Shown here piece after piece: positions 1 through 53,539 of a stretch of 53,539 nucleotides of DNA. This stretch comes from a virus (taxonomy: Duplodnaviria; Caudoviricetes): the IMG/VR virus record IMGVR_UViG_3300033143_002559, positions 1-53,539 of that record, one strand, 5' to 3'. The notes under the pieces were generated by a model, which searched no databases, was not told the DNA's origin, and saw only the letters and a program-made list of their open reading frames with translations. Position 1 is the first letter of the stretch, and the number at the start of each line of letters is the position of its first letter. The position numbers were made by a program, and so were the translations under genes.

Positions 1-7
1 GAGGGCG

Positions 8-226
8 ATGGAGTGGACAACGATTAATTACGGTGAGACCGAGATCCGGGCAGCTGATTTCCTCGATGGAGTGCTCGTTAAAATTGGCGTGATTGGTGGC
101 TGGCACACCGTTTTCGTCCCAGGCTACTACGTACAGAAGGCGACCGGGGACATGGACGGACCGGAGTTGAGGCCGAGGAAGTACGCACCGAAGGAGTTCG
201 CAATTCGGATGGTGGAGGAGCGATGA
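8..226 (+). CDS. Hypothetical protein (variant-specific, outside the circle)
   Basis: 72-aa ORF; stop overlaps the next ATG (ATGA). Confidence 0.55.
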   Translation: MEWTTINYGETEIRAADFLDGVLVKIGVIGGWHTVFVPGYYVQKATGDMDGPELRPRKYAPKEFAIRMVEER

Positions 227-774
227 AGACGCTATTTGGGACGCTGGCGGCGATGTTGGTTACGACGGCGCTGATATTCGGGGTGCCGATGCTGTTCCAG
301 AGCGACATGGAGACTCGGACGATAGCACTTGATTACAGGCCCATGTTGCCGGAGGGTGATGAGGTCACGACAGCACCGATGGAGCCAGCCCCGTCACCGT
401 GGCGTGGGTTGGCTGGCGTTGGTTCAGGCGTTCCTGGTGGCGCGGTACGTCAAGAAGAGGGGGTAGTGATGAGGAGATGCGCCAAGTGCAACGAGCCCAC
501 CCCGGACGCATTCTTCAAGCATTCGGGGACGATCTGCGACACCTGTTGGCATGCGAATGACATGGGGCGATTCGAGGAGATGAGGCCGGCGCCATGGAAG
601 GACAATCCCGACGCCAAGGTGTTGAGGCTGCACAACGGGAAGCTGGCGATCATTTGCCCGCATTGTCTCTGGAAGGTGTTGAGGTCGGATACGTACTTCA
701 ACCACGACCCGGAGACGACCCGGTGCCCTCGGTGTATGGCGCATTACGTAGTGAAGAAAGGAGAAGCAGAATGA
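223..774 (+). CDS. N-terminal membrane segment fused to a multi-CxxC zinc-finger protein
   Basis: GGAGGAG SD; hydrophobic N-terminus; CAKC, CDTC, CPHC, CPRC; internal SD+ATG at 469. Confidence 0.65.
   Translation: MKTLFGTLAAMLVTTALIFGVPMLFQSDMETRTIALDYRPMLPEGDEVTTAPMEPAPSPWRGLAGVGSGVPGGAVRQEEGVVMRRCAKCNEPTPDAFFKHSGTICDTCWHANDMGRFEEMRPAPWKDNPDAKVLRLHNGKLAIICPHCLWKVLRSDTYFNHDPETTRCPRCMAHYVVKKGEAE
302..415 (+). repeat. 114-bp exact direct repeat, copy 1 (circular overlap)
   Basis: Identical to 53426-53539. Confidence 0.95.
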
Positions 775-1469
775 GCGTAGAGAAAGCGATTGAGGCAAGG
801 AACCAATTACTCGACGAGGCGAACGCCATCGAGGTCGCAGCAGAGGAATGTCTGTCAGAAATGACGGTGCCGGCCCTCAATGAAGCCGTGGGGATGCTCG
901 TAGGAATCCGCCGGCTGAACAAGGAGATCGACGAGACGTTCGATGACTTGATCGCCACCGCGCACAAGGCACACAAGACCGCGACGACGAGGAAGAAGAA
1001 GTTTTCCGTACCCCTGACGGCAGCCGAGGGCATCATCAAGGGGAAGATCAAGGAATACTACGCATGGGAGAGCAAACAGCAGAGCGAGGAGTATTCGGAA
1101 AAGAAGGCGGAGGCCAGGGACGCCGCGGCGACCGTTCGCATAGCCGAGGTAGAGGGACTCCGCGAGGAGGGGATGCTTGACCAGGCCGAGGCGCTCGCAT
1201 CCTCGCCGCTCGCCATTACCCCGGTGCCCAGGCCGGCGGCGACGAAGGCAAAAGGGATCGCATTGGCCGAGACGTGGAAGGCGGTGGTAGAGGACGAGGA
1301 GGAGCTGTTCAAATTTATCCTCGCAAACCCGGAATGGCACCACTTAATCTCCATCAACATGAAGGAGCTCAACACACTGGCGAGGATGCAGAAGGACGCC
1401 ATGAACATGCCAGGGGTCTATGCAGAATCGAACCGCGGCGTGACGATTCGGTTGCCGGCGGAGGAGTAA
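771..1469 (+). CDS. Conserved phage coiled-coil protein (DUF1351/Gp157-like)
   Basis: AAAGGAG SD before ATG 771; helical body; C-terminal TWKAVVED...LARMQKDAMNMPGV pattern. Confidence 0.7.
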   Translation: MSVEKAIEARNQLLDEANAIEVAAEECLSEMTVPALNEAVGMLVGIRRLNKEIDETFDDLIATAHKAHKTATTRKKKFSVPLTAAEGIIKGKIKEYYAWESKQQSEEYSEKKAEARDAAATVRIAEVEGLREEGMLDQAEALASSPLAITPVPRPAATKAKGIALAETWKAVVEDEEELFKFILANPEWHHLISINMKELNTLARMQKDAMNMPGVYAESNRGVTIRLPAEE

Positions 1470-1927
1470 TGAGAGTCCGTATCTTCGATTTCTTCGTGCC
1501 AGGGACGCCGCGGCCCCAGGGTAGTGCGAAGTGGATACGGTCGAGGACCACAGGGAAGTCTATCCCGGCGAAGAATGAGAACCTCGAGACCTGGAGAGGC
1601 GTCGTGTCTGTGTTCGCCCATAACGCCATGCTTCGGGACGAGGTAGAGATGATGGATGGGCCCGTGGGGGTCAGTCTCGTATTCCAGTTTGAGCGCCCAA
1701 AGAACCACTACCGGACCGGCAAGTATAGCCACGAAATGAAACCGTCAGCCCCACCCAGGCACGGGAAGAAGCCCGACATCGACAAGCTGATCCGCGCCGT
1801 CCTCGATTCCCTTACCGGCGTGCTGTACCACGACGATAGCCAGGTGGACAACATCATTGCCACGAAGGGATGGGGTCCTCGAGCCGGGGTTGACATAATT
1901 ATCAGAGGGGAGGCTGAGGATGACTGA
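1469..1927 (+). CDS. rusA: RusA-family Holliday junction resolvase
   Basis: PGTPRPQGS, KKPDIDKLIRAVLDSLTGVLYHDDSQV signature. Confidence 0.93.
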   Translation: MRVRIFDFFVPGTPRPQGSAKWIRSRTTGKSIPAKNENLETWRGVVSVFAHNAMLRDEVEMMDGPVGVSLVFQFERPKNHYRTGKYSHEMKPSAPPRHGKKPDIDKLIRAVLDSLTGVLYHDDSQVDNIIATKGWGPRAGVDIIIRGEAEDD

Positions 1928-2159
1928 TCTGGCACGAGAATGTGCGCTCCGTTTGATTGAGGACCATGAACGAACAAGGGACACGCTATCTAAGGTCCTT
2001 GAGGCTGTCGCGGTCCATCGGATCAACACATCTCGCCCTTCTTCTGAGGACATCGCACTATGGGATTCATCTCGACGGCTGTTACCTGATGGTATCACGG
2101 ATTTGAAGATACGCAATACCCTTACGCAGCCAGTTCCTACCAATTCTAGCCACGGTTGA
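1920..2159 (+). CDS. Hypothetical protein
   Basis: 79-aa ORF overlapping the rusA stop; SD present. Confidence 0.5.
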   Translation: MTDLARECALRLIEDHERTRDTLSKVLEAVAVHRINTSRPSSEDIALWDSSRRLLPDGITDLKIRNTLTQPVPTNSSHG

Positions 2160-2267
2160 ATAGGGGCTCAAGTGTCGATTGCGGGATTCAGCCAAACGAT
2201 GCGTTATTCGGTCCGCCGCCTAGAGGGTCATACATAATTTAGACACCGACAAAAAAGGAGGCGCAAG

Positions 2268-2330
2268 ATGCCGTGTGGAAAGAAGAAGAAAGCGAAGCCG
2301 AAGAAGAAACCCAAAGGAGGCAAGAAATGA
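2268..2330 (+). CDS. 20-aa Lys-rich peptide MPCGKKKKAKPKKKPKGGKK
   Basis: Strong AAGGAGG SD 7 nt upstream; TGA overlaps the next ATG (ATGA); not in the ORF track. Confidence 0.75.
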   Translation: MPCGKKKKAKPKKKPKGGKK

Positions 2331-2734
2331 TCTGGCTACAAGCATTACCGTGGAAACTCATCGGCATCGTCGGCCTGGCCCTGGCAGTCATGGCCGGCGC
2401 GATGTTCCTCATGAATTATGGGCAACGGCTCGAGCGTGCGCTGGTGGAGGTCGACCGGCTCGAGGGGGAGCTCGAGAAGGCCAACACGAACACCGAGACG
2501 TGCATGGGGTCACTCGACTCCGCCAAGGAAGCGGAGTTGACATGGCAGACCGCGGCACTCAATTTCGAGCTTGCCTACCGCACAGAGCTCGAGAAAACCA
2601 CACAACCACGCATAATCTACCGCACGGCAGCCGCCACGGTGCCCCTGGCTGTTCCTACGGGGAACTGTGACCTGGCGGCAGCGGCAGCGTGGAGGGTGCT
2701 AGAGACGGCTATGGTGGTCGGGAGAGACCCATGA
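2327..2734 (+). CDS. Putative i-spanin (Rz-like)
   Basis: AAGGAGG SD; single N-terminal TM helix, coiled coil, C-terminal Cys; directly followed by a lipoprotein. Confidence 0.7.
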   Translation: MIWLQALPWKLIGIVGLALAVMAGAMFLMNYGQRLERALVEVDRLEGELEKANTNTETCMGSLDSAKEAELTWQTAALNFELAYRTELEKTTQPRIIYRTAAATVPLAVPTGNCDLAAAAAWRVLETAMVVGRDP

Positions 2735-3129
2735 AAGTCTCGAGCCTTCCAGCGAGGTCCGCTGTCGTGGGAGCCATCTGCGGCATCGCAATTTGTATTG
2801 GATGTTCTTCGACCAAGCCCACCGCCGACGGTGAGGTGCGAATTGCCTATACAGGCATTCTTGTCCCCGTACCACCGGCAGAGCTATCGGGGATATCCCG
2901 TGAGGATCTATGGGCCGAACTACAGACGCCTGGGCTCACCCGTGAGGCGGTTGCCCTCGATGGATCGGTGCTCGTCCAGACGTTGACGCACGACTTCCTG
3001 GTGCTACTCGAGGAGGTGGAGACGTCGATCGACCAGCGTGCCGCTCACAATGCGGCCAGGCAGGTAGTGATTGAGGCTCAGAAGGAAGCTCAGGCGGAGC
3101 TCGAGAGGTTGAGGGCGGGGCATGAGTAA
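2731..3129 (+). CDS. Putative o-spanin (Rz1-like lipoprotein)
   Basis: MKVSS...IAICIG|CSSTK lipobox; Pro-rich VPVPPAEL; ATGA coupling. Confidence 0.7.
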   Translation: MKVSSLPARSAVVGAICGIAICIGCSSTKPTADGEVRIAYTGILVPVPPAELSGISREDLWAELQTPGLTREAVALDGSVLVQTLTHDFLVLLEEVETSIDQRAAHNAARQVVIEAQKEAQAELERLRAGHE

Positions 3130-3409
3130 GAAGTGCGTCTACGCGGAGGTTGGGAAGTGCCACGGAGACCTTTTCCCGACCAACGTTCAGGACAATGTGA
3201 TCTGCGACGGACACCGGAGGTTGTTTTCATCAGCGTCATGGGAGTACGTTGAGGGACTCGAGAAAGCCGTCAAGCTGGCAGAGATCTTCGCCATTGATGG
3301 GGTCGTGTCCTATTCGCTCATAACGAAAGAGCGCCTCCATGAGCTCGGTGAAGCCTGCTTCGAGGCCCTTGGCCGCAGACCCGAGGATCACGACGGGTTG
3401 CCGTGGTAG
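3122..3409 (+). CDS. Hypothetical protein (Cys/His N-terminus)
   Basis: 95-aa ORF, last of the plus-strand unit. Confidence 0.6.
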   Translation: MSKKCVYAEVGKCHGDLFPTNVQDNVICDGHRRLFSSASWEYVEGLEKAVKLAEIFAIDGVVSYSLITKERLHELGEACFEALGRRPEDHDGLPW

Positions 3410-3515
3410 CTAGTTGAGACCGGCAGAGGTCTCGTAAGAGTATACCCGATGCGGGGTAGACTTACGGTTCGCCTTTGGTGATTTTCGGTGTGATTTGATG
3501 ACCTCGTTCTCAAAC

Positions 3516-3610
3516 CTGCCACATTTCTGCCACAATTCGCCTTATTTCTGCCACAATCTTGCCACATTCAGAGGAAATTGCCTCATTCCAGCCACACTCT
3601 CGCCATAATC
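3516..3610. repeat. Helically phased GCCACA-like repeat array
   Basis: GCC cores at 3518, 3529, 3539, 3550, 3561, 3580, 3591, 3602 with A/T-rich spacers. Confidence 0.85.
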
Positions 3611-3668
3611 TCTCGTTAAACTGTCGCCGCTATAGCGGAAAGAAAAGCTCTATGGCGATGGTGATTGG

Positions 3669-3725
3669 AAAAGAAAAGAACCCAGTTGGAGTTATTCTGC
3701 GAGGGCTCACAGAGCTCCAACTGGG
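3669..3725 (-). terminator. Intrinsic terminator of the late operon
   Basis: CCCAGTTGGAG/CTCCAACTGGG stem followed on the minus strand by TTCTTTTCTTTT, 18 nt after the 3744 stop. Confidence 0.8.
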
Positions 3726-3743
3726 CGAGCGCGTGGGTTGATA

Positions 3744-6700
3744 CTAGCGTTCCTTGATCCGTCTACGCAAGGTCTTTTTCTCCAGGGTGTTATATCTCCG
3801 ATTGAACTGTTTGAAGAGTTTCTGCATACGCGAGTCGTTGATCTTCACATCCTGATCTTTCAGGAGCCTCACCCTCTTCTCTGTAGCCTGCACCATCTTG
3901 TGAAACCGTAGGGTTTCGACGTGCCGGCGGTAGAACTCTGCCGCAGCCGACTTGTTGGTTTTCTCGAGGTCCTTGTAGGTTTCCCACCGAAGGTAGTGAT
4001 CCGCCATGTTCGCCCGGTACATCTGCGGGGCGAAGAAGGTTCCCTCATCGCCATAGAATGATTTTACGATGGGCATTTCATGGGCAGCAGGCATGGCGCG
4101 GCGTTTCGGGAGGGACATTGCAAGGCTGATGCTGCGGTTGATGAGGTCGCCCAGGCCCCCGAAGTAGCCGGCGGCCAGGTAGTCGATGTTCTCGGGGTTG
4201 ACGTCGATGCTGGTGTGCTTGTAGAGGAACTTTGTAAAATCCTGCGAGGGCTTGGATACTGACGAGAAGGTGTTGTTGTAGTTGGGCGCCTCTTCCCCGT
4301 ACTGTTCAGACTTCTTGTAGAACCGCTTCTCTGGTCTGATGGGCCCGCCCCAAAACGTCTTGTTGCTGGCAACGTCGTTGATTGGGTCATACCAGGAGGG
4401 CACCACCATTTGCTGCCAGCCCAACAGAGTAGAGAGATCGTTGTCTCCGATGGGGTTGAAGGCGCCCATGCCGGAAGCAACGATTCTGGCAGCGGCATCT
4501 GCCGGCGGCACAGCCCCGACGATGACATCGGCCATTGTGGAGCCTAGCATCCAGGCCACATTGAAGCCCCACGGCAGCGGGATTTTGGCTCGTTTGCCTT
4601 TGGTACCAGGGATCATAATAATTATGTTCCTGGATTTTTCGTAGGCCGAAATTTTGTCGTAGTAGGGAATCCCATCTTCCGGGTCATCGCCACCAGCGAT
4701 CCGTGCGGCAAAGGCCCAAGTCATAGCCATTGGGACCATCGAGCCGACGATCGCACGGGCCTTGGGGTTCTTGGTCACGGAGTCGTAGACCATCTTGGAG
4801 CCCTGGAGAGACGCATTGGCGAAGATGTAGAAGGGCGTCAGGGCCTTCGCCACGGTGCCTTGTTGGGTGAAGTCTACGGTGATGTTCCTGGCGAGGCGAG
4901 CGGCCTTGTCCTTGGAGATGTTCATTTCAAGGGCCCGCTCGTAGACCGAGAAGCGCATGGTGTTCTCGATGGCGCCGTTGTAGTCCTCGATGAAGGGGAT
5001 GATTTGCTTCACGACGACAAGGGCCGTGGCCTCTTTGCCGGCCTTCTTCGCCTTGGTGAGATTCTTCTGTAGCATCTTCATCTGGCGCTCGAGGTCGGGG
5101 ATGATCCAGAAGGAGGTTTCGCCGCCGGCCAGCTTGAACGCCTCCACCCGACTCCGTTTCTCCTGATCCATCTTGTCGAGCGTGTCCCTGCTCTCCCGCC
5201 GGGCATACTCTTTCAGGATCGCCCACGATGACCCCCACTTCGTCATCGTCTTGAGGCCGAATCCCTCGAACTGCTTCTCGCCGGCCAGCTTGATCCCTGC
5301 GGTGATGGCATCGCGGAAAGCGTTGGGGATAGCAAATGCCGGGTTGCGGCTAGTGAACAGCTTGGACATCTCGCGGTTGACGAAGGTGAAGCCGCGGAGG
5401 AAGGCGGGGATGTTTGCCGGACCGATATTGTTGAGCGCGGAGACAAACGGGGCCATCTCGGGGCTGATGTGCCGGATGTAGTAGAGCTTGCCGTCGATCC
5501 AGACGTTGTACACGTTGTCCTTGGTAACGGAAAGCCCGTCCGCAACCTCTTTGATGGCGCCGGTTTTCTCGTCGTAGATCATACGCTTAGAGGGGCGGTT
5601 GATCTCGAACAGCTTCTCACCCTTGGCATCTGTCGCGTTCTTAAACCTTTGGGCGAAATTCCATACGGCCTTTGCTACACGGTTCTTCTCGCCGCGCACA
5701 GCCGCTTCCATTGTGTCAGTGATGAGCTCCAGGGTTGCGGAGTGCTGCGGGAAGCTCCTACGGCCCAGGGCCCTGTGCGCGGCTGGCCGGCGTCCTGGGT
5801 TGTAGCCCCTGCCTGTACCCAGGCGCTTCGTTACCTCTTTGTCGAGGCCGAATGACCGAGCGGTACGTGCCAGGGCCCGGTGCCACATCTTCCCGCCGTA
5901 CATCTCGATCGCCTCAATAGGCAGTCGACGCCCACCAGCGATAACGTCCAGGATGTCGGGGTCCTTGCCGCGCATGGGCGAGTAGTGCTTGTAGTCCCGC
6001 CACTTCTTGAGCTCCTCTTTCGAGAGGAGGCCGGCTTTGAAGAGGGTGTTTTCCTTCCACCGGACGATCTTGGAGAACCGCTTGCTGATCCGGCCCATAG
6101 ATCCGCCGTAGGTGGTGTTGGGCCCCGCCTCACCATCAAACGTTACGGACCCGGTGAGGTCACGCATCTCGTTGAGGATCTCTTTCGCGTGATCGTCCTC
6201 GATGCCGGAGTGCGGCACATTGTCGTCGGCAACCATCTTGTCGATCGCCGCCACCTTCTCCTCGGCAGTAGCGAGCGCCTCGTTCTTGAGTTGATCGAGG
6301 GGCATGGAGACGGTCGCTCTCAGCCCGGTCTCCGGGTTGTGGAAGTAGACGTCGGCAATCTTGGCCTCTTTGTCGATGACCTTGATGGTGCCGATATTGC
6401 CACGATCCAGGGCCCGAACCTTCATTCCCTCGGAAAGCCCCTTGTCCTCGAGGGCGTCGATCTTCTTCTGAAGGATCTGTTTGGGGATGGTGACGTGGCC
6501 GGCGAAAATCTTGGGGTTGCGCTCGAGGGCGTGTGCCGCCATGCGGAAGAGATCGAAGTCTGAGAAGCTAACCCCTTCGGCCGCGAGCTGATCCGTGAAC
6601 GGGACAAACAGGTTGTTCTCCAACCAGTCGAGGAGGGCGCCAGAACGAGCCGAGAAGTTTTGAGCCTTCAGGAAGCCATCCATCGCCTCATTGAGCTGTT

Positions 6701-9700
6701 CGCCAAACTCAGTGAGCTTCTCCTGGACATGGACGATGGGGGCAATCTTCTGAAACAGGAACCGCTTGCCTCGCTCTCGGATATGTTCCGTCAGGGTCTC
6801 ATCCGGGAGCATGGCCGCAGGATGCTCGGTATCGTCCGCGATCTCGAGGGAGTAGAAGGTGTCGGGATCAGCAATCCTCTCGACGGGGCTCAACTCATCA
6901 GCGATGACCTTTGGCACCTTGCCGAATCCTGGCGGGTTCTTCTTGGCCTGTTTGAGCGCATCAGTCAGCTCATTCTCTGCCAGCTTCGCCGCTTTTTCGG
7001 CCTCTTTCTGTGCTTCCTCGGCACTCAGGATGGCATTCTCGATGGAGTAGAGCGCGGTGGCGCCCTGGTCGCCTGTGACTGTGTACTTTTTGCCCTTCTG
7101 GAGCTCGTAGACGTCGCCGGTCGCGATCTTCTTCATAACGCCGGCAGCGGTCTCGGGGGTGATGCCCAACGACTCCGAGAATGCACGGGCGAAATCGTAG
7201 ATGGCTTTCAAGGCACGCTCGGCCACGGTCAGCTTCTTCTCGCCCTCGAAATGCTTCTCCGCAAGCTGTTGGTAGGCTTTAGCTGCTTTCTCCTCGGTCC
7301 CGTACTCCTTGAGGATGGCCTGGCGCTGCTTCTCCTCCAGAACGTTGTGGAAGGCGAAGTGGAAGGACTCGTGGTAGAGGGTGTCTGGAGTCGCGTGAGG
7401 CGCCACGAGGCTGATTATGTGGGCCCCGGTAGCCTCGTAGAAGGTGTAGCTGCCCTTGACTACAGCGGTGCCGGCGGCGAGGCGGGCCCTGACCTCATCA
7501 GGATCCATCTTGTAGGCTTTCGCCATTCGCTGAATGCTTGCCTCGCTGTGGACCTTCGGCGCGGTGAAGTTGACCTGGAGGACGGGTTGGCCCTTACGTG
7601 TTACCTGGAAGCGGCCGGGCTTGGTTTGTCTGACGCCCCACCCCCTGAAGGTGCGTCGGATGTCCTGGACGGTTGGGAGCTTGGTTTCGGTTGGTTTTTC
7701 TAGGGACTCCTGCCTGAAGTCTTTTGGGCGGGCCATTTGAGGCTTCGGCCCAAGCCCCATGTTGCCCTTGCCGGTCTTGCTGAGGAGAGCAACCGCATCA
7801 TCGACGGTGGACAGATCAGTGAGAAGGCCACGTTCGATCGCTGATTCTCGAACCTGATCTGTGTGGACCTCGACACTCTTCGCTCGAGCCTTTGTTCCAG
7901 ACACAGGCGCGGCTGTGGGTTTCGGGGCACGGAAGTATGGAAGAATATCCCTGTTCTCATCCGGCACAAACCACTTGCCGGTTTTCGGGTGTCGCTCGTA
8001 GACTTGAACCAGACCCTTCATCTCTTTTAAGAATTCGTATTGCCTCTCATGCTCCTCTCGTTCGGCCTCGATGTTCTCGTTCGCGTACTCTGCCTGCGCT
8101 CGGGCCACTTCGATGCCGTAACGCATCCCGGCCTCGTTGATCGCAAAGCCGTCCGGGTCGATTCGTCCAGGCAGGACGCGGTAGGCGCCATCGACCTTCT
8201 CGACGACACCGAGCTTCACAAACTCCTCGATCGCATCATTGACCCTGGCTATTCTGATGCCGGCCTTACCAAAGCCGGTCATCTCCATGAGCTTCTCCTG
8301 TACCTCGTCCCCTGTCAGTAATTTACCTTCATTTTGGGTGAGTACGGCAGCTACGGCCTTGGGGTACTCTGAGGTGTTTTTGGTTTGCTGGATGCGTGAT
8401 GCCTGTTTGGGCTTGAAGGTAATAGCAGGGGCGGCTTCACCCGTAACGGGGGCAATGGGTGCCGGGACCGCTCCTGCCGGTTCTATCCCGGCTTGTCCTT
8501 CTTCCTCCTTCGCAGCGATACGGTCAATCTCTGCCTCTTCACCCACCGGCACCGGAGCCCCAATCTCGTCGAGGTCGGCCTGTGTGGGCTGTACCGGCTG
8601 TTCTATCCCCCCGGGCGCCACAAGGCCCTCTAACGGCGCGGAAGGTTGGGCCTCAGTAGCGGGCACGGCGCCCTCTGGAGCGGCAGGGAGCGGCCCAGGC
8701 TCCTCGATGGGCACCATTCCAGGCTCTACGGCGGCCTCGTCCTCCGGCAAGACACTCAAATCCTCCTGGTCTGGCTGTTCCATGCCACCAGAGAGGAAGG
8801 TTTCGGCCTCTTCTGCCGCTTGCTCGAGCTGCACGATCGCATCCTCGAGTGTCACATCGGCGCGGCCCTCGATAATCCGCTCAAGGTCGATCTCCTGGCC
8901 CTGGGCCCATGCGAGGCGGTCGTTGCCCTCGAGCCACAGAGGGGCGGCATTCCAGCGGGCGTTGTTGCGGACCTCTGGAGGAATGGTGGGTCCTTCCGGC
9001 CCCCCTGCCGGCGGGAGGAGATCTTCGCCAACAGGTGCCGCAGGACCGGATGGACCCTCAATCGGTGCTACGCCTTGTTCTATCGGCGGCATTGGCTCGA
9101 ATTCAGGTACGGCAAGGGGTTGATCGCCGGGGACTCCCTCGGCCTGTTGGATGTTGCCGGGGCCGGCGCCGCCCATGATCCCACCAATGAGGGCCCCTTG
9201 AATCATCGACTCAATCACCTGGGAGATGTTTTGCTCTATGCCCTCTGGAGTCAGCCAGCTTACCTTCTCGAGCTCGCCCTTCTCTGCATGGGCTATGTCG
9301 ACCGCGGTTTGCTCAACGAGTGTTTGGATCCCCTCGGTTCCGGCCTCCTCGAGCGCCTGGCGGCCACCGGACATTACACGCGCAACGAGCGCCTTCTTGA
9401 ACGTGTCGCGGACGATAGGCACCCTCTTGAGGAGGTTAGCGATAGGCATGGCCTCGAGTGCGCCGGCCATTACGCCGTAGGTGGCCGCAATGATGTCCGC
9501 TTCCGGGCCCTCGAATCCGGCACGGGCCAGGTCCTCAGAGATAGAGCCGGTTTCCAGGCCAGCGCCGGCAGCAAAGACAAGCCCCGTACCTATCCCACCA
9601 GCTACCGCAGCTGTGCCGGCGCCACCGACGCCAGCCAGGGCAGCGGCTCCAGCGATACCGCCAGGCAGCAGGCCAGCCCCGACGATCGAGCCCATGATCG

Positions 9701-10481
9701 GGGTCTGTGTCCCGAGGGCCTGTGCGACGTACATGGTGAAGTCGTCCCACCCGTGGACATCGCCAAACTCACCGACCCTCGGGGGCGGAGCCATGAGCTC
9801 GGAGCCCACAGAGAGATCCGTAGCCATCTCACGGGCCGCATCCCCAACCTCGGTGCCTTTATTTGCGAGGTAGCCGCCGGTCTTGGTTTGGAAGAGTGGA
9901 TTTGTGTAGCCGATTCCGGTCGCGCCAGCCACAGTTGGAGAGTTTGCCAGGAACCCGGCGCCGTTCTCTATAGCGATGCCCGCCGCCCTGGTAAAGAACG
10001 CAGCGGTCTTCGAATTCGATCGCTCGAGGGCCCGGCCGTACTCAGCTACCGTGGTAGCGGCCTTCTGTGTCGGGAGGTTTGACGCTACCCCGGCGATAAC
10101 GCCGACCTTCTCCAGCGCATCCCAAATGTCGGTGCCACTCCTAACAAACGGCGAATCCCAATGGCTCTCCGTCTCCTGCTCGTTTGCCTCGTCGTCCCCA
10201 GTAATCAGCTCACGGAGAGTGCGGCGCTCGGGGGGAGCAATCTGATCCCAGTAGGCGCCGGTGCTCCTGGCTTCCTCATTGAAGCGCCTCTGTCGCTCGA
10301 TCCTCGGCAGGGCGAGAAACTCAGGGTCGTCGCGGAGGTTGTGGAGGCGGGTCCTCTGGTTCATGGCCTCGAACCCGCCGAATTTTTCGTAGTCATTCAG
10401 CAGGTTTTCGATGTACAGCCTAGAGGTGCCATCCGGGAAGGCTACGACCTCTCCGCCGGGGAATCGGAGCCGGAGGGTCAT
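3744..10481 (-). CDS. Large polyvalent internal virion/ejection protein with zincin HExxH and C-terminal LPD38-like domain
   Basis: 2245 aa; Gly/Ala hydrophobic N-region with EEAGTEGIQ; TLYHESFH; C-terminal YYDKISAYEKSRNIII...KIPLPWGFN...NKTFWGGPI. Confidence 0.8.
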   Translation of the reverse strand: MTLRLRFPGGEVVAFPDGTSRLYIENLLNDYEKFGGFEAMNQRTRLHNLRDDPEFLALPRIERQRRFNEEARSTGAYWDQIAPPERRTLRELITGDDEANEQETESHWDSPFVRSGTDIWDALEKVGVIAGVASNLPTQKAATTVAEYGRALERSNSKTAAFFTRAAGIAIENGAGFLANSPTVAGATGIGYTNPLFQTKTGGYLANKGTEVGDAAREMATDLSVGSELMAPPPRVGEFGDVHGWDDFTMYVAQALGTQTPIMGSIVGAGLLPGGIAGAAALAGVGGAGTAAVAGGIGTGLVFAAGAGLETGSISEDLARAGFEGPEADIIAATYGVMAGALEAMPIANLLKRVPIVRDTFKKALVARVMSGGRQALEEAGTEGIQTLVEQTAVDIAHAEKGELEKVSWLTPEGIEQNISQVIESMIQGALIGGIMGGAGPGNIQQAEGVPGDQPLAVPEFEPMPPIEQGVAPIEGPSGPAAPVGEDLLPPAGGPEGPTIPPEVRNNARWNAAPLWLEGNDRLAWAQGQEIDLERIIEGRADVTLEDAIVQLEQAAEEAETFLSGGMEQPDQEDLSVLPEDEAAVEPGMVPIEEPGPLPAAPEGAVPATEAQPSAPLEGLVAPGGIEQPVQPTQADLDEIGAPVPVGEEAEIDRIAAKEEEGQAGIEPAGAVPAPIAPVTGEAAPAITFKPKQASRIQQTKNTSEYPKAVAAVLTQNEGKLLTGDEVQEKLMEMTGFGKAGIRIARVNDAIEEFVKLGVVEKVDGAYRVLPGRIDPDGFAINEAGMRYGIEVARAQAEYANENIEAEREEHERQYEFLKEMKGLVQVYERHPKTGKWFVPDENRDILPYFRAPKPTAAPVSGTKARAKSVEVHTDQVRESAIERGLLTDLSTVDDAVALLSKTGKGNMGLGPKPQMARPKDFRQESLEKPTETKLPTVQDIRRTFRGWGVRQTKPGRFQVTRKGQPVLQVNFTAPKVHSEASIQRMAKAYKMDPDEVRARLAAGTAVVKGSYTFYEATGAHIISLVAPHATPDTLYHESFHFAFHNVLEEKQRQAILKEYGTEEKAAKAYQQLAEKHFEGEKKLTVAERALKAIYDFARAFSESLGITPETAAGVMKKIATGDVYELQKGKKYTVTGDQGATALYSIENAILSAEEAQKEAEKAAKLAENELTDALKQAKKNPPGFGKVPKVIADELSPVERIADPDTFYSLEIADDTEHPAAMLPDETLTEHIRERGKRFLFQKIAPIVHVQEKLTEFGEQLNEAMDGFLKAQNFSARSGALLDWLENNLFVPFTDQLAAEGVSFSDFDLFRMAAHALERNPKIFAGHVTIPKQILQKKIDALEDKGLSEGMKVRALDRGNIGTIKVIDKEAKIADVYFHNPETGLRATVSMPLDQLKNEALATAEEKVAAIDKMVADDNVPHSGIEDDHAKEILNEMRDLTGSVTFDGEAGPNTTYGGSMGRISKRFSKIVRWKENTLFKAGLLSKEELKKWRDYKHYSPMRGKDPDILDVIAGGRRLPIEAIEMYGGKMWHRALARTARSFGLDKEVTKRLGTGRGYNPGRRPAAHRALGRRSFPQHSATLELITDTMEAAVRGEKNRVAKAVWNFAQRFKNATDAKGEKLFEINRPSKRMIYDEKTGAIKEVADGLSVTKDNVYNVWIDGKLYYIRHISPEMAPFVSALNNIGPANIPAFLRGFTFVNREMSKLFTSRNPAFAIPNAFRDAITAGIKLAGEKQFEGFGLKTMTKWGSSWAILKEYARRESRDTLDKMDQEKRSRVEAFKLAGGETSFWIIPDLERQMKMLQKNLTKAKKAGKEATALVVVKQIIPFIEDYNGAIENTMRFSVYERALEMNISKDKAARLARNITVDFTQQGTVAKALTPFYIFANASLQGSKMVYDSVTKNPKARAIVGSMVPMAMTWAFAARIAGGDDPEDGIPYYDKISAYEKSRNIIIMIPGTKGKRAKIPLPWGFNVAWMLGSTMADVIVGAVPPADAAARIVASGMGAFNPIGDNDLSTLLGWQQMVVPSWYDPINDVASNKTFWGGPIRPEKRFYKKSEQYGEEAPNYNNTFSSVSKPSQDFTKFLYKHTSIDVNPENIDYLAAGYFGGLGDLINRSISLAMSLPKRRAMPAAHEMPIVKSFYGDEGTFFAPQMYRANMADHYLRWETYKDLEKTNKSAAAEFYRRHVETLRFHKMVQATEKRVRLLKDQDVKINDSRMQKLFKQFNRRYNTLEKKTLRRRIKER

Positions 10482-11377
10482 TGGCGCCTGGCCGGATTAA
10501 TCTGTCCGTCTCCACCCACGGCGTACTCATTCGCATCTTGGATTTCAGATCCAGTAAATATATCAAAAGCCTGCCCTTTAAGTCGGCCCTCTCTGGCACG
10601 GGCAAGATACTCAAGATATTGGGTTATGTGAGGCCCAAGCCTCGTCTTAGCAAGATCAGACACCTCACTGTCTATAAATTTTTGAACGATAGCGTCCCAG
10701 TTGTTGCCCTTAAATTCTGTCTCCAGTTCCGGCCAAAACTGGACAACCTCAGTCATTACTTTTGCAGCAAGAGTACTCGCCTTCTCTTCTTGCCCCATCG
10801 CAAATTTATCCCATTGCGCCTTTCCTGTTGCCGTCATGTTGCCCCTGGCGCTGGCACGAACGGACTGTTCGAGAATCGGATCTGTTGGGATACCGCCGGC
10901 CTGGGCCGTCATTCGGTCTGCGGAAGTCATCGCTGGTTTCGGAGCGATCATCATGGGATCTTTGCCGGGAACCGACATGGTGCCACCGGCCTCTATCCCG
11001 CGTCCTGTCATCAGCGTGTCAGACTTCTTGAGCCGATCCATAGCGATCTTGTGTTCCTCGTCCTCTTTCATCTGTTGCATGATGAGCTTCGCCGCGGCCT
11101 GGTCCTCACCGGAGACGCCCGCACGCCTCGAGGGGCCGTAGTGAGTGAATCTGCCACCTGGGGAGATCGACCGCTCACGACGATGGCGCGGGGTCATCAG
11201 GAAGTCGTAGAGGTCCTGGAGAGTGCTGCCCCGCGGCTCCTCTGACGGGTCCGGGCCCAGGCCGGACATATCGAGCTCTCGCGGTCCGCCGGGGACATTT
11301 GGAGGCATTGGCGGAGGACCATAGCCCCCAGTCTCGTAACCGCGCATGAGGATGTCGAGCATTTGTGGGTCAATCAT
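10478..11377 (-). CDS. Putative internal virion (ejection) protein
   Basis: 299 aa, Met/Gly/Pro-rich; lies between the nozzle and the giant ejection protein. Confidence 0.6.
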   Translation of the reverse strand: MIDPQMLDILMRGYETGGYGPPPMPPNVPGGPRELDMSGLGPDPSEEPRGSTLQDLYDFLMTPRHRRERSISPGGRFTHYGPSRRAGVSGEDQAAAKLIMQQMKEDEEHKIAMDRLKKSDTLMTGRGIEAGGTMSVPGKDPMMIAPKPAMTSADRMTAQAGGIPTDPILEQSVRASARGNMTATGKAQWDKFAMGQEEKASTLAAKVMTEVVQFWPELETEFKGNNWDAIVQKFIDSEVSDLAKTRLGPHITQYLEYLARAREGRLKGQAFDIFTGSEIQDANEYAVGGDGQINPARRQ

Positions 11378-11387
11378 AGCTTCCCCC

Positions 11388-12245
11388 TCACCGAGCGTAG
11401 AGCATCATCAGTTTGTTGCGGTTGGCGGCATTGATGGACTCTTGATCCATCTCTTGATCGTATCGGTATCTGTCGTAGTCGGTGCCGGCATCGAACCCGC
11501 CCCATCCGTGTTCCTGTTTGGCGCCCCACGCTCCGTACCGCCGACGCTCAGAATCCTCGAAGGCACGCAGCTCAAGCTCCGCGGCCTTCATCCTGCGATC
11601 GGCGTCGGCCTGTGCAGCTTGGAAATCGTACTGGTGTTGGAGAGCCGCGAAGTCACGGTCACGACCACGCTCAGACTCTCCCAGGGTGCCCATGTAGCCA
11701 CCGCCGAGCCCGCCGCCGGATGACAGCATCCCCAGGCCACCAAACTTCCGGGCTGCATCAGCCATCTCGCCGCCCATACGCTCGTCCAGGTAGGCTCCAG
11801 TAGCCGCTACCACCGCCCGCGTATCGACATTGGCGCCCGTGTTGCCCACGCCGCCCCATGAGCCGCCTTCCCAGTCTTCCCACCCAGGGATGTCCCGCAT
11901 GTCTGGGATACCTGGCAACGTACCGGCCTCGGCGTCTCTACGGGCCTTCATCAGCCAGCCGGGGGTGTTGTTCACATGGGCCCCCTGCGGCGTGTGGGTT
12001 TTGCCAGTTGGAGCCATGGGCTTGACCCAACCATTCCCCGCCCCGGTCCCATACCCGATGTTCAAAGCGCCCTGGGCAGGGGATGCGCTGTTTGGGGTTG
12101 AGCGTCCCCCTGACGGCCGGAGGTAGGTTCCGGTTCCGGGCCCGGTTCCGCCGTAGGACGGGTTGGACATTCCGGGCCCAAAGCGTCCCCCGGTCCCGCC
12201 CCGGTATCTATTCGGATCCTGCGCGTATGGTGTGTCGTAAGGCAT
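11388..12245 (-). CDS. Putative internal virion (pilot/ejection) protein
   Basis: Gly-rich; FGGLGMLSSGGG plus Q/A helical segment typical of ejection proteins. Confidence 0.6.
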   Translation of the reverse strand: MPYDTPYAQDPNRYRGGTGGRFGPGMSNPSYGGTGPGTGTYLRPSGGRSTPNSASPAQGALNIGYGTGAGNGWVKPMAPTGKTHTPQGAHVNNTPGWLMKARRDAEAGTLPGIPDMRDIPGWEDWEGGSWGGVGNTGANVDTRAVVAATGAYLDERMGGEMADAARKFGGLGMLSSGGGLGGGYMGTLGESERGRDRDFAALQHQYDFQAAQADADRRMKAAELELRAFEDSERRRYGAWGAKQEHGWGGFDAGTDYDRYRYDQEMDQESINAANRNKLMMLYAR

Positions 12246-12248
12246 TTT

Positions 12249-12896
12249 CTATCTCCCACCCATGTACCGCATGCGTTCACGGCCACTCATGCCGCGCTTG
12301 GCGCGATTGCCAGCCATGAATTCTTTTCTATCGACTCTTTGAGGCAGGCCGAGCAGCCCTCGCTGATACTCCGCCCATTCTTTCGCCTTTTCCCGAAGTG
12401 CCTGTAGCTCCTGGGAGTTCATAAAGTTTGAGGCGGGCCCCCACGACCCGAAGCCTTGCTCCACAAAATTGATGTGCTGTTCGACGCCAGGATACTTCGA
12501 GAGGGCGTAGGTGCCCTCCGGCTCATCCTCTCGTCTCTTGCGGGTGTAGCCGAGCTCCATCCCAAGCCTGGCATCATTCGCCATCGAGTTCGCCATCTTC
12601 TGCCGGCGCTCATAGTTCCCAGGCATGTCGTACTCACTGGTGCTCCAGGGGGCCTTTTCAGCCGGTGGGTTGCCGATGTAGCCGGTAAACCCCTCCGCGA
12701 ATGGATCACGCTGGATGGTGAATTCCGAAAGGGACCTCATCTGGCCGAGAAGCTCTCGTTCGGCGGTCTGGAGCTGCTCCCGCGCTCGCGCCGGGTCCAT
12801 GCCGGCCTTCACGAGCTTTTCTTGAGCCCCTGCGCTCTTGATGGCATCCAGCATGGACATCATGTTTTCCATCTCGGGGGTCATGCCAACAGGCAT
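12249..12896 (-). CDS. Putative internal virion protein
   Basis: 215 aa; GGAGG SD; position in the ejection cluster. Confidence 0.55.
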   Translation of the reverse strand: MPVGMTPEMENMMSMLDAIKSAGAQEKLVKAGMDPARAREQLQTAERELLGQMRSLSEFTIQRDPFAEGFTGYIGNPPAEKAPWSTSEYDMPGNYERRQKMANSMANDARLGMELGYTRKRREDEPEGTYALSKYPGVEQHINFVEQGFGSWGPASNFMNSQELQALREKAKEWAEYQRGLLGLPQRVDRKEFMAGNRAKRGMSGRERMRYMGGR

Positions 12897-12897
12897 T

Positions 12898-13353
12898 TTA
12901 GCCTCCAGACATCAGCGCATCGAGTATCGCGGGGTCGAAGCCGCCCCCTCCGCCGCCGGAGCTGCGATTCCCCATTGTCGGTCCGCGCCTGAAGCCCCGC
13001 TGTTTGGGCTTGTATGTTTCGGGGTGAAGCCCCCTGTTGCTCTGTCGCCACTTCTCGGTTTCCTCGCGCTTCTTCGCCCAATGATCCTGGACCTCCTGTT
13101 GCCAGGGGGCATAGACGTTCTGGCGCCACGCGGGGTCATCGTAGGTTTGCTGGTTGATCCAGTCCCCCTTTACGAGATACTCCCACTCCCCAGGGCTGGT
13201 GCCGTGGCGCGACTGTGGTTTGAGAGCGTCACGGACGGCCCGTTGCCAGTCGCCCTCGCTCCAGTCACCCCGCATTTCCTTCTTCTCGCGTTCCAGCCTT
13301 TGCCGATTTTGCGTGTACGCTCCGAGCCACACCGGGGGATTTTCGATTGGCAT
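12898..13353 (-). CDS. Putative internal virion protein (Trp/Arg-rich)
   Basis: 151 aa; GGAGG SD; tight packing. Confidence 0.55.
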   Translation of the reverse strand: MPIENPPVWLGAYTQNRQRLEREKKEMRGDWSEGDWQRAVRDALKPQSRHGTSPGEWEYLVKGDWINQQTYDDPAWRQNVYAPWQQEVQDHWAKKREETEKWRQSNRGLHPETYKPKQRGFRRGPTMGNRSSGGGGGGFDPAILDALMSGG

Positions 13354-13354
13354 A

Positions 13355-15829
13355 TCAACCTCCGCTGTCTTTCTTCATTTCTTTCCCTGTGGGCAGATAG
13401 CCCAATTCGAGACCCGTAATCTTCGCTCCGGTCGCATCTACCGTACCATGTGGAATTATAAGCACTTGAAGCATAATTTGGTCGAATCCCCTACCGAGTC
13501 CGAAGATGAGCTTCCCGTCGCCCCACTCGCCGCCTTCCGGCATGGCCTGGGCAGGAACGTAGGTCCCGGCGGCCACCTGTGGCGGATACCAGTCGAGTTC
13601 CACATCAAAGGAGGTGTTGACGACGGTGATTCGATGCGCTCCATACTCAGTAAAGATATAGTCTCCGACCCTTCCGCGCACGAATGGGCGCACCGGGCCG
13701 GGGTTAACGTAAATCTTTTCGGTATCATCCAGGTCATCATCGATCTCGATTTGGCTGTCGCCGGTCTTGGTGTAGTCAAGCGGGGTACGGACTTGGGAGA
13801 TGTCCTCGACGTAGAAATCGCACTGGTCAACGAGCCAGGGAAGATCAAAAGTGGCCCCTCCGGTTTGTGGCCCGAGGGCAATGTAGCGGCTCCAGGCGGT
13901 CTCGGTCCCCGTCACGCTCGAGGTGCCAACCGAAACGGACCCCACCTGATCGGTGTCAGTCTGCCAGTCGTCATCGGACTCTTCTCTGATGCGGACGGCA
14001 ATATCCGGCCTCACGGTGGAGTCAGGATCCGCCCAGGTCCGCACCATAACCTCGTTCATGTCGCCCCGGATGCCTAGCGTCTGGAGGCGGAATGAGCCGG
14101 TTTGAAGGTCCCCGCGGTAGTGGATGACCTCTCCAGAGGACGGTTCATCCTTGCCGGTGATCGCGCCGGCCAGGTCGAGGTTCACTGTCACGAGCTCGGC
14201 CGCGGCGCCGGAGACCCTCGCGTACCCGGCATGGATCCCGTCGTGGAGGCCGTCGATGATGAAGGCCGACCGTGGCTCATACGCCTCACCGTCGATCTCC
14301 ACTTCCGGCAGCACGAGCTCCGTGATGCCCCCGGTGGAGTCGTTGACGAGCCACACGGTCCAGGGAGACTTCTGCCGGAAGATGAACAGAACTTGGTAGG
14401 TTGGGTCGAATTGGAGCCATACCGACTCAGCCGAAGCGTCCCAGTCCTCGAACTGGCTCAAATCGAACAGGCTCTCGAGGCGTGAAACCCCAACCGACAT
14501 GGCGGTGTAGATCAGGCCATCGTCAGAGACCACGTAGCCCACCCCATTGAACGAGGCCAGGTTCGAGACCGGCTTGATGCCCTCGCCGTAGTCGTCGTGG
14601 TACATCCAAGGCGCCTGAGTCGAACCGGCGTCGGTGAGGAGGGTAAGCTGGTCTGTCTCGGCAATCAGGATGCCGCTATTAATCGAGGTCATGTCGAGCA
14701 GGGAGCCGGTGCCTGGGAGATCGACGAAGAACCATCCAACACTCTCGAAGTCGTCGATGCTGCCCGGAGCTGCGTTCATTATCCGGCGCGGGTAGGGGTT
14801 CCAGAGGCCATTCGTGATGTTCCCTTCCGCATCCTCGTCGCCCTCGAACCACATGCACCCCCCGTAGACCATGTAGGCGCCAAACTGGGCAAAGCATTGG
14901 GCCCTGTACCTGTCAGAGATCGGCTGGAATGGGTTGAATGCTGGACGGCCGGCCCCGGTCACTGAGTAGCCGATGAGGAAGTCGTTCCCCAAGGTCACGA
15001 AGCGATCATCCCCGTAGCCAATGTCGGTGAACACCGCATCGTCGATGCCGGTTTGCTGCGCGAGCCAGGTCACACCGTCAGTTGAGGTTATGGTTTGGGC
15101 ATCGCTGCCGACTGCCACCAGGAGACCGCCGCTGTAGGTGATGCTCTGGTAGTCGGAGACTGTCGGGGAGGTCCGTACCGAGTAGGAATCCCCATCGTCA
15201 TCCGTGAAGAGAATTGTGGAATCGTCCCCGACGATGTAGAACCCGCCTGGGCCATAAACAACATCTCGGAGGGTTCCGCTTGCGGAGGCGCTTTTGCCAT
15301 CCCATGACGCCCCATCGTCGGTGGAGACATAGACATTGGCAGGAGAGCCTCCCACGGCCATCAGCGTGCCGCTGTGATTGTGAATGGCACGACCACCCCC
15401 GGCTGCGCTGAACGACCAAGTTAAGCCGTTGTCTGTGGTTCTGGTGGTGCCATTCACACAAACAGCACACCATATTTCAGAGGCGGCATAGGCTATCCCG
15501 TAGTGATGTTCGGTCCAGACATCCCCAACATAAATAGCCCCTTCGCGGAAATCCCACGAGACGCCATCTACGGATGAGGCAAAGACCCCTCCGGCGCAAC
15601 AGGCCATGAACATATCCGGGCTGCGGGCGACATCCAGGAACTTTAGGTATCCGCCGCCGCTCGCCATCTCGAAGGTGTAGACCTGGAATCCCTCTTCCAG
15701 CTCTTGCCCGGTCGAGTAGAGGATCGTTCCAACGTCTCCAACGATGACGGCCACCGCAGGGCTGATGACCTCATCCCAGGCAATCGCCTCTAAATCAGGA
15801 CTGGTGAGAGCGGCATCTAGGAAGCTCAC
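13355..15829 (-). CDS. Tail protein: Asp-box propeller plus C-terminal nozzle-like (tail tubular B / P22 gp10-like) region
   Basis: SxDGxxW repeats (SVDGVSW, TDNGLTW, TDDGASW, STDGVTW), then a propeller/beta region ending KITGLELGY; GTG start. Confidence 0.7.
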   Translation of the reverse strand: MSFLDAALTSPDLEAIAWDEVISPAVAVIVGDVGTILYSTGQELEEGFQVYTFEMASGGGYLKFLDVARSPDMFMACCAGGVFASSVDGVSWDFREGAIYVGDVWTEHHYGIAYAASEIWCAVCVNGTTRTTDNGLTWSFSAAGGGRAIHNHSGTLMAVGGSPANVYVSTDDGASWDGKSASASGTLRDVVYGPGGFYIVGDDSTILFTDDDGDSYSVRTSPTVSDYQSITYSGGLLVAVGSDAQTITSTDGVTWLAQQTGIDDAVFTDIGYGDDRFVTLGNDFLIGYSVTGAGRPAFNPFQPISDRYRAQCFAQFGAYMVYGGCMWFEGDEDAEGNITNGLWNPYPRRIMNAAPGSIDDFESVGWFFVDLPGTGSLLDMTSINSGILIAETDQLTLLTDAGSTQAPWMYHDDYGEGIKPVSNLASFNGVGYVVSDDGLIYTAMSVGVSRLESLFDLSQFEDWDASAESVWLQFDPTYQVLFIFRQKSPWTVWLVNDSTGGITELVLPEVEIDGEAYEPRSAFIIDGLHDGIHAGYARVSGAAAELVTVNLDLAGAITGKDEPSSGEVIHYRGDLQTGSFRLQTLGIRGDMNEVMVRTWADPDSTVRPDIAVRIREESDDDWQTDTDQVGSVSVGTSSVTGTETAWSRYIALGPQTGGATFDLPWLVDQCDFYVEDISQVRTPLDYTKTGDSQIEIDDDLDDTEKIYVNPGPVRPFVRGRVGDYIFTEYGAHRITVVNTSFDVELDWYPPQVAAGTYVPAQAMPEGGEWGDGKLIFGLGRGFDQIMLQVLIIPHGTVDATGAKITGLELGYLPTGKEMKKDSGG

Positions 15830-18768
15830 TCTGTCACCTCCTCAACATATACGTCGATCTCGTAGGCGCCTAGCTTCCAAACCATGTTCTTCAGCCCGTG
15901 CTGATTTGTGCCCACAAACGCAAAGAAATCCGTTCCATCAGAACAAATTGGCAGGAAGTTGGACTCATAGGGGCCGGTTACATAGTGACCAAAATAATAA
16001 CCGGATCCGGTCGGGGCAGGCGTCAAAAACTGCGGGTCCTCCCAATCATAAGAATTAACATTCGTTGACCATGTTCGTCCACCATCAGTCGAGGTTATGA
16101 ACCCGGTCCTTTTGTTAGCCGAATAAGGGCTGCTGGCATATATGATCCTACAAACATAAGTTGGATGAACCGTATCAGCATCAACAACTGCTATTGAGTT
16201 CGCACCATGTTTCCAGTACCCGGAAGCGTCGAATTCACCATCAAACGACCGCCTGGTGGAAACCCCAAGGTGATTATCAGAAGGTCCGTATTCCACATAA
16301 GTAATGAGCCAGTCGGTGTTTCTCGATGCCCCGAAGGAATGAGCCTTGTATTTGGAGCCCGCGATAGAGGCAAAGATTGGCGGTGTATACGGCCGGAGCT
16401 GGTCAGGAGGAAAGTCCTGGAGAAATGCGTTTGCTGGTTTGGTGTCCCATTCCGCCCATGCGTTGAAGCCTCCGGCGCCTCCGCTGGAGCCGGTGTAGTA
16501 GATTTTCGCGCTTTGGGCAGAAATGGTAATATCGTATTCATCGCCAAGATTGCTGCTAGTACCAATCGCCCAAAGGGTTGAGGTTGTTGGGAATGTCATC
16601 GGGCTCCAAGTGAGTCCGTCCGATGCAGACTTGAGAACCGTTCCCTCTTTGCCAATAGCCAGGTATTCCCTCTTGGTAACTCCATCCCCGTCGTTGATAA
16701 CGGCAATGAGATCAACCGTGACGCCGCTCGATGGGGTAGTCCAGGTGACGCCGCTATCAGCAGAATGCCAAATGATGCCACCAAGACCAACGGCAACGAT
16801 GCTGTTCCCGTCCTTGGGCTCAAACGCTACTGAGGTCAGGGTGCTGGCCGGCGGATTGCCTCCGATTTGCCTCTCCGTCCAGTTGCCAGTCGCCGCATCT
16901 GGAGAAGTCCACACCCTGTTCCCAACGGCAATAAATTGGCTACCGTCATGTTGAGCATCGCAAATGAAATCTGACAAATCCCCAAAATCTGCATAGCTCG
17001 TGGCGCCGGCCTCGATCCTAACGCGCCGCCTAATCTTCCAAACCTTCCCGTTATCCATCAGGGCGTAGAAGCATCCATCCATCGCGTTGTAGGAGAGGTC
17101 AACAAACCCGCCGGCGCCGTGCCACGTATATTTGTATTCCCAGGTGATGCCGTCGAGCGAGAAGTAGGCTCTTGTTTTGGTGTAGTCTACTCCGTCTACC
17201 TCTTCTACATACGAATCGCCAACAGCGCAGCAACACCGGCCCTCGTCGTCCCATGCAACAGCGTGGAGATCAACCGTAATGGCGGGGTCGAGGATGTCAC
17301 AAGGCACCCAGTCGATCCCATTATTGTCTGATGTCACGCAGGCCCCGCCGGTTCCAACAGCAACCCATAAGTCGTGATATGGACTGTACGAAACCGAAGC
17401 CAGCGACTCGGTTGTGTTGCTTGTTCTCTTGGTGATCGAGGTTGGATTTGTGAAGGTGAGAATAACGCCGTCGCCGCCCTCCGCGTCACCAACGACAACG
17501 TAGTAGTGAGTCCCGCCTTCGACCTTCTGTGCAACGGCCATACTCCGCAGGGTAACGAGTGTATTGGTTGTGTAGATCGTGCCATTTTCGTCCCCAACAA
17601 GCCCACCCGCTCCACAGTAAAGCCAGGTACTAGGGGCCGCGGTTCTAGGCACCATAGAATATAGGGCCACTTCACCAAGCGGTGAGTCCTTTTCAAGATA
17701 ATTCGACGCCCAATTGTGATTGTAGGTTTCAAACGACCCACCCTCTGTTAGTGGAGGAGGGATTCTGTATTTTCCATCGGACCTAATGTGTTCACCCTGA
17801 AGCGTTAAAATATGTTTACTCGTTGAGAGCAGGCCAGCATCATAGGCTTTTGTAAAAGATATATCCTTGTTAGATGGGAGCGGGATTCCGTAGAGACCTT
17901 CACTACCAAACACGTTTCGAGAGAAGGCCGCACCTTCCTTGCCGGTAACGCAGATCGGCCAGAACGTTTCCTTGACGTCATCGAAGAAATCATACCGGAG
18001 CTCCCCGCCTGCCGAAATCGACGTGACTTCGATAGGCTCCCGTTCCGGCGCCTCAGTCTCCGCCTCATACCATGCGCCAAGATTCGTGCGACTGATGTTG
18101 GAGTAGAACGGGCCCGAAATGAGCCTCTCGTCAATCGGCTGATCCATGTTCACCGTGCCGTAGACAAGCCAGCCTCCCAGGGACTCAATCCTGATCGGCC
18201 ATATTGCACGATCGGCAGGATGGACTCTGAGGATCTCGTAGGGTTCATCGGTGAGGGCCGGCATGATCTCGTCGGTGAGGATGTGGTTGTCATCGACCAC
18301 CTTCTTGATCGTGTAGAGGTCGTTACCGTCCCCCGGCTCACGGATCAGGCACCCAGGCCACACCTCTTGCAGCCAGGCGGTGTTCTCGCCGTCGCTCTCC
18401 ACTTCGGCCTTGACCCCATCGGTCGTAATCGTGCCGTCCTTGTAGACGGAGTAGAGAGGCGCAACGACGCTGGAGACCCAGGTGAAGGGGGCCCACCGGC
18501 CGAACCAGATGGTGTGCCCTGAGCGGCTCACGTAGAAGGCGGAGTTCAGGTAGTCCTCGAGGTCAGACCCGGTGAGGTCCGCGGCCCATGATGCCATGCC
18601 AGCGTAGGCGGCCCGCCAGTTAGAGCGGAGGCTGATCGCGTTGTCGCTACGGGCGATGTAGAGGTTCTCGAGCTCGGTCATCCCCGGCGGGTCGATCTGT
18701 GTCGAGTGGGCCCGCAGGACCTTGGTGGCGCCTGAGAGGGGGATCGCCTTGTATTTCTTGTTTGCCAT
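15826..18768 (-). CDS. Tail protein: nozzle-like N-terminus plus Asp-box/BNR beta-propellers
   Basis: N-terminal ...TELENLYI...ISLR; many SxDGxTW boxes. Confidence 0.7.
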   Translation of the reverse strand: MANKKYKAIPLSGATKVLRAHSTQIDPPGMTELENLYIARSDNAISLRSNWRAAYAGMASWAADLTGSDLEDYLNSAFYVSRSGHTIWFGRWAPFTWVSSVVAPLYSVYKDGTITTDGVKAEVESDGENTAWLQEVWPGCLIREPGDGNDLYTIKKVVDDNHILTDEIMPALTDEPYEILRVHPADRAIWPIRIESLGGWLVYGTVNMDQPIDERLISGPFYSNISRTNLGAWYEAETEAPEREPIEVTSISAGGELRYDFFDDVKETFWPICVTGKEGAAFSRNVFGSEGLYGIPLPSNKDISFTKAYDAGLLSTSKHILTLQGEHIRSDGKYRIPPPLTEGGSFETYNHNWASNYLEKDSPLGEVALYSMVPRTAAPSTWLYCGAGGLVGDENGTIYTTNTLVTLRSMAVAQKVEGGTHYYVVVGDAEGGDGVILTFTNPTSITKRTSNTTESLASVSYSPYHDLWVAVGTGGACVTSDNNGIDWVPCDILDPAITVDLHAVAWDDEGRCCCAVGDSYVEEVDGVDYTKTRAYFSLDGITWEYKYTWHGAGGFVDLSYNAMDGCFYALMDNGKVWKIRRRVRIEAGATSYADFGDLSDFICDAQHDGSQFIAVGNRVWTSPDAATGNWTERQIGGNPPASTLTSVAFEPKDGNSIVAVGLGGIIWHSADSGVTWTTPSSGVTVDLIAVINDGDGVTKREYLAIGKEGTVLKSASDGLTWSPMTFPTTSTLWAIGTSSNLGDEYDITISAQSAKIYYTGSSGGAGGFNAWAEWDTKPANAFLQDFPPDQLRPYTPPIFASIAGSKYKAHSFGASRNTDWLITYVEYGPSDNHLGVSTRRSFDGEFDASGYWKHGANSIAVVDADTVHPTYVCRIIYASSPYSANKRTGFITSTDGGRTWSTNVNSYDWEDPQFLTPAPTGSGYYFGHYVTGPYESNFLPICSDGTDFFAFVGTNQHGLKNMVWKLGAYEIDVYVEEVTE

Positions 18769-19161
18769 TTATCCTCCAGGGAGCCCAACGGCAAAGAGAC
18801 GAACGATGATACCGACAGCAGAGCCAATCAGCAGAAGAATTATCGCCCACAACATCTTCGTCTGTCCGTCCAGCCGGTGATGTGCAGATTTCGCAGACAC
18901 CTCCACCAGTGCAGTCCGTTCGCTCTGAACGGCACACAGGCCAGTAATGGTACTCTGAAAACCAGTCACCGCACTGAGCGTCTCGTCGTGATTTACGCGG
19001 CTACGCATCTCCGCAGCTTCGATCACGCCGGTCAGCTTCGACAAAGCCCTGGCCTGGTCGTTGTGCCCATTTCTCACCCGAGCTATTTCGCCTCTGACCT
19101 CCGCAAACTCACGGGCGCACTCGATCAAGGGCCCCCCGGTCTGGTTACTACTGCCGGTCAT
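18769..19161 (-). CDS. XhlA-like membrane protein (holin-like)
   Basis: VEVSAKSAHHRLD followed by a C-terminal TM helix. Confidence 0.6.
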   Translation of the reverse strand: MTGSSNQTGGPLIECAREFAEVRGEIARVRNGHNDQARALSKLTGVIEAAEMRSRVNHDETLSAVTGFQSTITGLCAVQSERTALVEVSAKSAHHRLDGQTKMLWAIILLLIGSAVGIIVRLFAVGLPGG

Positions 19162-19174
19162 AAAATTCCCTCCA

Positions 19175-19642
19175 TTATGTCAACCCCGTAACGACACCAG
19201 TACGAACAACCCCAAGGTCATCCTTGACTTTAATCTTCAAAAGTGGGGGCTCTGGCTCACCACAGGCCCCCTCTACAACAATCAACCCCGCCGAGTTGGT
19301 CGGGATAACCTGGACCTGATTCTGTACCAAGATTCCATTGAGAACGTCATGGAAGTTGTTATTGCTCCCCTCAATAATTACCGTGTACTGCCCGTCCTCG
19401 AACTCAATCGAGTAGCCATTAATTATCTCGATGGTCTTGGCATATGTCACGCCAGCAATCGTGACCTCCGGGTTGTGACGGTGCGTGTCGGGGTGCGCGA
19501 TTCCCTCTTCATCGTCTTCTAAATCCTTGAGGTCGAGGCGCAGGACATCGCTGTCCAGCGTGTAGATCGTGCCGGATTCGAGAGTCAGGTACGTCTTAGG
19601 AACGTAGATGACAAAGGTTGCATACGTGATCGAGATCGCCAT
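19175..19642 (-). CDS. Virion structural protein
   Basis: Beta-rich, ~155 aa; TAATG coupling; in the tail cluster. Confidence 0.65.
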   Translation of the reverse strand: MAISITYATFVIYVPKTYLTLESGTIYTLDSDVLRLDLKDLEDDEEGIAHPDTHRHNPEVTIAGVTYAKTIEIINGYSIEFEDGQYTVIIEGSNNNFHDVLNGILVQNQVQVIPTNSAGLIVVEGACGEPEPPLLKIKVKDDLGVVRTGVVTGLT

Positions 19643-19926
19643 CAATTAACCTCTGTTGACAACCCTGCTTCTCTGAGCCTGGAGCGAAGCTCGCCTATCT
19701 CTGCCGCTGCCATCCTCGAACGCTCATTAAAATCGTCCCCGAGTAATTGTGCGTTCTGCTGTGACGCAGCCGCCTCTGCCCCGAGTCGGATCACGGTACT
19801 CTTGAGTGCGGAGTTCTCAGCCGCCAGCTTGCCGACCTGGGCCTGATTCTTGTCCGCCGCTTCACACATCGAGTCGTACCTGAGCTTGATGTCCTTGTAT
19901 TTCTCTTCGAGTGTTGGGTCTGCCAT
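19642..19926 (-). CDS. Small coiled-coil protein (possible chaperone)
   Basis: 94 aa helical; GGGGG SD. Confidence 0.55.
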   Translation of the reverse strand: MADPTLEEKYKDIKLRYDSMCEAADKNQAQVGKLAAENSALKSTVIRLGAEAAASQQNAQLLGDDFNERSRMAAAEIGELRSRLREAGLSTEVN

Positions 19927-19934
19927 GTTGCCCC

Positions 19935-22409
19935 CTAGCTATCCGGTATCAGATACACGGTCACTGATAGCCCATTGTCCTTGTCCACGGTCTCGTTGAT
20001 CGGAGATGACTTGTACAGGTCTGGGGACGTGGACAACCGCGCCCGGCCAGTCACAGGCTGATCCGCAGAGATTGTGCGGCTGTCAGTCACGATGCCGCCT
20101 GCGTTGGTCAGCGTATTGAAGTAGCCCCCGGTGGCCTTGATCGTGCCGGTGGCCGGGGAGGTTGGACTACCGCCCACGGTGTAGGTATAGGTATCTGCAG
20201 TGAGTACCTCGATCTCGAAGGCCCCGTTGTACTCATCCTGGTCGGCTCCCTCGATGAAAACAAAGTCACCAGTAGCCAGCCCATGACCTGTGTGAGTGAC
20301 GGTGGCCGTGTTCCCACCTACCCCAACATCCCCGATCCAGTCCACTGTTCCAGCAGCGCAGTCGTCGATGTCGATGTAGTCATCGGTTTGTGGGTCGCCG
20401 GTATGATCGCTCCCCCCAAACCGAATATCAGTCTGAGCTAGATCGGTGGATGCGTGAGTAAAGTCACCAGAGTCCCACAATGAATCAAGGTTGTGATCCC
20501 ACAGCTTGCACCTGATGGTGTCATCACCAGTTCCGCCGCCGTTGTTCGAATAGAACTCACACATCATCCAATCTGTGTGAACCGTCATTAAGCTGGACGC
20601 TGTAGATGTGAACCCGCTGTAGTTGAAATTTATTGAGAACTTCCAGCCCGTTTGGGGGTCTTGTGTTTGGACCTTGAAACTTACATTTGGACTGCCGGTG
20701 GCCTGATGACAGATCCCCGCTAAGTGCATTTGCTGATACACCGCATCAAAAATAAACCCACTTGAAACCCTGAACCAGAAGCGAAGATATACGGTTTCCT
20801 CGTCGGAGATTGTTTCGTAAACTCTAAGATCGGCACCATCCCCATCAAATACAGCCCTCGCCCCCCAGTCGCCGTTTTTATTCGCGCTGTCTGAGGCAGC
20901 AATCGTGCCGTGGGTTGTTACTGATCCAGAAAACTCACTCAGATCCTCTTCTTCAAAATCGTTATCAAACAAATTTCGCAGGGTGCTGCGCGTGATCGAC
21001 GTAACTGACTCCTGGTAAGGGAAGTCGCCAGCATCGCTCGACGCCAACAGGAGAACCCGCGCATCCTCAAGCACGGCCTGGGTGTCGATGTCCTTGACCG
21101 TCACCTGAGTCGTCACCGGATCCGCCACGAAGTTGACTACCGTGGTCCCTGCCGCCTTGTAAGAGATGTTGCCGGTGCAGCCTGAGAGGTTGACTGTGAT
21201 CGTGCCGCTAGTCCTGGCGAAGTAGAGTGTCGAGTTGTTCGCGTCATCTGCGGCGTTGTAACCAGAGAACGCAATTCCGGTCAACGTCATGGTTGTGGGT
21301 GAGGAGGTTCCAAACTCAATCGCATGGGTCTCAGCGGTGCCCTTGGTGAACTCGGTATTGTCCATCTCACCATTCGGGTCAGCCGCCTCGTCGTAGATCA
21401 AGTAGGAAGTATCAGCGGTGCCCTCGTAGTTCTTGAATACGCAGTCATCCATGTCAGCGCCACCGTGTGTGATCTGGCCGCAATCATCAAACGTATTGCC
21501 GGTGACTGTTTGGCCGGACCCAAAAGTACTTGCGGCTGCGCGTACAATAAGATTGTCTGTAATTGAAACGGTTGCATCCGTGTCAGAAAAATCAAAGATG
21601 AATCTCGTTGAATCGCCGGTGCCTGCCGCCTTGAGAACAGAGTTCTTGATGACACAATCGCAACCGGACCCCTGCGCGTTGATCTCGTAAAGGCCCGAAG
21701 CAACCGTAAGACTTCCTGACGGATCAACGAAAACGAGAACCTCGCCATCCATCTCGAAATATGTAGTGGTTGCGCCGCTGCCTATCTGCACTTCACCAGT
21801 ACCAAAATACACGCCGTTGACTTCTCGAATGATCCCATATCCGTAGAGTGTAGTCGTGCCACGGTCTGCCTCTTCGATATCGGCTAACGTCACCTCGTCG
21901 CCAAGCGTGCCACCCGTGAACGAATACCCATCAAGGTATCTGAGGACATCCATCCACATATTGATGACGTTCTTCGAGTTGCCGGTGTGATTCGCCTCAA
22001 TGCCCCACCGATCAACATTGGCGAGCGTAGGGCCAGTGAACGCATCCATGTCTTGCCAGAAGTAAAACCAGCCACCGAAGTAGGTGTCCGAGCCAAACAT
22101 TGTAATGTGGTTCGATTCAGTCGAGCCGTCGTAGACCCATAACTGATACCCGTCGTTGGCCTCATCTTCCATGTACGGCATGTTCGTGGTGTTGATCCAA
22201 CCACGCAGGGTTTTCCCAACACCAGTCGAAGGTGCGCCACCATTGTCGTAGTACGAGTCCTCGCCATCCGAACGAGTAATCCCCGACATCGACGCCAAGC
22301 CTTCGACTTTCAGATCAGTGTCCCCGGTCGTCAGGTTCACCCAACCAGTGTTGACATCAGCATCATCCAACTCCGTGTGGTTCAATAGGGTGAGGGTCGG
22401 AGCGGCCAA
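19935..22409 (-). CDS. Virion appendage protein with inserted lectin-like domain
   Basis: 824 aa, Thr/Gly/Asp-rich; SITRS...GNTATVTHTGHGLATGD motif interrupted by a ~223-aa domain. Confidence 0.7.
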   Translation of the reverse strand: MAAPTLTLLNHTELDDADVNTGWVNLTTGDTDLKVEGLASMSGITRSDGEDSYYDNGGAPSTGVGKTLRGWINTTNMPYMEDEANDGYQLWVYDGSTESNHITMFGSDTYFGGWFYFWQDMDAFTGPTLANVDRWGIEANHTGNSKNVINMWMDVLRYLDGYSFTGGTLGDEVTLADIEEADRGTTTLYGYGIIREVNGVYFGTGEVQIGSGATTTYFEMDGEVLVFVDPSGSLTVASGLYEINAQGSGCDCVIKNSVLKAAGTGDSTRFIFDFSDTDATVSITDNLIVRAAASTFGSGQTVTGNTFDDCGQITHGGADMDDCVFKNYEGTADTSYLIYDEAADPNGEMDNTEFTKGTAETHAIEFGTSSPTTMTLTGIAFSGYNAADDANNSTLYFARTSGTITVNLSGCTGNISYKAAGTTVVNFVADPVTTQVTVKDIDTQAVLEDARVLLLASSDAGDFPYQESVTSITRSTLRNLFDNDFEEEDLSEFSGSVTTHGTIAASDSANKNGDWGARAVFDGDGADLRVYETISDEETVYLRFWFRVSSGFIFDAVYQQMHLAGICHQATGSPNVSFKVQTQDPQTGWKFSINFNYSGFTSTASSLMTVHTDWMMCEFYSNNGGGTGDDTIRCKLWDHNLDSLWDSGDFTHASTDLAQTDIRFGGSDHTGDPQTDDYIDIDDCAAGTVDWIGDVGVGGNTATVTHTGHGLATGDFVFIEGADQDEYNGAFEIEVLTADTYTYTVGGSPTSPATGTIKATGGYFNTLTNAGGIVTDSRTISADQPVTGRARLSTSPDLYKSSPINETVDKDNGLSVTVYLIPDS

Positions 22410-22418
22410 TTATCCTCC

Positions 22419-24347
22419 TCAAGAATCGCTGATTCTTGATGCCGTAGCGCCACCGCCGGTCGAGAGAAGCTGAGAGTTCCCCTCATAGGTCTTGATTGGG
22501 GAAGCCCCGCCATCCCTCACCCGCACCCTCAAGTCCTGCGGACCGGAGGTGTAGATCGTGGTGTAGTCAATAGTGATCCCGCTCGCTTCGTCGTCGATGT
22601 AGGAACACATGGTCGGCTGCGAGATTGCCGCATCATTTGGGGTAGACCAACTCTCATCCGTAATCGTGAACGTGTCCGTCCCATTATGCGCCGTGTACGC
22701 GATCCTCCGAATGCGGAGATCGTCCAGTGTGACCCGTAGTGTGCCGGTTGCTGGAGTGTTGTCTGGGATTGCGTTCACCACACAGGATGTTTCACTTGCT
22801 TGATCAAGTGCCTCAGCGAGAGTCATCTGATCGAACTCGAATGCGTCCCCGGTGTCCTTGGGTCCAACCAGGCAACGGTCGCCTGAGATGACGCCTCCAA
22901 GGGTCCAGGTGACATTGTTGGGGGGCGTATTCACGTCGCCGTCGAGATCCGTAACGGTATCCGATGAAGTAAGGTTGGTATCAAGAACCCCGACCCCGAA
23001 TCCACCAATGAGCGTACCCACATAGGAACCAAGGAAGACCGGAGTAACGGTCTGTCCAATCACCGTGTCCGTCGCATCGCAGTAGGCATCAGAGGTCAAC
23101 CCATACACATAAGAGTTGTTTACCGGGTCGCCGCCCGTCTGCTTCATGATGTGGTGCCTCAAGCCAGCAGTATCGTTGGCGAGCAAGATGCCTGAGCCGC
23201 CCTCCAGCCCGTTGTCCACAATGGTCGTGTCAATCGCTGCCGTAGTACCGGACGCACCGTTCCCCTCTCCCATCTCGTACTCGGTGATCACGTCGTTGTT
23301 CAGGAGGGTGATGGCCGTATCCTCCAGTGCAACGATTAAGATGTCCACCCCGTCGTCAAACATCACTCGACCGGCTGCACCACTGGTCCCGATAATCACG
23401 TAGTGGCCCGGAGTGAACGGACCACTCACCAGGGTCTTGTAGGTGATCTGCGTCCCCCACACCACCGTCTCGTCCTCTTGGAATGTGCCACTCAGCCCGT
23501 CATAGTCGTAACTATGAGTGATGCCTGCGAACAGTTCGCCGTCGATGCCGCCGTGAACCGTGTCGGTGGTCCCGGTGCGAGTGATGTCCTTACCCCACTC
23601 CCACACGGCCTTCAACTGATCGCCGGAAGTATCGGCACCGTAGGTCCACTTGGAGTAGTACGGCTGGTCCCCATTGCCATCTCCGATGTCAATTTCTTGG
23701 AATCCTTCGGTGTTGGTGACATGGGTGTAGGCTGTGATTGTAGCGTGGTCGTGGTCGTTCTGCGGATCATCGACTGAGCTAACAGCCGCAACTGCAATGC
23801 CGTCACCGAGCGTCACGTTGAAGAAAGCGTAGCTGTCTTCGAGATTGCGGATCTGCACAATGATCTGTCCCTGGTCGATCTCGCAGCCCCACTCCTTCGA
23901 TTTGACCATGAACTCGCAGAGCGTCGAGCCGCCGCCGTTGTAAGGGGCCACCTGATCGCCCCAAAACGGAGCATCCCCGTCATACAGCGTCTTGTCCTGC
24001 ACGACCTGGACCTGCGTGGAGGTGCTGACCACGGAGCCAAGAACCCTCACGGTAGAGTAGCGGGTCTCAGTAGCCCCGCTGCCCTGCGTGATTGACCCGT
24101 TGTAGAAATACTCGCTCGCATCATCGTCGATATTGTATGTCGATAACAACGCGATGATGTTGTCCGTATCACGCCTTGATGGGGTCACGCTCGTGATGTC
24201 TGTGATGTCCCCACCGGAGGCAGACGACTCGTTATCCGCTAGATCCTGAAGCCACCTGTGTAGCTCCAGGACCGTGTAGTGGTTAGTGTTTGCCGTATGG
24301 CGAATGTCGCCTCCGACGTTGAGCGTAAAATCGTCACCTATCGCCAT
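22419..24347 (-). CDS. Virion structural protein
   Basis: 642 aa, acidic and Thr/Gly-rich; N-terminal YTVLELHRWLQDLAD pattern; GGAGG SD. Confidence 0.7.
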   Translation of the reverse strand: MAIGDDFTLNVGGDIRHTANTNHYTVLELHRWLQDLADNESSASGGDITDITSVTPSRRDTDNIIALLSTYNIDDDASEYFYNGSITQGSGATETRYSTVRVLGSVVSTSTQVQVVQDKTLYDGDAPFWGDQVAPYNGGGSTLCEFMVKSKEWGCEIDQGQIIVQIRNLEDSYAFFNVTLGDGIAVAAVSSVDDPQNDHDHATITAYTHVTNTEGFQEIDIGDGNGDQPYYSKWTYGADTSGDQLKAVWEWGKDITRTGTTDTVHGGIDGELFAGITHSYDYDGLSGTFQEDETVVWGTQITYKTLVSGPFTPGHYVIIGTSGAAGRVMFDDGVDILIVALEDTAITLLNNDVITEYEMGEGNGASGTTAAIDTTIVDNGLEGGSGILLANDTAGLRHHIMKQTGGDPVNNSYVYGLTSDAYCDATDTVIGQTVTPVFLGSYVGTLIGGFGVGVLDTNLTSSDTVTDLDGDVNTPPNNVTWTLGGVISGDRCLVGPKDTGDAFEFDQMTLAEALDQASETSCVVNAIPDNTPATGTLRVTLDDLRIRRIAYTAHNGTDTFTITDESWSTPNDAAISQPTMCSYIDDEASGITIDYTTIYTSGPQDLRVRVRDGGASPIKTYEGNSQLLSTGGGATASRISDS

Positions 24348-24362
24348 AGTAAACCTCCAAGG

Positions 24363-24818
24363 TTAAGTCTCTTGAACCCAAAATACTGCCTCACCGAGCC
24401 CGAGCAAAAGGTCTGCCGGCTCCGCGGTCGCCAGTGTCAAATAAAGATCGCCCGTAAGCGGGTATTCATGTCCTGCGGTTAAGGGCAGGTAGCCATCTGC
24501 CGGCCGGCCTGAATCATCGGTGCCGCTTGCAGACATGGTGTGGAAGCTGCCTGCCCACTGAAGAACGAGATAGAGCTCGTCCGCCGAGGAGTCAACGTAG
24601 ATGCCGAGCCCGTCTTTCGGGTAATCGGCAGACAACGGCTCACCGCTGCCGGTCCTGGTCTCGTAGAACAGGGTGCCGGCGAGGTTGGGGTTCGAGATGA
24701 AGACGAGAGACTCGAGCAGTTGCCAGGCGCGTTCCGCCTGTGCTTTCGGAAGGTTATCGCCTATCCACTTCCGAAAGTTGCGTACCTGTTCGCGCTTGGC
24801 GAGATCACCTGATGCCAC
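24363..24818 (-). CDS. Virion/tail-associated protein
   Basis: 151 aa; GTG start with GGAGG SD; GSGEP...GIYVDSS...YLPLTAG...LTGDL fiber-like motifs. Confidence 0.6.
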   Translation of the reverse strand: MASGDLAKREQVRNFRKWIGDNLPKAQAERAWQLLESLVFISNPNLAGTLFYETRTGSGEPLSADYPKDGLGIYVDSSADELYLVLQWAGSFHTMSASGTDDSGRPADGYLPLTAGHEYPLTGDLYLTLATAEPADLLLGLGEAVFWVQET

Positions 24819-24819
24819 G

Positions 24820-25494
24820 TTACCTCCGACGATTCCTTCTCAGAAGTTGCCCGAATGTCACGATGCGCTGTTTGTAGTAGGCCGCGGCCGGGAGGGAGCG
24901 CCTGGCGCTGAGTCCCGACTTGCTGGAGAGCTCCGCCTGCTTCTTGGCCTCGTCGCGCTGGCTTTGAAGCTCGAGGCTGATTTCGGTTGCTCTGTTGATA
25001 ACCTGGAGGTCGTACCCCTGCGGCAGATCGGAGAAGTTAGCCTCCGAATGATCCGGCGCGGTTGGGACCTTGATGAAGGGGATGCGAATGGTGTTGACGC
25101 CGCCGGGTTTCGGACAGAACTGGACCTGGCGCCGACCGTCCGCCCCTAGCCCCTCTTCCCAGTAGTAGAAGGGGTCCTGTTGGCCCAGGAAGATCCCGGT
25201 GTTCCTGTACCAGTCGGCGTCTCTCAGATCCATTGGAATCCCGGTCGTGAGGTTGTTGGCAGGCTCGAGGAACTTCAAGACGTTGGTGGCCGTCATCTGA
25301 TAGAGCTCTACGCCGGCCTCGGTGTCAATCTCCTCAGAGTCGCGGAGGTTGGCGAACTCGTACATCTCCGCAATGTCCATCTCCGCGAGCCAGATGTGTT
25401 GCGCGAGCTCGGCATTAGGCACATCGCCGGTAGCCGGGTCGCCGGTAGCCGATCGAAGCATCGCAATTTTGTCGAGTGAGGAGAATCTAGCCAT
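24820..25494 (-). CDS. Head-tail adaptor (tail tubular A / P22 gp4-like)
   Basis: 224 aa; DPFYYW...VQFCPKP...IRIPF...SDLPQGY pattern; basic C-terminus. Confidence 0.75.
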   Translation of the reverse strand: MARFSSLDKIAMLRSATGDPATGDVPNAELAQHIWLAEMDIAEMYEFANLRDSEEIDTEAGVELYQMTATNVLKFLEPANNLTTGIPMDLRDADWYRNTGIFLGQQDPFYYWEEGLGADGRRQVQFCPKPGGVNTIRIPFIKVPTAPDHSEANFSDLPQGYDLQVINRATEISLELQSQRDEAKKQAELSSKSGLSARRSLPAAAYYKQRIVTFGQLLRRNRRR

Positions 25495-26591
25495 TACAAC
25501 TCCTGGTCCTCGTCGTCAACGGTCTCGACACTATCAAACGACGGGTCGTACTCGTTGATCTGTTTCGGGAGACGCTCCCAGTGTTCTCTGCAAACCACGG
25601 TCTTCCCCAGGTACTTCTCAGCCGGGTCGAGGATGCGTTCTGAGCCGGAGGTTGGAACGTTGGTCATTCCTGGCTTGGAAACATCTTTCTGTACCCGGAA
25701 GGACTCACCCCACCAAATTTGCTGGTCGTCGTAGGTTGTCACCTTGAAAAACGCATGGACGGCATCAGCGTCAAAGAAGCCAGCCGGATACCACATATCA
25801 TCAGAGACCCAGGCTTGTTGCCCCTCAACTCCGGTCCAGGTCCCCATAACTTGCCGTTCTTCTCCTCCCCCGCCGTAGTCGTAGTAAAACCCAAATTCGA
25901 CCGTCAGGGATGGATGAACGGTTGTTTGATGCGTCCCAAAGGTGCCCTGCATCAAATACTTGGTAAACGATGTCAGATTAATCGCGTCCTTTGAAACAAT
26001 CTCACCGTCACCCCAAAAGGAGGCCGCGCCGTTCACTATGTTGGCGCCGGCATAGGGATGGACCTTCCAATGCCACCGCGGGCGGCCCATCGAGACTTCA
26101 CCAAGATCGTCGGTGTCCACCGTCCATCCGGCGTCATTGAACCGCGACCATGGGAGGTAGTTTGCTGCCTTCTCGACCCGGCGCACCTGGATCTGGCGCA
26201 CGAGCTCCTCGACTGGGAACCATCCGTGACAGACGTCGCATTGCTCGGTGTACTTGCCACCGGAGCCCATAAAGGAGCCCGTGCCAACTGCAATCGCCTT
26301 GGTTGCCCACTCCAGGCCGCCGGGGTAGGTGGGGCTGGTGATGGTGATTGTCGCGTCCTCGTGGTCAGCCGTGAAGGAGACCATCGGCACCAGGGCGACG
26401 ATCTCGCCCCGCCTGGTCTCCGAGGTGTCCCATCTCACGGGCCCGCCGTCGTGGGAGGTGGAGTAAACTGCTACTGCGCCAACCTCAACCGTTACAGCGG
26501 TTACGTCCGAAAGGTCGGGGCTATCGAACCCATCCTTGAGGATGAATTGTTGGAGCCCGCCTTTCTGCGCGTGAAGGAATGACCGTGCCAC
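25494..26591 (-). CDS. Virion protein with split Zn-binding motif and inserted domain
   Basis: GKYTEQCDVCHGWFPVEELVRQ ... VVCREHWERLPKQ separated by ~200 aa. Confidence 0.65.
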   Translation of the reverse strand: MARSFLHAQKGGLQQFILKDGFDSPDLSDVTAVTVEVGAVAVYSTSHDGGPVRWDTSETRRGEIVALVPMVSFTADHEDATITITSPTYPGGLEWATKAIAVGTGSFMGSGGKYTEQCDVCHGWFPVEELVRQIQVRRVEKAANYLPWSRFNDAGWTVDTDDLGEVSMGRPRWHWKVHPYAGANIVNGAASFWGDGEIVSKDAINLTSFTKYLMQGTFGTHQTTVHPSLTVEFGFYYDYGGGGEERQVMGTWTGVEGQQAWVSDDMWYPAGFFDADAVHAFFKVTTYDDQQIWWGESFRVQKDVSKPGMTNVPTSGSERILDPAEKYLGKTVVCREHWERLPKQINEYDPSFDSVETVDDEDQEL

Positions 26592-26851
26592 TATTCGCCT
26601 CTCCCATTCTCGATCTTCTTCTGCGCGACGTTAGCTCCGAAGTAGAGCCCTATAATGAATATAACTCCTCCTGACCAGATTGCGAGGGAGGAGCTCCATT
26701 GAGTCTGTAGAGCTGCGTTGTCGAGCCATTTGAGCAATCGCGCCAGGAGAGCGATCCCCAGGTTCAGGAGGTGCATGGAGGTGTAGAGGATCAGGGCGCC
26801 TTTCGTTAGGGCCCATTTCCTCGAGGCGCGGGGGTCGAAGTCGGCCATCAG
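26591..26851 (-). CDS. Putative holin
   Basis: Two TM helices; SRKW N-motif and GLYFGANVAQK C-motif; next to the endolysin (start approximate). Confidence 0.7.
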   Translation of the reverse strand: MMADFDPRASRKWALTKGALILYTSMHLLNLGIALLARLLKWLDNAALQTQWSSSLAIWSGGVIFIIGLYFGANVAQKKIENGRGE

Positions 26852-27246
26852 TAGCACCACGCACTAGGCCGAGGCTTCACACTGCCCTTGTGGACGTCTA
26901 CATGGATGAAGCCCCTCGCCGTGCCTACTCCCTCCGCCCCGTGGTTGTGGGCGGCTTTCTGTACGACGTAGCGGTGCCTGCCGCCCTCCACCTGAATGTC
27001 CGCTGCTTCGCCTAGACAATGGACGGAGTTTTCGACCCCGCCCTCATTTTGATTATGGTGTTGACAGCGACACCAGGACGTAAGGCGAACAGGCCCGCCA
27101 ACATCTTCTCTGATTGCTTCAAGGAGCATGATGATCTCCAGCTGGACGTCCCCGATCTCCCGCCCGAACCCGCACCCGCACTTGCAGGCCGCCTCGTAGA
27201 CGTAGAAGTTTCGGGCGCCAGGCAGGAGGTCATTCATGTCTAGCAT
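26848..27246 (-). CDS. Endolysin, peptidase M15 (Zn D-Ala-D-Ala carboxypeptidase-like)
   Basis: EAACKCGCG, TSWCRCQHHN, SVHCLGEAADI, FIHVD. Confidence 0.9.
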   Translation of the reverse strand: MLDMNDLLPGARNFYVYEAACKCGCGFGREIGDVQLEIIMLLEAIREDVGGPVRLTSWCRCQHHNQNEGGVENSVHCLGEAADIQVEGGRHRYVVQKAAHNHGAEGVGTARGFIHVDVHKGSVKPRPSAWCY

Positions 27247-27434
27247 TGCCGGTCCTTTAGGCCCCTCTTGTACGCAATCTGATCTATGGCCTGGAGCACC
27301 CCTTCGGCTATGCGCTGCCTGTAGGTCCGCGAAGTCACTCTCCCCTGGCAGGGCTTACGGACCTCTTCCATGACGGCCCTGTGACAGTAGACCCAAATCG
27401 GCTTGAGGTCTGGAGGGATTACCACTTGCGCCAT
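27240..27434 (-). CDS. Hypothetical protein
   Basis: 64-aa ORF overlapping both neighbours. Confidence 0.5.
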   Translation of the reverse strand: MAQVVIPPDLKPIWVYCHRAVMEEVRKPCQGRVTSRTYRQRIAEGVLQAIDQIAYKRGLKDRQC

Positions 27435-29053
27435 ATACTTTGCCAGTCCCAGGCGGGTTTACGGTCAGCCTTGGTATTGGTTGCCCCGACAATTGGGTTA
27501 AAGCCAGCAAGCTCCATCGTGCCGAGCGTGGCGTCAACATCGGCCCCGGCACCAGACGCACTCACGGTTGGATTGTGCCCCTGGAGAACCATCGTACCAA
27601 GTGTTGGGTTTACCTTGATCTCGTTCAGCACATCGTAGATGTACGCGCCCATTTCCCACAGGCCGGTAGCGGTGCCTACGGTTGGGTTGAAACCAGCAAG
27701 AACCATAGCTCCGACTGGGTCTTGCTCCACCTCTGTTGGGCCGGTATCTAACCCGCCAATCCAATCAGTGTTATCAAGCTCAATATCATCAAAGTAAAGC
27801 TCAGATGTCGCACCCGGAACAGCGGAGCCACTAGCACTCGCGCCGCACCGAAGCGTGTCACACAAGGCCGCTGATTGTGCCCCGGTGTAATCACTACCGA
27901 CTGAGGTTCCGTTTACTTTGAGTTCGCCGCCGCCGTCTGAACCAGACCCGGCCTGCCAATGAAATTCAATAAGCATCCAGGTATCAAGAGCCGGGTCTTC
28001 AGCACACACGCCATCTAAGATCGTGGTGTTTCCAGACCCGTTCCAGTAAATACAACGCCACCTAAAGGCTTGGTCGTCTGCTTGCACCCTCAAATTAAGT
28101 TCCATGAGGGATTGGGTATCGTCTTTTATTTCAAATACCTTGCATGATTGATAATCTGTAGGCACATTGAAGGCTGCATTCACCTTAAGGTAACCCCTAA
28201 AATACACCTCATCCTGGTCAGCTACCGTCTTGTAAGCGTAAACACCATTGTTCGTACCATCAAACGTTATCTTCGCACCCTTGCTGCCGCTGTTGATGTG
28301 GGCAGGAGTCGAAGAAACGGTGAGAGTGTTTGACCCCTCCTCCACCTTAGATGTGAACTCAGTGGTAAAGGCATCGACTTCGGTCTCTATGCCGGATGCG
28401 AAAACCACACCTACTGGGCCTAGCCAGTCAGCATCGTCAGCACCAAAATTGTCAACGTCAAGGGTTGAGCTTCCAGACGTTGTTCCCTTGTAACATCCGG
28501 CATAAATCGTATCGTGAGTCTTCGATACCGATGTCATCGTGACATTGTTTGAATCCCATACCAAAACTCCCGAGTCGTTATAAACCCTGGCTCTTATGGT
28601 GTCGTCGCCCGTGCCACCATTGTTGTGCGAGTAAAGCTCAAACCGGTAGTATCCACTTGGTTTTGTGGCATAGCTGCTTGTTGATGATGTGTAGCCACCA
28701 TAGCCAAATTGTACCCTCCACGCCCAGTCCCCGCTTCCATCCACTATGGCCCTGAGTTGAGCTCCTTCATCATACGCAGTTTCACCAGCAGCCAAAATCG
28801 TTAACCCGCTTGAGTTCGGCAAATCAAGGCTAGAAACATCTATGTATGCACGAGCATAGATTGTTAATTCAGCCGAGATGTCCTTGTACACGCAGGCTTG
28901 ATCGTTTGTCCCGCCTAATGTGCAGCGTGCCCCGTACGTCCCTGTGTGTGGCGCAGAACTGGATGCCGCTACGGAATTGCCGGATTCAGTCAGCGAACCA
29001 GTTACGTCAGTGAGATCGCCTTCTTCAAAGTCGGCTTCAAATATGTTTGCCAT
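27419..29053 (-). CDS. Fiber/appendage protein: two lectin (ConA/LamG-like) domains plus three GxMxLxGxNPxV repeats
   Basis: Tandem homologous domains ending DWLGP/DWIGG; repeats GAMVLAGFNPTV, GTMVLQGHNPTV, GTMELAGFNPIV. Confidence 0.7.
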   Translation of the reverse strand: MANIFEADFEEGDLTDVTGSLTESGNSVAASSSAPHTGTYGARCTLGGTNDQACVYKDISAELTIYARAYIDVSSLDLPNSSGLTILAAGETAYDEGAQLRAIVDGSGDWAWRVQFGYGGYTSSTSSYATKPSGYYRFELYSHNNGGTGDDTIRARVYNDSGVLVWDSNNVTMTSVSKTHDTIYAGCYKGTTSGSSTLDVDNFGADDADWLGPVGVVFASGIETEVDAFTTEFTSKVEEGSNTLTVSSTPAHINSGSKGAKITFDGTNNGVYAYKTVADQDEVYFRGYLKVNAAFNVPTDYQSCKVFEIKDDTQSLMELNLRVQADDQAFRWRCIYWNGSGNTTILDGVCAEDPALDTWMLIEFHWQAGSGSDGGGELKVNGTSVGSDYTGAQSAALCDTLRCGASASGSAVPGATSELYFDDIELDNTDWIGGLDTGPTEVEQDPVGAMVLAGFNPTVGTATGLWEMGAYIYDVLNEIKVNPTLGTMVLQGHNPTVSASGAGADVDATLGTMELAGFNPIVGATNTKADRKPAWDWQSIWRKW

Positions 29054-30786
29054 CAGTAATCTCCCTGATCGCCAGTTACAATGTCATCGGGCCAAGCTGC
29101 GGCTGGCAGAAACGCCTCGCTATACGGCCCCCCAAGATCAACTCCAGTGTCAATACACGGAGAGCCAGCCAACAGGGTGTAGTCATTGTTGTCCCTATCG
29201 GTGAACAACGGGTCTTCACCTGTGGAGTGTTCAGCAAATCCATACGTTGAAAACCATGTGTCGAGGGTGTACTGATTCCACTGACGGCTGATCACATTGG
29301 TTGACTCATCTTCCTTGCGGAGAAGGTTGTAGTCAGAGTCAAATCCGGTGTAGTCATCGAGCGACGTGTAGAGGTAGATCGCGTGCTGCACAGCACCGAT
29401 GATGATGTTGTTCTTGATCTTGGTCCCTTGTGGGCTACTGTCACCCTCGATGTAGATGCAGCGGGTTGAGTAACCGGCCCCGTCCAAAATGTTCCCATAG
29501 ACCAGCGTCCCGTAAGAGCCGCTCCCCACACCAGATCCACCAATCCCAAGCAGAATATTAGTGTAGCCATTATCGTATGTCCTATATACGATATTGCCCC
29601 AAATTTCATTGCTATGCGCCCGTTGCCACAGCCTGATCTCATATCCCTGACCGCCCCACCCGTTGTCCCATATCCTGTTTAGATAGACATGGTTGGAGTA
29701 AGAATCTATTTCTACGAGAATCCCGCATTGTCCGTTCCCTGAGATGGTGTTCTTGTAAATGTGACAATTCACGCAACCCTCGCCAGAGGAGCCGTCAAGG
29801 TCAATCCCGTCGAGATCGTTGTCGTGAGAGTGGTTCCCAACCATCGTGCAATTATCGACCCAAAGAAACTTCAGCCCGTAACCATCGAACGGGGTCGTAC
29901 CTGAATACCCAGTGGTTCGGCTGTGGTGAGTTTCGTTGTTGGAAAATGTGACTCGCAAGAGCTTGTTGGTCGGCCCGCCGCCGGCAGATATGTTGTGAGC
30001 GCCGCAATACGAAACCGTGTTCCCATCAGCCAGAGAGTCTGCCGCCTTGAGTGTGACCCCCTCGCCAGCACACCACTCGACGGTGCAGTTTTGGATGGTC
30101 ACATGATGGGTAAGTGCCTGACCGCCATCACAGCGGAATCCCCCATTCTCATCGTTCCCACGTTTAATATGGATGCCGTCAACCATGATGTAGGTTTGTC
30201 GGTACAGCCTAAAGCACCCGATCTGCGGAACCTCAATTACCACCCCTGATGTGGTGGGGTTTCCACCCGTGTCATCGCGGACGTAGACGGTATCGTAATT
30301 CAAGCCATCATTGTCGCCGTATCCCCACTCAAGGTCATTCAGAGCACCGAGCCCGTTAAAGTCTGGAACAGCCCCGCCCTTGGTGAGACTCACGTCATCC
30401 ATGAACACCAGCCCAGGATCTATGAGAGTTGGGTCTCCTCCGCCGGAAAGCTCACAGAAGAACTCTCCGGGCTTGGTTGTTGATTCTGTCCATTTGTGCG
30501 TTCCGGTAGTGATATCAACCGAGCCATCGAAGACCGGAGTGTGACCTGGATAAGCGAGGTGTGAGATATCAGAAACAGCAGAGCCGCTGGCTTTGAACGA
30601 CAACATCGTTGTGTTGTAATCTCCACCAGTATCAGCGAGATAGACGTTATCCCCGGCAGACAAGGCAGTTGCCCAAATGTTGTGGTTGGCAACGCTCATG
30701 CACTCACTCGCGATGTCCGGGTCTCCGTCCAGGCACGCGGCAAGACTCACCGCTGTCCCGAGCTCCCGGGCTGTGTAGTTCGCCAT
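29053..30786 (-). CDS. Right-handed parallel beta-helix protein (depolymerase/tailspike-like)
   Basis: N/D-ladder repeats (GNHSHDNDLDGI, YKNTISGNGQCGI); SDYNLL; DPLFTD...DYTLLAGSPCIDTG. Confidence 0.85.
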   Translation of the reverse strand: MANYTARELGTAVSLAACLDGDPDIASECMSVANHNIWATALSAGDNVYLADTGGDYNTTMLSFKASGSAVSDISHLAYPGHTPVFDGSVDITTGTHKWTESTTKPGEFFCELSGGGDPTLIDPGLVFMDDVSLTKGGAVPDFNGLGALNDLEWGYGDNDGLNYDTVYVRDDTGGNPTTSGVVIEVPQIGCFRLYRQTYIMVDGIHIKRGNDENGGFRCDGGQALTHHVTIQNCTVEWCAGEGVTLKAADSLADGNTVSYCGAHNISAGGGPTNKLLRVTFSNNETHHSRTTGYSGTTPFDGYGLKFLWVDNCTMVGNHSHDNDLDGIDLDGSSGEGCVNCHIYKNTISGNGQCGILVEIDSYSNHVYLNRIWDNGWGGQGYEIRLWQRAHSNEIWGNIVYRTYDNGYTNILLGIGGSGVGSGSYGTLVYGNILDGAGYSTRCIYIEGDSSPQGTKIKNNIIIGAVQHAIYLYTSLDDYTGFDSDYNLLRKEDESTNVISRQWNQYTLDTWFSTYGFAEHSTGEDPLFTDRDNNDYTLLAGSPCIDTGVDLGGPYSEAFLPAAAWPDDIVTGDQGDY

Positions 30787-32432
30787 CAGTAGTCCCCCGG
30801 ATCACCAAGCAAGACGCCATCCGGCCACGTTGACCCTTCTAGCAACATCTCGTTGTACGGAGGTCCGAGAATTTCGCCAATGCCGATGCACGGAGAGTTG
30901 GACTTCAGGGTGAAGTCGTGGTTCTCGGCGTCGGTGAACTGCGGGTCATCGGGGATAGAGTGGGCGTCTTGCGGATTTCCAAGCCCGTCTGTGAGCGCCT
31001 GCCACTGTGCAAGCGTGTACCCGGTTGTGCCGAGCTTGATAAGCCCGACGCCATTACTATTGAAGCAATTATAATCAGAGTCGATGTCCACGAAGGTAGC
31101 GTCATTGCACCGCAGGTCTGGACCTGTTGATCCAGCAACAATGTTGTTTCTCAAATACACATCTATGGTGCCAGAAAGCTCAATCCCCCAGGAGCATCCG
31201 TAGACAACATTCCCGACAATGAAGTTCGTGCCATCCTGACCAGAAGCGAAGAACGTTCTAATGGAAGACCTTGATGTATCGGTCGCCCCCCATGTGACGT
31301 TGCCCATGATGGTGCAATGAGAACTACGAGACAGCCCGATGTTGCTGCCACCGTCGATGTTGTCATACACCATGTTGTGCTTGATCATGTTGTAATACGA
31401 GAACTCAAGAAGAATCTGCTGGATGGTCCCAGGCTGGCCGTCGAAGTCACCACCGTTTTCATAGATTAGGTTTTCCGATATGGTGTTCCACCTACAGCCC
31501 CAGTGATTAGGGTAAGCCCCGCCGCCATCCAACCTGATCGCACCAGAGTCGTTGTGGTGCCAGGTTGACTTGGTGAGAATCGAGTTATCCATCCCAAAGG
31601 CTTTGATGCCAGCGCCGTCGTTCGAAACGCCGTCGATGAAGACTTGGTGATGGATCTCGCAGCCCGTTACAGTCAACCGTTCAAGCTTGTTGACTTCACC
31701 GGCGCCAGTTCCGATTCCATCCCCTGAGTTGTAGGAAATGTGGCAAGAGTCGATGAGACCATCGTCGGAGTGTGCGGCCCACTTGATCCCCACGAAGTTC
31801 CACGAGACATCGCAATTGCTAACGATGCACCAGTCGCTATTGTTGAGGGCATAGATCCCAAGCCAATCTGAGTGCATAATCGTGAGACCATCAAATTTCA
31901 CGTAGTCAACGCCATCAAACCTAGCAACGTATCTACGTGAGCCTGATTCCGTGCCGGGGCTAGTGTAACGAGTATCTGGATCTGTGGCGCTGTACTGGTA
32001 GAGAATGTCCGATTCCCAGCACCAGTCTTGGTCTGCTGCCAGGTTCGCCGGAAGCGCCTTCTTAGCACCACGCACCCCATCAAGAAATACCATGATTGGC
32101 TCGTCGGCGGTGACGGTGGCCTTCCACACATTCGTATCATGTAAGGTCCAGCCGGTTATGATGTTCGATCCCTTGAATACAGGAGTGTCGCCTGGGTATG
32201 CGAGTACCTCGATGTAGTTTCCTATCGAACCCGAGCCTTGAGGAGTCAGATACCCCCGGTAATCTAATCCAGCAGCTGAATCGTCCGCACAATAAATTTT
32301 ATCTCCAGCCACAAACGTCTCACCGTTGAAAACACTCAAATTCATGCACTCGGCGACAAGGGTTGGGTCGCCATCTACAGCCGCTGCCTTGTTCGCCGCC
32401 GTGCCGTCTTCTCGAACAGTGTAATTAGGCAT
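30786..32432 (-). CDS. Right-handed parallel beta-helix protein, paralog of 29053-30786
   Basis: Homologous N-terminus (MPNYTVRE/MANYTARE), SDYNCF, DPQFTD...DFTLKSNSPCIG; also ends in GDY. Confidence 0.85.
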   Translation of the reverse strand: MPNYTVREDGTAANKAAAVDGDPTLVAECMNLSVFNGETFVAGDKIYCADDSAAGLDYRGYLTPQGSGSIGNYIEVLAYPGDTPVFKGSNIITGWTLHDTNVWKATVTADEPIMVFLDGVRGAKKALPANLAADQDWCWESDILYQYSATDPDTRYTSPGTESGSRRYVARFDGVDYVKFDGLTIMHSDWLGIYALNNSDWCIVSNCDVSWNFVGIKWAAHSDDGLIDSCHISYNSGDGIGTGAGEVNKLERLTVTGCEIHHQVFIDGVSNDGAGIKAFGMDNSILTKSTWHHNDSGAIRLDGGGAYPNHWGCRWNTISENLIYENGGDFDGQPGTIQQILLEFSYYNMIKHNMVYDNIDGGSNIGLSRSSHCTIMGNVTWGATDTSRSSIRTFFASGQDGTNFIVGNVVYGCSWGIELSGTIDVYLRNNIVAGSTGPDLRCNDATFVDIDSDYNCFNSNGVGLIKLGTTGYTLAQWQALTDGLGNPQDAHSIPDDPQFTDAENHDFTLKSNSPCIGIGEILGPPYNEMLLEGSTWPDGVLLGDPGDY

Positions 32433-32682
32433 TCAGGATACCCTCGACCTTCTTCCGCACAGCCCGCATCTCTCTAGCCACCCGGTCGGCCTGCGGGTGC
32501 CCGATCCCCTCAAGGACTGAGATCCAGAGATGAAATGATGTGAACTGGTGGGACAAGGCGCTGCCCTTTGTGCGGAGCTCGTCCATTTGAGCCTTCTGGA
32601 GCCTCGCCCTGTCACGAAGCCCGTCAAGGATCTCAGGCTTGTCCCGCTCGAACTCGGCCGCAACCTTAGCTGCGAGGTCCAT
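32425..32682 (-). CDS. Small helical hypothetical protein
   Basis: 85 aa; stop overlaps the start of the beta-helix gene. Confidence 0.55.
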   Translation of the reverse strand: MDLAAKVAAEFERDKPEILDGLRDRARLQKAQMDELRTKGSALSHQFTSFHLWISVLEGIGHPQADRVAREMRAVRKKVEGILNA

Positions 32683-32690
32683 GACGCCAC

Positions 32691-33143
32691 CTATGCGGTG
32701 CGAGTCAGAGTCATTACTCCGCTGGTGTTCCAGGTGATCGACACGTCATCGACGATCATGGAGACCGGCCCGCCCATGTCGAGGTAGCCGGGGCATTCCA
32801 GGTTGCTCGCGTCATTGTTCACCAGGATAGCCCAGTAAATGTCTTCCGGCGAGCTGGCCGCAGCCGTCCAGAGCACGTTCCCGGTGTCATCGAATGTGGT
32901 AACGCCAGCCGCATGAGCAATGCCTGTGCCAGTCAGCACCTTCCCGCCTGTGGTGTAACTACCCCCCTGAGCACACTCATTGGCTGAGAAGTCAGCCCAC
33001 CTTGGCGTAGCGGTGGTTACAATCGGTTCGGTACCGGCGTTGGTAATCAGGCGAACACTGAACTCGTCATTGTCAAAGTCATGTACCTTATTCAGTACAT
33101 CGAATGTCGCTTCGTTAAACGTTACCCAGTCATTTCTTGCCAT
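32691..33143 (-). CDS. Virion structural protein (fiber-base-like)
   Basis: VHDFDNDEFSVRL...GGSYTTGG...TFD...V.WTA...ITWNTSGVMTL pattern. Confidence 0.7.
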   Translation of the reverse strand: MARNDWVTFNEATFDVLNKVHDFDNDEFSVRLITNAGTEPIVTTATPRWADFSANECAQGGSYTTGGKVLTGTGIAHAAGVTTFDDTGNVLWTAAASSPEDIYWAILVNNDASNLECPGYLDMGGPVSMIVDDVSITWNTSGVMTLTRTA

Positions 33144-33151
33144 GATTCCTC

Positions 33152-33532
33152 CTAGATCCCTACACCGTGGCGGCAGAGTCCGAAGAAGCAGACTGTGACA
33201 TCATCATCCAGCGTAATCACAAACCGATACGATGCGAAGGGTCGGTCCATCGCGGTTGGCGGATCGAAGAACCCCGCATCGTTATTGGCGCCGGAAGCCA
33301 GGGCCACGAACTCCTCGTAGGCATCTGCCGGATCCACGCCTCGCCGGCCGTAGGCGTCCGCAGGGCTCACCTGGACGTCGATCTTGACGTTAGCCACGTC
33401 CGGGTAACTCAAGAAGAACTGGCACCCGTTGAGGTCTTCTGCGTTGTACCACTCGGTAGTGATTGGGCTATCTGCGACCAGAACCGGCTCGCCCTTATAG
33501 AACCAATGCGTGACGTTATGAAAAGCGCCCAT
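33152..33532 (-). CDS. Putative virion protein
   Basis: 126 aa, beta-rich, directly after the capsid gene; GGAGG SD. Confidence 0.6.
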   Translation of the reverse strand: MGAFHNVTHWFYKGEPVLVADSPITTEWYNAEDLNGCQFFLSYPDVANVKIDVQVSPADAYGRRGVDPADAYEEFVALASGANNDAGFFDPPTAMDRPFASYRFVITLDDDVTVCFFGLCRHGVGI

Positions 33533-33543
33533 AGTGCCTCCCT

Positions 33544-33592
33544 AAAAAGCGGCGGGGGGCTTGGAGGAAAGGAGACTCCTCACCCCCCGCCT
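33544..33592 (-). terminator. Intrinsic terminator after the major capsid gene
   Basis: GGCGGGGGG...CCCCCCGCC stem followed by GCTTTTT on the minus strand. Confidence 0.8.
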
Positions 33593-33599
33593 TCGTGAG

Positions 33600-34577
33600 T
33601 TAGGAGCCCGGACGCCCCACAAAGTCGAGATAGTCGATCACGCCTGTCATCAGCCGCATGTGGTTGAAGACGGAGCGTGTGCGATTGCGACGGCCAAATT
33701 CCCACTTGGCCGAGAGGTTCTTGCGGATACGGAAGACGAGGTTCTGCTTGGCGTTCTTGCCGAGCATGAAGTTATCATCCGTGTCCTCGAGCTCGATGCA
33801 ATAGACAACCTTGATGTTCTTCTTTGCCAACGAGTTAACGTTCTTTGAGGAGACGTACTCCGTGCCGGTTGCGGAACCGCCGGTAGCCACTGTCCCATCG
33901 AACTCATACTGTTGGTTCAGAATCCTGGTGATGTCTCGTGCATGGCTGTCGTGGAGAACGATCGACTCCGGCGTACCGCGTTTCCTCAGTCCATTGTGGG
34001 TGTACTGGTCAATGCGGAGCTTGTCGATCATGTCCCAAATATTCGAGAACGACACTGAGCCGGCGGCCAGCTTGTTGTCGTAGACCTCGCCGGTCCCGTA
34101 CAACGGGTGATCGTCAGCGCAGAGCGCCTTCGAGTCGTACATGACCTGGCCGGTGGCGGCCGAGAACGCACGGTTGAAGACCGAGGCCGCATAGAGGCAC
34201 CGGGCCTGAGAGAAGCTCTGACCCATGCTCGTACCGAGCTTGTTGAGGAACTGCTTCTCGGTGATGTGCCGCATGTCCTCGAGCAGTTTGTCGTCGATAT
34301 CGGAGCCGAGCGCGATTTCCACATCGGATAGCGTCCACTCCCCGATCTCTTTCATTGCCTCGGTCTGGATGTCCTCACCGAACTTGCGCTCGTGAGGCAG
34401 TCCGAAGCCGCTCCAGAGGTAGCCCCGAATTTCCTGGTCGCCGGGGCCGAGTTTTGCCTTGTCTCCGAACACCTGGCCGTAGTCCCAGGTATTAGAGATG
34501 GCTTCGTCAAACATGGGCTTCTCATACTCGATCAGAGAAGTCGTGCGAGTCCACTGGGAGGTTGTCATTACCATCAT
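33600..34577 (-). CDS. Major capsid protein (HK97 fold, Mu gpT-like family)
   Basis: SGFGLP..K.GEDI, LGxxIxxxLLED, ASVFNRAF..YDSKALCADDHPL; terminator downstream. Confidence 0.88.
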   Translation of the reverse strand: MMVMTTSQWTRTTSLIEYEKPMFDEAISNTWDYGQVFGDKAKLGPGDQEIRGYLWSGFGLPHERKFGEDIQTEAMKEIGEWTLSDVEIALGSDIDDKLLEDMRHITEKQFLNKLGTSMGQSFSQARCLYAASVFNRAFSAATGQVMYDSKALCADDHPLYGTGEVYDNKLAAGSVSFSNIWDMIDKLRIDQYTHNGLRKRGTPESIVLHDSHARDITRILNQQYEFDGTVATGGSATGTEYVSSKNVNSLAKKNIKVVYCIELEDTDDNFMLGKNAKQNLVFRIRKNLSAKWEFGRRNRTRSVFNHMRLMTGVIDYLDFVGRPGS

Positions 34578-34585
34578 TTACCTCC

Positions 34586-35077
34586 CTAAATTCCGACGTG
34601 CTGTGATAGCACGGTGTCAACGAGGCGGAAAAGTCCGCGGTAGACGGTATCCCCGGCTATTTCCTCTTTCAAGGTGCCCTGGGGTGCGATGAAGATGAGG
34701 GCGTCCGCGATGCCGGTAACGGCAGATTTATCGAAATCCGCGTACCACTCGCCCGCGACCGCAACGAGACCGTACTTGGTTCCTGGGATGAATGTTGAGG
34801 CGTCGGTAACAACCGCGCCACTCACATCCCATGTATCGAGTTGGATAATATCGCCGGGAAACAGCGGGGTAGCAACAGCGTCTTCGCCTGTCGTGCCCGA
34901 TGCGTCGGCCTGTGCCAGTCCTAAGAGTACGGAGTCTGCGTTATCCAGAATCCGCATCTCGCCAGAAGCGTCGAGGGCGAGAAAATCACCGGCTTCCCAC
35001 GATTGGGAAGCGTCTTCGAGCCCGTGATAGGACTGACGGCGCCAGGTTGAAACAATAACCGGCTTTACTGCCGCCAT
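34586..35077 (-). CDS. Capsid decoration/cement-like protein
   Basis: GDFLALDASG...LLGLAQADAS pattern; immediately upstream of the capsid gene. Confidence 0.65.
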   Translation of the reverse strand: MAAVKPVIVSTWRRQSYHGLEDASQSWEAGDFLALDASGEMRILDNADSVLLGLAQADASGTTGEDAVATPLFPGDIIQLDTWDVSGAVVTDASTFIPGTKYGLVAVAGEWYADFDKSAVTGIADALIFIAPQGTLKEEIAGDTVYRGLFRLVDTVLSQHVGI

Positions 35078-35095
35078 TGGGAGCCTCCTAGTTTT

Positions 35096-35749
35096 TTATT
35101 CGACCGCGCTCCCTTCTGAATTTTGACTTTTGCCCTCAATCGGATTCAACGGCAGCTTTCTGAAGGTCTCAGTGACCTCAAGAGGACCTGTGGCTTCGCC
35201 GGCAACGGAATTCGGTTGCCTGTGCTTCATTGCGTGCTCAAGTCTCTTATCCTTTGCTGCTTGTTGCCTCTTGGCAAGCTCCGTTGTTTTCACACAAACT
35301 ATGTGTCGTTCAACCGTTCCCCTTCCATACCATGCTACAGCACCCTCGTAGTTTTTCAGGCCAGCTTCGTGCTGGAGCTGCGAGCTCCACGTATCACCGA
35401 GCATGTGGACCTGGAGGACCTTGTAGCCTTTCGCCCCCTGCGAGCGCGGGTCTTTCTCGAGGAAGAACCCCACCTCCCAGGTACGCGGGTCGTCTGGATC
35501 GCCGCCGTAGTTTTTGTTCAAGAACGTCTGGATGATCCCCTCGAGGCGGGTTGTTTCGACGCTGGTGGAGGCGTACTCCGCATTGAACTTGTCGAACTCG
35601 TAGGGGTCAAGAACCCCCTGGTTCCGGTCCGCGCTGGCGCCTGGATCGATTTTCTGGTCCTTGAGTGCCTGCGGGATGGAGGTTTTCTTCTGATCTCGGA
35701 TCTTTTGCAGGGCGTCCTTTTGGGTGCCCGTGGTGGTTTCTTTAGCCAT
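35096..35749 (-). CDS. Conserved head-module protein
   Basis: 217 aa between scaffold and decoration genes; SD present. Confidence 0.65.
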   Translation of the reverse strand: MAKETTTGTQKDALQKIRDQKKTSIPQALKDQKIDPGASADRNQGVLDPYEFDKFNAEYASTSVETTRLEGIIQTFLNKNYGGDPDDPRTWEVGFFLEKDPRSQGAKGYKVLQVHMLGDTWSSQLQHEAGLKNYEGAVAWYGRGTVERHIVCVKTTELAKRQQAAKDKRLEHAMKHRQPNSVAGEATGPLEVTETFRKLPLNPIEGKSQNSEGSAVE

Positions 35750-35750
35750 G

Positions 35751-36692
35751 TCACTCCCCCCTTAGTGCTTGGGCGGCCTTGAGTTGCTCTGGAGTGTACG
35801 TCACGCCGTCAGCCTTGGCCGCTGCAAGCGCGTCACGGTCCTCCTGGCCCAATCCATCGGTTGCGGGAGGGGACGCGGCCTGGGGCCCCTGTGGAGACGC
35901 TCCAGGGCGCATTGTAGGTGCAGAGATTTCGACCTCCCCTTTCGCCATGTGCAGGACCCTGGCGAGGAATTTCTGGTTATTGACGATGTCATCGAGTCTC
36001 GCGGTGTCGCCTTCTCGGTCGGCAACCTCCATCGCTCGAGTGACACACGCATTGATGGTGTCCTCGACGTGGCGCTGGATCTCGGGGCTGTTGCGGAACT
36101 CCTCATCCCGGTTAAGGATGCTGTCTTTCGCGTAGAAGCCGTCCACGGCGGCCTCACACGCCTTCGCGGAGTGCTGGACCTGGGCGGAGATGCGGGCGTA
36201 CTCCGCGTCGTTGGCCGCTTGACCGCGGCGGCTTTGCTCCTCGATGGTTTTATGGAGCGGCGCGGTCTCGTTGTAGATCTTCCAGTCGTAGTGGGCTTGG
36301 AGCTTCTGAGCGGCCTTGCCTGGCTCCAGCTCCCACTCTTCCTGGGTCGGAAGATCGACCTTGGGCGGTGCGGCCGGGGCCGTTGGTGGGGCCGCTGCCG
36401 GATAGCCGTCATTCGGCGGCCCTGGCGGGTGATGTGTTACCGGCGGAGGCTGCTGGAACGTCCCCTTGATGCTATCCGGCATGGCAATAGGTTCATGCTC
36501 AACCGGAGCGACGGCGGGGTCCGAAGGGGGCGGCGTGGTCGCATCGCCAGTCGGCACCGGCTCATCTGGCGGAGTGACTGGTTCCACCGCCGGGGTTGGG
36601 GTAGGGCTGGCGGGTGCGGGAGCTGAGTCGCCGCCACCCCCTCCGGGCTCCGCCTCGAACTGATACGCTGTTTTAAGCCACTTAAAATCCAT
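35751..36692 (-). CDS. Putative capsid scaffolding protein
   Basis: Pro-rich N-terminus, helical core, C-terminal LGQEDRDAL...YTPEQLK; after the portal. Confidence 0.7.
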   Translation of the reverse strand: MDFKWLKTAYQFEAEPGGGGGDSAPAPASPTPTPAVEPVTPPDEPVPTGDATTPPPSDPAVAPVEHEPIAMPDSIKGTFQQPPPVTHHPPGPPNDGYPAAAPPTAPAAPPKVDLPTQEEWELEPGKAAQKLQAHYDWKIYNETAPLHKTIEEQSRRGQAANDAEYARISAQVQHSAKACEAAVDGFYAKDSILNRDEEFRNSPEIQRHVEDTINACVTRAMEVADREGDTARLDDIVNNQKFLARVLHMAKGEVEISAPTMRPGASPQGPQAASPPATDGLGQEDRDALAAAKADGVTYTPEQLKAAQALRGE

Positions 36693-36695
36693 GAG

Positions 36696-36968
36696 TTACT
36701 CCTCCTTCTCTACTTTCGGCGGCTTTTCGAGAGCCATTGCGAGATAACCATCCTGGGTTCTACCCTGTGCGGCGAGGGTTGCAAGCTCTGCGGGATTTCT
36801 CCCTAGCTGGAGCATTGCATCCTGGGTGGCATATTTATCGGCTGCGAACATATCTATCATCGCTCCCCATTCAGGCTGACGCTTGAGGTGGTTGATCTCC
36901 GTCTGGTTCCATTCCGGCAGGTGGGACGTCGGAGACCTGTCCTCCAATGTCCACGAGTTGTGATTCAT
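36696..36968 (-). CDS. Small post-portal protein overlapping the portal 3' end
   Basis: INHLKRQPEWGAMID helical pattern; start uncertain (36968 or 36859). Confidence 0.5.
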   Translation of the reverse strand: MNHNSWTLEDRSPTSHLPEWNQTEINHLKRQPEWGAMIDMFAADKYATQDAMLQLGRNPAELATLAAQGRTQDGYLAMALEKPPKVEKEE

Positions 36969-38847
36969 CGTCGATGACTCTTGCTTGGAGCTGTTGGATG
37001 ATGTTCGTGAGTTGGGCGATGGTTTGCGCCATAGCCTCGCCAGCCATTTTGGAACCCTCGATGTCGAGCTCATTCTTAACCTCCTGCATATCGAACTCCG
37101 CTAGGAATTCGTTGAGGACGAGATCATACACATCAAGGAAGTTTCCGGCGAGGGCAGCAAGTGGCCCGCCCTCAACAGCCACCGATCCCATCTCCGCCGC
37201 ACCGTTGAAGATTTCCGGTAGCTTGTCGACCATTGCCAGGATCTCTTGTTTCTTGATCGCCTTGGACATGGTTTGCGAGTTGACCTTGGTCTCGATGATG
37301 ATTTGGTCTTTCCAGTATCCCGGCGGGAACTCGATGGTCATGGCCTTCATCATCTCGCCAAGCTCCTCGTCCTGGGCGTCGATGAAGATTTGCATGGACT
37401 GGGGATTGAACTGGCGGTAGCGCGAGTATTGCATCTGGACGATGCGGGCGAGGAACTCCCGGTAGCGGGTCATCATCTCGAACAGGGGTTGCATGGCCCG
37501 CTCGAGGATGGCGCTGGTTCCGGTCGCGGTCGGCCGTTCCGCGAGCTCCTGGCCGAAGAAGGCCGGCGGGATAGAGGCGGCATCGTGCATGTGCTTGACG
37601 ATGCGCTCGAGCAGGTTGAGGAGGAAGCCAACATCGCCGGAGGCCAGGCGGACCTCCATGATCCCTTTGCGGAGATCGTCGATCATCGCATCCTCAACTT
37701 CGGCCAGGCCGGGGCCGAGTTCCCCGTTATCGAGGAAGTTGGAGAGTTTGAGGCGCTTGAGGGCGATGAGGAGCGGGTTGATCGCTCGCACGCCAGCGTC
37801 GAGGAGGATGTTCATAATCGCCACGTATGCGCGGTGGAGCTGATCCAGCACGGAGCAGAGCGATTTGCCGTCCATTGAGGCGAGGGTTGGGTGCCAGGCG
37901 AAGGTTGAGTACGGGCGGGGGAAGTCCTGGTAGAAGGGGCCATGCGCTGCCAGCCACGTTTTCTGTTTCAGGTCGAGGATGATGACGACCTCTTCGCCGT
38001 CGTAGACGGTGTAGGTCTCCATGAGGGAGACCTCCGAGAGTTCGGTCTTGTTCGCCTTGGGCTCAATCCCGTGGGCAGCATGGATCTCTTCCTTGGCGAG
38101 TTCGGCATCGGCATCCTCGCGGGCCTCACCGATCGACATAGGATCCAGGTCTTTGCGGTAGTAGTCCTTGTCCTGTTCGATCTTGATTTTCCCCGGCGTA
38201 CTCTCGAACCGCTCACAGAACCACCTTGCCTCATCGACCGATGCGGAGGGGATGGGGTGATAGATCCGGCGGGTATCGACAACGTAGGGGAAGCACCCCT
38301 CGTCCTCGATAATGGTTTTGGTTTGTTCAACGTCCTCGCCCATCTCATCGACATCCCAGTACCGGATTTTTCGCTCACGGAAGGACCAGGCGGTTTTGAC
38401 GACGGACTTGGTGAAGATTTGGGCGCCGCGGATCGAGTCGTTAACGACGGCCTCGTATTTCGAGCGATCGGCCATCCAGTCGATGAGGACATCGTGCGCG
38501 GAGGCCATTTCGGTAAATCCAGGCCGGCCCTTGCCGACGAAGATTTGATCCTGGGCGAACACTGGGTTGGAGATGTTCGACCCGGCGTGCCTGCAAATCT
38601 CGAACGTGATGGTGAAATCGAGTTGCGCGTCTTTGTCGCCGCGGGCCTTGGGATCTCCGGTGGCCCAGTAGTTTTCCTCGCAGGACGTCCATTCCGGCTC
38701 GAGGGTGTCCTTGCGGTTCTCCACCACCTCGTCGATCTCGTCACAGAGGGCGACAACGAAGGCATCGAACGCCTCATCTTCTCCGAGCTTCTTGACTAAG
38801 TGGGTTATTTCGTAGGTTTGCGGGGGTTTCCGTGTGGCTTGAGTCAT
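36871..38847 (-). CDS. Portal protein
   Basis: 658 aa right after TerL; DGKSLCSVLDQLH, ERPTATGTSAIL. Confidence 0.88.
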   Translation of the reverse strand: MTQATRKPPQTYEITHLVKKLGEDEAFDAFVVALCDEIDEVVENRKDTLEPEWTSCEENYWATGDPKARGDKDAQLDFTITFEICRHAGSNISNPVFAQDQIFVGKGRPGFTEMASAHDVLIDWMADRSKYEAVVNDSIRGAQIFTKSVVKTAWSFRERKIRYWDVDEMGEDVEQTKTIIEDEGCFPYVVDTRRIYHPIPSASVDEARWFCERFESTPGKIKIEQDKDYYRKDLDPMSIGEAREDADAELAKEEIHAAHGIEPKANKTELSEVSLMETYTVYDGEEVVIILDLKQKTWLAAHGPFYQDFPRPYSTFAWHPTLASMDGKSLCSVLDQLHRAYVAIMNILLDAGVRAINPLLIALKRLKLSNFLDNGELGPGLAEVEDAMIDDLRKGIMEVRLASGDVGFLLNLLERIVKHMHDAASIPPAFFGQELAERPTATGTSAILERAMQPLFEMMTRYREFLARIVQMQYSRYRQFNPQSMQIFIDAQDEELGEMMKAMTIEFPPGYWKDQIIIETKVNSQTMSKAIKKQEILAMVDKLPEIFNGAAEMGSVAVEGGPLAALAGNFLDVYDLVLNEFLAEFDMQEVKNELDIEGSKMAGEAMAQTIAQLTNIIQQLQARVIDDESQLVDIGGQVSDVPPAGMEPDGDQPPQASA

Positions 38848-40517
38848 CGTCTACCCCCACCTCTCACCAGTCCATAACGGACGGGCATCGGATGAACATT
38901 GGTTCCGTATTCGTCATCGCTCTCATCTCGAATATGGGTCGTGGAGTAGCGTTTGTCATCCTCTGCGTAGATCCACCAGTCAACGTGCATTGGCATGGTG
39001 TCCGCCAGCGCAGGGCTGTCTCCCATGATTGTTCCATCTGGTGCGATGTTGAGGTTGACCAGATGGGATACAACTTCTTCATGATCAGGGTATAGCACAA
39101 AAACCTGATGATCCGCAACGTAGGGATGGAATCTGTCGAGCAAGCGCCTGCCCTTGCTCTGCCCTCCTGGGGTAAACGGTTCGATTTTGATGTAGATGCT
39201 CCGCTTGACCATTTCCTGCTTCAGCCAGGCGCCAACCCACACTTGCATGGCGCCGGCCTCGGGGATGAGCAAGCGGGCATCCCACTTGATCCCCATGTCG
39301 AGGAGGGCGGTGATTTGCGCCATCGGGTTTGGGTGTTCCTCGCGCCAGTAGTCGAGCAGGCACCCGAAGCGCATTGACGGCAGCCACCAGAACGCGGTGA
39401 TACCGGAATCGTTGGAGTCTTTATTGAGTCCGCCGGTCGGATCCATCGCCACGGTAACGAAGCCGAGCGATGCTGGGTAAGCCACGCCGTCGATGTAGAT
39501 GGCTTGCAGTTTGCCGTTAGAGTCATGTGATCTGGTGTAGGGCAGGAAGTCCTCACGCCGGAAGCGCCGGATCCCCTCGTCGAGAAGGACGTTGAGCATC
39601 TGGTGAGCGAACTTGTAGGATCCCATTTGCCGGAGGGTTTTCTTGAGTCCCTCCATTGTTCGCCGCTCGGGGAAGATGGGTTGCCCCTCCTGCCACACGA
39701 GCTCGCGGTTGGGCTCCAGCACGCTCTCGTTGATGTACTCCTCGTTATCGGTTGGGAGTTTCAGGCCGAGGGAATCGAGGAAGTTATACCACTGGTCGTT
39801 GCAGTAGCATCCGAGAACCATCTTGCAGTAGTCGGGGCTCTTGAGGAGCTGTTCATAGTAGCCCTTCTCGCCGCCGGGCCAGAGGGTGCCGATGATGAGG
39901 AGGATGGAGTTTTCATCCTCGAACAGCGGGTCCAGGGTCTCAAGGAACTCGACGGCGCCGACCATCTCCGCGGCTGAGTTGGCGGCTTTGTTGTCCACAC
40001 CGTCGTCGACGATGATGATGTCGTAGTGCCCGCCGACGATACCGGACTTGACGCCGGCCAGGGTGACGGATGCCTCGGGGCTCTCGATGGTGCGCGTGAC
40101 GGAGAATTCCGTAGCGGTCCAGACGTTGCGCCTGGCATCCGGTGGTGGGACAAGGCCGGGGAAGTAGAGGCGCATGGCGCGGCCCTGGAGGATGTGTTTG
40201 ATCTTCCGGCCCTTCTTCTTCGCCTCGTCCAAGTTGTGCATACACATCAAGATACGTTTGTTTGGGTCGTTGATTAGGATGTGGACGATGTAGGCGATGT
40301 TGAGGAGCGAGGTCTTGAAGTGACCTCGAGGGACCATGCAGAGGAACCAGCGGTTTCCTTCGTCGAGCCCCTTTTGGAACCACATCGCCATAGCGAAGTG
40401 CAGCACGAGGGAGAGCTTGTGGAATTCGCAGAGATACCAGGCGGTCCAGAAGATGCTTTTCCGACACTTTGCTTGGATTTTCTTGATGTCAATGGGCGCT
40501 TCTTCGGCGCCTGGCAT
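38844..40517 (-). CDS. terL: Terminase large subunit
   Basis: Walker A PRGHFKTS, Walker B GGHYDIIIVDD, IIGTLW, nuclease VAMDP...DSGI. Confidence 0.95.
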   Translation of the reverse strand: MPGAEEAPIDIKKIQAKCRKSIFWTAWYLCEFHKLSLVLHFAMAMWFQKGLDEGNRWFLCMVPRGHFKTSLLNIAYIVHILINDPNKRILMCMHNLDEAKKKGRKIKHILQGRAMRLYFPGLVPPPDARRNVWTATEFSVTRTIESPEASVTLAGVKSGIVGGHYDIIIVDDGVDNKAANSAAEMVGAVEFLETLDPLFEDENSILLIIGTLWPGGEKGYYEQLLKSPDYCKMVLGCYCNDQWYNFLDSLGLKLPTDNEEYINESVLEPNRELVWQEGQPIFPERRTMEGLKKTLRQMGSYKFAHQMLNVLLDEGIRRFRREDFLPYTRSHDSNGKLQAIYIDGVAYPASLGFVTVAMDPTGGLNKDSNDSGITAFWWLPSMRFGCLLDYWREEHPNPMAQITALLDMGIKWDARLLIPEAGAMQVWVGAWLKQEMVKRSIYIKIEPFTPGGQSKGRRLLDRFHPYVADHQVFVLYPDHEEVVSHLVNLNIAPDGTIMGDSPALADTMPMHVDWWIYAEDDKRYSTTHIRDESDDEYGTNVHPMPVRYGLVRGGGRR

Positions 40518-41161
40518 CAGTTCTCCTCGCCCGGCATCTCGAGTGCGTCACCAAGCATTCGCTGTAGGCGGTCGTCCATTTGCTCGGCCTCTTTGTGGGC
40601 TTTCTTTAAGTCTGCGGGGATGAGCTCACGCATAGCGGACTTCTGTTTGGTTTTCAGGAACAGCCCGGTCCACTCGCGGATCTCTTTGGCGGCCAATTTG
40701 CGGTCGTCCTTGGAGGCCCCATCCTTGCCGGCCTGCCAGTCCTTCCACATTTTGATGGTTTCCGGAGCGGCTTCGATGAGGTGTTCGAGGAGGGTGATTT
40801 TGTGGCGGTAGAAGCGGTGAACGCACTCATCGACGTGCTGTTCGGTCCAGACCTTGTACGCAGCGGGGTTCTTTTCGGCCCATCGACGAGAGAGGCCGGG
40901 GTCGAGGCCGAGGATGCGGTCGATCTGCGTAAACTCCTCACCACCGACCTCATGGAGCAGGGAAACGTATTTCAGGCGGATGTTTTCGATGGCTGTGAGC
41001 TTGTCGGCGCCTACTGCGATGCGCCTTTCCTCGAAGGTGTCTTTGAGGGTTTGGTCGCCGCGGCCGTCCTCCGGGGAGGACACATCGGCGTCACGGCGGG
41101 CTTGCCGTTGAGCGATCCATCGTTTCGCCTTGGCGGTATCGGCGGGCTTTTTGCTCACCAT
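40517..41161 (-). CDS. Putative terminase small subunit
   Basis: HTH-like segment FTQIDRILGLDPGLSRRW; coupled directly to terL. Confidence 0.65.
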   Translation of the reverse strand: MVSKKPADTAKAKRWIAQRQARRDADVSSPEDGRGDQTLKDTFEERRIAVGADKLTAIENIRLKYVSLLHEVGGEEFTQIDRILGLDPGLSRRWAEKNPAAYKVWTEQHVDECVHRFYRHKITLLEHLIEAAPETIKMWKDWQAGKDGASKDDRKLAAKEIREWTGLFLKTKQKSAMRELIPADLKKAHKEAEQMDDRLQRMLGDALEMPGEEN

Positions 41162-41259
41162 CTTAGGATAACATGGGTTTCAAATGCTGCCGGCGCAACC
41201 CCGTGGTCTGCTAAACCGCGTCTGAGTTTAATTTTTCGTAGTCACACCGACAGCAAAAC

Positions 41260-41343
41260 TGGGGGGACTGCAGGAATCGAACCCACTAGCGAGAGGCCAC
41301 CCCGCCCCAGGTAATCCTGGTTCTCGCAACCATGCGCGCCCCC
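41260..41343 (-). ncRNA. tRNA-like element with long variable arm and non-canonical anticodon loop
   Basis: GGGGGCG...GTGGG TTCGATT CCTGC AGTCCCCCCA; D hairpin CGCA-TGGT-TGCG; CCAGG-ATTA-CCTGG. Confidence 0.65.
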
Positions 41344-41348
41344 ATCAA

Positions 41349-41618
41349 TCATTTCCAGGCGTCTCCGAACGCCTTTTGGGTTGACTCACTGACGATCTCA
41401 GCCATCCTTTGGGTCGTCATCATCTTCTTCGCGTCGTCGTAGTTTTCCGGGTGAACGACGAGGGTTTGTTCGCGCTTCTTGAAATACCGGTGGCGTCTTT
41501 CTCGGGCCTCGAGGTACGGCGCCATCGCCGCGGTCGCGGTTGGGAGCCTTGGTTTCAGCCCCAACGCCGCGGCCAGCGGGGCCGCTCCCAGGAACGCAAA
41601 AAATGATCGGCGGTTCAT
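41349..41618 (-). CDS. Twin-arginine signal-like small protein
   Basis: MNRRSFFAFLGAAPLAAALG. Confidence 0.6.
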   Translation of the reverse strand: MNRRSFFAFLGAAPLAAALGLKPRLPTATAAMAPYLEARERRHRYFKKREQTLVVHPENYDDAKKMMTTQRMAEIVSESTQKAFGDAWK

Positions 41619-41619
41619 A

Positions 41620-41802
41620 TCAAGCCTCATTCCATTTGACCGTGGCGGTCATTTGCTCATGGGCCTCGAAGACTTGCTCGACCGTCAGGCCTAAAAACGC
41701 CTCTTTCCCGATCATTTTGGCCTCGTGGGTGTCGGGCGCCCGCCCGTGGGTCTCCTCGAATTGCTCGATCGCCTCGCGGATGACGTCCGACAGGTCAGTC
41801 AT
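41620..41802 (-). CDS. Hypothetical protein
   Basis: 60 aa; GGAGG SD; overlapping junctions. Confidence 0.6.
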   Translation of the reverse strand: MTDLSDVIREAIEQFEETHGRAPDTHEAKMIGKEAFLGLTVEQVFEAHEQMTATVKWNEA

Positions 41803-42073
41803 CAGCAGCTTCCATCGCCTTCCGAATGACGCCGTAGGGGTTGTTGGGCAGGGAGACCGCCTTCATGCCGAGAACTGCCTGGGCCGCTGCCATAGCCAGC
41901 TTCTCGTAGTCGACGGAGGGCGCGATCGGCGGATCCAGGATCCTTTTGGCCGACGCCTTGGAGACAATAAAGGCATTCGCTCCCAGGTCCGCGACCTTCT
42001 TTTTCGAGGTGATGATCTTGTCCGCGCCTGATTCTGATTTCGCCATGTGAATTGGGATCGGGAATTTAGCCAT
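41795..42073 (-). CDS. Hypothetical protein
   Basis: 92 aa; AAGGAGG SD. Confidence 0.65.
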   Translation of the reverse strand: MAKFPIPIHMAKSESGADKIITSKKKVADLGANAFIVSKASAKRILDPPIAPSVDYEKLAMAAAQAVLGMKAVSLPNNPYGVIRKAMEAADD

Positions 42074-42093
42074 CTCTGCCTCCTTTTTTGATT

Positions 42094-42282
42094 CTACACT
42101 TTTTTGAACGGATCACGGATATTTGGGCGGCCGGGGCCGTTGGTGGTAGGCGCCGGGAAGTCGATTCTCTTCATTTTCCCGCCGCACTTTTGGCATACCG
42201 GGCCCTTGTCGCGGGCCTCGACGGAGCGGAAGGCCTCTTGGTTTCTGTTGCACTTGGCGCAGAAGTAGGCGTACATGGGCAT
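42094..42282 (-). CDS. FmdB-family zinc-ribbon protein
   Basis: MPMYAYFCAKC...PVCQKCGGKMKR. Confidence 0.85.
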   Translation of the reverse strand: MPMYAYFCAKCNRNQEAFRSVEARDKGPVCQKCGGKMKRIDFPAPTTNGPGRPNIRDPFKKV

Positions 42283-42590
42283 CAGCGATCTCCTTTCAGC
42301 CACCGGATCCATCTGGCGACGGGCTTTTCTGGTGGGGGTACTACGATCGAGGCCGCGGCGATCCTGCTGGCGTAGTTGTCACGCGCCTTCTTTGCTTCGG
42401 ACAGGTCGAACGAAAGGTCATCGACTCTATCGAGCCCCGCCATGATCTCCACCAGGCGCTCGAAGTCATGCCGGTCCTGATCGCGGTCCCAGGCGAGTCG
42501 TGCGAACAACGTCAGGGTTTGCTCCTCGAGGGCGTCTACCCTCTGATCGAGGCGCTTCCTGTTGATGACGGACTGGGATTTGTTGGTCAC
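42282..42590 (-). CDS. Hypothetical coiled-coil protein
   Basis: GTG start with GGAGGAG SD. Confidence 0.55.
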   Translation of the reverse strand: MTNKSQSVINRKRLDQRVDALEEQTLTLFARLAWDRDQDRHDFERLVEIMAGLDRVDDLSFDLSEAKKARDNYASRIAAASIVVPPPEKPVARWIRWLKGDR

Positions 42591-42922
42591 TTCTCCTCCT
42601 CGCAGAGATGGCATGGTTGTGCGTGATACGCGACGATTTCGCTCCCGCCGGGCCTTCCAAGGGATCTCGTGGTTGGGATAATCCCGGTATCGCCGCAGAG
42701 CTCACACGGCTCCTTCGGCGCCAGGCCGCGAAGAGTGGTGTTTTCTCGCCGCAACTCCATAATCTTCACCAACAGGCCCAGGAGGGCCGATGGGCGCCCG
42801 ATCGCCACTTCCATTGTGTCAAAATCCCACCACATGCTGAAGGTCTTCTGGATTTCTTGGCGGGTCATGTCTTCGAGGTGTTTAACATCGTAGACCCTGA
42901 AAGCACCAACGGATTCGCTCAT
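42587..42922 (-). CDS. Hypothetical zinc-finger protein
   Basis: PCELCGDTG...PCHLC; ATG 42922 with SD. Confidence 0.6.
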   Translation of the reverse strand: MSESVGAFRVYDVKHLEDMTRQEIQKTFSMWWDFDTMEVAIGRPSALLGLLVKIMELRRENTTLRGLAPKEPCELCGDTGIIPTTRSLGRPGGSEIVAYHAQPCHLCEEEK

Positions 42923-43098
42923 GGTCCGAGCCTCCCTTGCGTGAATGGTAGGCGCGGCCTCGGCTGTTCTCCCAGGTGCCACGCGACCTTGTTGCAGCGA
43001 GCGCAGACGATGTACCGGCCGATTTGCGGGATGTAGGCCCATTCCGCGTTGTGCCCTCTCAGCCAACACACGGGGCGTAGGAGGATTCTGATGTTCAT
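42919..43098 (-). CDS. DUF1660-like small Zn-binding protein
   Basis: 59 aa MNIRILLRPVCWLRGH...CARC; ATGA overlaps at both ends; not in the track. Confidence 0.6.
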   Translation of the reverse strand: MNIRILLRPVCWLRGHNAEWAYIPQIGRYIVCARCNKVAWHLGEQPRPRLPFTQGRLGP

Positions 43099-43304
43099 GG
43101 TCCCTCCCTAAATTCAAAGAACCGACGGCCGACAGGGAAGGAGATTCGCAGGCGCCAGATATCGACGACCCAGTAGTTCCAGCCCCACGCCTTGCGGTTG
43201 ATGTGGGCGAAGTACCACGTCCCATTTGGATACCAGAACAGCCACAGCCACTTCGAGTTGAGGAGGATCCACATGCCGGCGGAGTCTTTCCGTGGGAGTC
43301 TCAT
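43095..43304 (-). CDS. Trp-rich hypothetical protein
   Basis: 69 aa; ATGA coupling at both ends. Confidence 0.5.
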   Translation of the reverse strand: MRLPRKDSAGMWILLNSKWLWLFWYPNGTWYFAHINRKAWGWNYWVVDIWRLRISFPVGRRFFEFREGP

Positions 43305-44407
43305 GCAGGCACATCCTGCGTGCTGAACTCGTAGCTCATGGGGTCAGGGATTCCGAACCGCTCTTGCAGCGTCTTCCGCGCCCAGGTCTCGAATTTCACC
43401 TGGGGAGGGCGATGGGCCTCCATCTGCATCTTGTCCTCATCGTCGAGGGAGTTGTACAGGTCAGTCATCATGGCGTCGTGGACGCTGTAGAATTCCTGTT
43501 CCATGAGTCCTTTCGGCGTGTCGGAGTCAGCGAGGGCCTCAAGTTTCTCCGATGCCACATCAACGACGGTCTGTTGAGCATCCGTCAACCCGGTGAGCTT
43601 CATCAGCGTCATCGCGTGTTTCATAATGTGCTTCATTGTCTCCTCCAATGTTTCCGCATCTTCCGTGATCTGTTTCGGCGCCGGGCCCTTCTGGGCCTCC
43701 CCTTGTTTGTCACGATTCGTGATCCACGTCCGCGCCGCCGCCTTCCAGTTCTTCATCGGGGTCTTCGTAGATCCGATCAACCACCCCTTCGCATCGTTAG
43801 CGTCAACGAAGTCCGACCCATCGAACCGAGTCTCGCCCTTCTCGTCCAGATACGCCTGGACCTCCTCGACCGAGGGTTTGACCCACCCCTGTTTCTTCCC
43901 CTTTACAATCCCCTTCTTCTTAACATCACATACATCTACATCTACATCTACACCTACAACTACAGACGAACGCTCCTGTAACACACTGTCACGGTCTGAT
44001 AACGCTAGATCGTTAGGAACCGTTACATCACCGTTACGACCCTTATCCCTGAACCGTTGTTGCCTGATTCTACCCTGTTCTAGCTCCCTCTGATAGCTCG
44101 CTCGTTGCCGATATTCCCTGTAATTTACGATGTGCCATAGGTTCTGACCTACCGATACGATCCGACGACCCTCTTCCTTCTGACTCGTCGAATACGGGTC
44201 CGGTTTCGAGAGCTCCACCAACGCATCCTCCGCCTGCCCTACCGGCATGTTCGCTACCCTCGCTAGATTAGCCGCCGTACACCTGAAATTGCCCTCCTTG
44301 TCGCACATCAGCAGGATCGTGACCCACCCCCACTTCACATGAACCTTGTGGTCATTGATTGAAGACCTCAACATATCGCTCCACAGCAGTACGAAGTGGT
44401 CACTCAT
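43301..44407 (-). CDS. Phage replication initiator protein
   Basis: N-terminal wHTH (FVLLWSDMLRSSI...IVNYREYR...RQQRFR), low-complexity linker, PSVEEVQAY...GW...MKNWKAAARTW. Confidence 0.8.
   Translation of the reverse strand: MSDHFVLLWSDMLRSSINDHKVHVKWGWVTILLMCDKEGNFRCTAANLARVANMPVGQAEDALVELSKPDPYSTSQKEEGRRIVSVGQNLWHIVNYREYRQRASYQRELEQGRIRQQRFRDKGRNGDVTVPNDLALSDRDSVLQERSSVVVGVDVDVDVCDVKKKGIVKGKKQGWVKPSVEEVQAYLDEKGETRFDGSDFVDANDAKGWLIGSTKTPMKNWKAAARTWITNRDKQGEAQKGPAPKQITEDAETLEETMKHIMKHAMTLMKLTGLTDAQQTVVDVASEKLEALADSDTPKGLMEQEFYSVHDAMMTDLYNSLDDEDKMQMEAHRPPQVKFETWARKTLQERFGIPDPMSYEFSTQDVPA
43921..44042. repeat. Candidate replication origin repeats inside the initiator gene
   Basis: (TACATC)x3 plus clustered GTAAC/CGTTAC/GTCAC motifs. 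Confidence 0.5.
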
Positions 44408-44621
44408 TGACCGCCTCCTCGTTCTCGTTGGCCTCGGCCTCTAATGCCATGAACGTCTCTGCCGCCCTCGAGAACGGCCTGGACGCCCTCGCCTCCCACA
44501 TCGGGACCGTTGACTTGCTTACCCCCAACATCTCCGCCAGCGCCTCCTGTGTGATGCCCATGCGGTGTCTGAGATTGATGACTCTGTGCATCCAGTCCAT
44601 TTCGTCCATTAAAAGACTCAT
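44400..44621 (-). CDS. XRE/Cro-like HTH regulator
   Basis: LRHRMGITQEALAEMLGVSKSTVPMWE; GGAGG SD before ATG 44621. Confidence 0.88.
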   Translation of the reverse strand: MSLLMDEMDWMHRVINLRHRMGITQEALAEMLGVSKSTVPMWEARASRPFSRAAETFMALEAEANENEEAVNE

Positions 44622-44640
44622 TCGACAGCCTCCACTACTC

Positions 44641-44668
44641 AATTTACTACTAATTATCTAAAAGTCAA
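44641..44668 (-). promoter_or_regulatory. Sigma70-type leftward promoter
   Basis: TTGACT-N16-TAAATT on the minus strand in an AT-rich patch upstream of the Cro-like gene. Confidence 0.65.
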
Positions 44669-45194
44669 GAGGTCTAGTGAGGCATAGGAGGATCGAAAAT
44701 AGGTGCAAATTATGGGAGGGGGGTTTGTTCCTCCGTCCTCGTCCGGCTCGGGGGTGGACGGTGGCGGTTGGAGTCGGTGCCTCGTTGGATAGTGTACTCC
44801 ATAGGCTACACTCTCACCCCCACCACCACCACTGCTCGACGTCCTCCCGTCTCAGGTTTACATAATGCACGTTATCGGCAGCTAGGAGAGGACCACCCAA
44901 CGCACCAGGACCACGCCACGGCATGCACCATCTCATGTGGGCCCATACCACCCCCACCCAAGAGGGGAGTAGGTGAGACCGAGTGACGTACAACGTCATT
45001 CGCCAATTGACAACGACCACGGTAGTACTGCGTTCACCGTGGTTTCGGGAATCGCCACCCCAAGCCACCTCCCGCCGCACCAGCTCGGCCCATGCTACCC
45101 AACCGAACCCCACCAAGATCCACCCACCACCAAGAGATTAGTACCGGACTCGAGTCCGTGACCTGGTGCCCACCAACCCAACCCAAACCAACCA

Positions 45195-45223
45195 TTGACA
45201 TCCTAACCGACAAGGTATACCTT
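45195..45223 (+). promoter_or_regulatory. Sigma70-type early promoter
   Basis: TTGACA-N17-TACCTT; palindrome AAGGTATACCTT overlaps the -10. Confidence 0.75.
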
Positions 45224-45386
45224 TGTAGGTAGGCCCGGGCGCCATGCCAGGGCAAACCACAACCGAAAGGAGCACCAGCCCGCCACCCGGGCGGGACCAA
45301 CCCCCAAATACTACTAGCGTGGATCCTGGGGTGCGTCCCGCCCGTTGCTTTCATCACCGACCGAACACCGGAAAGGAGAGGATGGA

Positions 45387-45677
45387 ATGACCACGCGCAC
45401 CGCAAAACCGGGAGAGTTTGACGCATGGGTAGCAGCGGAGGTTGAGAAAATTAGAAAAGGAAGGAGTGACGGCATGTTCACGAAGCCGAACGACAGGTAC
45501 AAGGTTTGGGTCGTGATCGAGAGACAGACACCAGACGACGGAGAGGATATCTACACGGACATTTGCAGCCCCGTCGACGTCGGCCCGCCGCTTGGATACA
45601 ACACCCTCACGGCCGCGATCGAGGTGTTCTACGACATCACCGGAGAACGCCCGGAATGGAACGTGGAGGAACCATGA
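45387..45677 (+). CDS. Early hypothetical protein
   Basis: GAAAGGAG SD; first ORF after the promoter. Confidence 0.65.
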   Translation: MTTRTAKPGEFDAWVAAEVEKIRKGRSDGMFTKPNDRYKVWVVIERQTPDDGEDIYTDICSPVDVGPPLGYNTLTAAIEVFYDITGERPEWNVEEP

Positions 45678-46003
45678 CCACCTACCGCTACCAGTACCAG
45701 GAGCATCCCCACAACCACGGCACGCCAGAGCCCCACACGATCACCAGGGAGCAACTGTTAGCGCGTCTCACGGTCTGGAGAGGACACCCCGACGGCCTAG
45801 CGTCGGATCTGTTGCACCAGCTGGAGAACGGACGCCCCCACGGACAATGGTACAGACTTGCGCCGTTCGAGTCCTACCGCGTTGACATTGACCACCAGGA
45901 GCCCACCATCCCCCGAGACGTAGCCTGTGTCTCGACCGCGGAAGAGCAATTCATAGACGACCACATCGGGCAATCGGTTGATGACTTGATGGACCCTTGG
46001 TGA
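45674..46003 (+). CDS. Early hypothetical protein
   Basis: GGAGG SD; ATGA coupling. Confidence 0.6.
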   Translation: MTTYRYQYQEHPHNHGTPEPHTITREQLLARLTVWRGHPDGLASDLLHQLENGRPHGQWYRLAPFESYRVDIDHQEPTIPRDVACVSTAEEQFIDDHIGQSVDDLMDPW

Positions 46004-46007
46004 CACC

Positions 46008-46274
46008 ATGAACACCACGACAACCGAAACCACGCTCCTTGAAGCCCTGCTACACGACATCGAACACCGGATTTACGACACCGTGGCCGAACACCTCGAG
46101 CACAGCCTGCCGCGGGACACTAGCGCGACAATCGCAGCCGCGGCCGCCCATGCCGGTAGGAAACGAGCGAGACTACTGCTAGCCCGCCGATACTTTTGCG
46201 CTTCCCCTACCTGCCCCGGATACCCATTCAAAGCGAGCGACCACGCCCACCCCGCCCGAACGTGCCCGCCATGA
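46008..46274 (+). CDS. Early hypothetical protein with C-terminal Cys/His motif
   Basis: CASPTCPGYPFKASDHAHPARTC. Confidence 0.6.
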   Translation: MNTTTTETTLLEALLHDIEHRIYDTVAEHLEHSLPRDTSATIAAAAAHAGRKRARLLLARRYFCASPTCPGYPFKASDHAHPARTCPP

Positions 46275-46762
46275 ACACCACCACAACCCGCTACGCCATG
46301 CGCCTTCACACCGTCAGCGTGGTATGCGACCACGCGCAACCGGACAAGGACGGGATCATTGGCTACCAAGCCGACAAGCCGGAGAACGCTGGACGGCTTG
46401 TCCTCGACCTGCTCGCGACCGTCGACCCCGACGGGGAGACATTCGGCATTGTCACCCTTGACGGACGCCACCGCGTTACCGGGTTCAAGCTCTTGACCCA
46501 AGGCACCAGGACCCAGGCACCCGTGGACGGCCGAAAGCTCTTTCGGGCCGCGATGAAAATGGACGCCGTGAGCGTGATCCTATTCCACAACCACCCAAGC
46601 GGAGACCCCGAACCATCGCGGCAAGACCTCGACTTGACCCGGAGGCTAGTGTTAGGCGGAAAGGTCGTCGGAATCGACGTCGTTGACCACATCCTGACCA
46701 CGCCCAACGACCGTTGGGTATCGCTACGATCCACACGCGCCGATGTGTTCTCAGACGCATGA
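46271..46762 (+). CDS. radC: JAB/MPN domain protein (RadC-like)
   Basis: E...FHNHPSGDPEPSRQD...VVDHI. Confidence 0.92.
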   Translation: MNTTTTRYAMRLHTVSVVCDHAQPDKDGIIGYQADKPENAGRLVLDLLATVDPDGETFGIVTLDGRHRVTGFKLLTQGTRTQAPVDGRKLFRAAMKMDAVSVILFHNHPSGDPEPSRQDLDLTRRLVLGGKVVGIDVVDHILTTPNDRWVSLRSTRADVFSDA

Positions 46763-46779
46763 AGAAAGGAGCAAGACCG

Positions 46780-46983
46780 ATGCCACACGCCACCGTGCGA
46801 ACCTGGACCGACAACCACATGGACGAGATCATTTCAGCCGTGGAGAGCGGCGAGTACATGGGCTTTTGTACCGCTTGCGGCGAAGAAGCGTACGGGATCG
46901 AGCCCGATGCCCACGAGCACAAGTGTCCCGCATGTGACGCCCGCGCAGTCTACGGAGCCGAAGAATTGTTGTTGTACTGCTAA
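46780..46983 (+). CDS. Small zinc-ribbon protein
   Basis: GFCTACG...IEPDA...CPACDARAVYGAEELL; GAAAGGAG SD. Confidence 0.75.
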   Translation: MPHATVRTWTDNHMDEIISAVESGEYMGFCTACGEEAYGIEPDAHEHKCPACDARAVYGAEELLLYC

Positions 46984-47051
46984 CGCCCCTCGAAGGCCCG
47001 TTGCCCGTGGCGGGCCTTGTGGGGGCTGTAGCCCGGAAAGGAGCGAGAACA

Positions 47052-47429
47052 ATGGAAAACGGCGCAGGAATCGACCATGTTTGGCCGGCGGACGACATCC
47101 CACCGGACGCGGGGCCGCAGGAGTATTGCGGGGCGTGTGGGGACTTTATCGAGTGTTGCGACGGGCACGAGGACGAGGGACCAGAGCTCAAGCTAACCCA
47201 AGAGGACGCGCCACGGGAGCAGGGGGAGATGTTCAAGAACCTTCCCCAACGCGCAAGCAACGAGGAACACGTTAGCGATGGTGGGGAGCGTTGCCCGTTC
47301 TGCCGGTCGGATGAGATCGAAGGAGGGGAGGTGTCAACGGGCGGAGGTAGCGCGTGGCAGGGGATGAGCTGCCGTTGTGGAGCGACATGGTACGACCATT
47401 ACACGCTTCACGGGTACACGAAACGTTGA
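47052..47429 (+). CDS. Zinc-finger hypothetical protein
   Basis: CGAC, CPFCRS...CRCGATW; GAAAGGAG SD. Confidence 0.65.
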   Translation: MENGAGIDHVWPADDIPPDAGPQEYCGACGDFIECCDGHEDEGPELKLTQEDAPREQGEMFKNLPQRASNEEHVSDGGERCPFCRSDEIEGGEVSTGGGSAWQGMSCRCGATWYDHYTLHGYTKR

Positions 47430-47442
47430 AAGGAGAGAGGGC

Positions 47443-47760
47443 ATGAACCAGGAACAGAGCATCCGAGAGATCGACGAGAGCGTACTTATCAAGCTGGTGG
47501 TTGACGGGGCGGCGGATATGGCGATGGTGAAGGAGACTCTCACCCTAGCCGATGAGCTTGCCAGTCAATCCGCAATCTACGCCGGCCGCGCCGCGGACGA
47601 GATCCGCCGAGTGATCGAGCGGGGGAGCGGGGCGAGGTGGTACGAGAAAAGCACCCGGTCGGACTGGAAAGAGATCCAAGCGTTAGCCCTGGCCGCGGGA
47701 ATCAACGCACAGATGACCATTTACAGGATCAGAGAAGCGGCGGAAAGGTTGACGCCATGA
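47443..47760 (+). CDS. Hypothetical helical protein
   Basis: GAAAGGAG SD; ATGA coupling downstream. Confidence 0.6.
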   Translation: MNQEQSIREIDESVLIKLVVDGAADMAMVKETLTLADELASQSAIYAGRAADEIRRVIERGSGARWYEKSTRSDWKEIQALALAAGINAQMTIYRIREAAERLTP

Positions 47761-48347
47761 CCGACTACAGCTATCTGACCGTGACCGAGGTTGCGAAGCT
47801 GATTCGCAAAGCACTCAAGGAGGCGAGCCCAGGAGATAAGTTCTCTGTGCGATCCTCCAAGTATGCCGGCGGATCTTCAATTGACATATCATGGACCGAT
47901 GGACCCACCGAGGACCAGGTGAGAGAGCTGGCATCGAAGTTCGAGGGATCCTATTTCGATGGGTCGATTGATTACAAAGGCTCGAAGTACCACACGCTTG
48001 ACGGTGAGCCCGTCTCGATCCTCTGTGATTACATCTTTTACCGCCACGAGAGCTCGGAAGCGGCATTAACCACCGCGATCATCGCCGCGGTCATGCACTA
48101 TGGGGCGTTCAACGTACCAACGGTGGAGGATTTCAAGACGGGTCACTCCTGCAACACCACGCCGATAGGTAACGCGCAGGGCGAACCGAATTGGTCGTGG
48201 TCGAACATCATTCGCCGCACCATCGAAAAGAAAGAAGACTGGACCGAATCACCGCCCGGCCTCCTCCCGTCACCCACAGCCGAGCGTATTCAGAGTGCCG
48301 GGGACGATGGCTACGGGCAGGGCAGAACCGGGAGGGTTTCAGCATGA
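47757..48347 (+). CDS. LPD29-like domain protein
   Basis: AKLIRKALKEA.PG.KFSVRS..YAGGSSIDISWTDGP...FEG..FDG..DY. Confidence 0.8.
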   Translation: MTDYSYLTVTEVAKLIRKALKEASPGDKFSVRSSKYAGGSSIDISWTDGPTEDQVRELASKFEGSYFDGSIDYKGSKYHTLDGEPVSILCDYIFYRHESSEAALTTAIIAAVMHYGAFNVPTVEDFKTGHSCNTTPIGNAQGEPNWSWSNIIRRTIEKKEDWTESPPGLLPSPTAERIQSAGDDGYGQGRTGRVSA

Positions 48348-48544
48348 AGATTGTAATTGAATTCAGCACCGACAACGCAGCATTTCAAGATGGCTACTTT
48401 TTGCCGGAAATAGGCGATGTGATTCTGACGAAGGCATACAACGCCATCCACGACAACCGGCACCAGTACGAAAAATGGGAGGAGAAAATCCACGACAGCA
48501 ACGGGAACACGGTGGGAACCGTCACCGGGGAAGGTGCCCAATGA
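48344..48544 (+). CDS. Conserved small phage protein
   Basis: I.IEFSTDNAAF...IHDSNGNTVG. Confidence 0.7.
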   Translation: MKIVIEFSTDNAAFQDGYFLPEIGDVILTKAYNAIHDNRHQYEKWEEKIHDSNGNTVGTVTGEGAQ

Positions 48545-48798
48545 GCAAAGCCGTAGCACTCCCCATTTCAAGGGCCGCGAAGTGGTTGCCGAAGCGAGAC
48601 AAGCGCTGGTTCTTGGTGGCCTTCCAGGGTCCCGCGGGACTGTACGCGATCCAGAGCCTACCCGACGCACGCTATCAGGTTCACCGACTCATGCGAGAGG
48701 ACCCACCGCGCCCCGTGGCAATGAGTGAACCGTTTATGACGCCCGAGGGGGCGCGGCAATTCGCTATGAAACTGGCAGAAGGCGTCGAATCCCAGTAG
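48541..48798 (+). CDS. Hypothetical protein
   Basis: ATGA coupling; ends just before the terminator. Confidence 0.6.
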   Translation: MSKAVALPISRAAKWLPKRDKRWFLVAFQGPAGLYAIQSLPDARYQVHRLMREDPPRPVAMSEPFMTPEGARQFAMKLAEGVESQ

Positions 48799-48818
48799 CC
48801 CACCACCCACCCCGCACG

Positions 48819-48841
48819 AGCCCCCGAGAGGGGGCTTTTTT
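48819..48841 (+). terminator. Intrinsic terminator ending the early cassette
   Basis: AGCCCCC-GAGA-GGGGGCT plus T-tract. Confidence 0.9.
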
Positions 48842-48957
48842 CGTGCCCCAGGGCGTGCCCCTACCGTGCCCCTACCGTGCCCACCCAATGCCCCACAGGA
48901 GCCCGTGCCGGCGCCTGGAAGTGGACGAGGGGACTTGACATCATATCCGACGTGCCC
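48842..48957 (+). repeat. CGTGCCC direct-repeat array
   Basis: Copies at 48842, 48854, 48865, 48876; degenerate copies at ~48888 and 48904; one at 48951 inside the promoter spacer. Confidence 0.85.
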
Positions 48958-48963
48958 TATCTT
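48935..48963 (+). promoter_or_regulatory. Sigma70-type promoter
   Basis: TTGACA-N17-TATCTT. Confidence 0.8.
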
Positions 48964-49001
48964 GATATAACAAGACGCAACCTCAACGAAAGGGGGATTG
49001 G

Positions 49002-49223
49002 ATGCAAAGCGACGGATACGATGGACGCGGGAGCCCTCGAAGGTTCATACGTCAGAAGGAGATAGCCGACGAACTCGGGATCAACCGTTGCACGATCGGC
49101 ACATGGATGGACAAGGGGATCTTCCCCTACATCCTCATCGCCGGCCGGCGGAGAGTGACCAGGGAGCTCTACGAGGGATGGCTACTCGAGAACACGGAGC
49201 CGGGCGTGGGGCCCGAAGGATGA
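49002..49223 (+). CDS. Excisionase/MerR-like HTH DNA-binding protein
   Basis: FIRQKEIADELGINRCTIGTWMDKGIFPYILIAGRRRVTRE..E.WL. Confidence 0.85.
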   Translation: MQSDGYDGRGSPRRFIRQKEIADELGINRCTIGTWMDKGIFPYILIAGRRRVTRELYEGWLLENTEPGVGPEG

Positions 49224-49558
49224 ACGAGACGTGGGGGCTTTTAATCGCCGCGGGGGTATGTGGGCTGGCAACAGCGTGGATATTCTCCGGCCTCTTTGAA
49301 GAATGGCTGTACGAATACCCGAAAGTGAGGCAAGAAAATGAAGATGGAGCTGGAAGATACAACTTACTCGGGCCAGGTGGAGATCATTCCGGCGGAACCG
49401 TCGATGGGCATCATGGAGCGGCCCTACACGGGGGCAGAGATCAAGGCCCAGGTGAACATGATCCAAGAGGTGATGGACGCCGTGATGAAGGACGGGCACC
49501 ACTACGGGGTCATTCCGGGGACAGGCGGCAAGCCCACCCTGTTGAAGCCGGGGGCTGA
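49220..49558 (+). CDS. Possible small membrane protein (3' part overlaps the next gene)
   Basis: ATGA coupling; MNETWGLLIAAGVCGLATAWIFSGLF TM segment. Confidence 0.4.
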   Translation: MNETWGLLIAAGVCGLATAWIFSGLFEEWLYEYPKVRQENEDGAGRYNLLGPGGDHSGGTVDGHHGAALHGGRDQGPGEHDPRGDGRRDEGRAPLRGHSGDRRQAHPVEAGG

Positions 49559-50438
49559 GAAGCTGAACCTCACGTTCCGCATCTCACCAAGGATCGTCGT
49601 TGAGGACCTTGGGGGCCCCGACGAGATCCGCTACAGGGTGCTGTGCAAGGCGTACCACATCGTCTCGGGGGACTTTCTTGGTGACGGCATTGGGGAAGCG
49701 AGCTCAAACGAGGAGAAGTACAAGTGGCGGCGCTCGGTGGTCAACGCTGAGTTCGACGAGACCACGGAGGATCGGCGGCGCGACGTCTACAAGAAGAACC
49801 GGCAGGGTGCCTACGTCAAGGTGAAGCAAGTACGCACGAACCCGGCAGACATCGCCAACACGGTACTCAAGATGGCGAAGAAGCGGGCAATGATCGACAT
49901 GACACTCACCGTTACGGCGGCGTCAGATGTGTTCGCCCAGGACTACGAGGACATGACGCCGGAGATGCGCGAGGATCTCGGCCAGGAGGAAGAGGGGATC
50001 AAGGAGCCGGAGCGCAAAAGCGAGAAGAAACCGCCCGCGAAGAAGAAGGCGCCGCCCAAGAAGAAAGCGGCGCCGCCCAAGAAGAAAGCGGCGCCGCCAG
50101 GTGACGACGCTCCGCCATGGGCAGGCGATGACGTGCCCGACCCGGAGCCGCCGCCGGCAGAGGAAGAAGAAGAGGACGAGGGGGCCGAGGCGCCGATTGA
50201 GGGCGACTGTTTCACCGCAGTCGTTGAGTCGGTGGTGTCGAAGAAGAAGGGCACAGGGGAGCGCGGGGATTGGGAGTTGTTCGTTGTTACCCTCTCGACC
50301 GGGGACAGTCTCTCGTGCTTCGACAAGGGCCTCGTGGCCGATGCCACGGCCGCATGTGAAGAGGGCGTGCTGTGCAACGTGTTCTACAGCGAGAACCAGT
50401 ACGGGTACACGCTGACGGCCTTGGAGGTGATTGGGTGA
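49338..50438 (+). CDS. Putative ssDNA-annealing/recombination protein with C-terminal OB-like domain
   Basis: HYGVIPGT..KPTLLKPGAEKL, NTVLKMAKKRA..D...F.QD; next to an exonuclease. Confidence 0.65.
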   Translation: MKMELEDTTYSGQVEIIPAEPSMGIMERPYTGAEIKAQVNMIQEVMDAVMKDGHHYGVIPGTGGKPTLLKPGAEKLNLTFRISPRIVVEDLGGPDEIRYRVLCKAYHIVSGDFLGDGIGEASSNEEKYKWRRSVVNAEFDETTEDRRRDVYKKNRQGAYVKVKQVRTNPADIANTVLKMAKKRAMIDMTLTVTAASDVFAQDYEDMTPEMREDLGQEEEGIKEPERKSEKKPPAKKKAPPKKKAAPPKKKAAPPGDDAPPWAGDDVPDPEPPPAEEEEEDEGAEAPIEGDCFTAVVESVVSKKKGTGERGDWELFVVTLSTGDSLSCFDKGLVADATAACEEGVLCNVFYSENQYGYTLTALEVIG

Positions 50439-51031
50439 TGGACCCCACCATACGCCTTGGGCCAAACTGCCGCTTCATCGAGGAGAGCCACACCTACTAC
50501 ATGGACGACGTGCCGGTGCCCAGTGTCACTCAGGCGCTAGTGGATGCAGGGATCATCAACACGGAGTTCTTCACGGCGTGGGGGCGCATGAGGGGCTCTG
50601 CGGTCCACAAGGCTACCGAGCTCTACGACCAGGACGACCTCAACGAAGAGACGCTCGACCCGGCCATCTCGGGTTATCTCGAGGCGTGGAAGAGGTTTAG
50701 GAGGGAATTCAGGCTCGAGATCGAGGAGATAGAGCTTGAGATGTACCATCCGGGCTCGAAGTACGCGGGGACGCTCGATCGTGCGGGCGTGGGACACAAT
50801 GGGAAAGATCGCGTCATTGTGGACATCAAGACGGGGGTTCTGACGCGGGCGGTTGGGTTGCAACTCACAGGCTACGCGGATCTCTACCAGGAGATGACAG
50901 GCAAGATCGTAAACAAAATCTACGGAGTCCAGTTGAAGGAGGATGGGTCATATCGAATGAGGATGTATCCGCTGGACTTCGCAACATGGAGAGGCGTTCT
51001 TGCCGTCAGCCAGTGGAAAAATGAGAGATAA
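50438..51031 (+). CDS. PD-(D/E)XK exonuclease (Cas4/YqaJ-like)
   Basis: F.EESHTYY..PSVTQ, RGSAVH, YAGTLDR, IVDIKTG, LQLTGY. Confidence 0.88.
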   Translation: MDPTIRLGPNCRFIEESHTYYMDDVPVPSVTQALVDAGIINTEFFTAWGRMRGSAVHKATELYDQDDLNEETLDPAISGYLEAWKRFRREFRLEIEEIELEMYHPGSKYAGTLDRAGVGHNGKDRVIVDIKTGVLTRAVGLQLTGYADLYQEMTGKIVNKIYGVQLKEDGSYRMRMYPLDFATWRGVLAVSQWKNER

Positions 51032-51034
51032 CCC

Positions 51035-51505
51035 ATGAAAAAGAATCTTTCAGATCGTTTTTGGCCGAAGGTGGACAAGCGCGGCCCGGATGAGTGTTGG
51101 GAGTGGAAAGCCTCGAAGGGTAGTCGTGGATATGGGCACTTCCGAACTTACCCAACGGCGGACAGGGCCCACCGCGTAGCCTGGGAGCTCACACACCACG
51201 ACCCAATTCCAGACGGGATGTGCGTGTGCCACGTCTGCGACAATCCCGGCTGTGTGAACCCGGCTCATCTCTTCGTCGGCACCCAGGGGGACAACGTTCG
51301 GGATTCATGGGCCAAGGGCCGCGGGAAACATCAAGTCCACACTGGAGAGGATCACCCGATGGCGAAACTCACCGAGACCGATGTTAAATTCATTCGGCAT
51401 TGGGCCAAGAGGGGCTACACCCTACAAGAAATTGGTGATGTGTTTGGCGTCAGCTTTCAAACAATTTCAAGAATTAAACTCAGAAACGGATGGAGGCATG
51501 TATGA
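51035..51505 (+). CDS. HNH homing-type endonuclease
   Basis: CWEW...GYG...AHRVAW...VCHVCDNPGCVNPAHLFVGT..DN plus C-terminal HTH. Confidence 0.93.
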   Translation: MKKNLSDRFWPKVDKRGPDECWEWKASKGSRGYGHFRTYPTADRAHRVAWELTHHDPIPDGMCVCHVCDNPGCVNPAHLFVGTQGDNVRDSWAKGRGKHQVHTGEDHPMAKLTETDVKFIRHWAKRGYTLQEIGDVFGVSFQTISRIKLRNGWRHV

Positions 51506-51873
51506 GCGGACCAGAGGGACCAGAGATGCCGCAAGTACCAAACCCGGATGGTAGGATTTTCCGTGCTGCTGCTGCGAACTTAGGGGGCGCCGCAACATAC
51601 GGCGGCAACGCGATGGTCGATCAGCGACCAGTGACCGATCACGCAACGAACATCGAAAGCCAGCTCGAGTCGCTCGGCCGCGAGATCCAGCTTCTAACCG
51701 ATCGCCTGAACCCGATCATGGCGCCGGAGCCGCCGGCCAGCGGGGGGATCGCAACAGCACCCGAGGCGCCAGTGGGGAACTCAGACCTCGCCAACAGGCT
51801 CCACATGATCTCGAACCAGATATCGAGGCTACAGGGCATGGTCAACCTGACATCCACGAGAATCGAAATATGA
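51502..51873 (+). CDS. Hypothetical coiled-coil protein
   Basis: GGAGG SD; L..RL.PI...PP pattern; two helices. Confidence 0.65.
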   Translation: MSGPEGPEMPQVPNPDGRIFRAAAANLGGAATYGGNAMVDQRPVTDHATNIESQLESLGREIQLLTDRLNPIMAPEPPASGGIATAPEAPVGNSDLANRLHMISNQISRLQGMVNLTSTRIEI

Positions 51874-52040
51874 ACTTCCGCCCCGAGCTGCCGACCGGCC
51901 CATTGGACGCAGCGGGGAGGCTGGACAAACCCGCCTACAAAACCCAAACTGCATGTTGGCAATTGCGATCACTTTCCCACCAACACAACACCTTCCCCCC
52001 GAGGCCGGCGGGGGCGGGTGTCCCGCCTTGGAGGTGAGGG

Positions 52041-52223
52041 ATGCAAGCAACCAAGTACAGCGTCAACATCAATGTCGAGGCCCTTAGCCTTGATTCCGTT
52101 CCTGCGCTAGTCTACGAGGCAATTCAGCAGATCGACGAAAACGAGTCGATGGCAGGCACCGTCATCAAGGACGATGGCGATACCGTGGACTGGACCGTGA
52201 GAAAGAAGGATGTGGAGTTTTGA
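52041..52223 (+). CDS. Small conserved phage protein
   Basis: GGAGGTG SD; 60 aa. Confidence 0.65.
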   Translation: MQATKYSVNINVEALSLDSVPALVYEAIQQIDENESMAGTVIKDDGDTVDWTVRKKDVEF

Positions 52224-52543
52224 TCGCTCTACTCCTCATGCTGGCGCTTGAGTGTCCGGTGTTCATAGGCACTCCAGAATATGTCTACGCGAAGGTGTAC
52301 TACTTGCACGAGAATCCGCGAGGGCTGAGGTGGGTGTACACGACGCCCGTGAGTATTGAGTCCTACAGGTACATCATTCCGAACATCCAAGGGCATCCTG
52401 TGGCGTTCGAGTGGTGGACGAGGACGAGCACGGCTGTACCGTTCACCTTGAAGAAGCTGTGTGGGGAGGTGCCAGATCCGGTGTACCCGCTGATCTTCAA
52501 GGACGGTTTCGAGAGTGGAGATTTGGAGGCATGGAGTGAGTGA
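52220..52543 (+). CDS. Putative exported protein ending in IFKDGFESGDLEAWS
   Basis: Short hydrophobic N-terminus; TTG start overlapping the upstream stop; C-terminal IFxDGFESGD..W motif. Confidence 0.7.
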   Translation: MIALLLMLALECPVFIGTPEYVYAKVYYLHENPRGLRWVYTTPVSIESYRYIIPNIQGHPVAFEWWTRTSTAVPFTLKKLCGEVPDPVYPLIFKDGFESGDLEAWSE

Positions 52544-53123
52544 TTGCAAACATGAGAGATTAACCACGTTTCATTATAACGGAGGTGGCGGGAGAGGGTG
52601 GTGCGATTCCTGCGGGGCGCGCTTCTCCCTTGAAGCAGTGCGCGAGATCAATCGACTGCGGGAAATCAAGAAGACCCTAAGCCTACAGGCGGCGGGGTTG
52701 CTGTCGGAGAATGAGCAGCCACAAGCCGATAATCACATCTTTCTGTATTCTCGTAAGCGCCTGCAAGCCCGCGTGGAGGAGTTGGAGGCGCTGCTTCACG
52801 ACCACGCCTGTCCAGTGGTTCAGTGTCCAGGCCACCACATCACCGACGAGCAGATCGACGCGGCGTGGAAGTTTGCTGATCGAGACGATCACACCGCTTG
52901 TTCAGACCGCAATTGCTGTGATGGTGTTGATGTGCTCGAAATTCTTCACATCTTCAGGTGCGAGGGGTGCGGCGGGAGTGGGGAGACTGATGTTGCATGG
53001 AGAACCAGATGCCCCGACTGCAACGGTCACGGGTGGGTGAAGGAGGAGTGTGGAGGCCACGAGTGGATCAAAACGTCCGTAGATCCCAACAAAGACGGAC
53101 AGAACGGGACAGACGATGGATGA
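52536..53123 (+). CDS. Cys-rich multi-zinc-finger protein
   Basis: CKH...CDSCG; CEGCGGSG...CPDCNGHG (DnaJ-like CxxCxGxG); GTG start. Confidence 0.6.
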   Translation: MSDCKHERLTTFHYNGGGGRGWCDSCGARFSLEAVREINRLREIKKTLSLQAAGLLSENEQPQADNHIFLYSRKRLQARVEELEALLHDHACPVVQCPGHHITDEQIDAAWKFADRDDHTACSDRNCCDGVDVLEILHIFRCEGCGGSGETDVAWRTRCPDCNGHGWVKEECGGHEWIKTSVDPNKDGQNGTDDG

Positions 53124-53229
53124 CTGCGGTGTAGTTACATTTGTACTCATGGCACTGTCAATTGCCACAGGGCTTGTGTGGGGGTGGGCTGCCCATGAGA
53201 TGTGGGTGAAGGAGGAGGGCGATGGGTGA
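53116..53229 (+). CDS. 37-aa membrane peptide
   Basis: MDDCGVVTFVLMALSIATGLVWGWAAHEMWVKEEGDG; overlapping junctions. Confidence 0.55.
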   Translation: MDDCGVVTFVLMALSIATGLVWGWAAHEMWVKEEGDG

Positions 53230-53350
53230 CGCACTTGAAGCGGCGGCGGTGCTCGTCATTCTCATAGTGGCATCTTGCATATCTGCGGCCTTTATTTTCA
53301 GCACGGCAGTAATCGTGATGCGACTAATAACAAGGGGGAAGGAAGAATGA
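53222..53350 (+). CDS. 42-aa membrane peptide
   Basis: GGAGGAGG SD; MGDALEAAAVLVILIVASCISAAFIFSTAVIVMRLITRGKEE. Confidence 0.6.
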   Translation: MGDALEAAAVLVILIVASCISAAFIFSTAVIVMRLITRGKEE

Positions 53351-53539
53351 ACACTCTACTGGGAACAATAGTCGTCATGTTGGTGACAACGGCGCTGATT
53401 TTCGGAGTCCCGATGCTGTTCCAGGGCGACATGGAGACTCGGACGATAGCACTTGATTACAGGCCCATGTTGCCGGAGGGTGATGAGGTCACGACAGCAC
53501 CGATGGAGCCAGCCCCGTCACCGTGGCGTGGGTTGGCTG
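53347..53539 (+). CDS. Membrane protein, allele of 223-774, running off the window into the circular junction
   Basis: MNTLLGTIVVMLVTTALIFGVPMLFQGDMETRT vs MKTLFGTLAAMLVTTALIFGVPMLFQSDMETRT. Confidence 0.8.
   Translation, partial: MNTLLGTIVVMLVTTALIFGVPMLFQGDMETRTIALDYRPMLPEGDEVTTAPMEPAPSPWRGLA
53426..53539 (+). repeat. 114-bp exact direct repeat, copy 2
   Basis: Identical to 302-415. Confidence 0.95.

Follow-up and report, generated by a model that had tools for sequence, protein, structure and literature searches.

Two beta-helix enzymes encoded in the viral window (the whole stretch of 53,539 nucleotides analyzed here) lack a C-terminal segment that the translationally coupled gene downstream encodes instead, an arrangement kept in about 35 loci. 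A residue near the end of the enzyme covaries with a residue of the segment in the partner protein. We consider it probable that enzyme and partner associate non-covalently through a split beta-hairpin as the two subunits of one enzyme, the partner contributing sugar-binding domains and a basic tail. The features that support this reading are listed in Table 1.

Table 1. Features of the split-enzyme locus, with the basis for each assignment.
Feature	Position in window	Strand	Basis
P0001, beta-helix enzyme 1, 548 aa, ends GDPGDY	30786..32432	-	Translation; above the Pfam cut-off for Beta_helix (47.7 bits) and for NosD (32.3 bits)
P0002, beta-helix enzyme 2, 577 aa, ends GDQGDY	29053..30786	-	Start codon has one base in common with the P0001 stop
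P0001 C-terminal module, residues 496-548, DPQFTD..DFTL..SPCIGIG..PYN..STWPDGVLLGDPGDY, without WExGAY segment	30789..30947	-	Aligns with truncated and fused homologues
P0002 C-terminal module, residues 525-577, DPLFTD..DYTL..SPCIDTG..PYS..AAWPDDIVTGDQGDY	29056..29214	-	Q574 is the residue covarying with partner E
P0003, partner, 544 aa: two beta-sandwich lectin-like domains, then C-terminal region (repeats, motif, tail)	27419..29053	-	AF2 model; start shares one base with the P0002 stop
WEMGAYIY, P0003 residues 466-473, candidate trans-encoded strand	27635..27658	-	Residue pattern as in the segment after ...DY of 40 fused forms
Repeat 1, VGAMVLAGFNPTV, P0003 residues 447-459	27677..27715	-	Homologous NPTV repeats in partners of L011, L015, L046 and L036
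Repeat 2, LGTMVLQGHNPTV, P0003 residues 485-497	27563..27601	-	Translation
Repeat 3, LGTMELAGFNPIV, P0003 residues 510-522	27488..27526	-	Translation
Basic and aromatic C-terminal tail of P0003, DRKPAWDWQSIWRKW	27422..27466	-	Translation
WKLGAYEI, P0004 (980 aa) residues 964-971, earlier proposed as a second plug; probably outside the system	15856..15879	-	Not conserved in the only homologue found, P0174

Both enzymes pass the Pfam cut-offs for Beta_helix and NosD, P0002 scoring 61 bits against the right-handed parallel beta-helix family (PF13229, cut-off 25.9). As the preliminary description had observed, they share the module DPxFTD...DxTL...SPCI..G...WPD and stop at the identical point, GDxGDY, with the closing GAY(E) segment absent from both chains, and they are truncated alike in spite of being well diverged (32% identity over the full length, E 8e-49). 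The P0001/P0002 and P0002/P0003 junctions both read TAC TGA TGG C, so that each stop and the next ATG have one base in common. The N-termini of the enzymes align with the ordinary start of bacterial-type beta-helix proteins, and the PHROGs collection returned no match for any of the four proteins P0001 to P0004.

The expectation that such a module closes with a GAYE strand agreed well with our profile searches. Five canonical relatives (P0016, P0017, P0018, P0020 and P0024) match the choice-of-anchor Q profile NF041518 with 26-45 bits through to the profile end, which is the GAYE segment; the fused homologue P0122 reaches 14.3 bits over positions 11-32 of 58 only, and neither P0001 nor P0002 matches at E <= 0.1 (membership threshold at least 25 bits). 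The window enzymes have the first half of the module (DPxF..DxxL..SPxI..G) in common with choice-of-anchor Q, and a closing ..GAY.. segment exists in both systems. They differ from it in a distinct second half, LGxPYN..STWPDGVVTGDQDDY followed by GxGWEIGAYIY, and in that the closing segment sits on a separate polypeptide in the window.

A survey of homologues for fused and split forms, proposed earlier as a check, recovered both: 44 continue after ...Q..Y with GxG-W[EDN][IMV]GA[YF] within a single chain, and another 44 end at ...DY. The truncated chains thus lack a strand that their relatives carry in cis. The single-chain consensus of the fused homologues is GDQxxY-GxG-WEIGAY(I/V)Y, and the identical pattern of motif residues occurs in 40 fused forms and 15 partner forms. 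DNA and protein searches of the phage GenBank collection gave no matches, nor did a sequence search of the PDB, and none of 61 stretches matched by patterns in representative prokaryote genomes was confirmed.

In P0003, WEMGAYIY is placed among three repeats, at exactly the position and in the isolation reported for it earlier. The form W[DE][MI]G[AP][YF][IV]Y is kept in 7/7 P0003 homologues, and the alignment of partners (A3) shows no variation at the W, G or A. Chance can be excluded as the source of this placement because W..GA[YF] is so restricted: a six-frame translation of the window holds it in two places only (WEMGAYIY in P0003 and WKLGAYEI in P0004), and in the six-frame ORFs of 42 related loci, 392,556 aa in all, its 34 occurrences all fall in fused enzymes or in ORFs downstream of truncated enzymes. 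No GP variant of the motif turned up when the window and the loci were scanned for one. Other partners (e.g. RAARLLHVVMRG) and fused enzymes (NRTCRLLHLIMRG) likewise finish in short tails that are basic or aromatic. Leads for P0003 from Pfam and the protein atlas were beta-sandwich lectin- or lyase-like only, and CBM_4_9 exceeded its Pfam cut-off in both P0181 and the partner of locus L009.

The survey comprises 44 distinct loci, 31 truncated and 13 fused, the truncated ones mostly on short contigs from one group of related metagenome samples. Each of the 31 truncated loci has the following start codon (30 ATG, 1 GTG) on the enzyme stop, and the protein after it starts with MA. The motif is found in a downstream ORF in 21 of them; none is in view in the other ten, the contig ending first in nine. 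The contig end cuts through the motif in L040, and the complete next ORF of L013 (271 aa) is without it. Further viral loci are consistent, with two motifs in L061 and one in L092. Enzymes and motifs are unequal in number: two enzymes stand against one good motif in the window, and one enzyme against two motifs in each of L009, L038 and L061, both motifs being borne by a single partner in the L009 record. In five loci (L016, L019, L020, L022 and L025) the downstream protein starts directly with MAWEIGAYIY. The split point itself varies in one phage (L063/L068), whose enzyme ends one strand earlier, at ...MWPGQ, and whose partner carries two whole units, GVVLGSQNSYGIGWEIGAYIY and GVLLANQNGWGAGWDIGAYVY, each with both strands. 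A survey of viral contigs for this earlier split point returned only the L063/L068 record, already known; the other 17 loci examined, of 21 returned, have the GAY segment in cis or other C-termini.

The covariation joins the enzyme residue at position -4 (Q or R) to residue 2 of the partner motif (E or D). These are matched in 24/24 pairs, 13 Q-E and 11 R-D with no mismatches, and both kinds of pair are found with each kind of partner repeat. R occupies the enzyme position in 13 of the 44 truncated forms and in none of the 44 fused forms; in P0001 the residue is P, neither Q nor R. The raw 2x2 table gives a Fisher p of 2.8e-6 with kinship ignored. On a careful tree of 21 enzymes, built after removal of the trait region, the enzyme and partner traits each change about seven times, always jointly, and independent pairs on well-supported branches agree in direction in 4/4 cases (sign-test p 0.125). 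The association could be inflated if the enzyme's last codons and the partner gene are inherited as one cassette.

The AF2 model of the fused homologue P0122 has a mean pLDDT of 90.7 and a pLDDT of 80-83 at the motif, which makes two single-residue beta-bridges, at W530 and Y535, rather than a long closing strand; the tail beyond falls below 50. Searched against BFVD, the model finds phage beta-helix proteins (best E 2.7e-16), and it also matches several solved tailspikes, so a tailspike-like beta-helix body is assigned on the fused homologue rather than on the window's own proteins. Its nearest solved folds include the GH136 enzyme LnbX (5gqc, Foldseek E 5.2e-12). P0003 modeled alone has a mean pLDDT of 57.2 and two beta-sandwich domains, not an LnbY-homologous helical partner; residues 432-544, motif included, fall below 50, with no secondary structure at the motif. 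When P0002 (alignment A1) and the C-terminus of P0003 (alignment A3) were predicted as a complex, without control runs, the score was 0.01 with a mark of 0.32, and we count this neither for nor against the pairing.

In the mechanism that we favor, catalysis would fall to P0001 and P0002 as subunits of a polysaccharide-active enzyme made of two parts. The enzyme would finish in a beta-hairpin, ...VVTGD(Q/R)xxY - turn - W(E/D)xGAY(I/V)Y, split at the turn, with the first strand kept on the enzyme and the second encoded in translationally coupled P0003. After synthesis the exposed enzyme strand would pair with WEMGAYIY to give a non-covalent complex, to which P0003 would add its pair of lectin-like beta-sandwich domains, its short repeats and its basic tail at the C-terminus. 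We infer both the physical pairing and the hairpin register, in which enzyme Q574 would stand opposite partner E467.

It is unlikely, in our view, that the genes are simply split at a domain border, the enzyme being complete and free at ...DY, the motif belonging to the partner stalk and the adjacency in fused forms reflecting gene history. The L013 partner without a motif, the L068 partner that itself holds both strands, and the resemblance of the partner repeats to the enzyme's last strand (VLxGxNPTV against VVTGDQ) would all suit such a history. It would leave unexplained, however, a Q-E/R-D pairing without exception in 24 pairs and the confinement of R to split forms. The GAYE segment moreover lies inside the curated domain model in canonical relatives, the motif is ordered and the following tail disordered in the fused model, and the L068 enzyme stops one strand early exactly where its partner gains that strand.

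Alternatively, the downstream protein may be a transient helper, an assembly chaperone that lends its strand while the beta-helix cap folds and is absent from the final enzyme; we regard this as quite unlikely. The activity of LnbX depends on co-expression of the adjacent gene, for whose product a chaperone role was proposed (PMC7335108, in part), and translational coupling in 31/31 loci would suit a chaperone too. Carbohydrate-binding domains in partners (CBM_4_9 in P0181 and the L009 partner) and long repeat stalks nevertheless fit a working subunit better, and the segment is retained in the mature chain of fused forms. The GH136 precedent itself also points away from a helper: the portions of PMC7335108 considered here describe a Roseburia pair active only when co-expressed and co-purified, and a Eubacterium ramulus domain that is fused in the crystal structure and is part of the active site.

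A single polypeptide made by read-through or frameshifting at TAC TGA TGG C, which conservation of the junction in 31/31 loci might suggest, is highly improbable, since these bases are conserved as codons for D-Y-stop and M-A, read-through of TGA adds 12 residues (P0001) or 16 (P0002) before a stop without reaching the motif, the next gene is in the -1 frame with no slippery heptamer at the junction, and TAA and TAG stops are also found.

The arrangement was first put forward as a means of attaching the enzymes to the virion by strand complementation, with a second plug, WKLGAYEI, at the end of the 980-aa protein P0004. Our results support the missing segment in the coupled downstream gene, its recurrence in about 35 loci, and the covariation; they do not support docking onto P0004. 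WKLGAYEI lies at exactly the reported position but nine residues before the end of the protein, its positions 2, 7 and 8 do not fit the family pattern, and P0174, the only P0004 homologue found (43% identical), has AVKLDSIILD in its place. Judged on these sequences, it is probably not part of the split-enzyme system, and we rejected it as a second plug.

It is conceivable, although we lean slightly against it, that the P0003 tail serves as a virion anchor for the complex, which would allow enzyme cassettes to be exchanged or mixed. A more doubtful extension is a widespread plug-and-socket in uncultivated phages, in which beta-helix cassettes clip to a sugar-binding anchor and the Q-E or R-D pair sets the fit. 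If this were so, there would be two orthogonal pairing types, and enzymes could be swapped or mixed on one scaffold while attachment need not be re-evolved. The split-enzyme reading as such would give phages a third way to mount enzymes that cut host sugars, via the extreme C-terminus and not an N-terminal adaptor, and would make the segment a natural docking tag, short and genetically portable. Annotation would change as well, in that dozens of clusters ending in ...DY or ...STWP would be halves of pairs and not truncated pseudogenes. The Q-E/R-D covariation offers a simple, directly testable charge-swap prediction. A literature search (supplementary files lay outside its scope) found no paper describing such a split phage enzyme, and nothing relevant on strand complementation with tailspikes or beta-helices, donor strands with depolymerases, choice-of-anchor Q, the motif, or split receptor-binding proteins.

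The proposed pairing recalls donor-strand complementation in chaperone-usher pili, where a fold without its last strand is completed by a strand of another polypeptide. There the fold is an Ig-like pilin, whereas here the proposed binding completes a beta-helix cap hairpin, and exchange of a strand from chaperone to subunit is not implied. The GH136 pair LnbX/LnbY (Lnb136II/Lnb136I) is likewise a case of a beta-helix glycosidase dependent on a neighboring gene product, with parts separate in some organisms and fused in others, as portions of PMC7335108 describe. We saw no sequence relation between P0003-type partners and the GH136 partner. The GH136 partner is built of eight helices, wraps around the beta-helix and supplies part of the active site; here a strand of eight residues at the C-terminal cap is the shared element, and the partner is made up of beta-sandwich domains. 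Branched tailspike complexes of phages such as CBA120 (PMC8825819) also place several depolymerase-like beta-helix proteins per phage on a shared scaffold. Their attachment runs through N-terminal anchor and assembly domains. In the enzymes described here, by contrast, the beta-helix begins at residue 1, and the proposed contact lies at the extreme C-terminus.

The two beta-helix enzymes of the window, P0001 and P0002, and their downstream partner protein P0003 are encoded by consecutive minus-strand genes. The paralogous enzymes are 32% identical over their full length, pass both the Pfam Beta_helix and NosD cut-offs, and end alike in ...WPDxxxxGD(P/Q)GDY. At both junctions (P0001/P0002 and P0002/P0003) the sequence reads TAC TGA TGG C, one base being common to the stop codon and the next ATG. 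Within P0003, the WEMGAYIY motif is surrounded by three xGxMxLxGxNPxV repeats. The complete virus record is the window itself (53.5 kb), and most of its other structural genes gave no family match when checked against families. A single 2245-aa ORF (3744-10481, minus strand) closes the late gene block.

Genes and motifs in the window
Feature	Position	Strand	Description
P0001	30786-32432	minus	beta-helix enzyme, 548 aa
P0002	29053-30786	minus	beta-helix enzyme, 577 aa
P0003	27419-29053	minus	partner protein, 544 aa
WEMGAYIY	27635-27658		P0003 residues 466-473
WKLGAYEI	15856-15879		residues 964-971 of P0004, a 980-aa tail protein
Large terminase	38844-40517

The preliminary description held that both enzymes lack the strand that closes their C-terminal module, and comparison with homologues of P0002, which split into stopping and continuing groups, shows that this absence is real. 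P0005-P0010 and P0012 stop at the same point as P0002; others continue beyond it, as P0022 does (...DQDSYGSWEMGAYAF...). When the last 125 residues of P0002 were used in an exhaustive, profile-free search, 1541 proteins came up at E <= 0.001; among the proteins collected, 44 end at ...DY while 44 run on into GxG-W[EDN][IMV]GA[YF][VLI][YF]. The canonical ..DIGAYE closes remoter relatives, which score above the cut-off of the NCBIfam choice-of-anchor Q model and match it up to its final positions. P0001 and P0002 do not reach this model, which places them in a divergent branch of that module. Two of the fused enzymes, P0014 and P0060 (L001:3394-5646), have an insert close to the N-terminus that resembles a sugar-binding domain and is homologous to domains at the N-terminus of separate partners: the same parts in another arrangement.

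Scans of viral and metagenome contigs yielded 44 distinct loci: the enzyme is truncated in 31 and carries the motif fused in the same chain in 13. Each of the 31 truncated loci has a following ORF whose start codon (30 ATG, 1 GTG) lies on the enzyme's stop and whose protein begins MA. A downstream ORF carries the motif in 21 of these 31 (including L016, L017, L022, L038 and L046, as well as L040, whose motif is cut by the contig end); in L047 it lies in the second downstream ORF. In nine of the ten truncated loci with no motif in view, the contig end cuts the next ORF; one of these loci, L037, carries the same two genes as L036 and ends 11 bases short of the motif. The survey's one clear exception is L013, where a complete 271-aa partner-like protein without the motif (L013:1605-2417) directly follows a truncated enzyme. 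In 392,556 aa of six-frame ORFs from 42 loci, W..GA[YF] occurs 34 times, always in a fused enzyme or an ORF downstream of a truncated one and nowhere else. Two viral loci also fit: in L061 the enzyme ends DDRDNY and GAWDMGA(F/Y)IY occurs twice in a later ORF; in L092 the enzyme ends SQEDY and a later ORF has GWEIGAYVY. WKLGAYEI of P0004, proposed earlier as a second plug, is probably unrelated.

Two natural variants of the split are informative. In L016, L019, L020, L022 and L025, seen only to the ends of short contigs, an enzyme with the end GDQDDY or ADQDDY is followed by a protein that opens MAWEIGAYIY (MAWEIGAYIYEGDTTLTV), so that the split falls exactly at the turn. A second split point, one strand earlier, is found in L054/L063/L068 (one record; L068:8001-11086), whose enzyme ends ...LRPGTMWPGQ; its partner has two complete strand-turn-strand units, GVVLGSQNSYGIGWEIGAYIY and GVLLANQNGWGAGWDIGAYVY, then a very basic tail ending RRRGSQHRKRHSGQIRKKKK. 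Four database proteins stop at this earlier point too, at ...STWP(G). In both types of variant, the segment missing from the enzyme is present in the partner.

Partners are otherwise highly modular. Their repeats come in three types and their C-terminal tails in several kinds; CBM_4_9 domains clear the Pfam cut-off in two partners, and lectin- or lyase-like beta-sandwiches also occur among these proteins. The eight-residue motif is their sole constant part, its W, G and A being invariant in the partner alignment, and W[DE][MI]G[AP][YF][IV]Y is kept in 7/7 database homologues of P0003. One database variant of P0003 (P0175, 499 aa, 92% identical) has a 45-residue deletion within the second lectin-like domain, with motif and tail unaltered. 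The first lectin-like domain recurs in an 824-aa window protein (19935-22409, minus strand; residues 477-697, 34% identity, E 6e-29).

For the fused homologue P0122, AF2 gives a high-confidence model (mean pLDDT 90.7) whose fold resembles GH120 XylC, GH136 LnbX, BT_1002, Pel9A and phage beta-helix proteins. In this model the motif (pLDDT 80-83) follows a short LGD strand and a QDDY turn and forms beta-bridges through W530 and Y535; the tail past it is disordered. AF2 models P0003 with low overall confidence (mean pLDDT 57.2), giving two beta-sandwich domains and values below 50 over the C-terminal residues 432-544, where the motif lies. It is possible that this region would become ordered only upon binding, or the low values could be due to the shallow, 12-row alignment.

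Enzyme and partner also covary. The residue at position -4 from the enzyme end is Q or R and the second residue of the partner motif is E or D, and 24 enzyme-partner pairs comprise 13 Q-E, 11 R-D and no mismatches (Fisher p = 2.8e-6 for the raw table, uncorrected for relatedness). On a tree of 21 enzymes, built with the last eight residues left out, each trait changes seven times, always jointly; well-supported branches give only four independent pairs, 4/4 in the same direction (sign-test p = 0.125). R occupies the covarying position in 13/44 truncated vs 0/44 fused proteins. Simple co-inheritance as the source of this pairing is made less likely by the occurrence of each partner repeat type with both Q-E and R-D pairs.

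We infer a protein fission at the hairpin turn that would yield one subunit for catalysis and another for sugar binding or anchoring. The two would reassemble by strand pairing, and translational coupling would secure their joint synthesis. Gene position is what suggests a possible virion role: in the window the enzyme and partner genes sit between the head and the tail genes, in L068 they come after the portal gene and in L009 after an endolysin gene, and the fused form of L001 lies between terminase and portal genes. The three-gene block (27600-32400, both enzymes plus P0003's lectin domains) has a G+C of 0.48-0.555, vs 0.58-0.63 in its flanks. The last 180 bases of P0003, taken as the three repeats and tail, fall within a 400-base bin at 0.583, like the flanks, and the motif falls in the adjoining bin (0.545). 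As soft evidence, this pattern fits a resident anchor on which enzyme and lectin cassettes are exchanged.

The closest mechanism is donor-strand complementation in pili. Our literature search found no paper on this enzyme/partner split. The closest precedent is GH136, described as a beta-helix glycosidase dependent on the product of an adjacent gene, which some organisms have as a separate protein and others as a fusion (PMC7335108). The GH136 partner is a helical domain, whereas the shared element here is a strand.

Follow-up and report, generated by a model that had tools for sequence, protein, structure and literature searches.

Many bacteria rely on C-terminal sorting signals to organise their surface, and each newly recognised signal has named a large set of surface proteins and pointed to a machinery. 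The systems closest to the case described here are PEP-CTERM/exosortase, GlyGly-CTERM/rhombosortase, MYXO-CTERM/myxosortase and LPXTG/sortase, together with the T9SS sorting domains, which are folded domains of 70–100 residues. On the phage side, small envelope proteins such as Llp of T5, Cor of phi80 and N15, Bor of lambda and the spanins rely on lipoboxes or membrane helices, and their genes are often found near lysis genes. Here we describe a phage protein, P0001, that would follow the same idea of a host-type signal leading to the envelope, although it is not known to be related to these proteins in sequence or fold. The phage has probably borrowed a surface-sorting tag of bacteria that appears to be undescribed.

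The window analysed, 53,539 bp in length, is an IMG/VR virus record in full; it is classed as linear and has a CheckV completeness estimate of 100. The presence of a large terminase (TerL) gene at 38844..40517 on the minus strand (phrog_38, 6.1e-42) indicates that the record is a tailed phage, and the identity of this TerL to any of 50,697 deposited phage records was at most 31%. The other gene products include a 2245-aa LPD38-type protein, two tandem beta-helix proteins, and HNH, PD-(D/E)XK, RusA and RadC proteins; no tRNA genes were found in the window. The window's own endolysin candidate, a Peptidase_M15_3 protein, is encoded at 26848..27246 on the minus strand, 25 kb from the P0001 gene. 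The latter does not sit beside it but among the DNA-metabolism genes (HNH, PD-(D/E)XK, RusA and RadC).

The P0001 gene occupies 52220..52543 on the plus strand, stop codon included, and encodes 107 amino acids from a TTG start: MIALLLMLALECPVFIGTPEYVYAKVYYLHENPRGLRWVYTTPVSIESYRYIIPNIQGHPVAFEWWTRTSTAVPFTLKKLCGEVPDPVYPLIFKDGFESGDLEAWSE. This start overlaps the TGA stop codon of a 60-aa ORF upstream (52041..52223, plus strand) in the sequence tTTGAtc, with a GGAG just upstream, and the overlap suggests translational coupling of the two genes. The 60-aa ORF is preceded by a 167-bp intergenic gap and has neither a Pfam match above the cut-off nor a PHROG match. The HNH endonuclease gene lies two genes upstream of the P0001 gene, at 51035..51505 on the plus strand; a similar HNH gene was seen just upstream of the family gene in one other phage contig (L039). 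On the downstream side, a gene at 52536..53123 on the plus strand encodes a Cys-rich protein with DnaJ-like CxxCxGxG motifs, with only a weak match to a HypA-like Zn-ribbon in Pfam and no jelly roll. Its start is probably the GTG at 52536, after a GGAGG, although the longest ORF begins at 52515, and it is read in another frame than P0001. As the last codons of the P0001 gene overlap this start, the gene lies inside a tightly packed string of plus-strand genes. A DnaJ-like Zn-finger gene similar to that of the window was also found in L038, as the direct upstream neighbour of the family gene, and in L036, at a distance of about 3 kb from the family gene. Further downstream, three small plus-strand ORFs (53116-53229, 53222-53350 and 53347 to the record end at 53539) contain, by reading, one hydrophobic helix each, and the last of them is a near copy of the start of an ORF at 223-774. 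A promoter and terminator scan of 51400-53539 gave nothing above shuffles. On the minus strand, a slightly longer mirror ORF of 112 aa (52229..52567) has no Pfam or PHROG match, whereas for the plus-strand ORF 62 relatives were obtained at E ≤ 1e-3, and the plus strand was therefore taken as the coding strand.

Every feature that the earlier note had read from this ORF, namely a hydrophobic N-terminus, two Cys, a Pro linker and a tail running to the stop codon, is present. The head, residues 1-11 (MIALLLMLALE, 52220..52252), is by reading short and hydrophobic and without a basic n-region. Its hydrophobic stretch, residues 1-10, contains no basic residue, was modeled by AF2 with a pLDDT of 56, and is too short for a textbook Sec signal. 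Heads of about 10 residues without a basic n-region are also found in the closest relatives P0002-P0004, P0008 and P0018, and the pattern MI.LLL.LAL is, by reading, common to many relatives. Others, such as P0007, P0017, P0021 and the protein encoded at 5665-6288 of L036, have textbook signal peptides. P0001 was also considered as a bacterial lipoprotein and rejected, since LALE precedes C12 and LALEC is by reading not a canonical lipobox (L-[AS]-[GA]-C). In the relatives, again by reading, the folded domain begins with the Cys equivalent to C12, and an E or D stands just before this Cys.

Residues 12-82 (52253..52465) are predicted from alignments A1 and A2, the AF2 model and a domain HMM to form a seven-strand beta-sandwich with two Cys, C12 and C81. 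This domain of about 70 aa is the core of the family, with the pattern C..V...Y...YY.HE.P..G.RY....EG.PVA.EW....L.K.CG. P0001 is matched by the domain HMM and has the signature C...YY.HE.P...G.P.A.EW...CG, including the conserved residues H30, E31, G58, P60, W65, C81 and G82. The AF2 model, made with an alignment of 44 sequences, reached a pLDDT of 88.2 and a pTM of 0.74. It places the sandwich over residues 14-82, with pLDDT values of 90-98 in the domain, and the tail as a coil outside the sandwich, with values of 74-77. Fold searches with the model (Foldseek against PDB, best E 0.45; BFVD, best E 0.14; VIA wide, best Z 5.8) returned only generic similarity of the predicted fold to Ig/FN3-like sandwiches. 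No family was found for P0001 in Pfam, PHROGs or NCBIfam (no Pfam match at E ≤ 0.01, no NCBIfam match at E ≤ 10), and a search of the ESM Atlas gave no usable match. NTTRR-F1, at E 0.25 on P0002, was the sole hint from the family searches. By sequence, P0001 had one weak match in PDB, to 4xup, over the tail only (E 0.036).

A Pro-rich linker, EVPDPVYPL (residues 83-91, 52466..52492; from the sequence and alignment A1), connects the sandwich with the C-terminal tag IFKDGFESGDLEAWSE, which comprises residues 92-107 (I92-E107, 52493..52540) and is followed by TGA at 52541-52543; all these parts are read on the plus strand. Residues 92-105, IFKDGFESGDLEAW, fit the motif [ILVF]F.DGFE[ST]G....W, and the stop codon comes 2 residues past W105, as bacterial tags mostly end 0-8 residues past the W. 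The six reading frames of the window contain a single copy of the motif, and its back-translated pattern gave one match in the window (52493-52534) and none in 100 dinucleotide-preserving shuffles. Acidic in composition, the tag lacks a hydrophobic run, a membrane helix and a basic cluster.

The relatives of P0001 form a metagenome-only family in which the tag is conserved and modular. A word-indexed search yielded four relatives with 48-65% identity to P0001, all of which have the tail, two of them twice. A full HMMER scan of 1.84 billion representatives yielded 62 proteins at E ≤ 1e-3, and 65 proteins were analysed further. Among these, an HMM of the two-Cys domain finds 55 members, 44 of which were used to build it. 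The ten proteins without a match to the domain HMM comprise seven that match P0001 by the tail only (P0023, P0024, P0044, P0047, P0049, P0055 and P0064), P0056, which has two tails at its end, and P0053 and P0062, which were rejected as relatives because their matches were spurious and saposin-like. Neither a tblastn search of the 50,697 deposited phage records with P0001 (no match at E ≤ 1) nor a search of GTDB species genomes with two conserved peptide patterns from A1 (100 stretches matched, none confirmed as a relative) added to the family.

Across alignment A2 the identity to P0001 is 32-63%, and the two conserved Cys flank the domain. Two or three domains are present in 10 members. The tail follows the last domain in 45 of the 55 members by regular expression, or in 47 when P0028 and P0063 are added by eye, and it lies within 15 aa of the protein end in 40 of the 55. 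Tandem-domain members have no tail after the first domain; the tail is doubled in P0002, P0003 and P0038, and absent in eight members, which are seven tandem-domain forms and P0043, a protein that ends at the domain boundary. Across 44 sequences, the tail residues F93, D95, G96, F97, E98, G100 and W105 either do not vary or show at least 90% conservation. Besides the members with textbook signal peptides, which are many, several have by reading PT linkers and a Cys-rich module.

To place the tag among bacteria, its pattern was scanned against GTDB genomes. The long motif was found in at least 120 stretches, and the 80 loci listed contained 82 instances. Among these listed matches, the motif lay within 15 aa of the stop codon in 63 of 82 instances, typically as IFADGFESGDTSAWSxxVP-stop, and the C-terminal use was almost entirely found in Thermoanaerobaculia, Holophagae or related MAGs. 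By title, 65 of the 80 listed loci belong to Acidobacteriota (Thermoanaerobaculia, Holophagae, Vicinamibacteria, Sulfomarinibacteraceae and Multivoradales); Sulfomarinibacteraceae and Multivoradales are themselves part of Thermoanaerobaculia. Four further listed loci come from two MAGs titled Deltaproteobacteria or Polyangiaceae, which belong to the same phylum by GTDB, as their phylum samples consist of the same genomes. Five of the 80 are titled only "bacterium", and the six from other phyla are all of a jelly-roll type. The commonest ending in the phage family is W..VVG[DEG], and DGFE.G....W..VVG[DEG], when scanned for to completion, occurred in 45 stretches; the titles of 38 are of the Acidobacteriota type, and in 32 the stop codon lies no more than 10 aa away. 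The endings of the phage family (WSxVVGG, WSKVVGDG and others) are of the same variant as those of Thermoanaerobaculia, while P0001 itself ends sooner, at WSE.

Copies per genome were counted with DGFE[ST]GD...W, for which the reversed-pattern control gave zero in every genome. The tag-rich genomes contained 24-110 copies (G001, 110; G306, 93; G003, 83; G308, 79; G010, 74; G005, 40; G002, 31; G309, 24), compared with 0-2 in the others (Acanthopleuribacter, 2; a Methylomirabilota MAG, 1; a Dokdonella MAG, 0). Of 60 other genomes sampled evenly across the phylum, one was tag-rich, three had one copy and 56 had none. The tag system is therefore restricted to a clade. The shorter form, IFADGFE followed by a stop codon, was found at no fewer than 83 in-frame ends, and the titles of the 80 loci listed among them were Dokdonella, Rudaea, Rhodanobacteraceae, Lysobacterales, Marinicella, Sedimenticola and the like. 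The tag is 16-19 residues long in Acidobacteriota and 7 in Gammaproteobacteria. Both forms had been named in the earlier note, the long one for many proteins of Thermoanaerobaculia-type Acidobacteriota and the short one for Rhodanobacteraceae-type Gammaproteobacteria, and both distributions were reproduced by the scans. The reading of the note also presupposed that homologues of the ORF conserve the motif and that the host group has proteins bearing it; relatives do keep the tail, and the proposed host group does contain such proteins.

That the tail acts as a sorting signal in bacteria, as the earlier note had presumed, is well supported by the kinds of proteins that bear it. When 54 tagged proteins from Acidobacteriota, each 150 aa or longer, were searched against NCBIfam, choice-of-anchor domains were found of type Q in four, type B in two (509 and 466 bits) and type J in two (one above the cut-off). 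M36 peptidases were matched in 5 of the 54, and one of these matched the T9SS-dependent M36 model almost end to end with 813 bits, below the cut-off of 885. An ExeM/NucH extracellular nuclease was found in one, and subtilisin-like proteases, ELWxxDGT repeats and DUF11 repeats were also present. In other lineages such families carry PEP-CTERM, GlyGly-CTERM, MYXO-CTERM, LPXTG or T9SS signals. A signal-peptide-like head was found in 37 of the 53 tagged proteins whose 5' end lay in the locus, many of them textbook, by a permissive heuristic that is biased towards positive calls because it chooses the most favourable among several possible starts. Together with the copy numbers per genome, these anchor-swapping families and N-termini strengthen the presumption. 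The tail matched no model in NCBIfam or Pfam, and full-text literature searches for the motif strings and for sorting signals in these taxa gave no description of the tag. With no family model or paper in the libraries and literature searched, it appears to be undescribed.

Like the signals handled by exosortase, rhombosortase, myxosortase and sortase, the tag sits at the extreme C-terminus, is restricted to a clade and is carried by tens to about 110 proteins in each genome, and it shares with PEP-CTERM-type signals the choice-of-anchor domains, M36 peptidases and ExeM/NucH nucleases that bear it. Unlike PEP-CTERM, GlyGly-CTERM and LPXTG, it is acidic and has neither a hydrophobic helix nor a basic cluster, and so does not belong to the exosortase or sortase type. 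To our knowledge, there is no sorting enzyme known for it. The T9SS C-terminal domains (type A, TIGR04183) are similar to the tag in being C-terminal signals without a membrane helix on secreted proteases and other exoproteins. However, TIGR04183 did not match over the tail; its sole match among the 54 proteins was internal (L072, residues 483-518 of 1196), and the sorting-domain models of TIGR04183 and type B gave no match to P0001-P0005 in the NCBIfam search at E ≤ 10. A PorU-like C25 peptidase (NF033707) was tried as a marker of the tag machinery and rejected, as its matches were below the cut-off and occurred in 28 of 61 phylum-sample genomes, tag-free ones included.

The host of the phage is likely of the Thermoanaerobaculia/Holophagae type, judging from the tag, which is the sole pointer to it. 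Searches of GTDB genomes for the window TerL gave 44 pattern stretches, none of them a relative, and a search of 301 genomes from the phylum of G001 revealed no prophage relative of TerL, with one weak match (E 6e-12). When all three pieces of the window were compared with five tag-rich genomes, no spacer-like match was found, and the best match reached 69% identity across 209 nt of the RadC gene. In tetranucleotide usage the window correlated with Acidobacteriota loci at 0.65 and with gammaproteobacterial loci at 0.45, a measure that does not discriminate between hosts since values of 0.43-0.67 were obtained for loci of five other phyla.

The tail is not confined to the P0001 family among phages. 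In viral contigs the motif pattern was found at 31 loci. In 8 of these it lies 5-10 residues before the stop codon, and in the other 23 it is followed by at least 127 residues and opens a larger domain, often just behind a conserved N-terminal adaptor. A second phage protein family, present in L004, L007 and L014 and in broken form in L023, has nothing but the tail in common with the P0001 family: hhalign of the L007 protein with profile A2 aligned the 17 tail columns and nothing else, with a probability of 95.3%. A protein of 409 aa in L017 also ends in the tail and looks by eye unrelated to the P0001 family. The gene of the P0001 family is located directly behind a cell-wall hydrolase (endolysin) gene in five of nine distinct phage contigs. 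The hydrolase is of the Amidase_3 type in L035, in L037 (the same contig as L006) and in L018 (the same contig as L034), of the GH108 and PG_binding_3 type in L033, and a weak M23 match below the cut-off in L013. By reading, the family gene of L006 is followed by ORFs for small membrane proteins and by one that resembles a lipoprotein. In L036, which has a TerL like that of the window, the family gene lies about 1.2 kb upstream of the TerL gene. Its position is therefore variable between the lysis-type sites, the site near TerL and that in the window, as is usual for accessory genes. The frequent position in a lysis cassette, like the use of the motif in jelly rolls described below, was absent from the earlier note.

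We lean, on balance, towards the view that the phage family uses the same tag pathway as its host group and that P0001 is exported, sorted and placed at the surface. P0001 would then be an accessory protein composed of a hydrophobic head, a disulfide-type Ig-like beta-sandwich as the payload and the 16-residue C-terminal tag. The last would be the signal that ends dozens to about 100 secreted proteins per genome in Thermoanaerobaculia, Holophagae and their relatives, where it occupies the position of the PEP-CTERM, GlyGly-CTERM, MYXO-CTERM or T9SS domains of homologues in other phyla. P0001 would be exported, presumably despite its short head; the host machinery for the tag would recognise its tail; and the sandwich domain would be placed where the tagged exoproteins of the host go, which may be the cell surface or outer envelope. 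As to the role of the payload, we tentatively rank a late, envelope- or lysis-linked function first, because the gene follows an endolysin gene in several contigs and precedes small membrane-protein ORFs. The lysis link comes from the relatives, as the gene in the window lies among DNA-metabolism genes and away from the endolysin gene. Superinfection exclusion or receptor masking is ranked second, as a rather doubtful possibility.

The motif, as [IVL]F.DGFE.G....W, has by sequence comparison another use as the first strand of concanavalin-like jelly rolls. This is the commoner use in viral contigs, with the 23 instances described above, and was counted against the sorting reading. In the giant bacterial proteins P0023, P0047, P0049 and P0064 the motif is repeated at the start of each unit of about 200 aa; residues 196-369 of P0044 align to positions 1-193 of PF14099 (Polysacc_lyase) with 51 bits; the unit also matches the N-terminal strands of CBM_4_9, and the solved CBM modules of PDB 4xup open with a similar strand. 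P0001 itself was rejected as a jelly roll of this kind (PF14099, CBM_4_9 or LamG-like), since its stop codon comes 2 residues past the W and no domain of about 150-200 residues follows. These observations, together with the doubled tails and the lack of a membrane helix in the tail, would fit a docking strand in place of a sorting signal, in which an orphan jelly-roll first strand or hairpin binds an incomplete jelly roll in donor-strand style and the phage protein plugs or uses, non-covalently, a dock on a surface protein. We regard this as unlikely: no receptor was found, none of 5 tag-rich genomes had a match at E ≤ 1e-3 to PF14099 as the possible dock, IFADGFE as the entire gammaproteobacterial form is short for a hairpin, and the AF2 model has no hairpin in the tail. 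The same low estimate applies to the broader view that about 100 exoproteins per cell are held by such a strand or hairpin donated to a common receptor, both in one clade of Acidobacteriota and, with the 7-residue form, in Lysobacterales-type Gammaproteobacteria. If docking were true, phages would have equipped no fewer than two and perhaps three unrelated proteins with copies of the ligand, they would occupy or exploit the receptor during lysis or shut out rival phages, and the tag would be a sequence-only marker assigning uncultured phages to these hosts.

The short heads of P0001 and its closest relatives, and the location of the gene in the window among early-type DNA-metabolism genes, could also mean that P0001 is not exported but acts in the cytoplasm as a decoy, jamming the pathway from within by titrating or blocking whichever host factor recognises tagged precursors, or serves an unrelated purpose inside the phage cycle. 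The full signal peptides of many relatives, with PT linkers and Cys-rich modules typical of extracellular proteins, and the two conserved Cys flanking the domain make this quite improbable. Least probable, and in our view very unlikely, is that the tail is a functionless relic of module shuffling, a junction of a jelly-roll gene left after the rest of the domain was lost. The motif does mark a module junction where it starts a larger domain behind an adaptor, yet the tail of the P0001 family is kept, always at the very end, in most of its diverged members, with its key residues (F, D, G, F, E, G and W) nearly unchanged; its ending matches the C-terminal variant of the bacteria, and the same tail is present in at least one unrelated phage family.

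In bacteria of the Thermoanaerobaculia/Holophagae type as many as 110 proteins per genome bear the tag, and its shorter form is common in those of the Lysobacterales type. A phage family and at least one unrelated phage family with the same tail would represent viruses that copy the address label of their host, and the tag would give a cheap host marker for phages of Acidobacteriota. Phage envelope proteins that use host signals are already known, and P0001 would add a new variant to them.

Among further proteins of the window is one of 2245 aa that contains an LPD38 domain and is encoded on the minus strand at 3744-10481; its C-terminal third matches PHROGs of giant proteins (phrog_14770, 2.6e-94). 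Two adjacent genes on the minus strand (29053-30786 and 30786-32432) encode right-handed beta-helix proteins that matched Beta_helix and NosD and, weakly and below the cut-off, DUF5123; they are likely tail spikes or depolymerases. The two large proteins adjoining the beta-helix pair (13355-15829 and 15826-18768) gave weak BNR/Sortilin-like matches.

The final 193 bases of the record (53347-53539) are a second copy of positions 223-415, with 177 of 192 aligned bases identical and exact identity across the final 114 bases. As a consequence, the terminal ORF, which runs off the record end, nearly duplicates the start of the ORF at 223-774, a protein with a membrane helix and a Zn-ribbon-like C-terminus. 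Bases 1-222, which precede the first repeat copy, have no second copy. Possible origins of the repeat are a paralogue, partial terminal redundancy, and wrapping of the assembly combined with strain variation.

Many members of the family of P0001, the 107-aa tail-bearing protein of the window, carry an extra Cys-rich module N-terminal to the sandwich domain and flanked by PT-rich linkers, with a consensus of about CDHCPDPDS..C......C..CW..CGQPIATPTP (P0026, P0032, P0046, P0048, P0057, P0060, P0061, and the genes at 5665-6288 of contig L036 and 5205-5963 of contig L038). A different Cys-rich module lies C-terminal to the tail in P0013 and P0038. In three phage contigs, a gene whose Cys-rich product bears DnaJ-like CxxCxGxG motifs adjoins or lies near the family gene (52536-53123 in the window, 4883-5302 in L038, and 2184-2678 in L036).

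Among the matches listed from the GTDB loci L205-L284, proteins that end in IFADGFE followed immediately by a stop are numerous and large, with a median frame length of 475 aa. This ending, a seven-residue version of the tag in Gammaproteobacteria, comes from genomes of Dokdonella, Rudaea, Rhodanobacteraceae, Lysobacterales, Marinicella, and Sedimenticola. The tag-rich MAGs G005 (locus L077) and G306 (locus L062) are publicly titled Polyangiaceae and Deltaproteobacteria. Their phylum samples consisted of the same genomes as those for a Thermoanaerobaculia MAG, and therefore both belong to its GTDB phylum; G308, titled 'uncultured bacterium', behaved in the same way. Genes for PorU-like C25 peptidases were found in 28 of the 61 sampled genomes of the phylum (sample G006-G065), all matching below the T9SS_sortase cut-off, including the ten in G055.

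The tail also occurs in other phage proteins. Four IMG/VR loci (L004, L007, L014, and L023) encode a tail-bearing family of ~175-200 aa with the pattern MTALLLAAVLA...FCPETASIFADGFETGDLSRWGGAS, and profile comparison showed the tail to be the only part shared with P0001. In L023 the gene is split, and the leftover 25-aa ORF is the tail alone. A tail-bearing 409-aa protein of L017 appears unrelated, as judged by eye only. In L002, L012, L027, and L032 (IMG/VR), a conserved N-terminal module of ~100 aa (..PPRFLK....YFT.) is fused to variable jelly-roll domains precisely at IFSDGFESGDF.AWTGT. Therefore, we conclude that the motif marks where modules join in phage genes.
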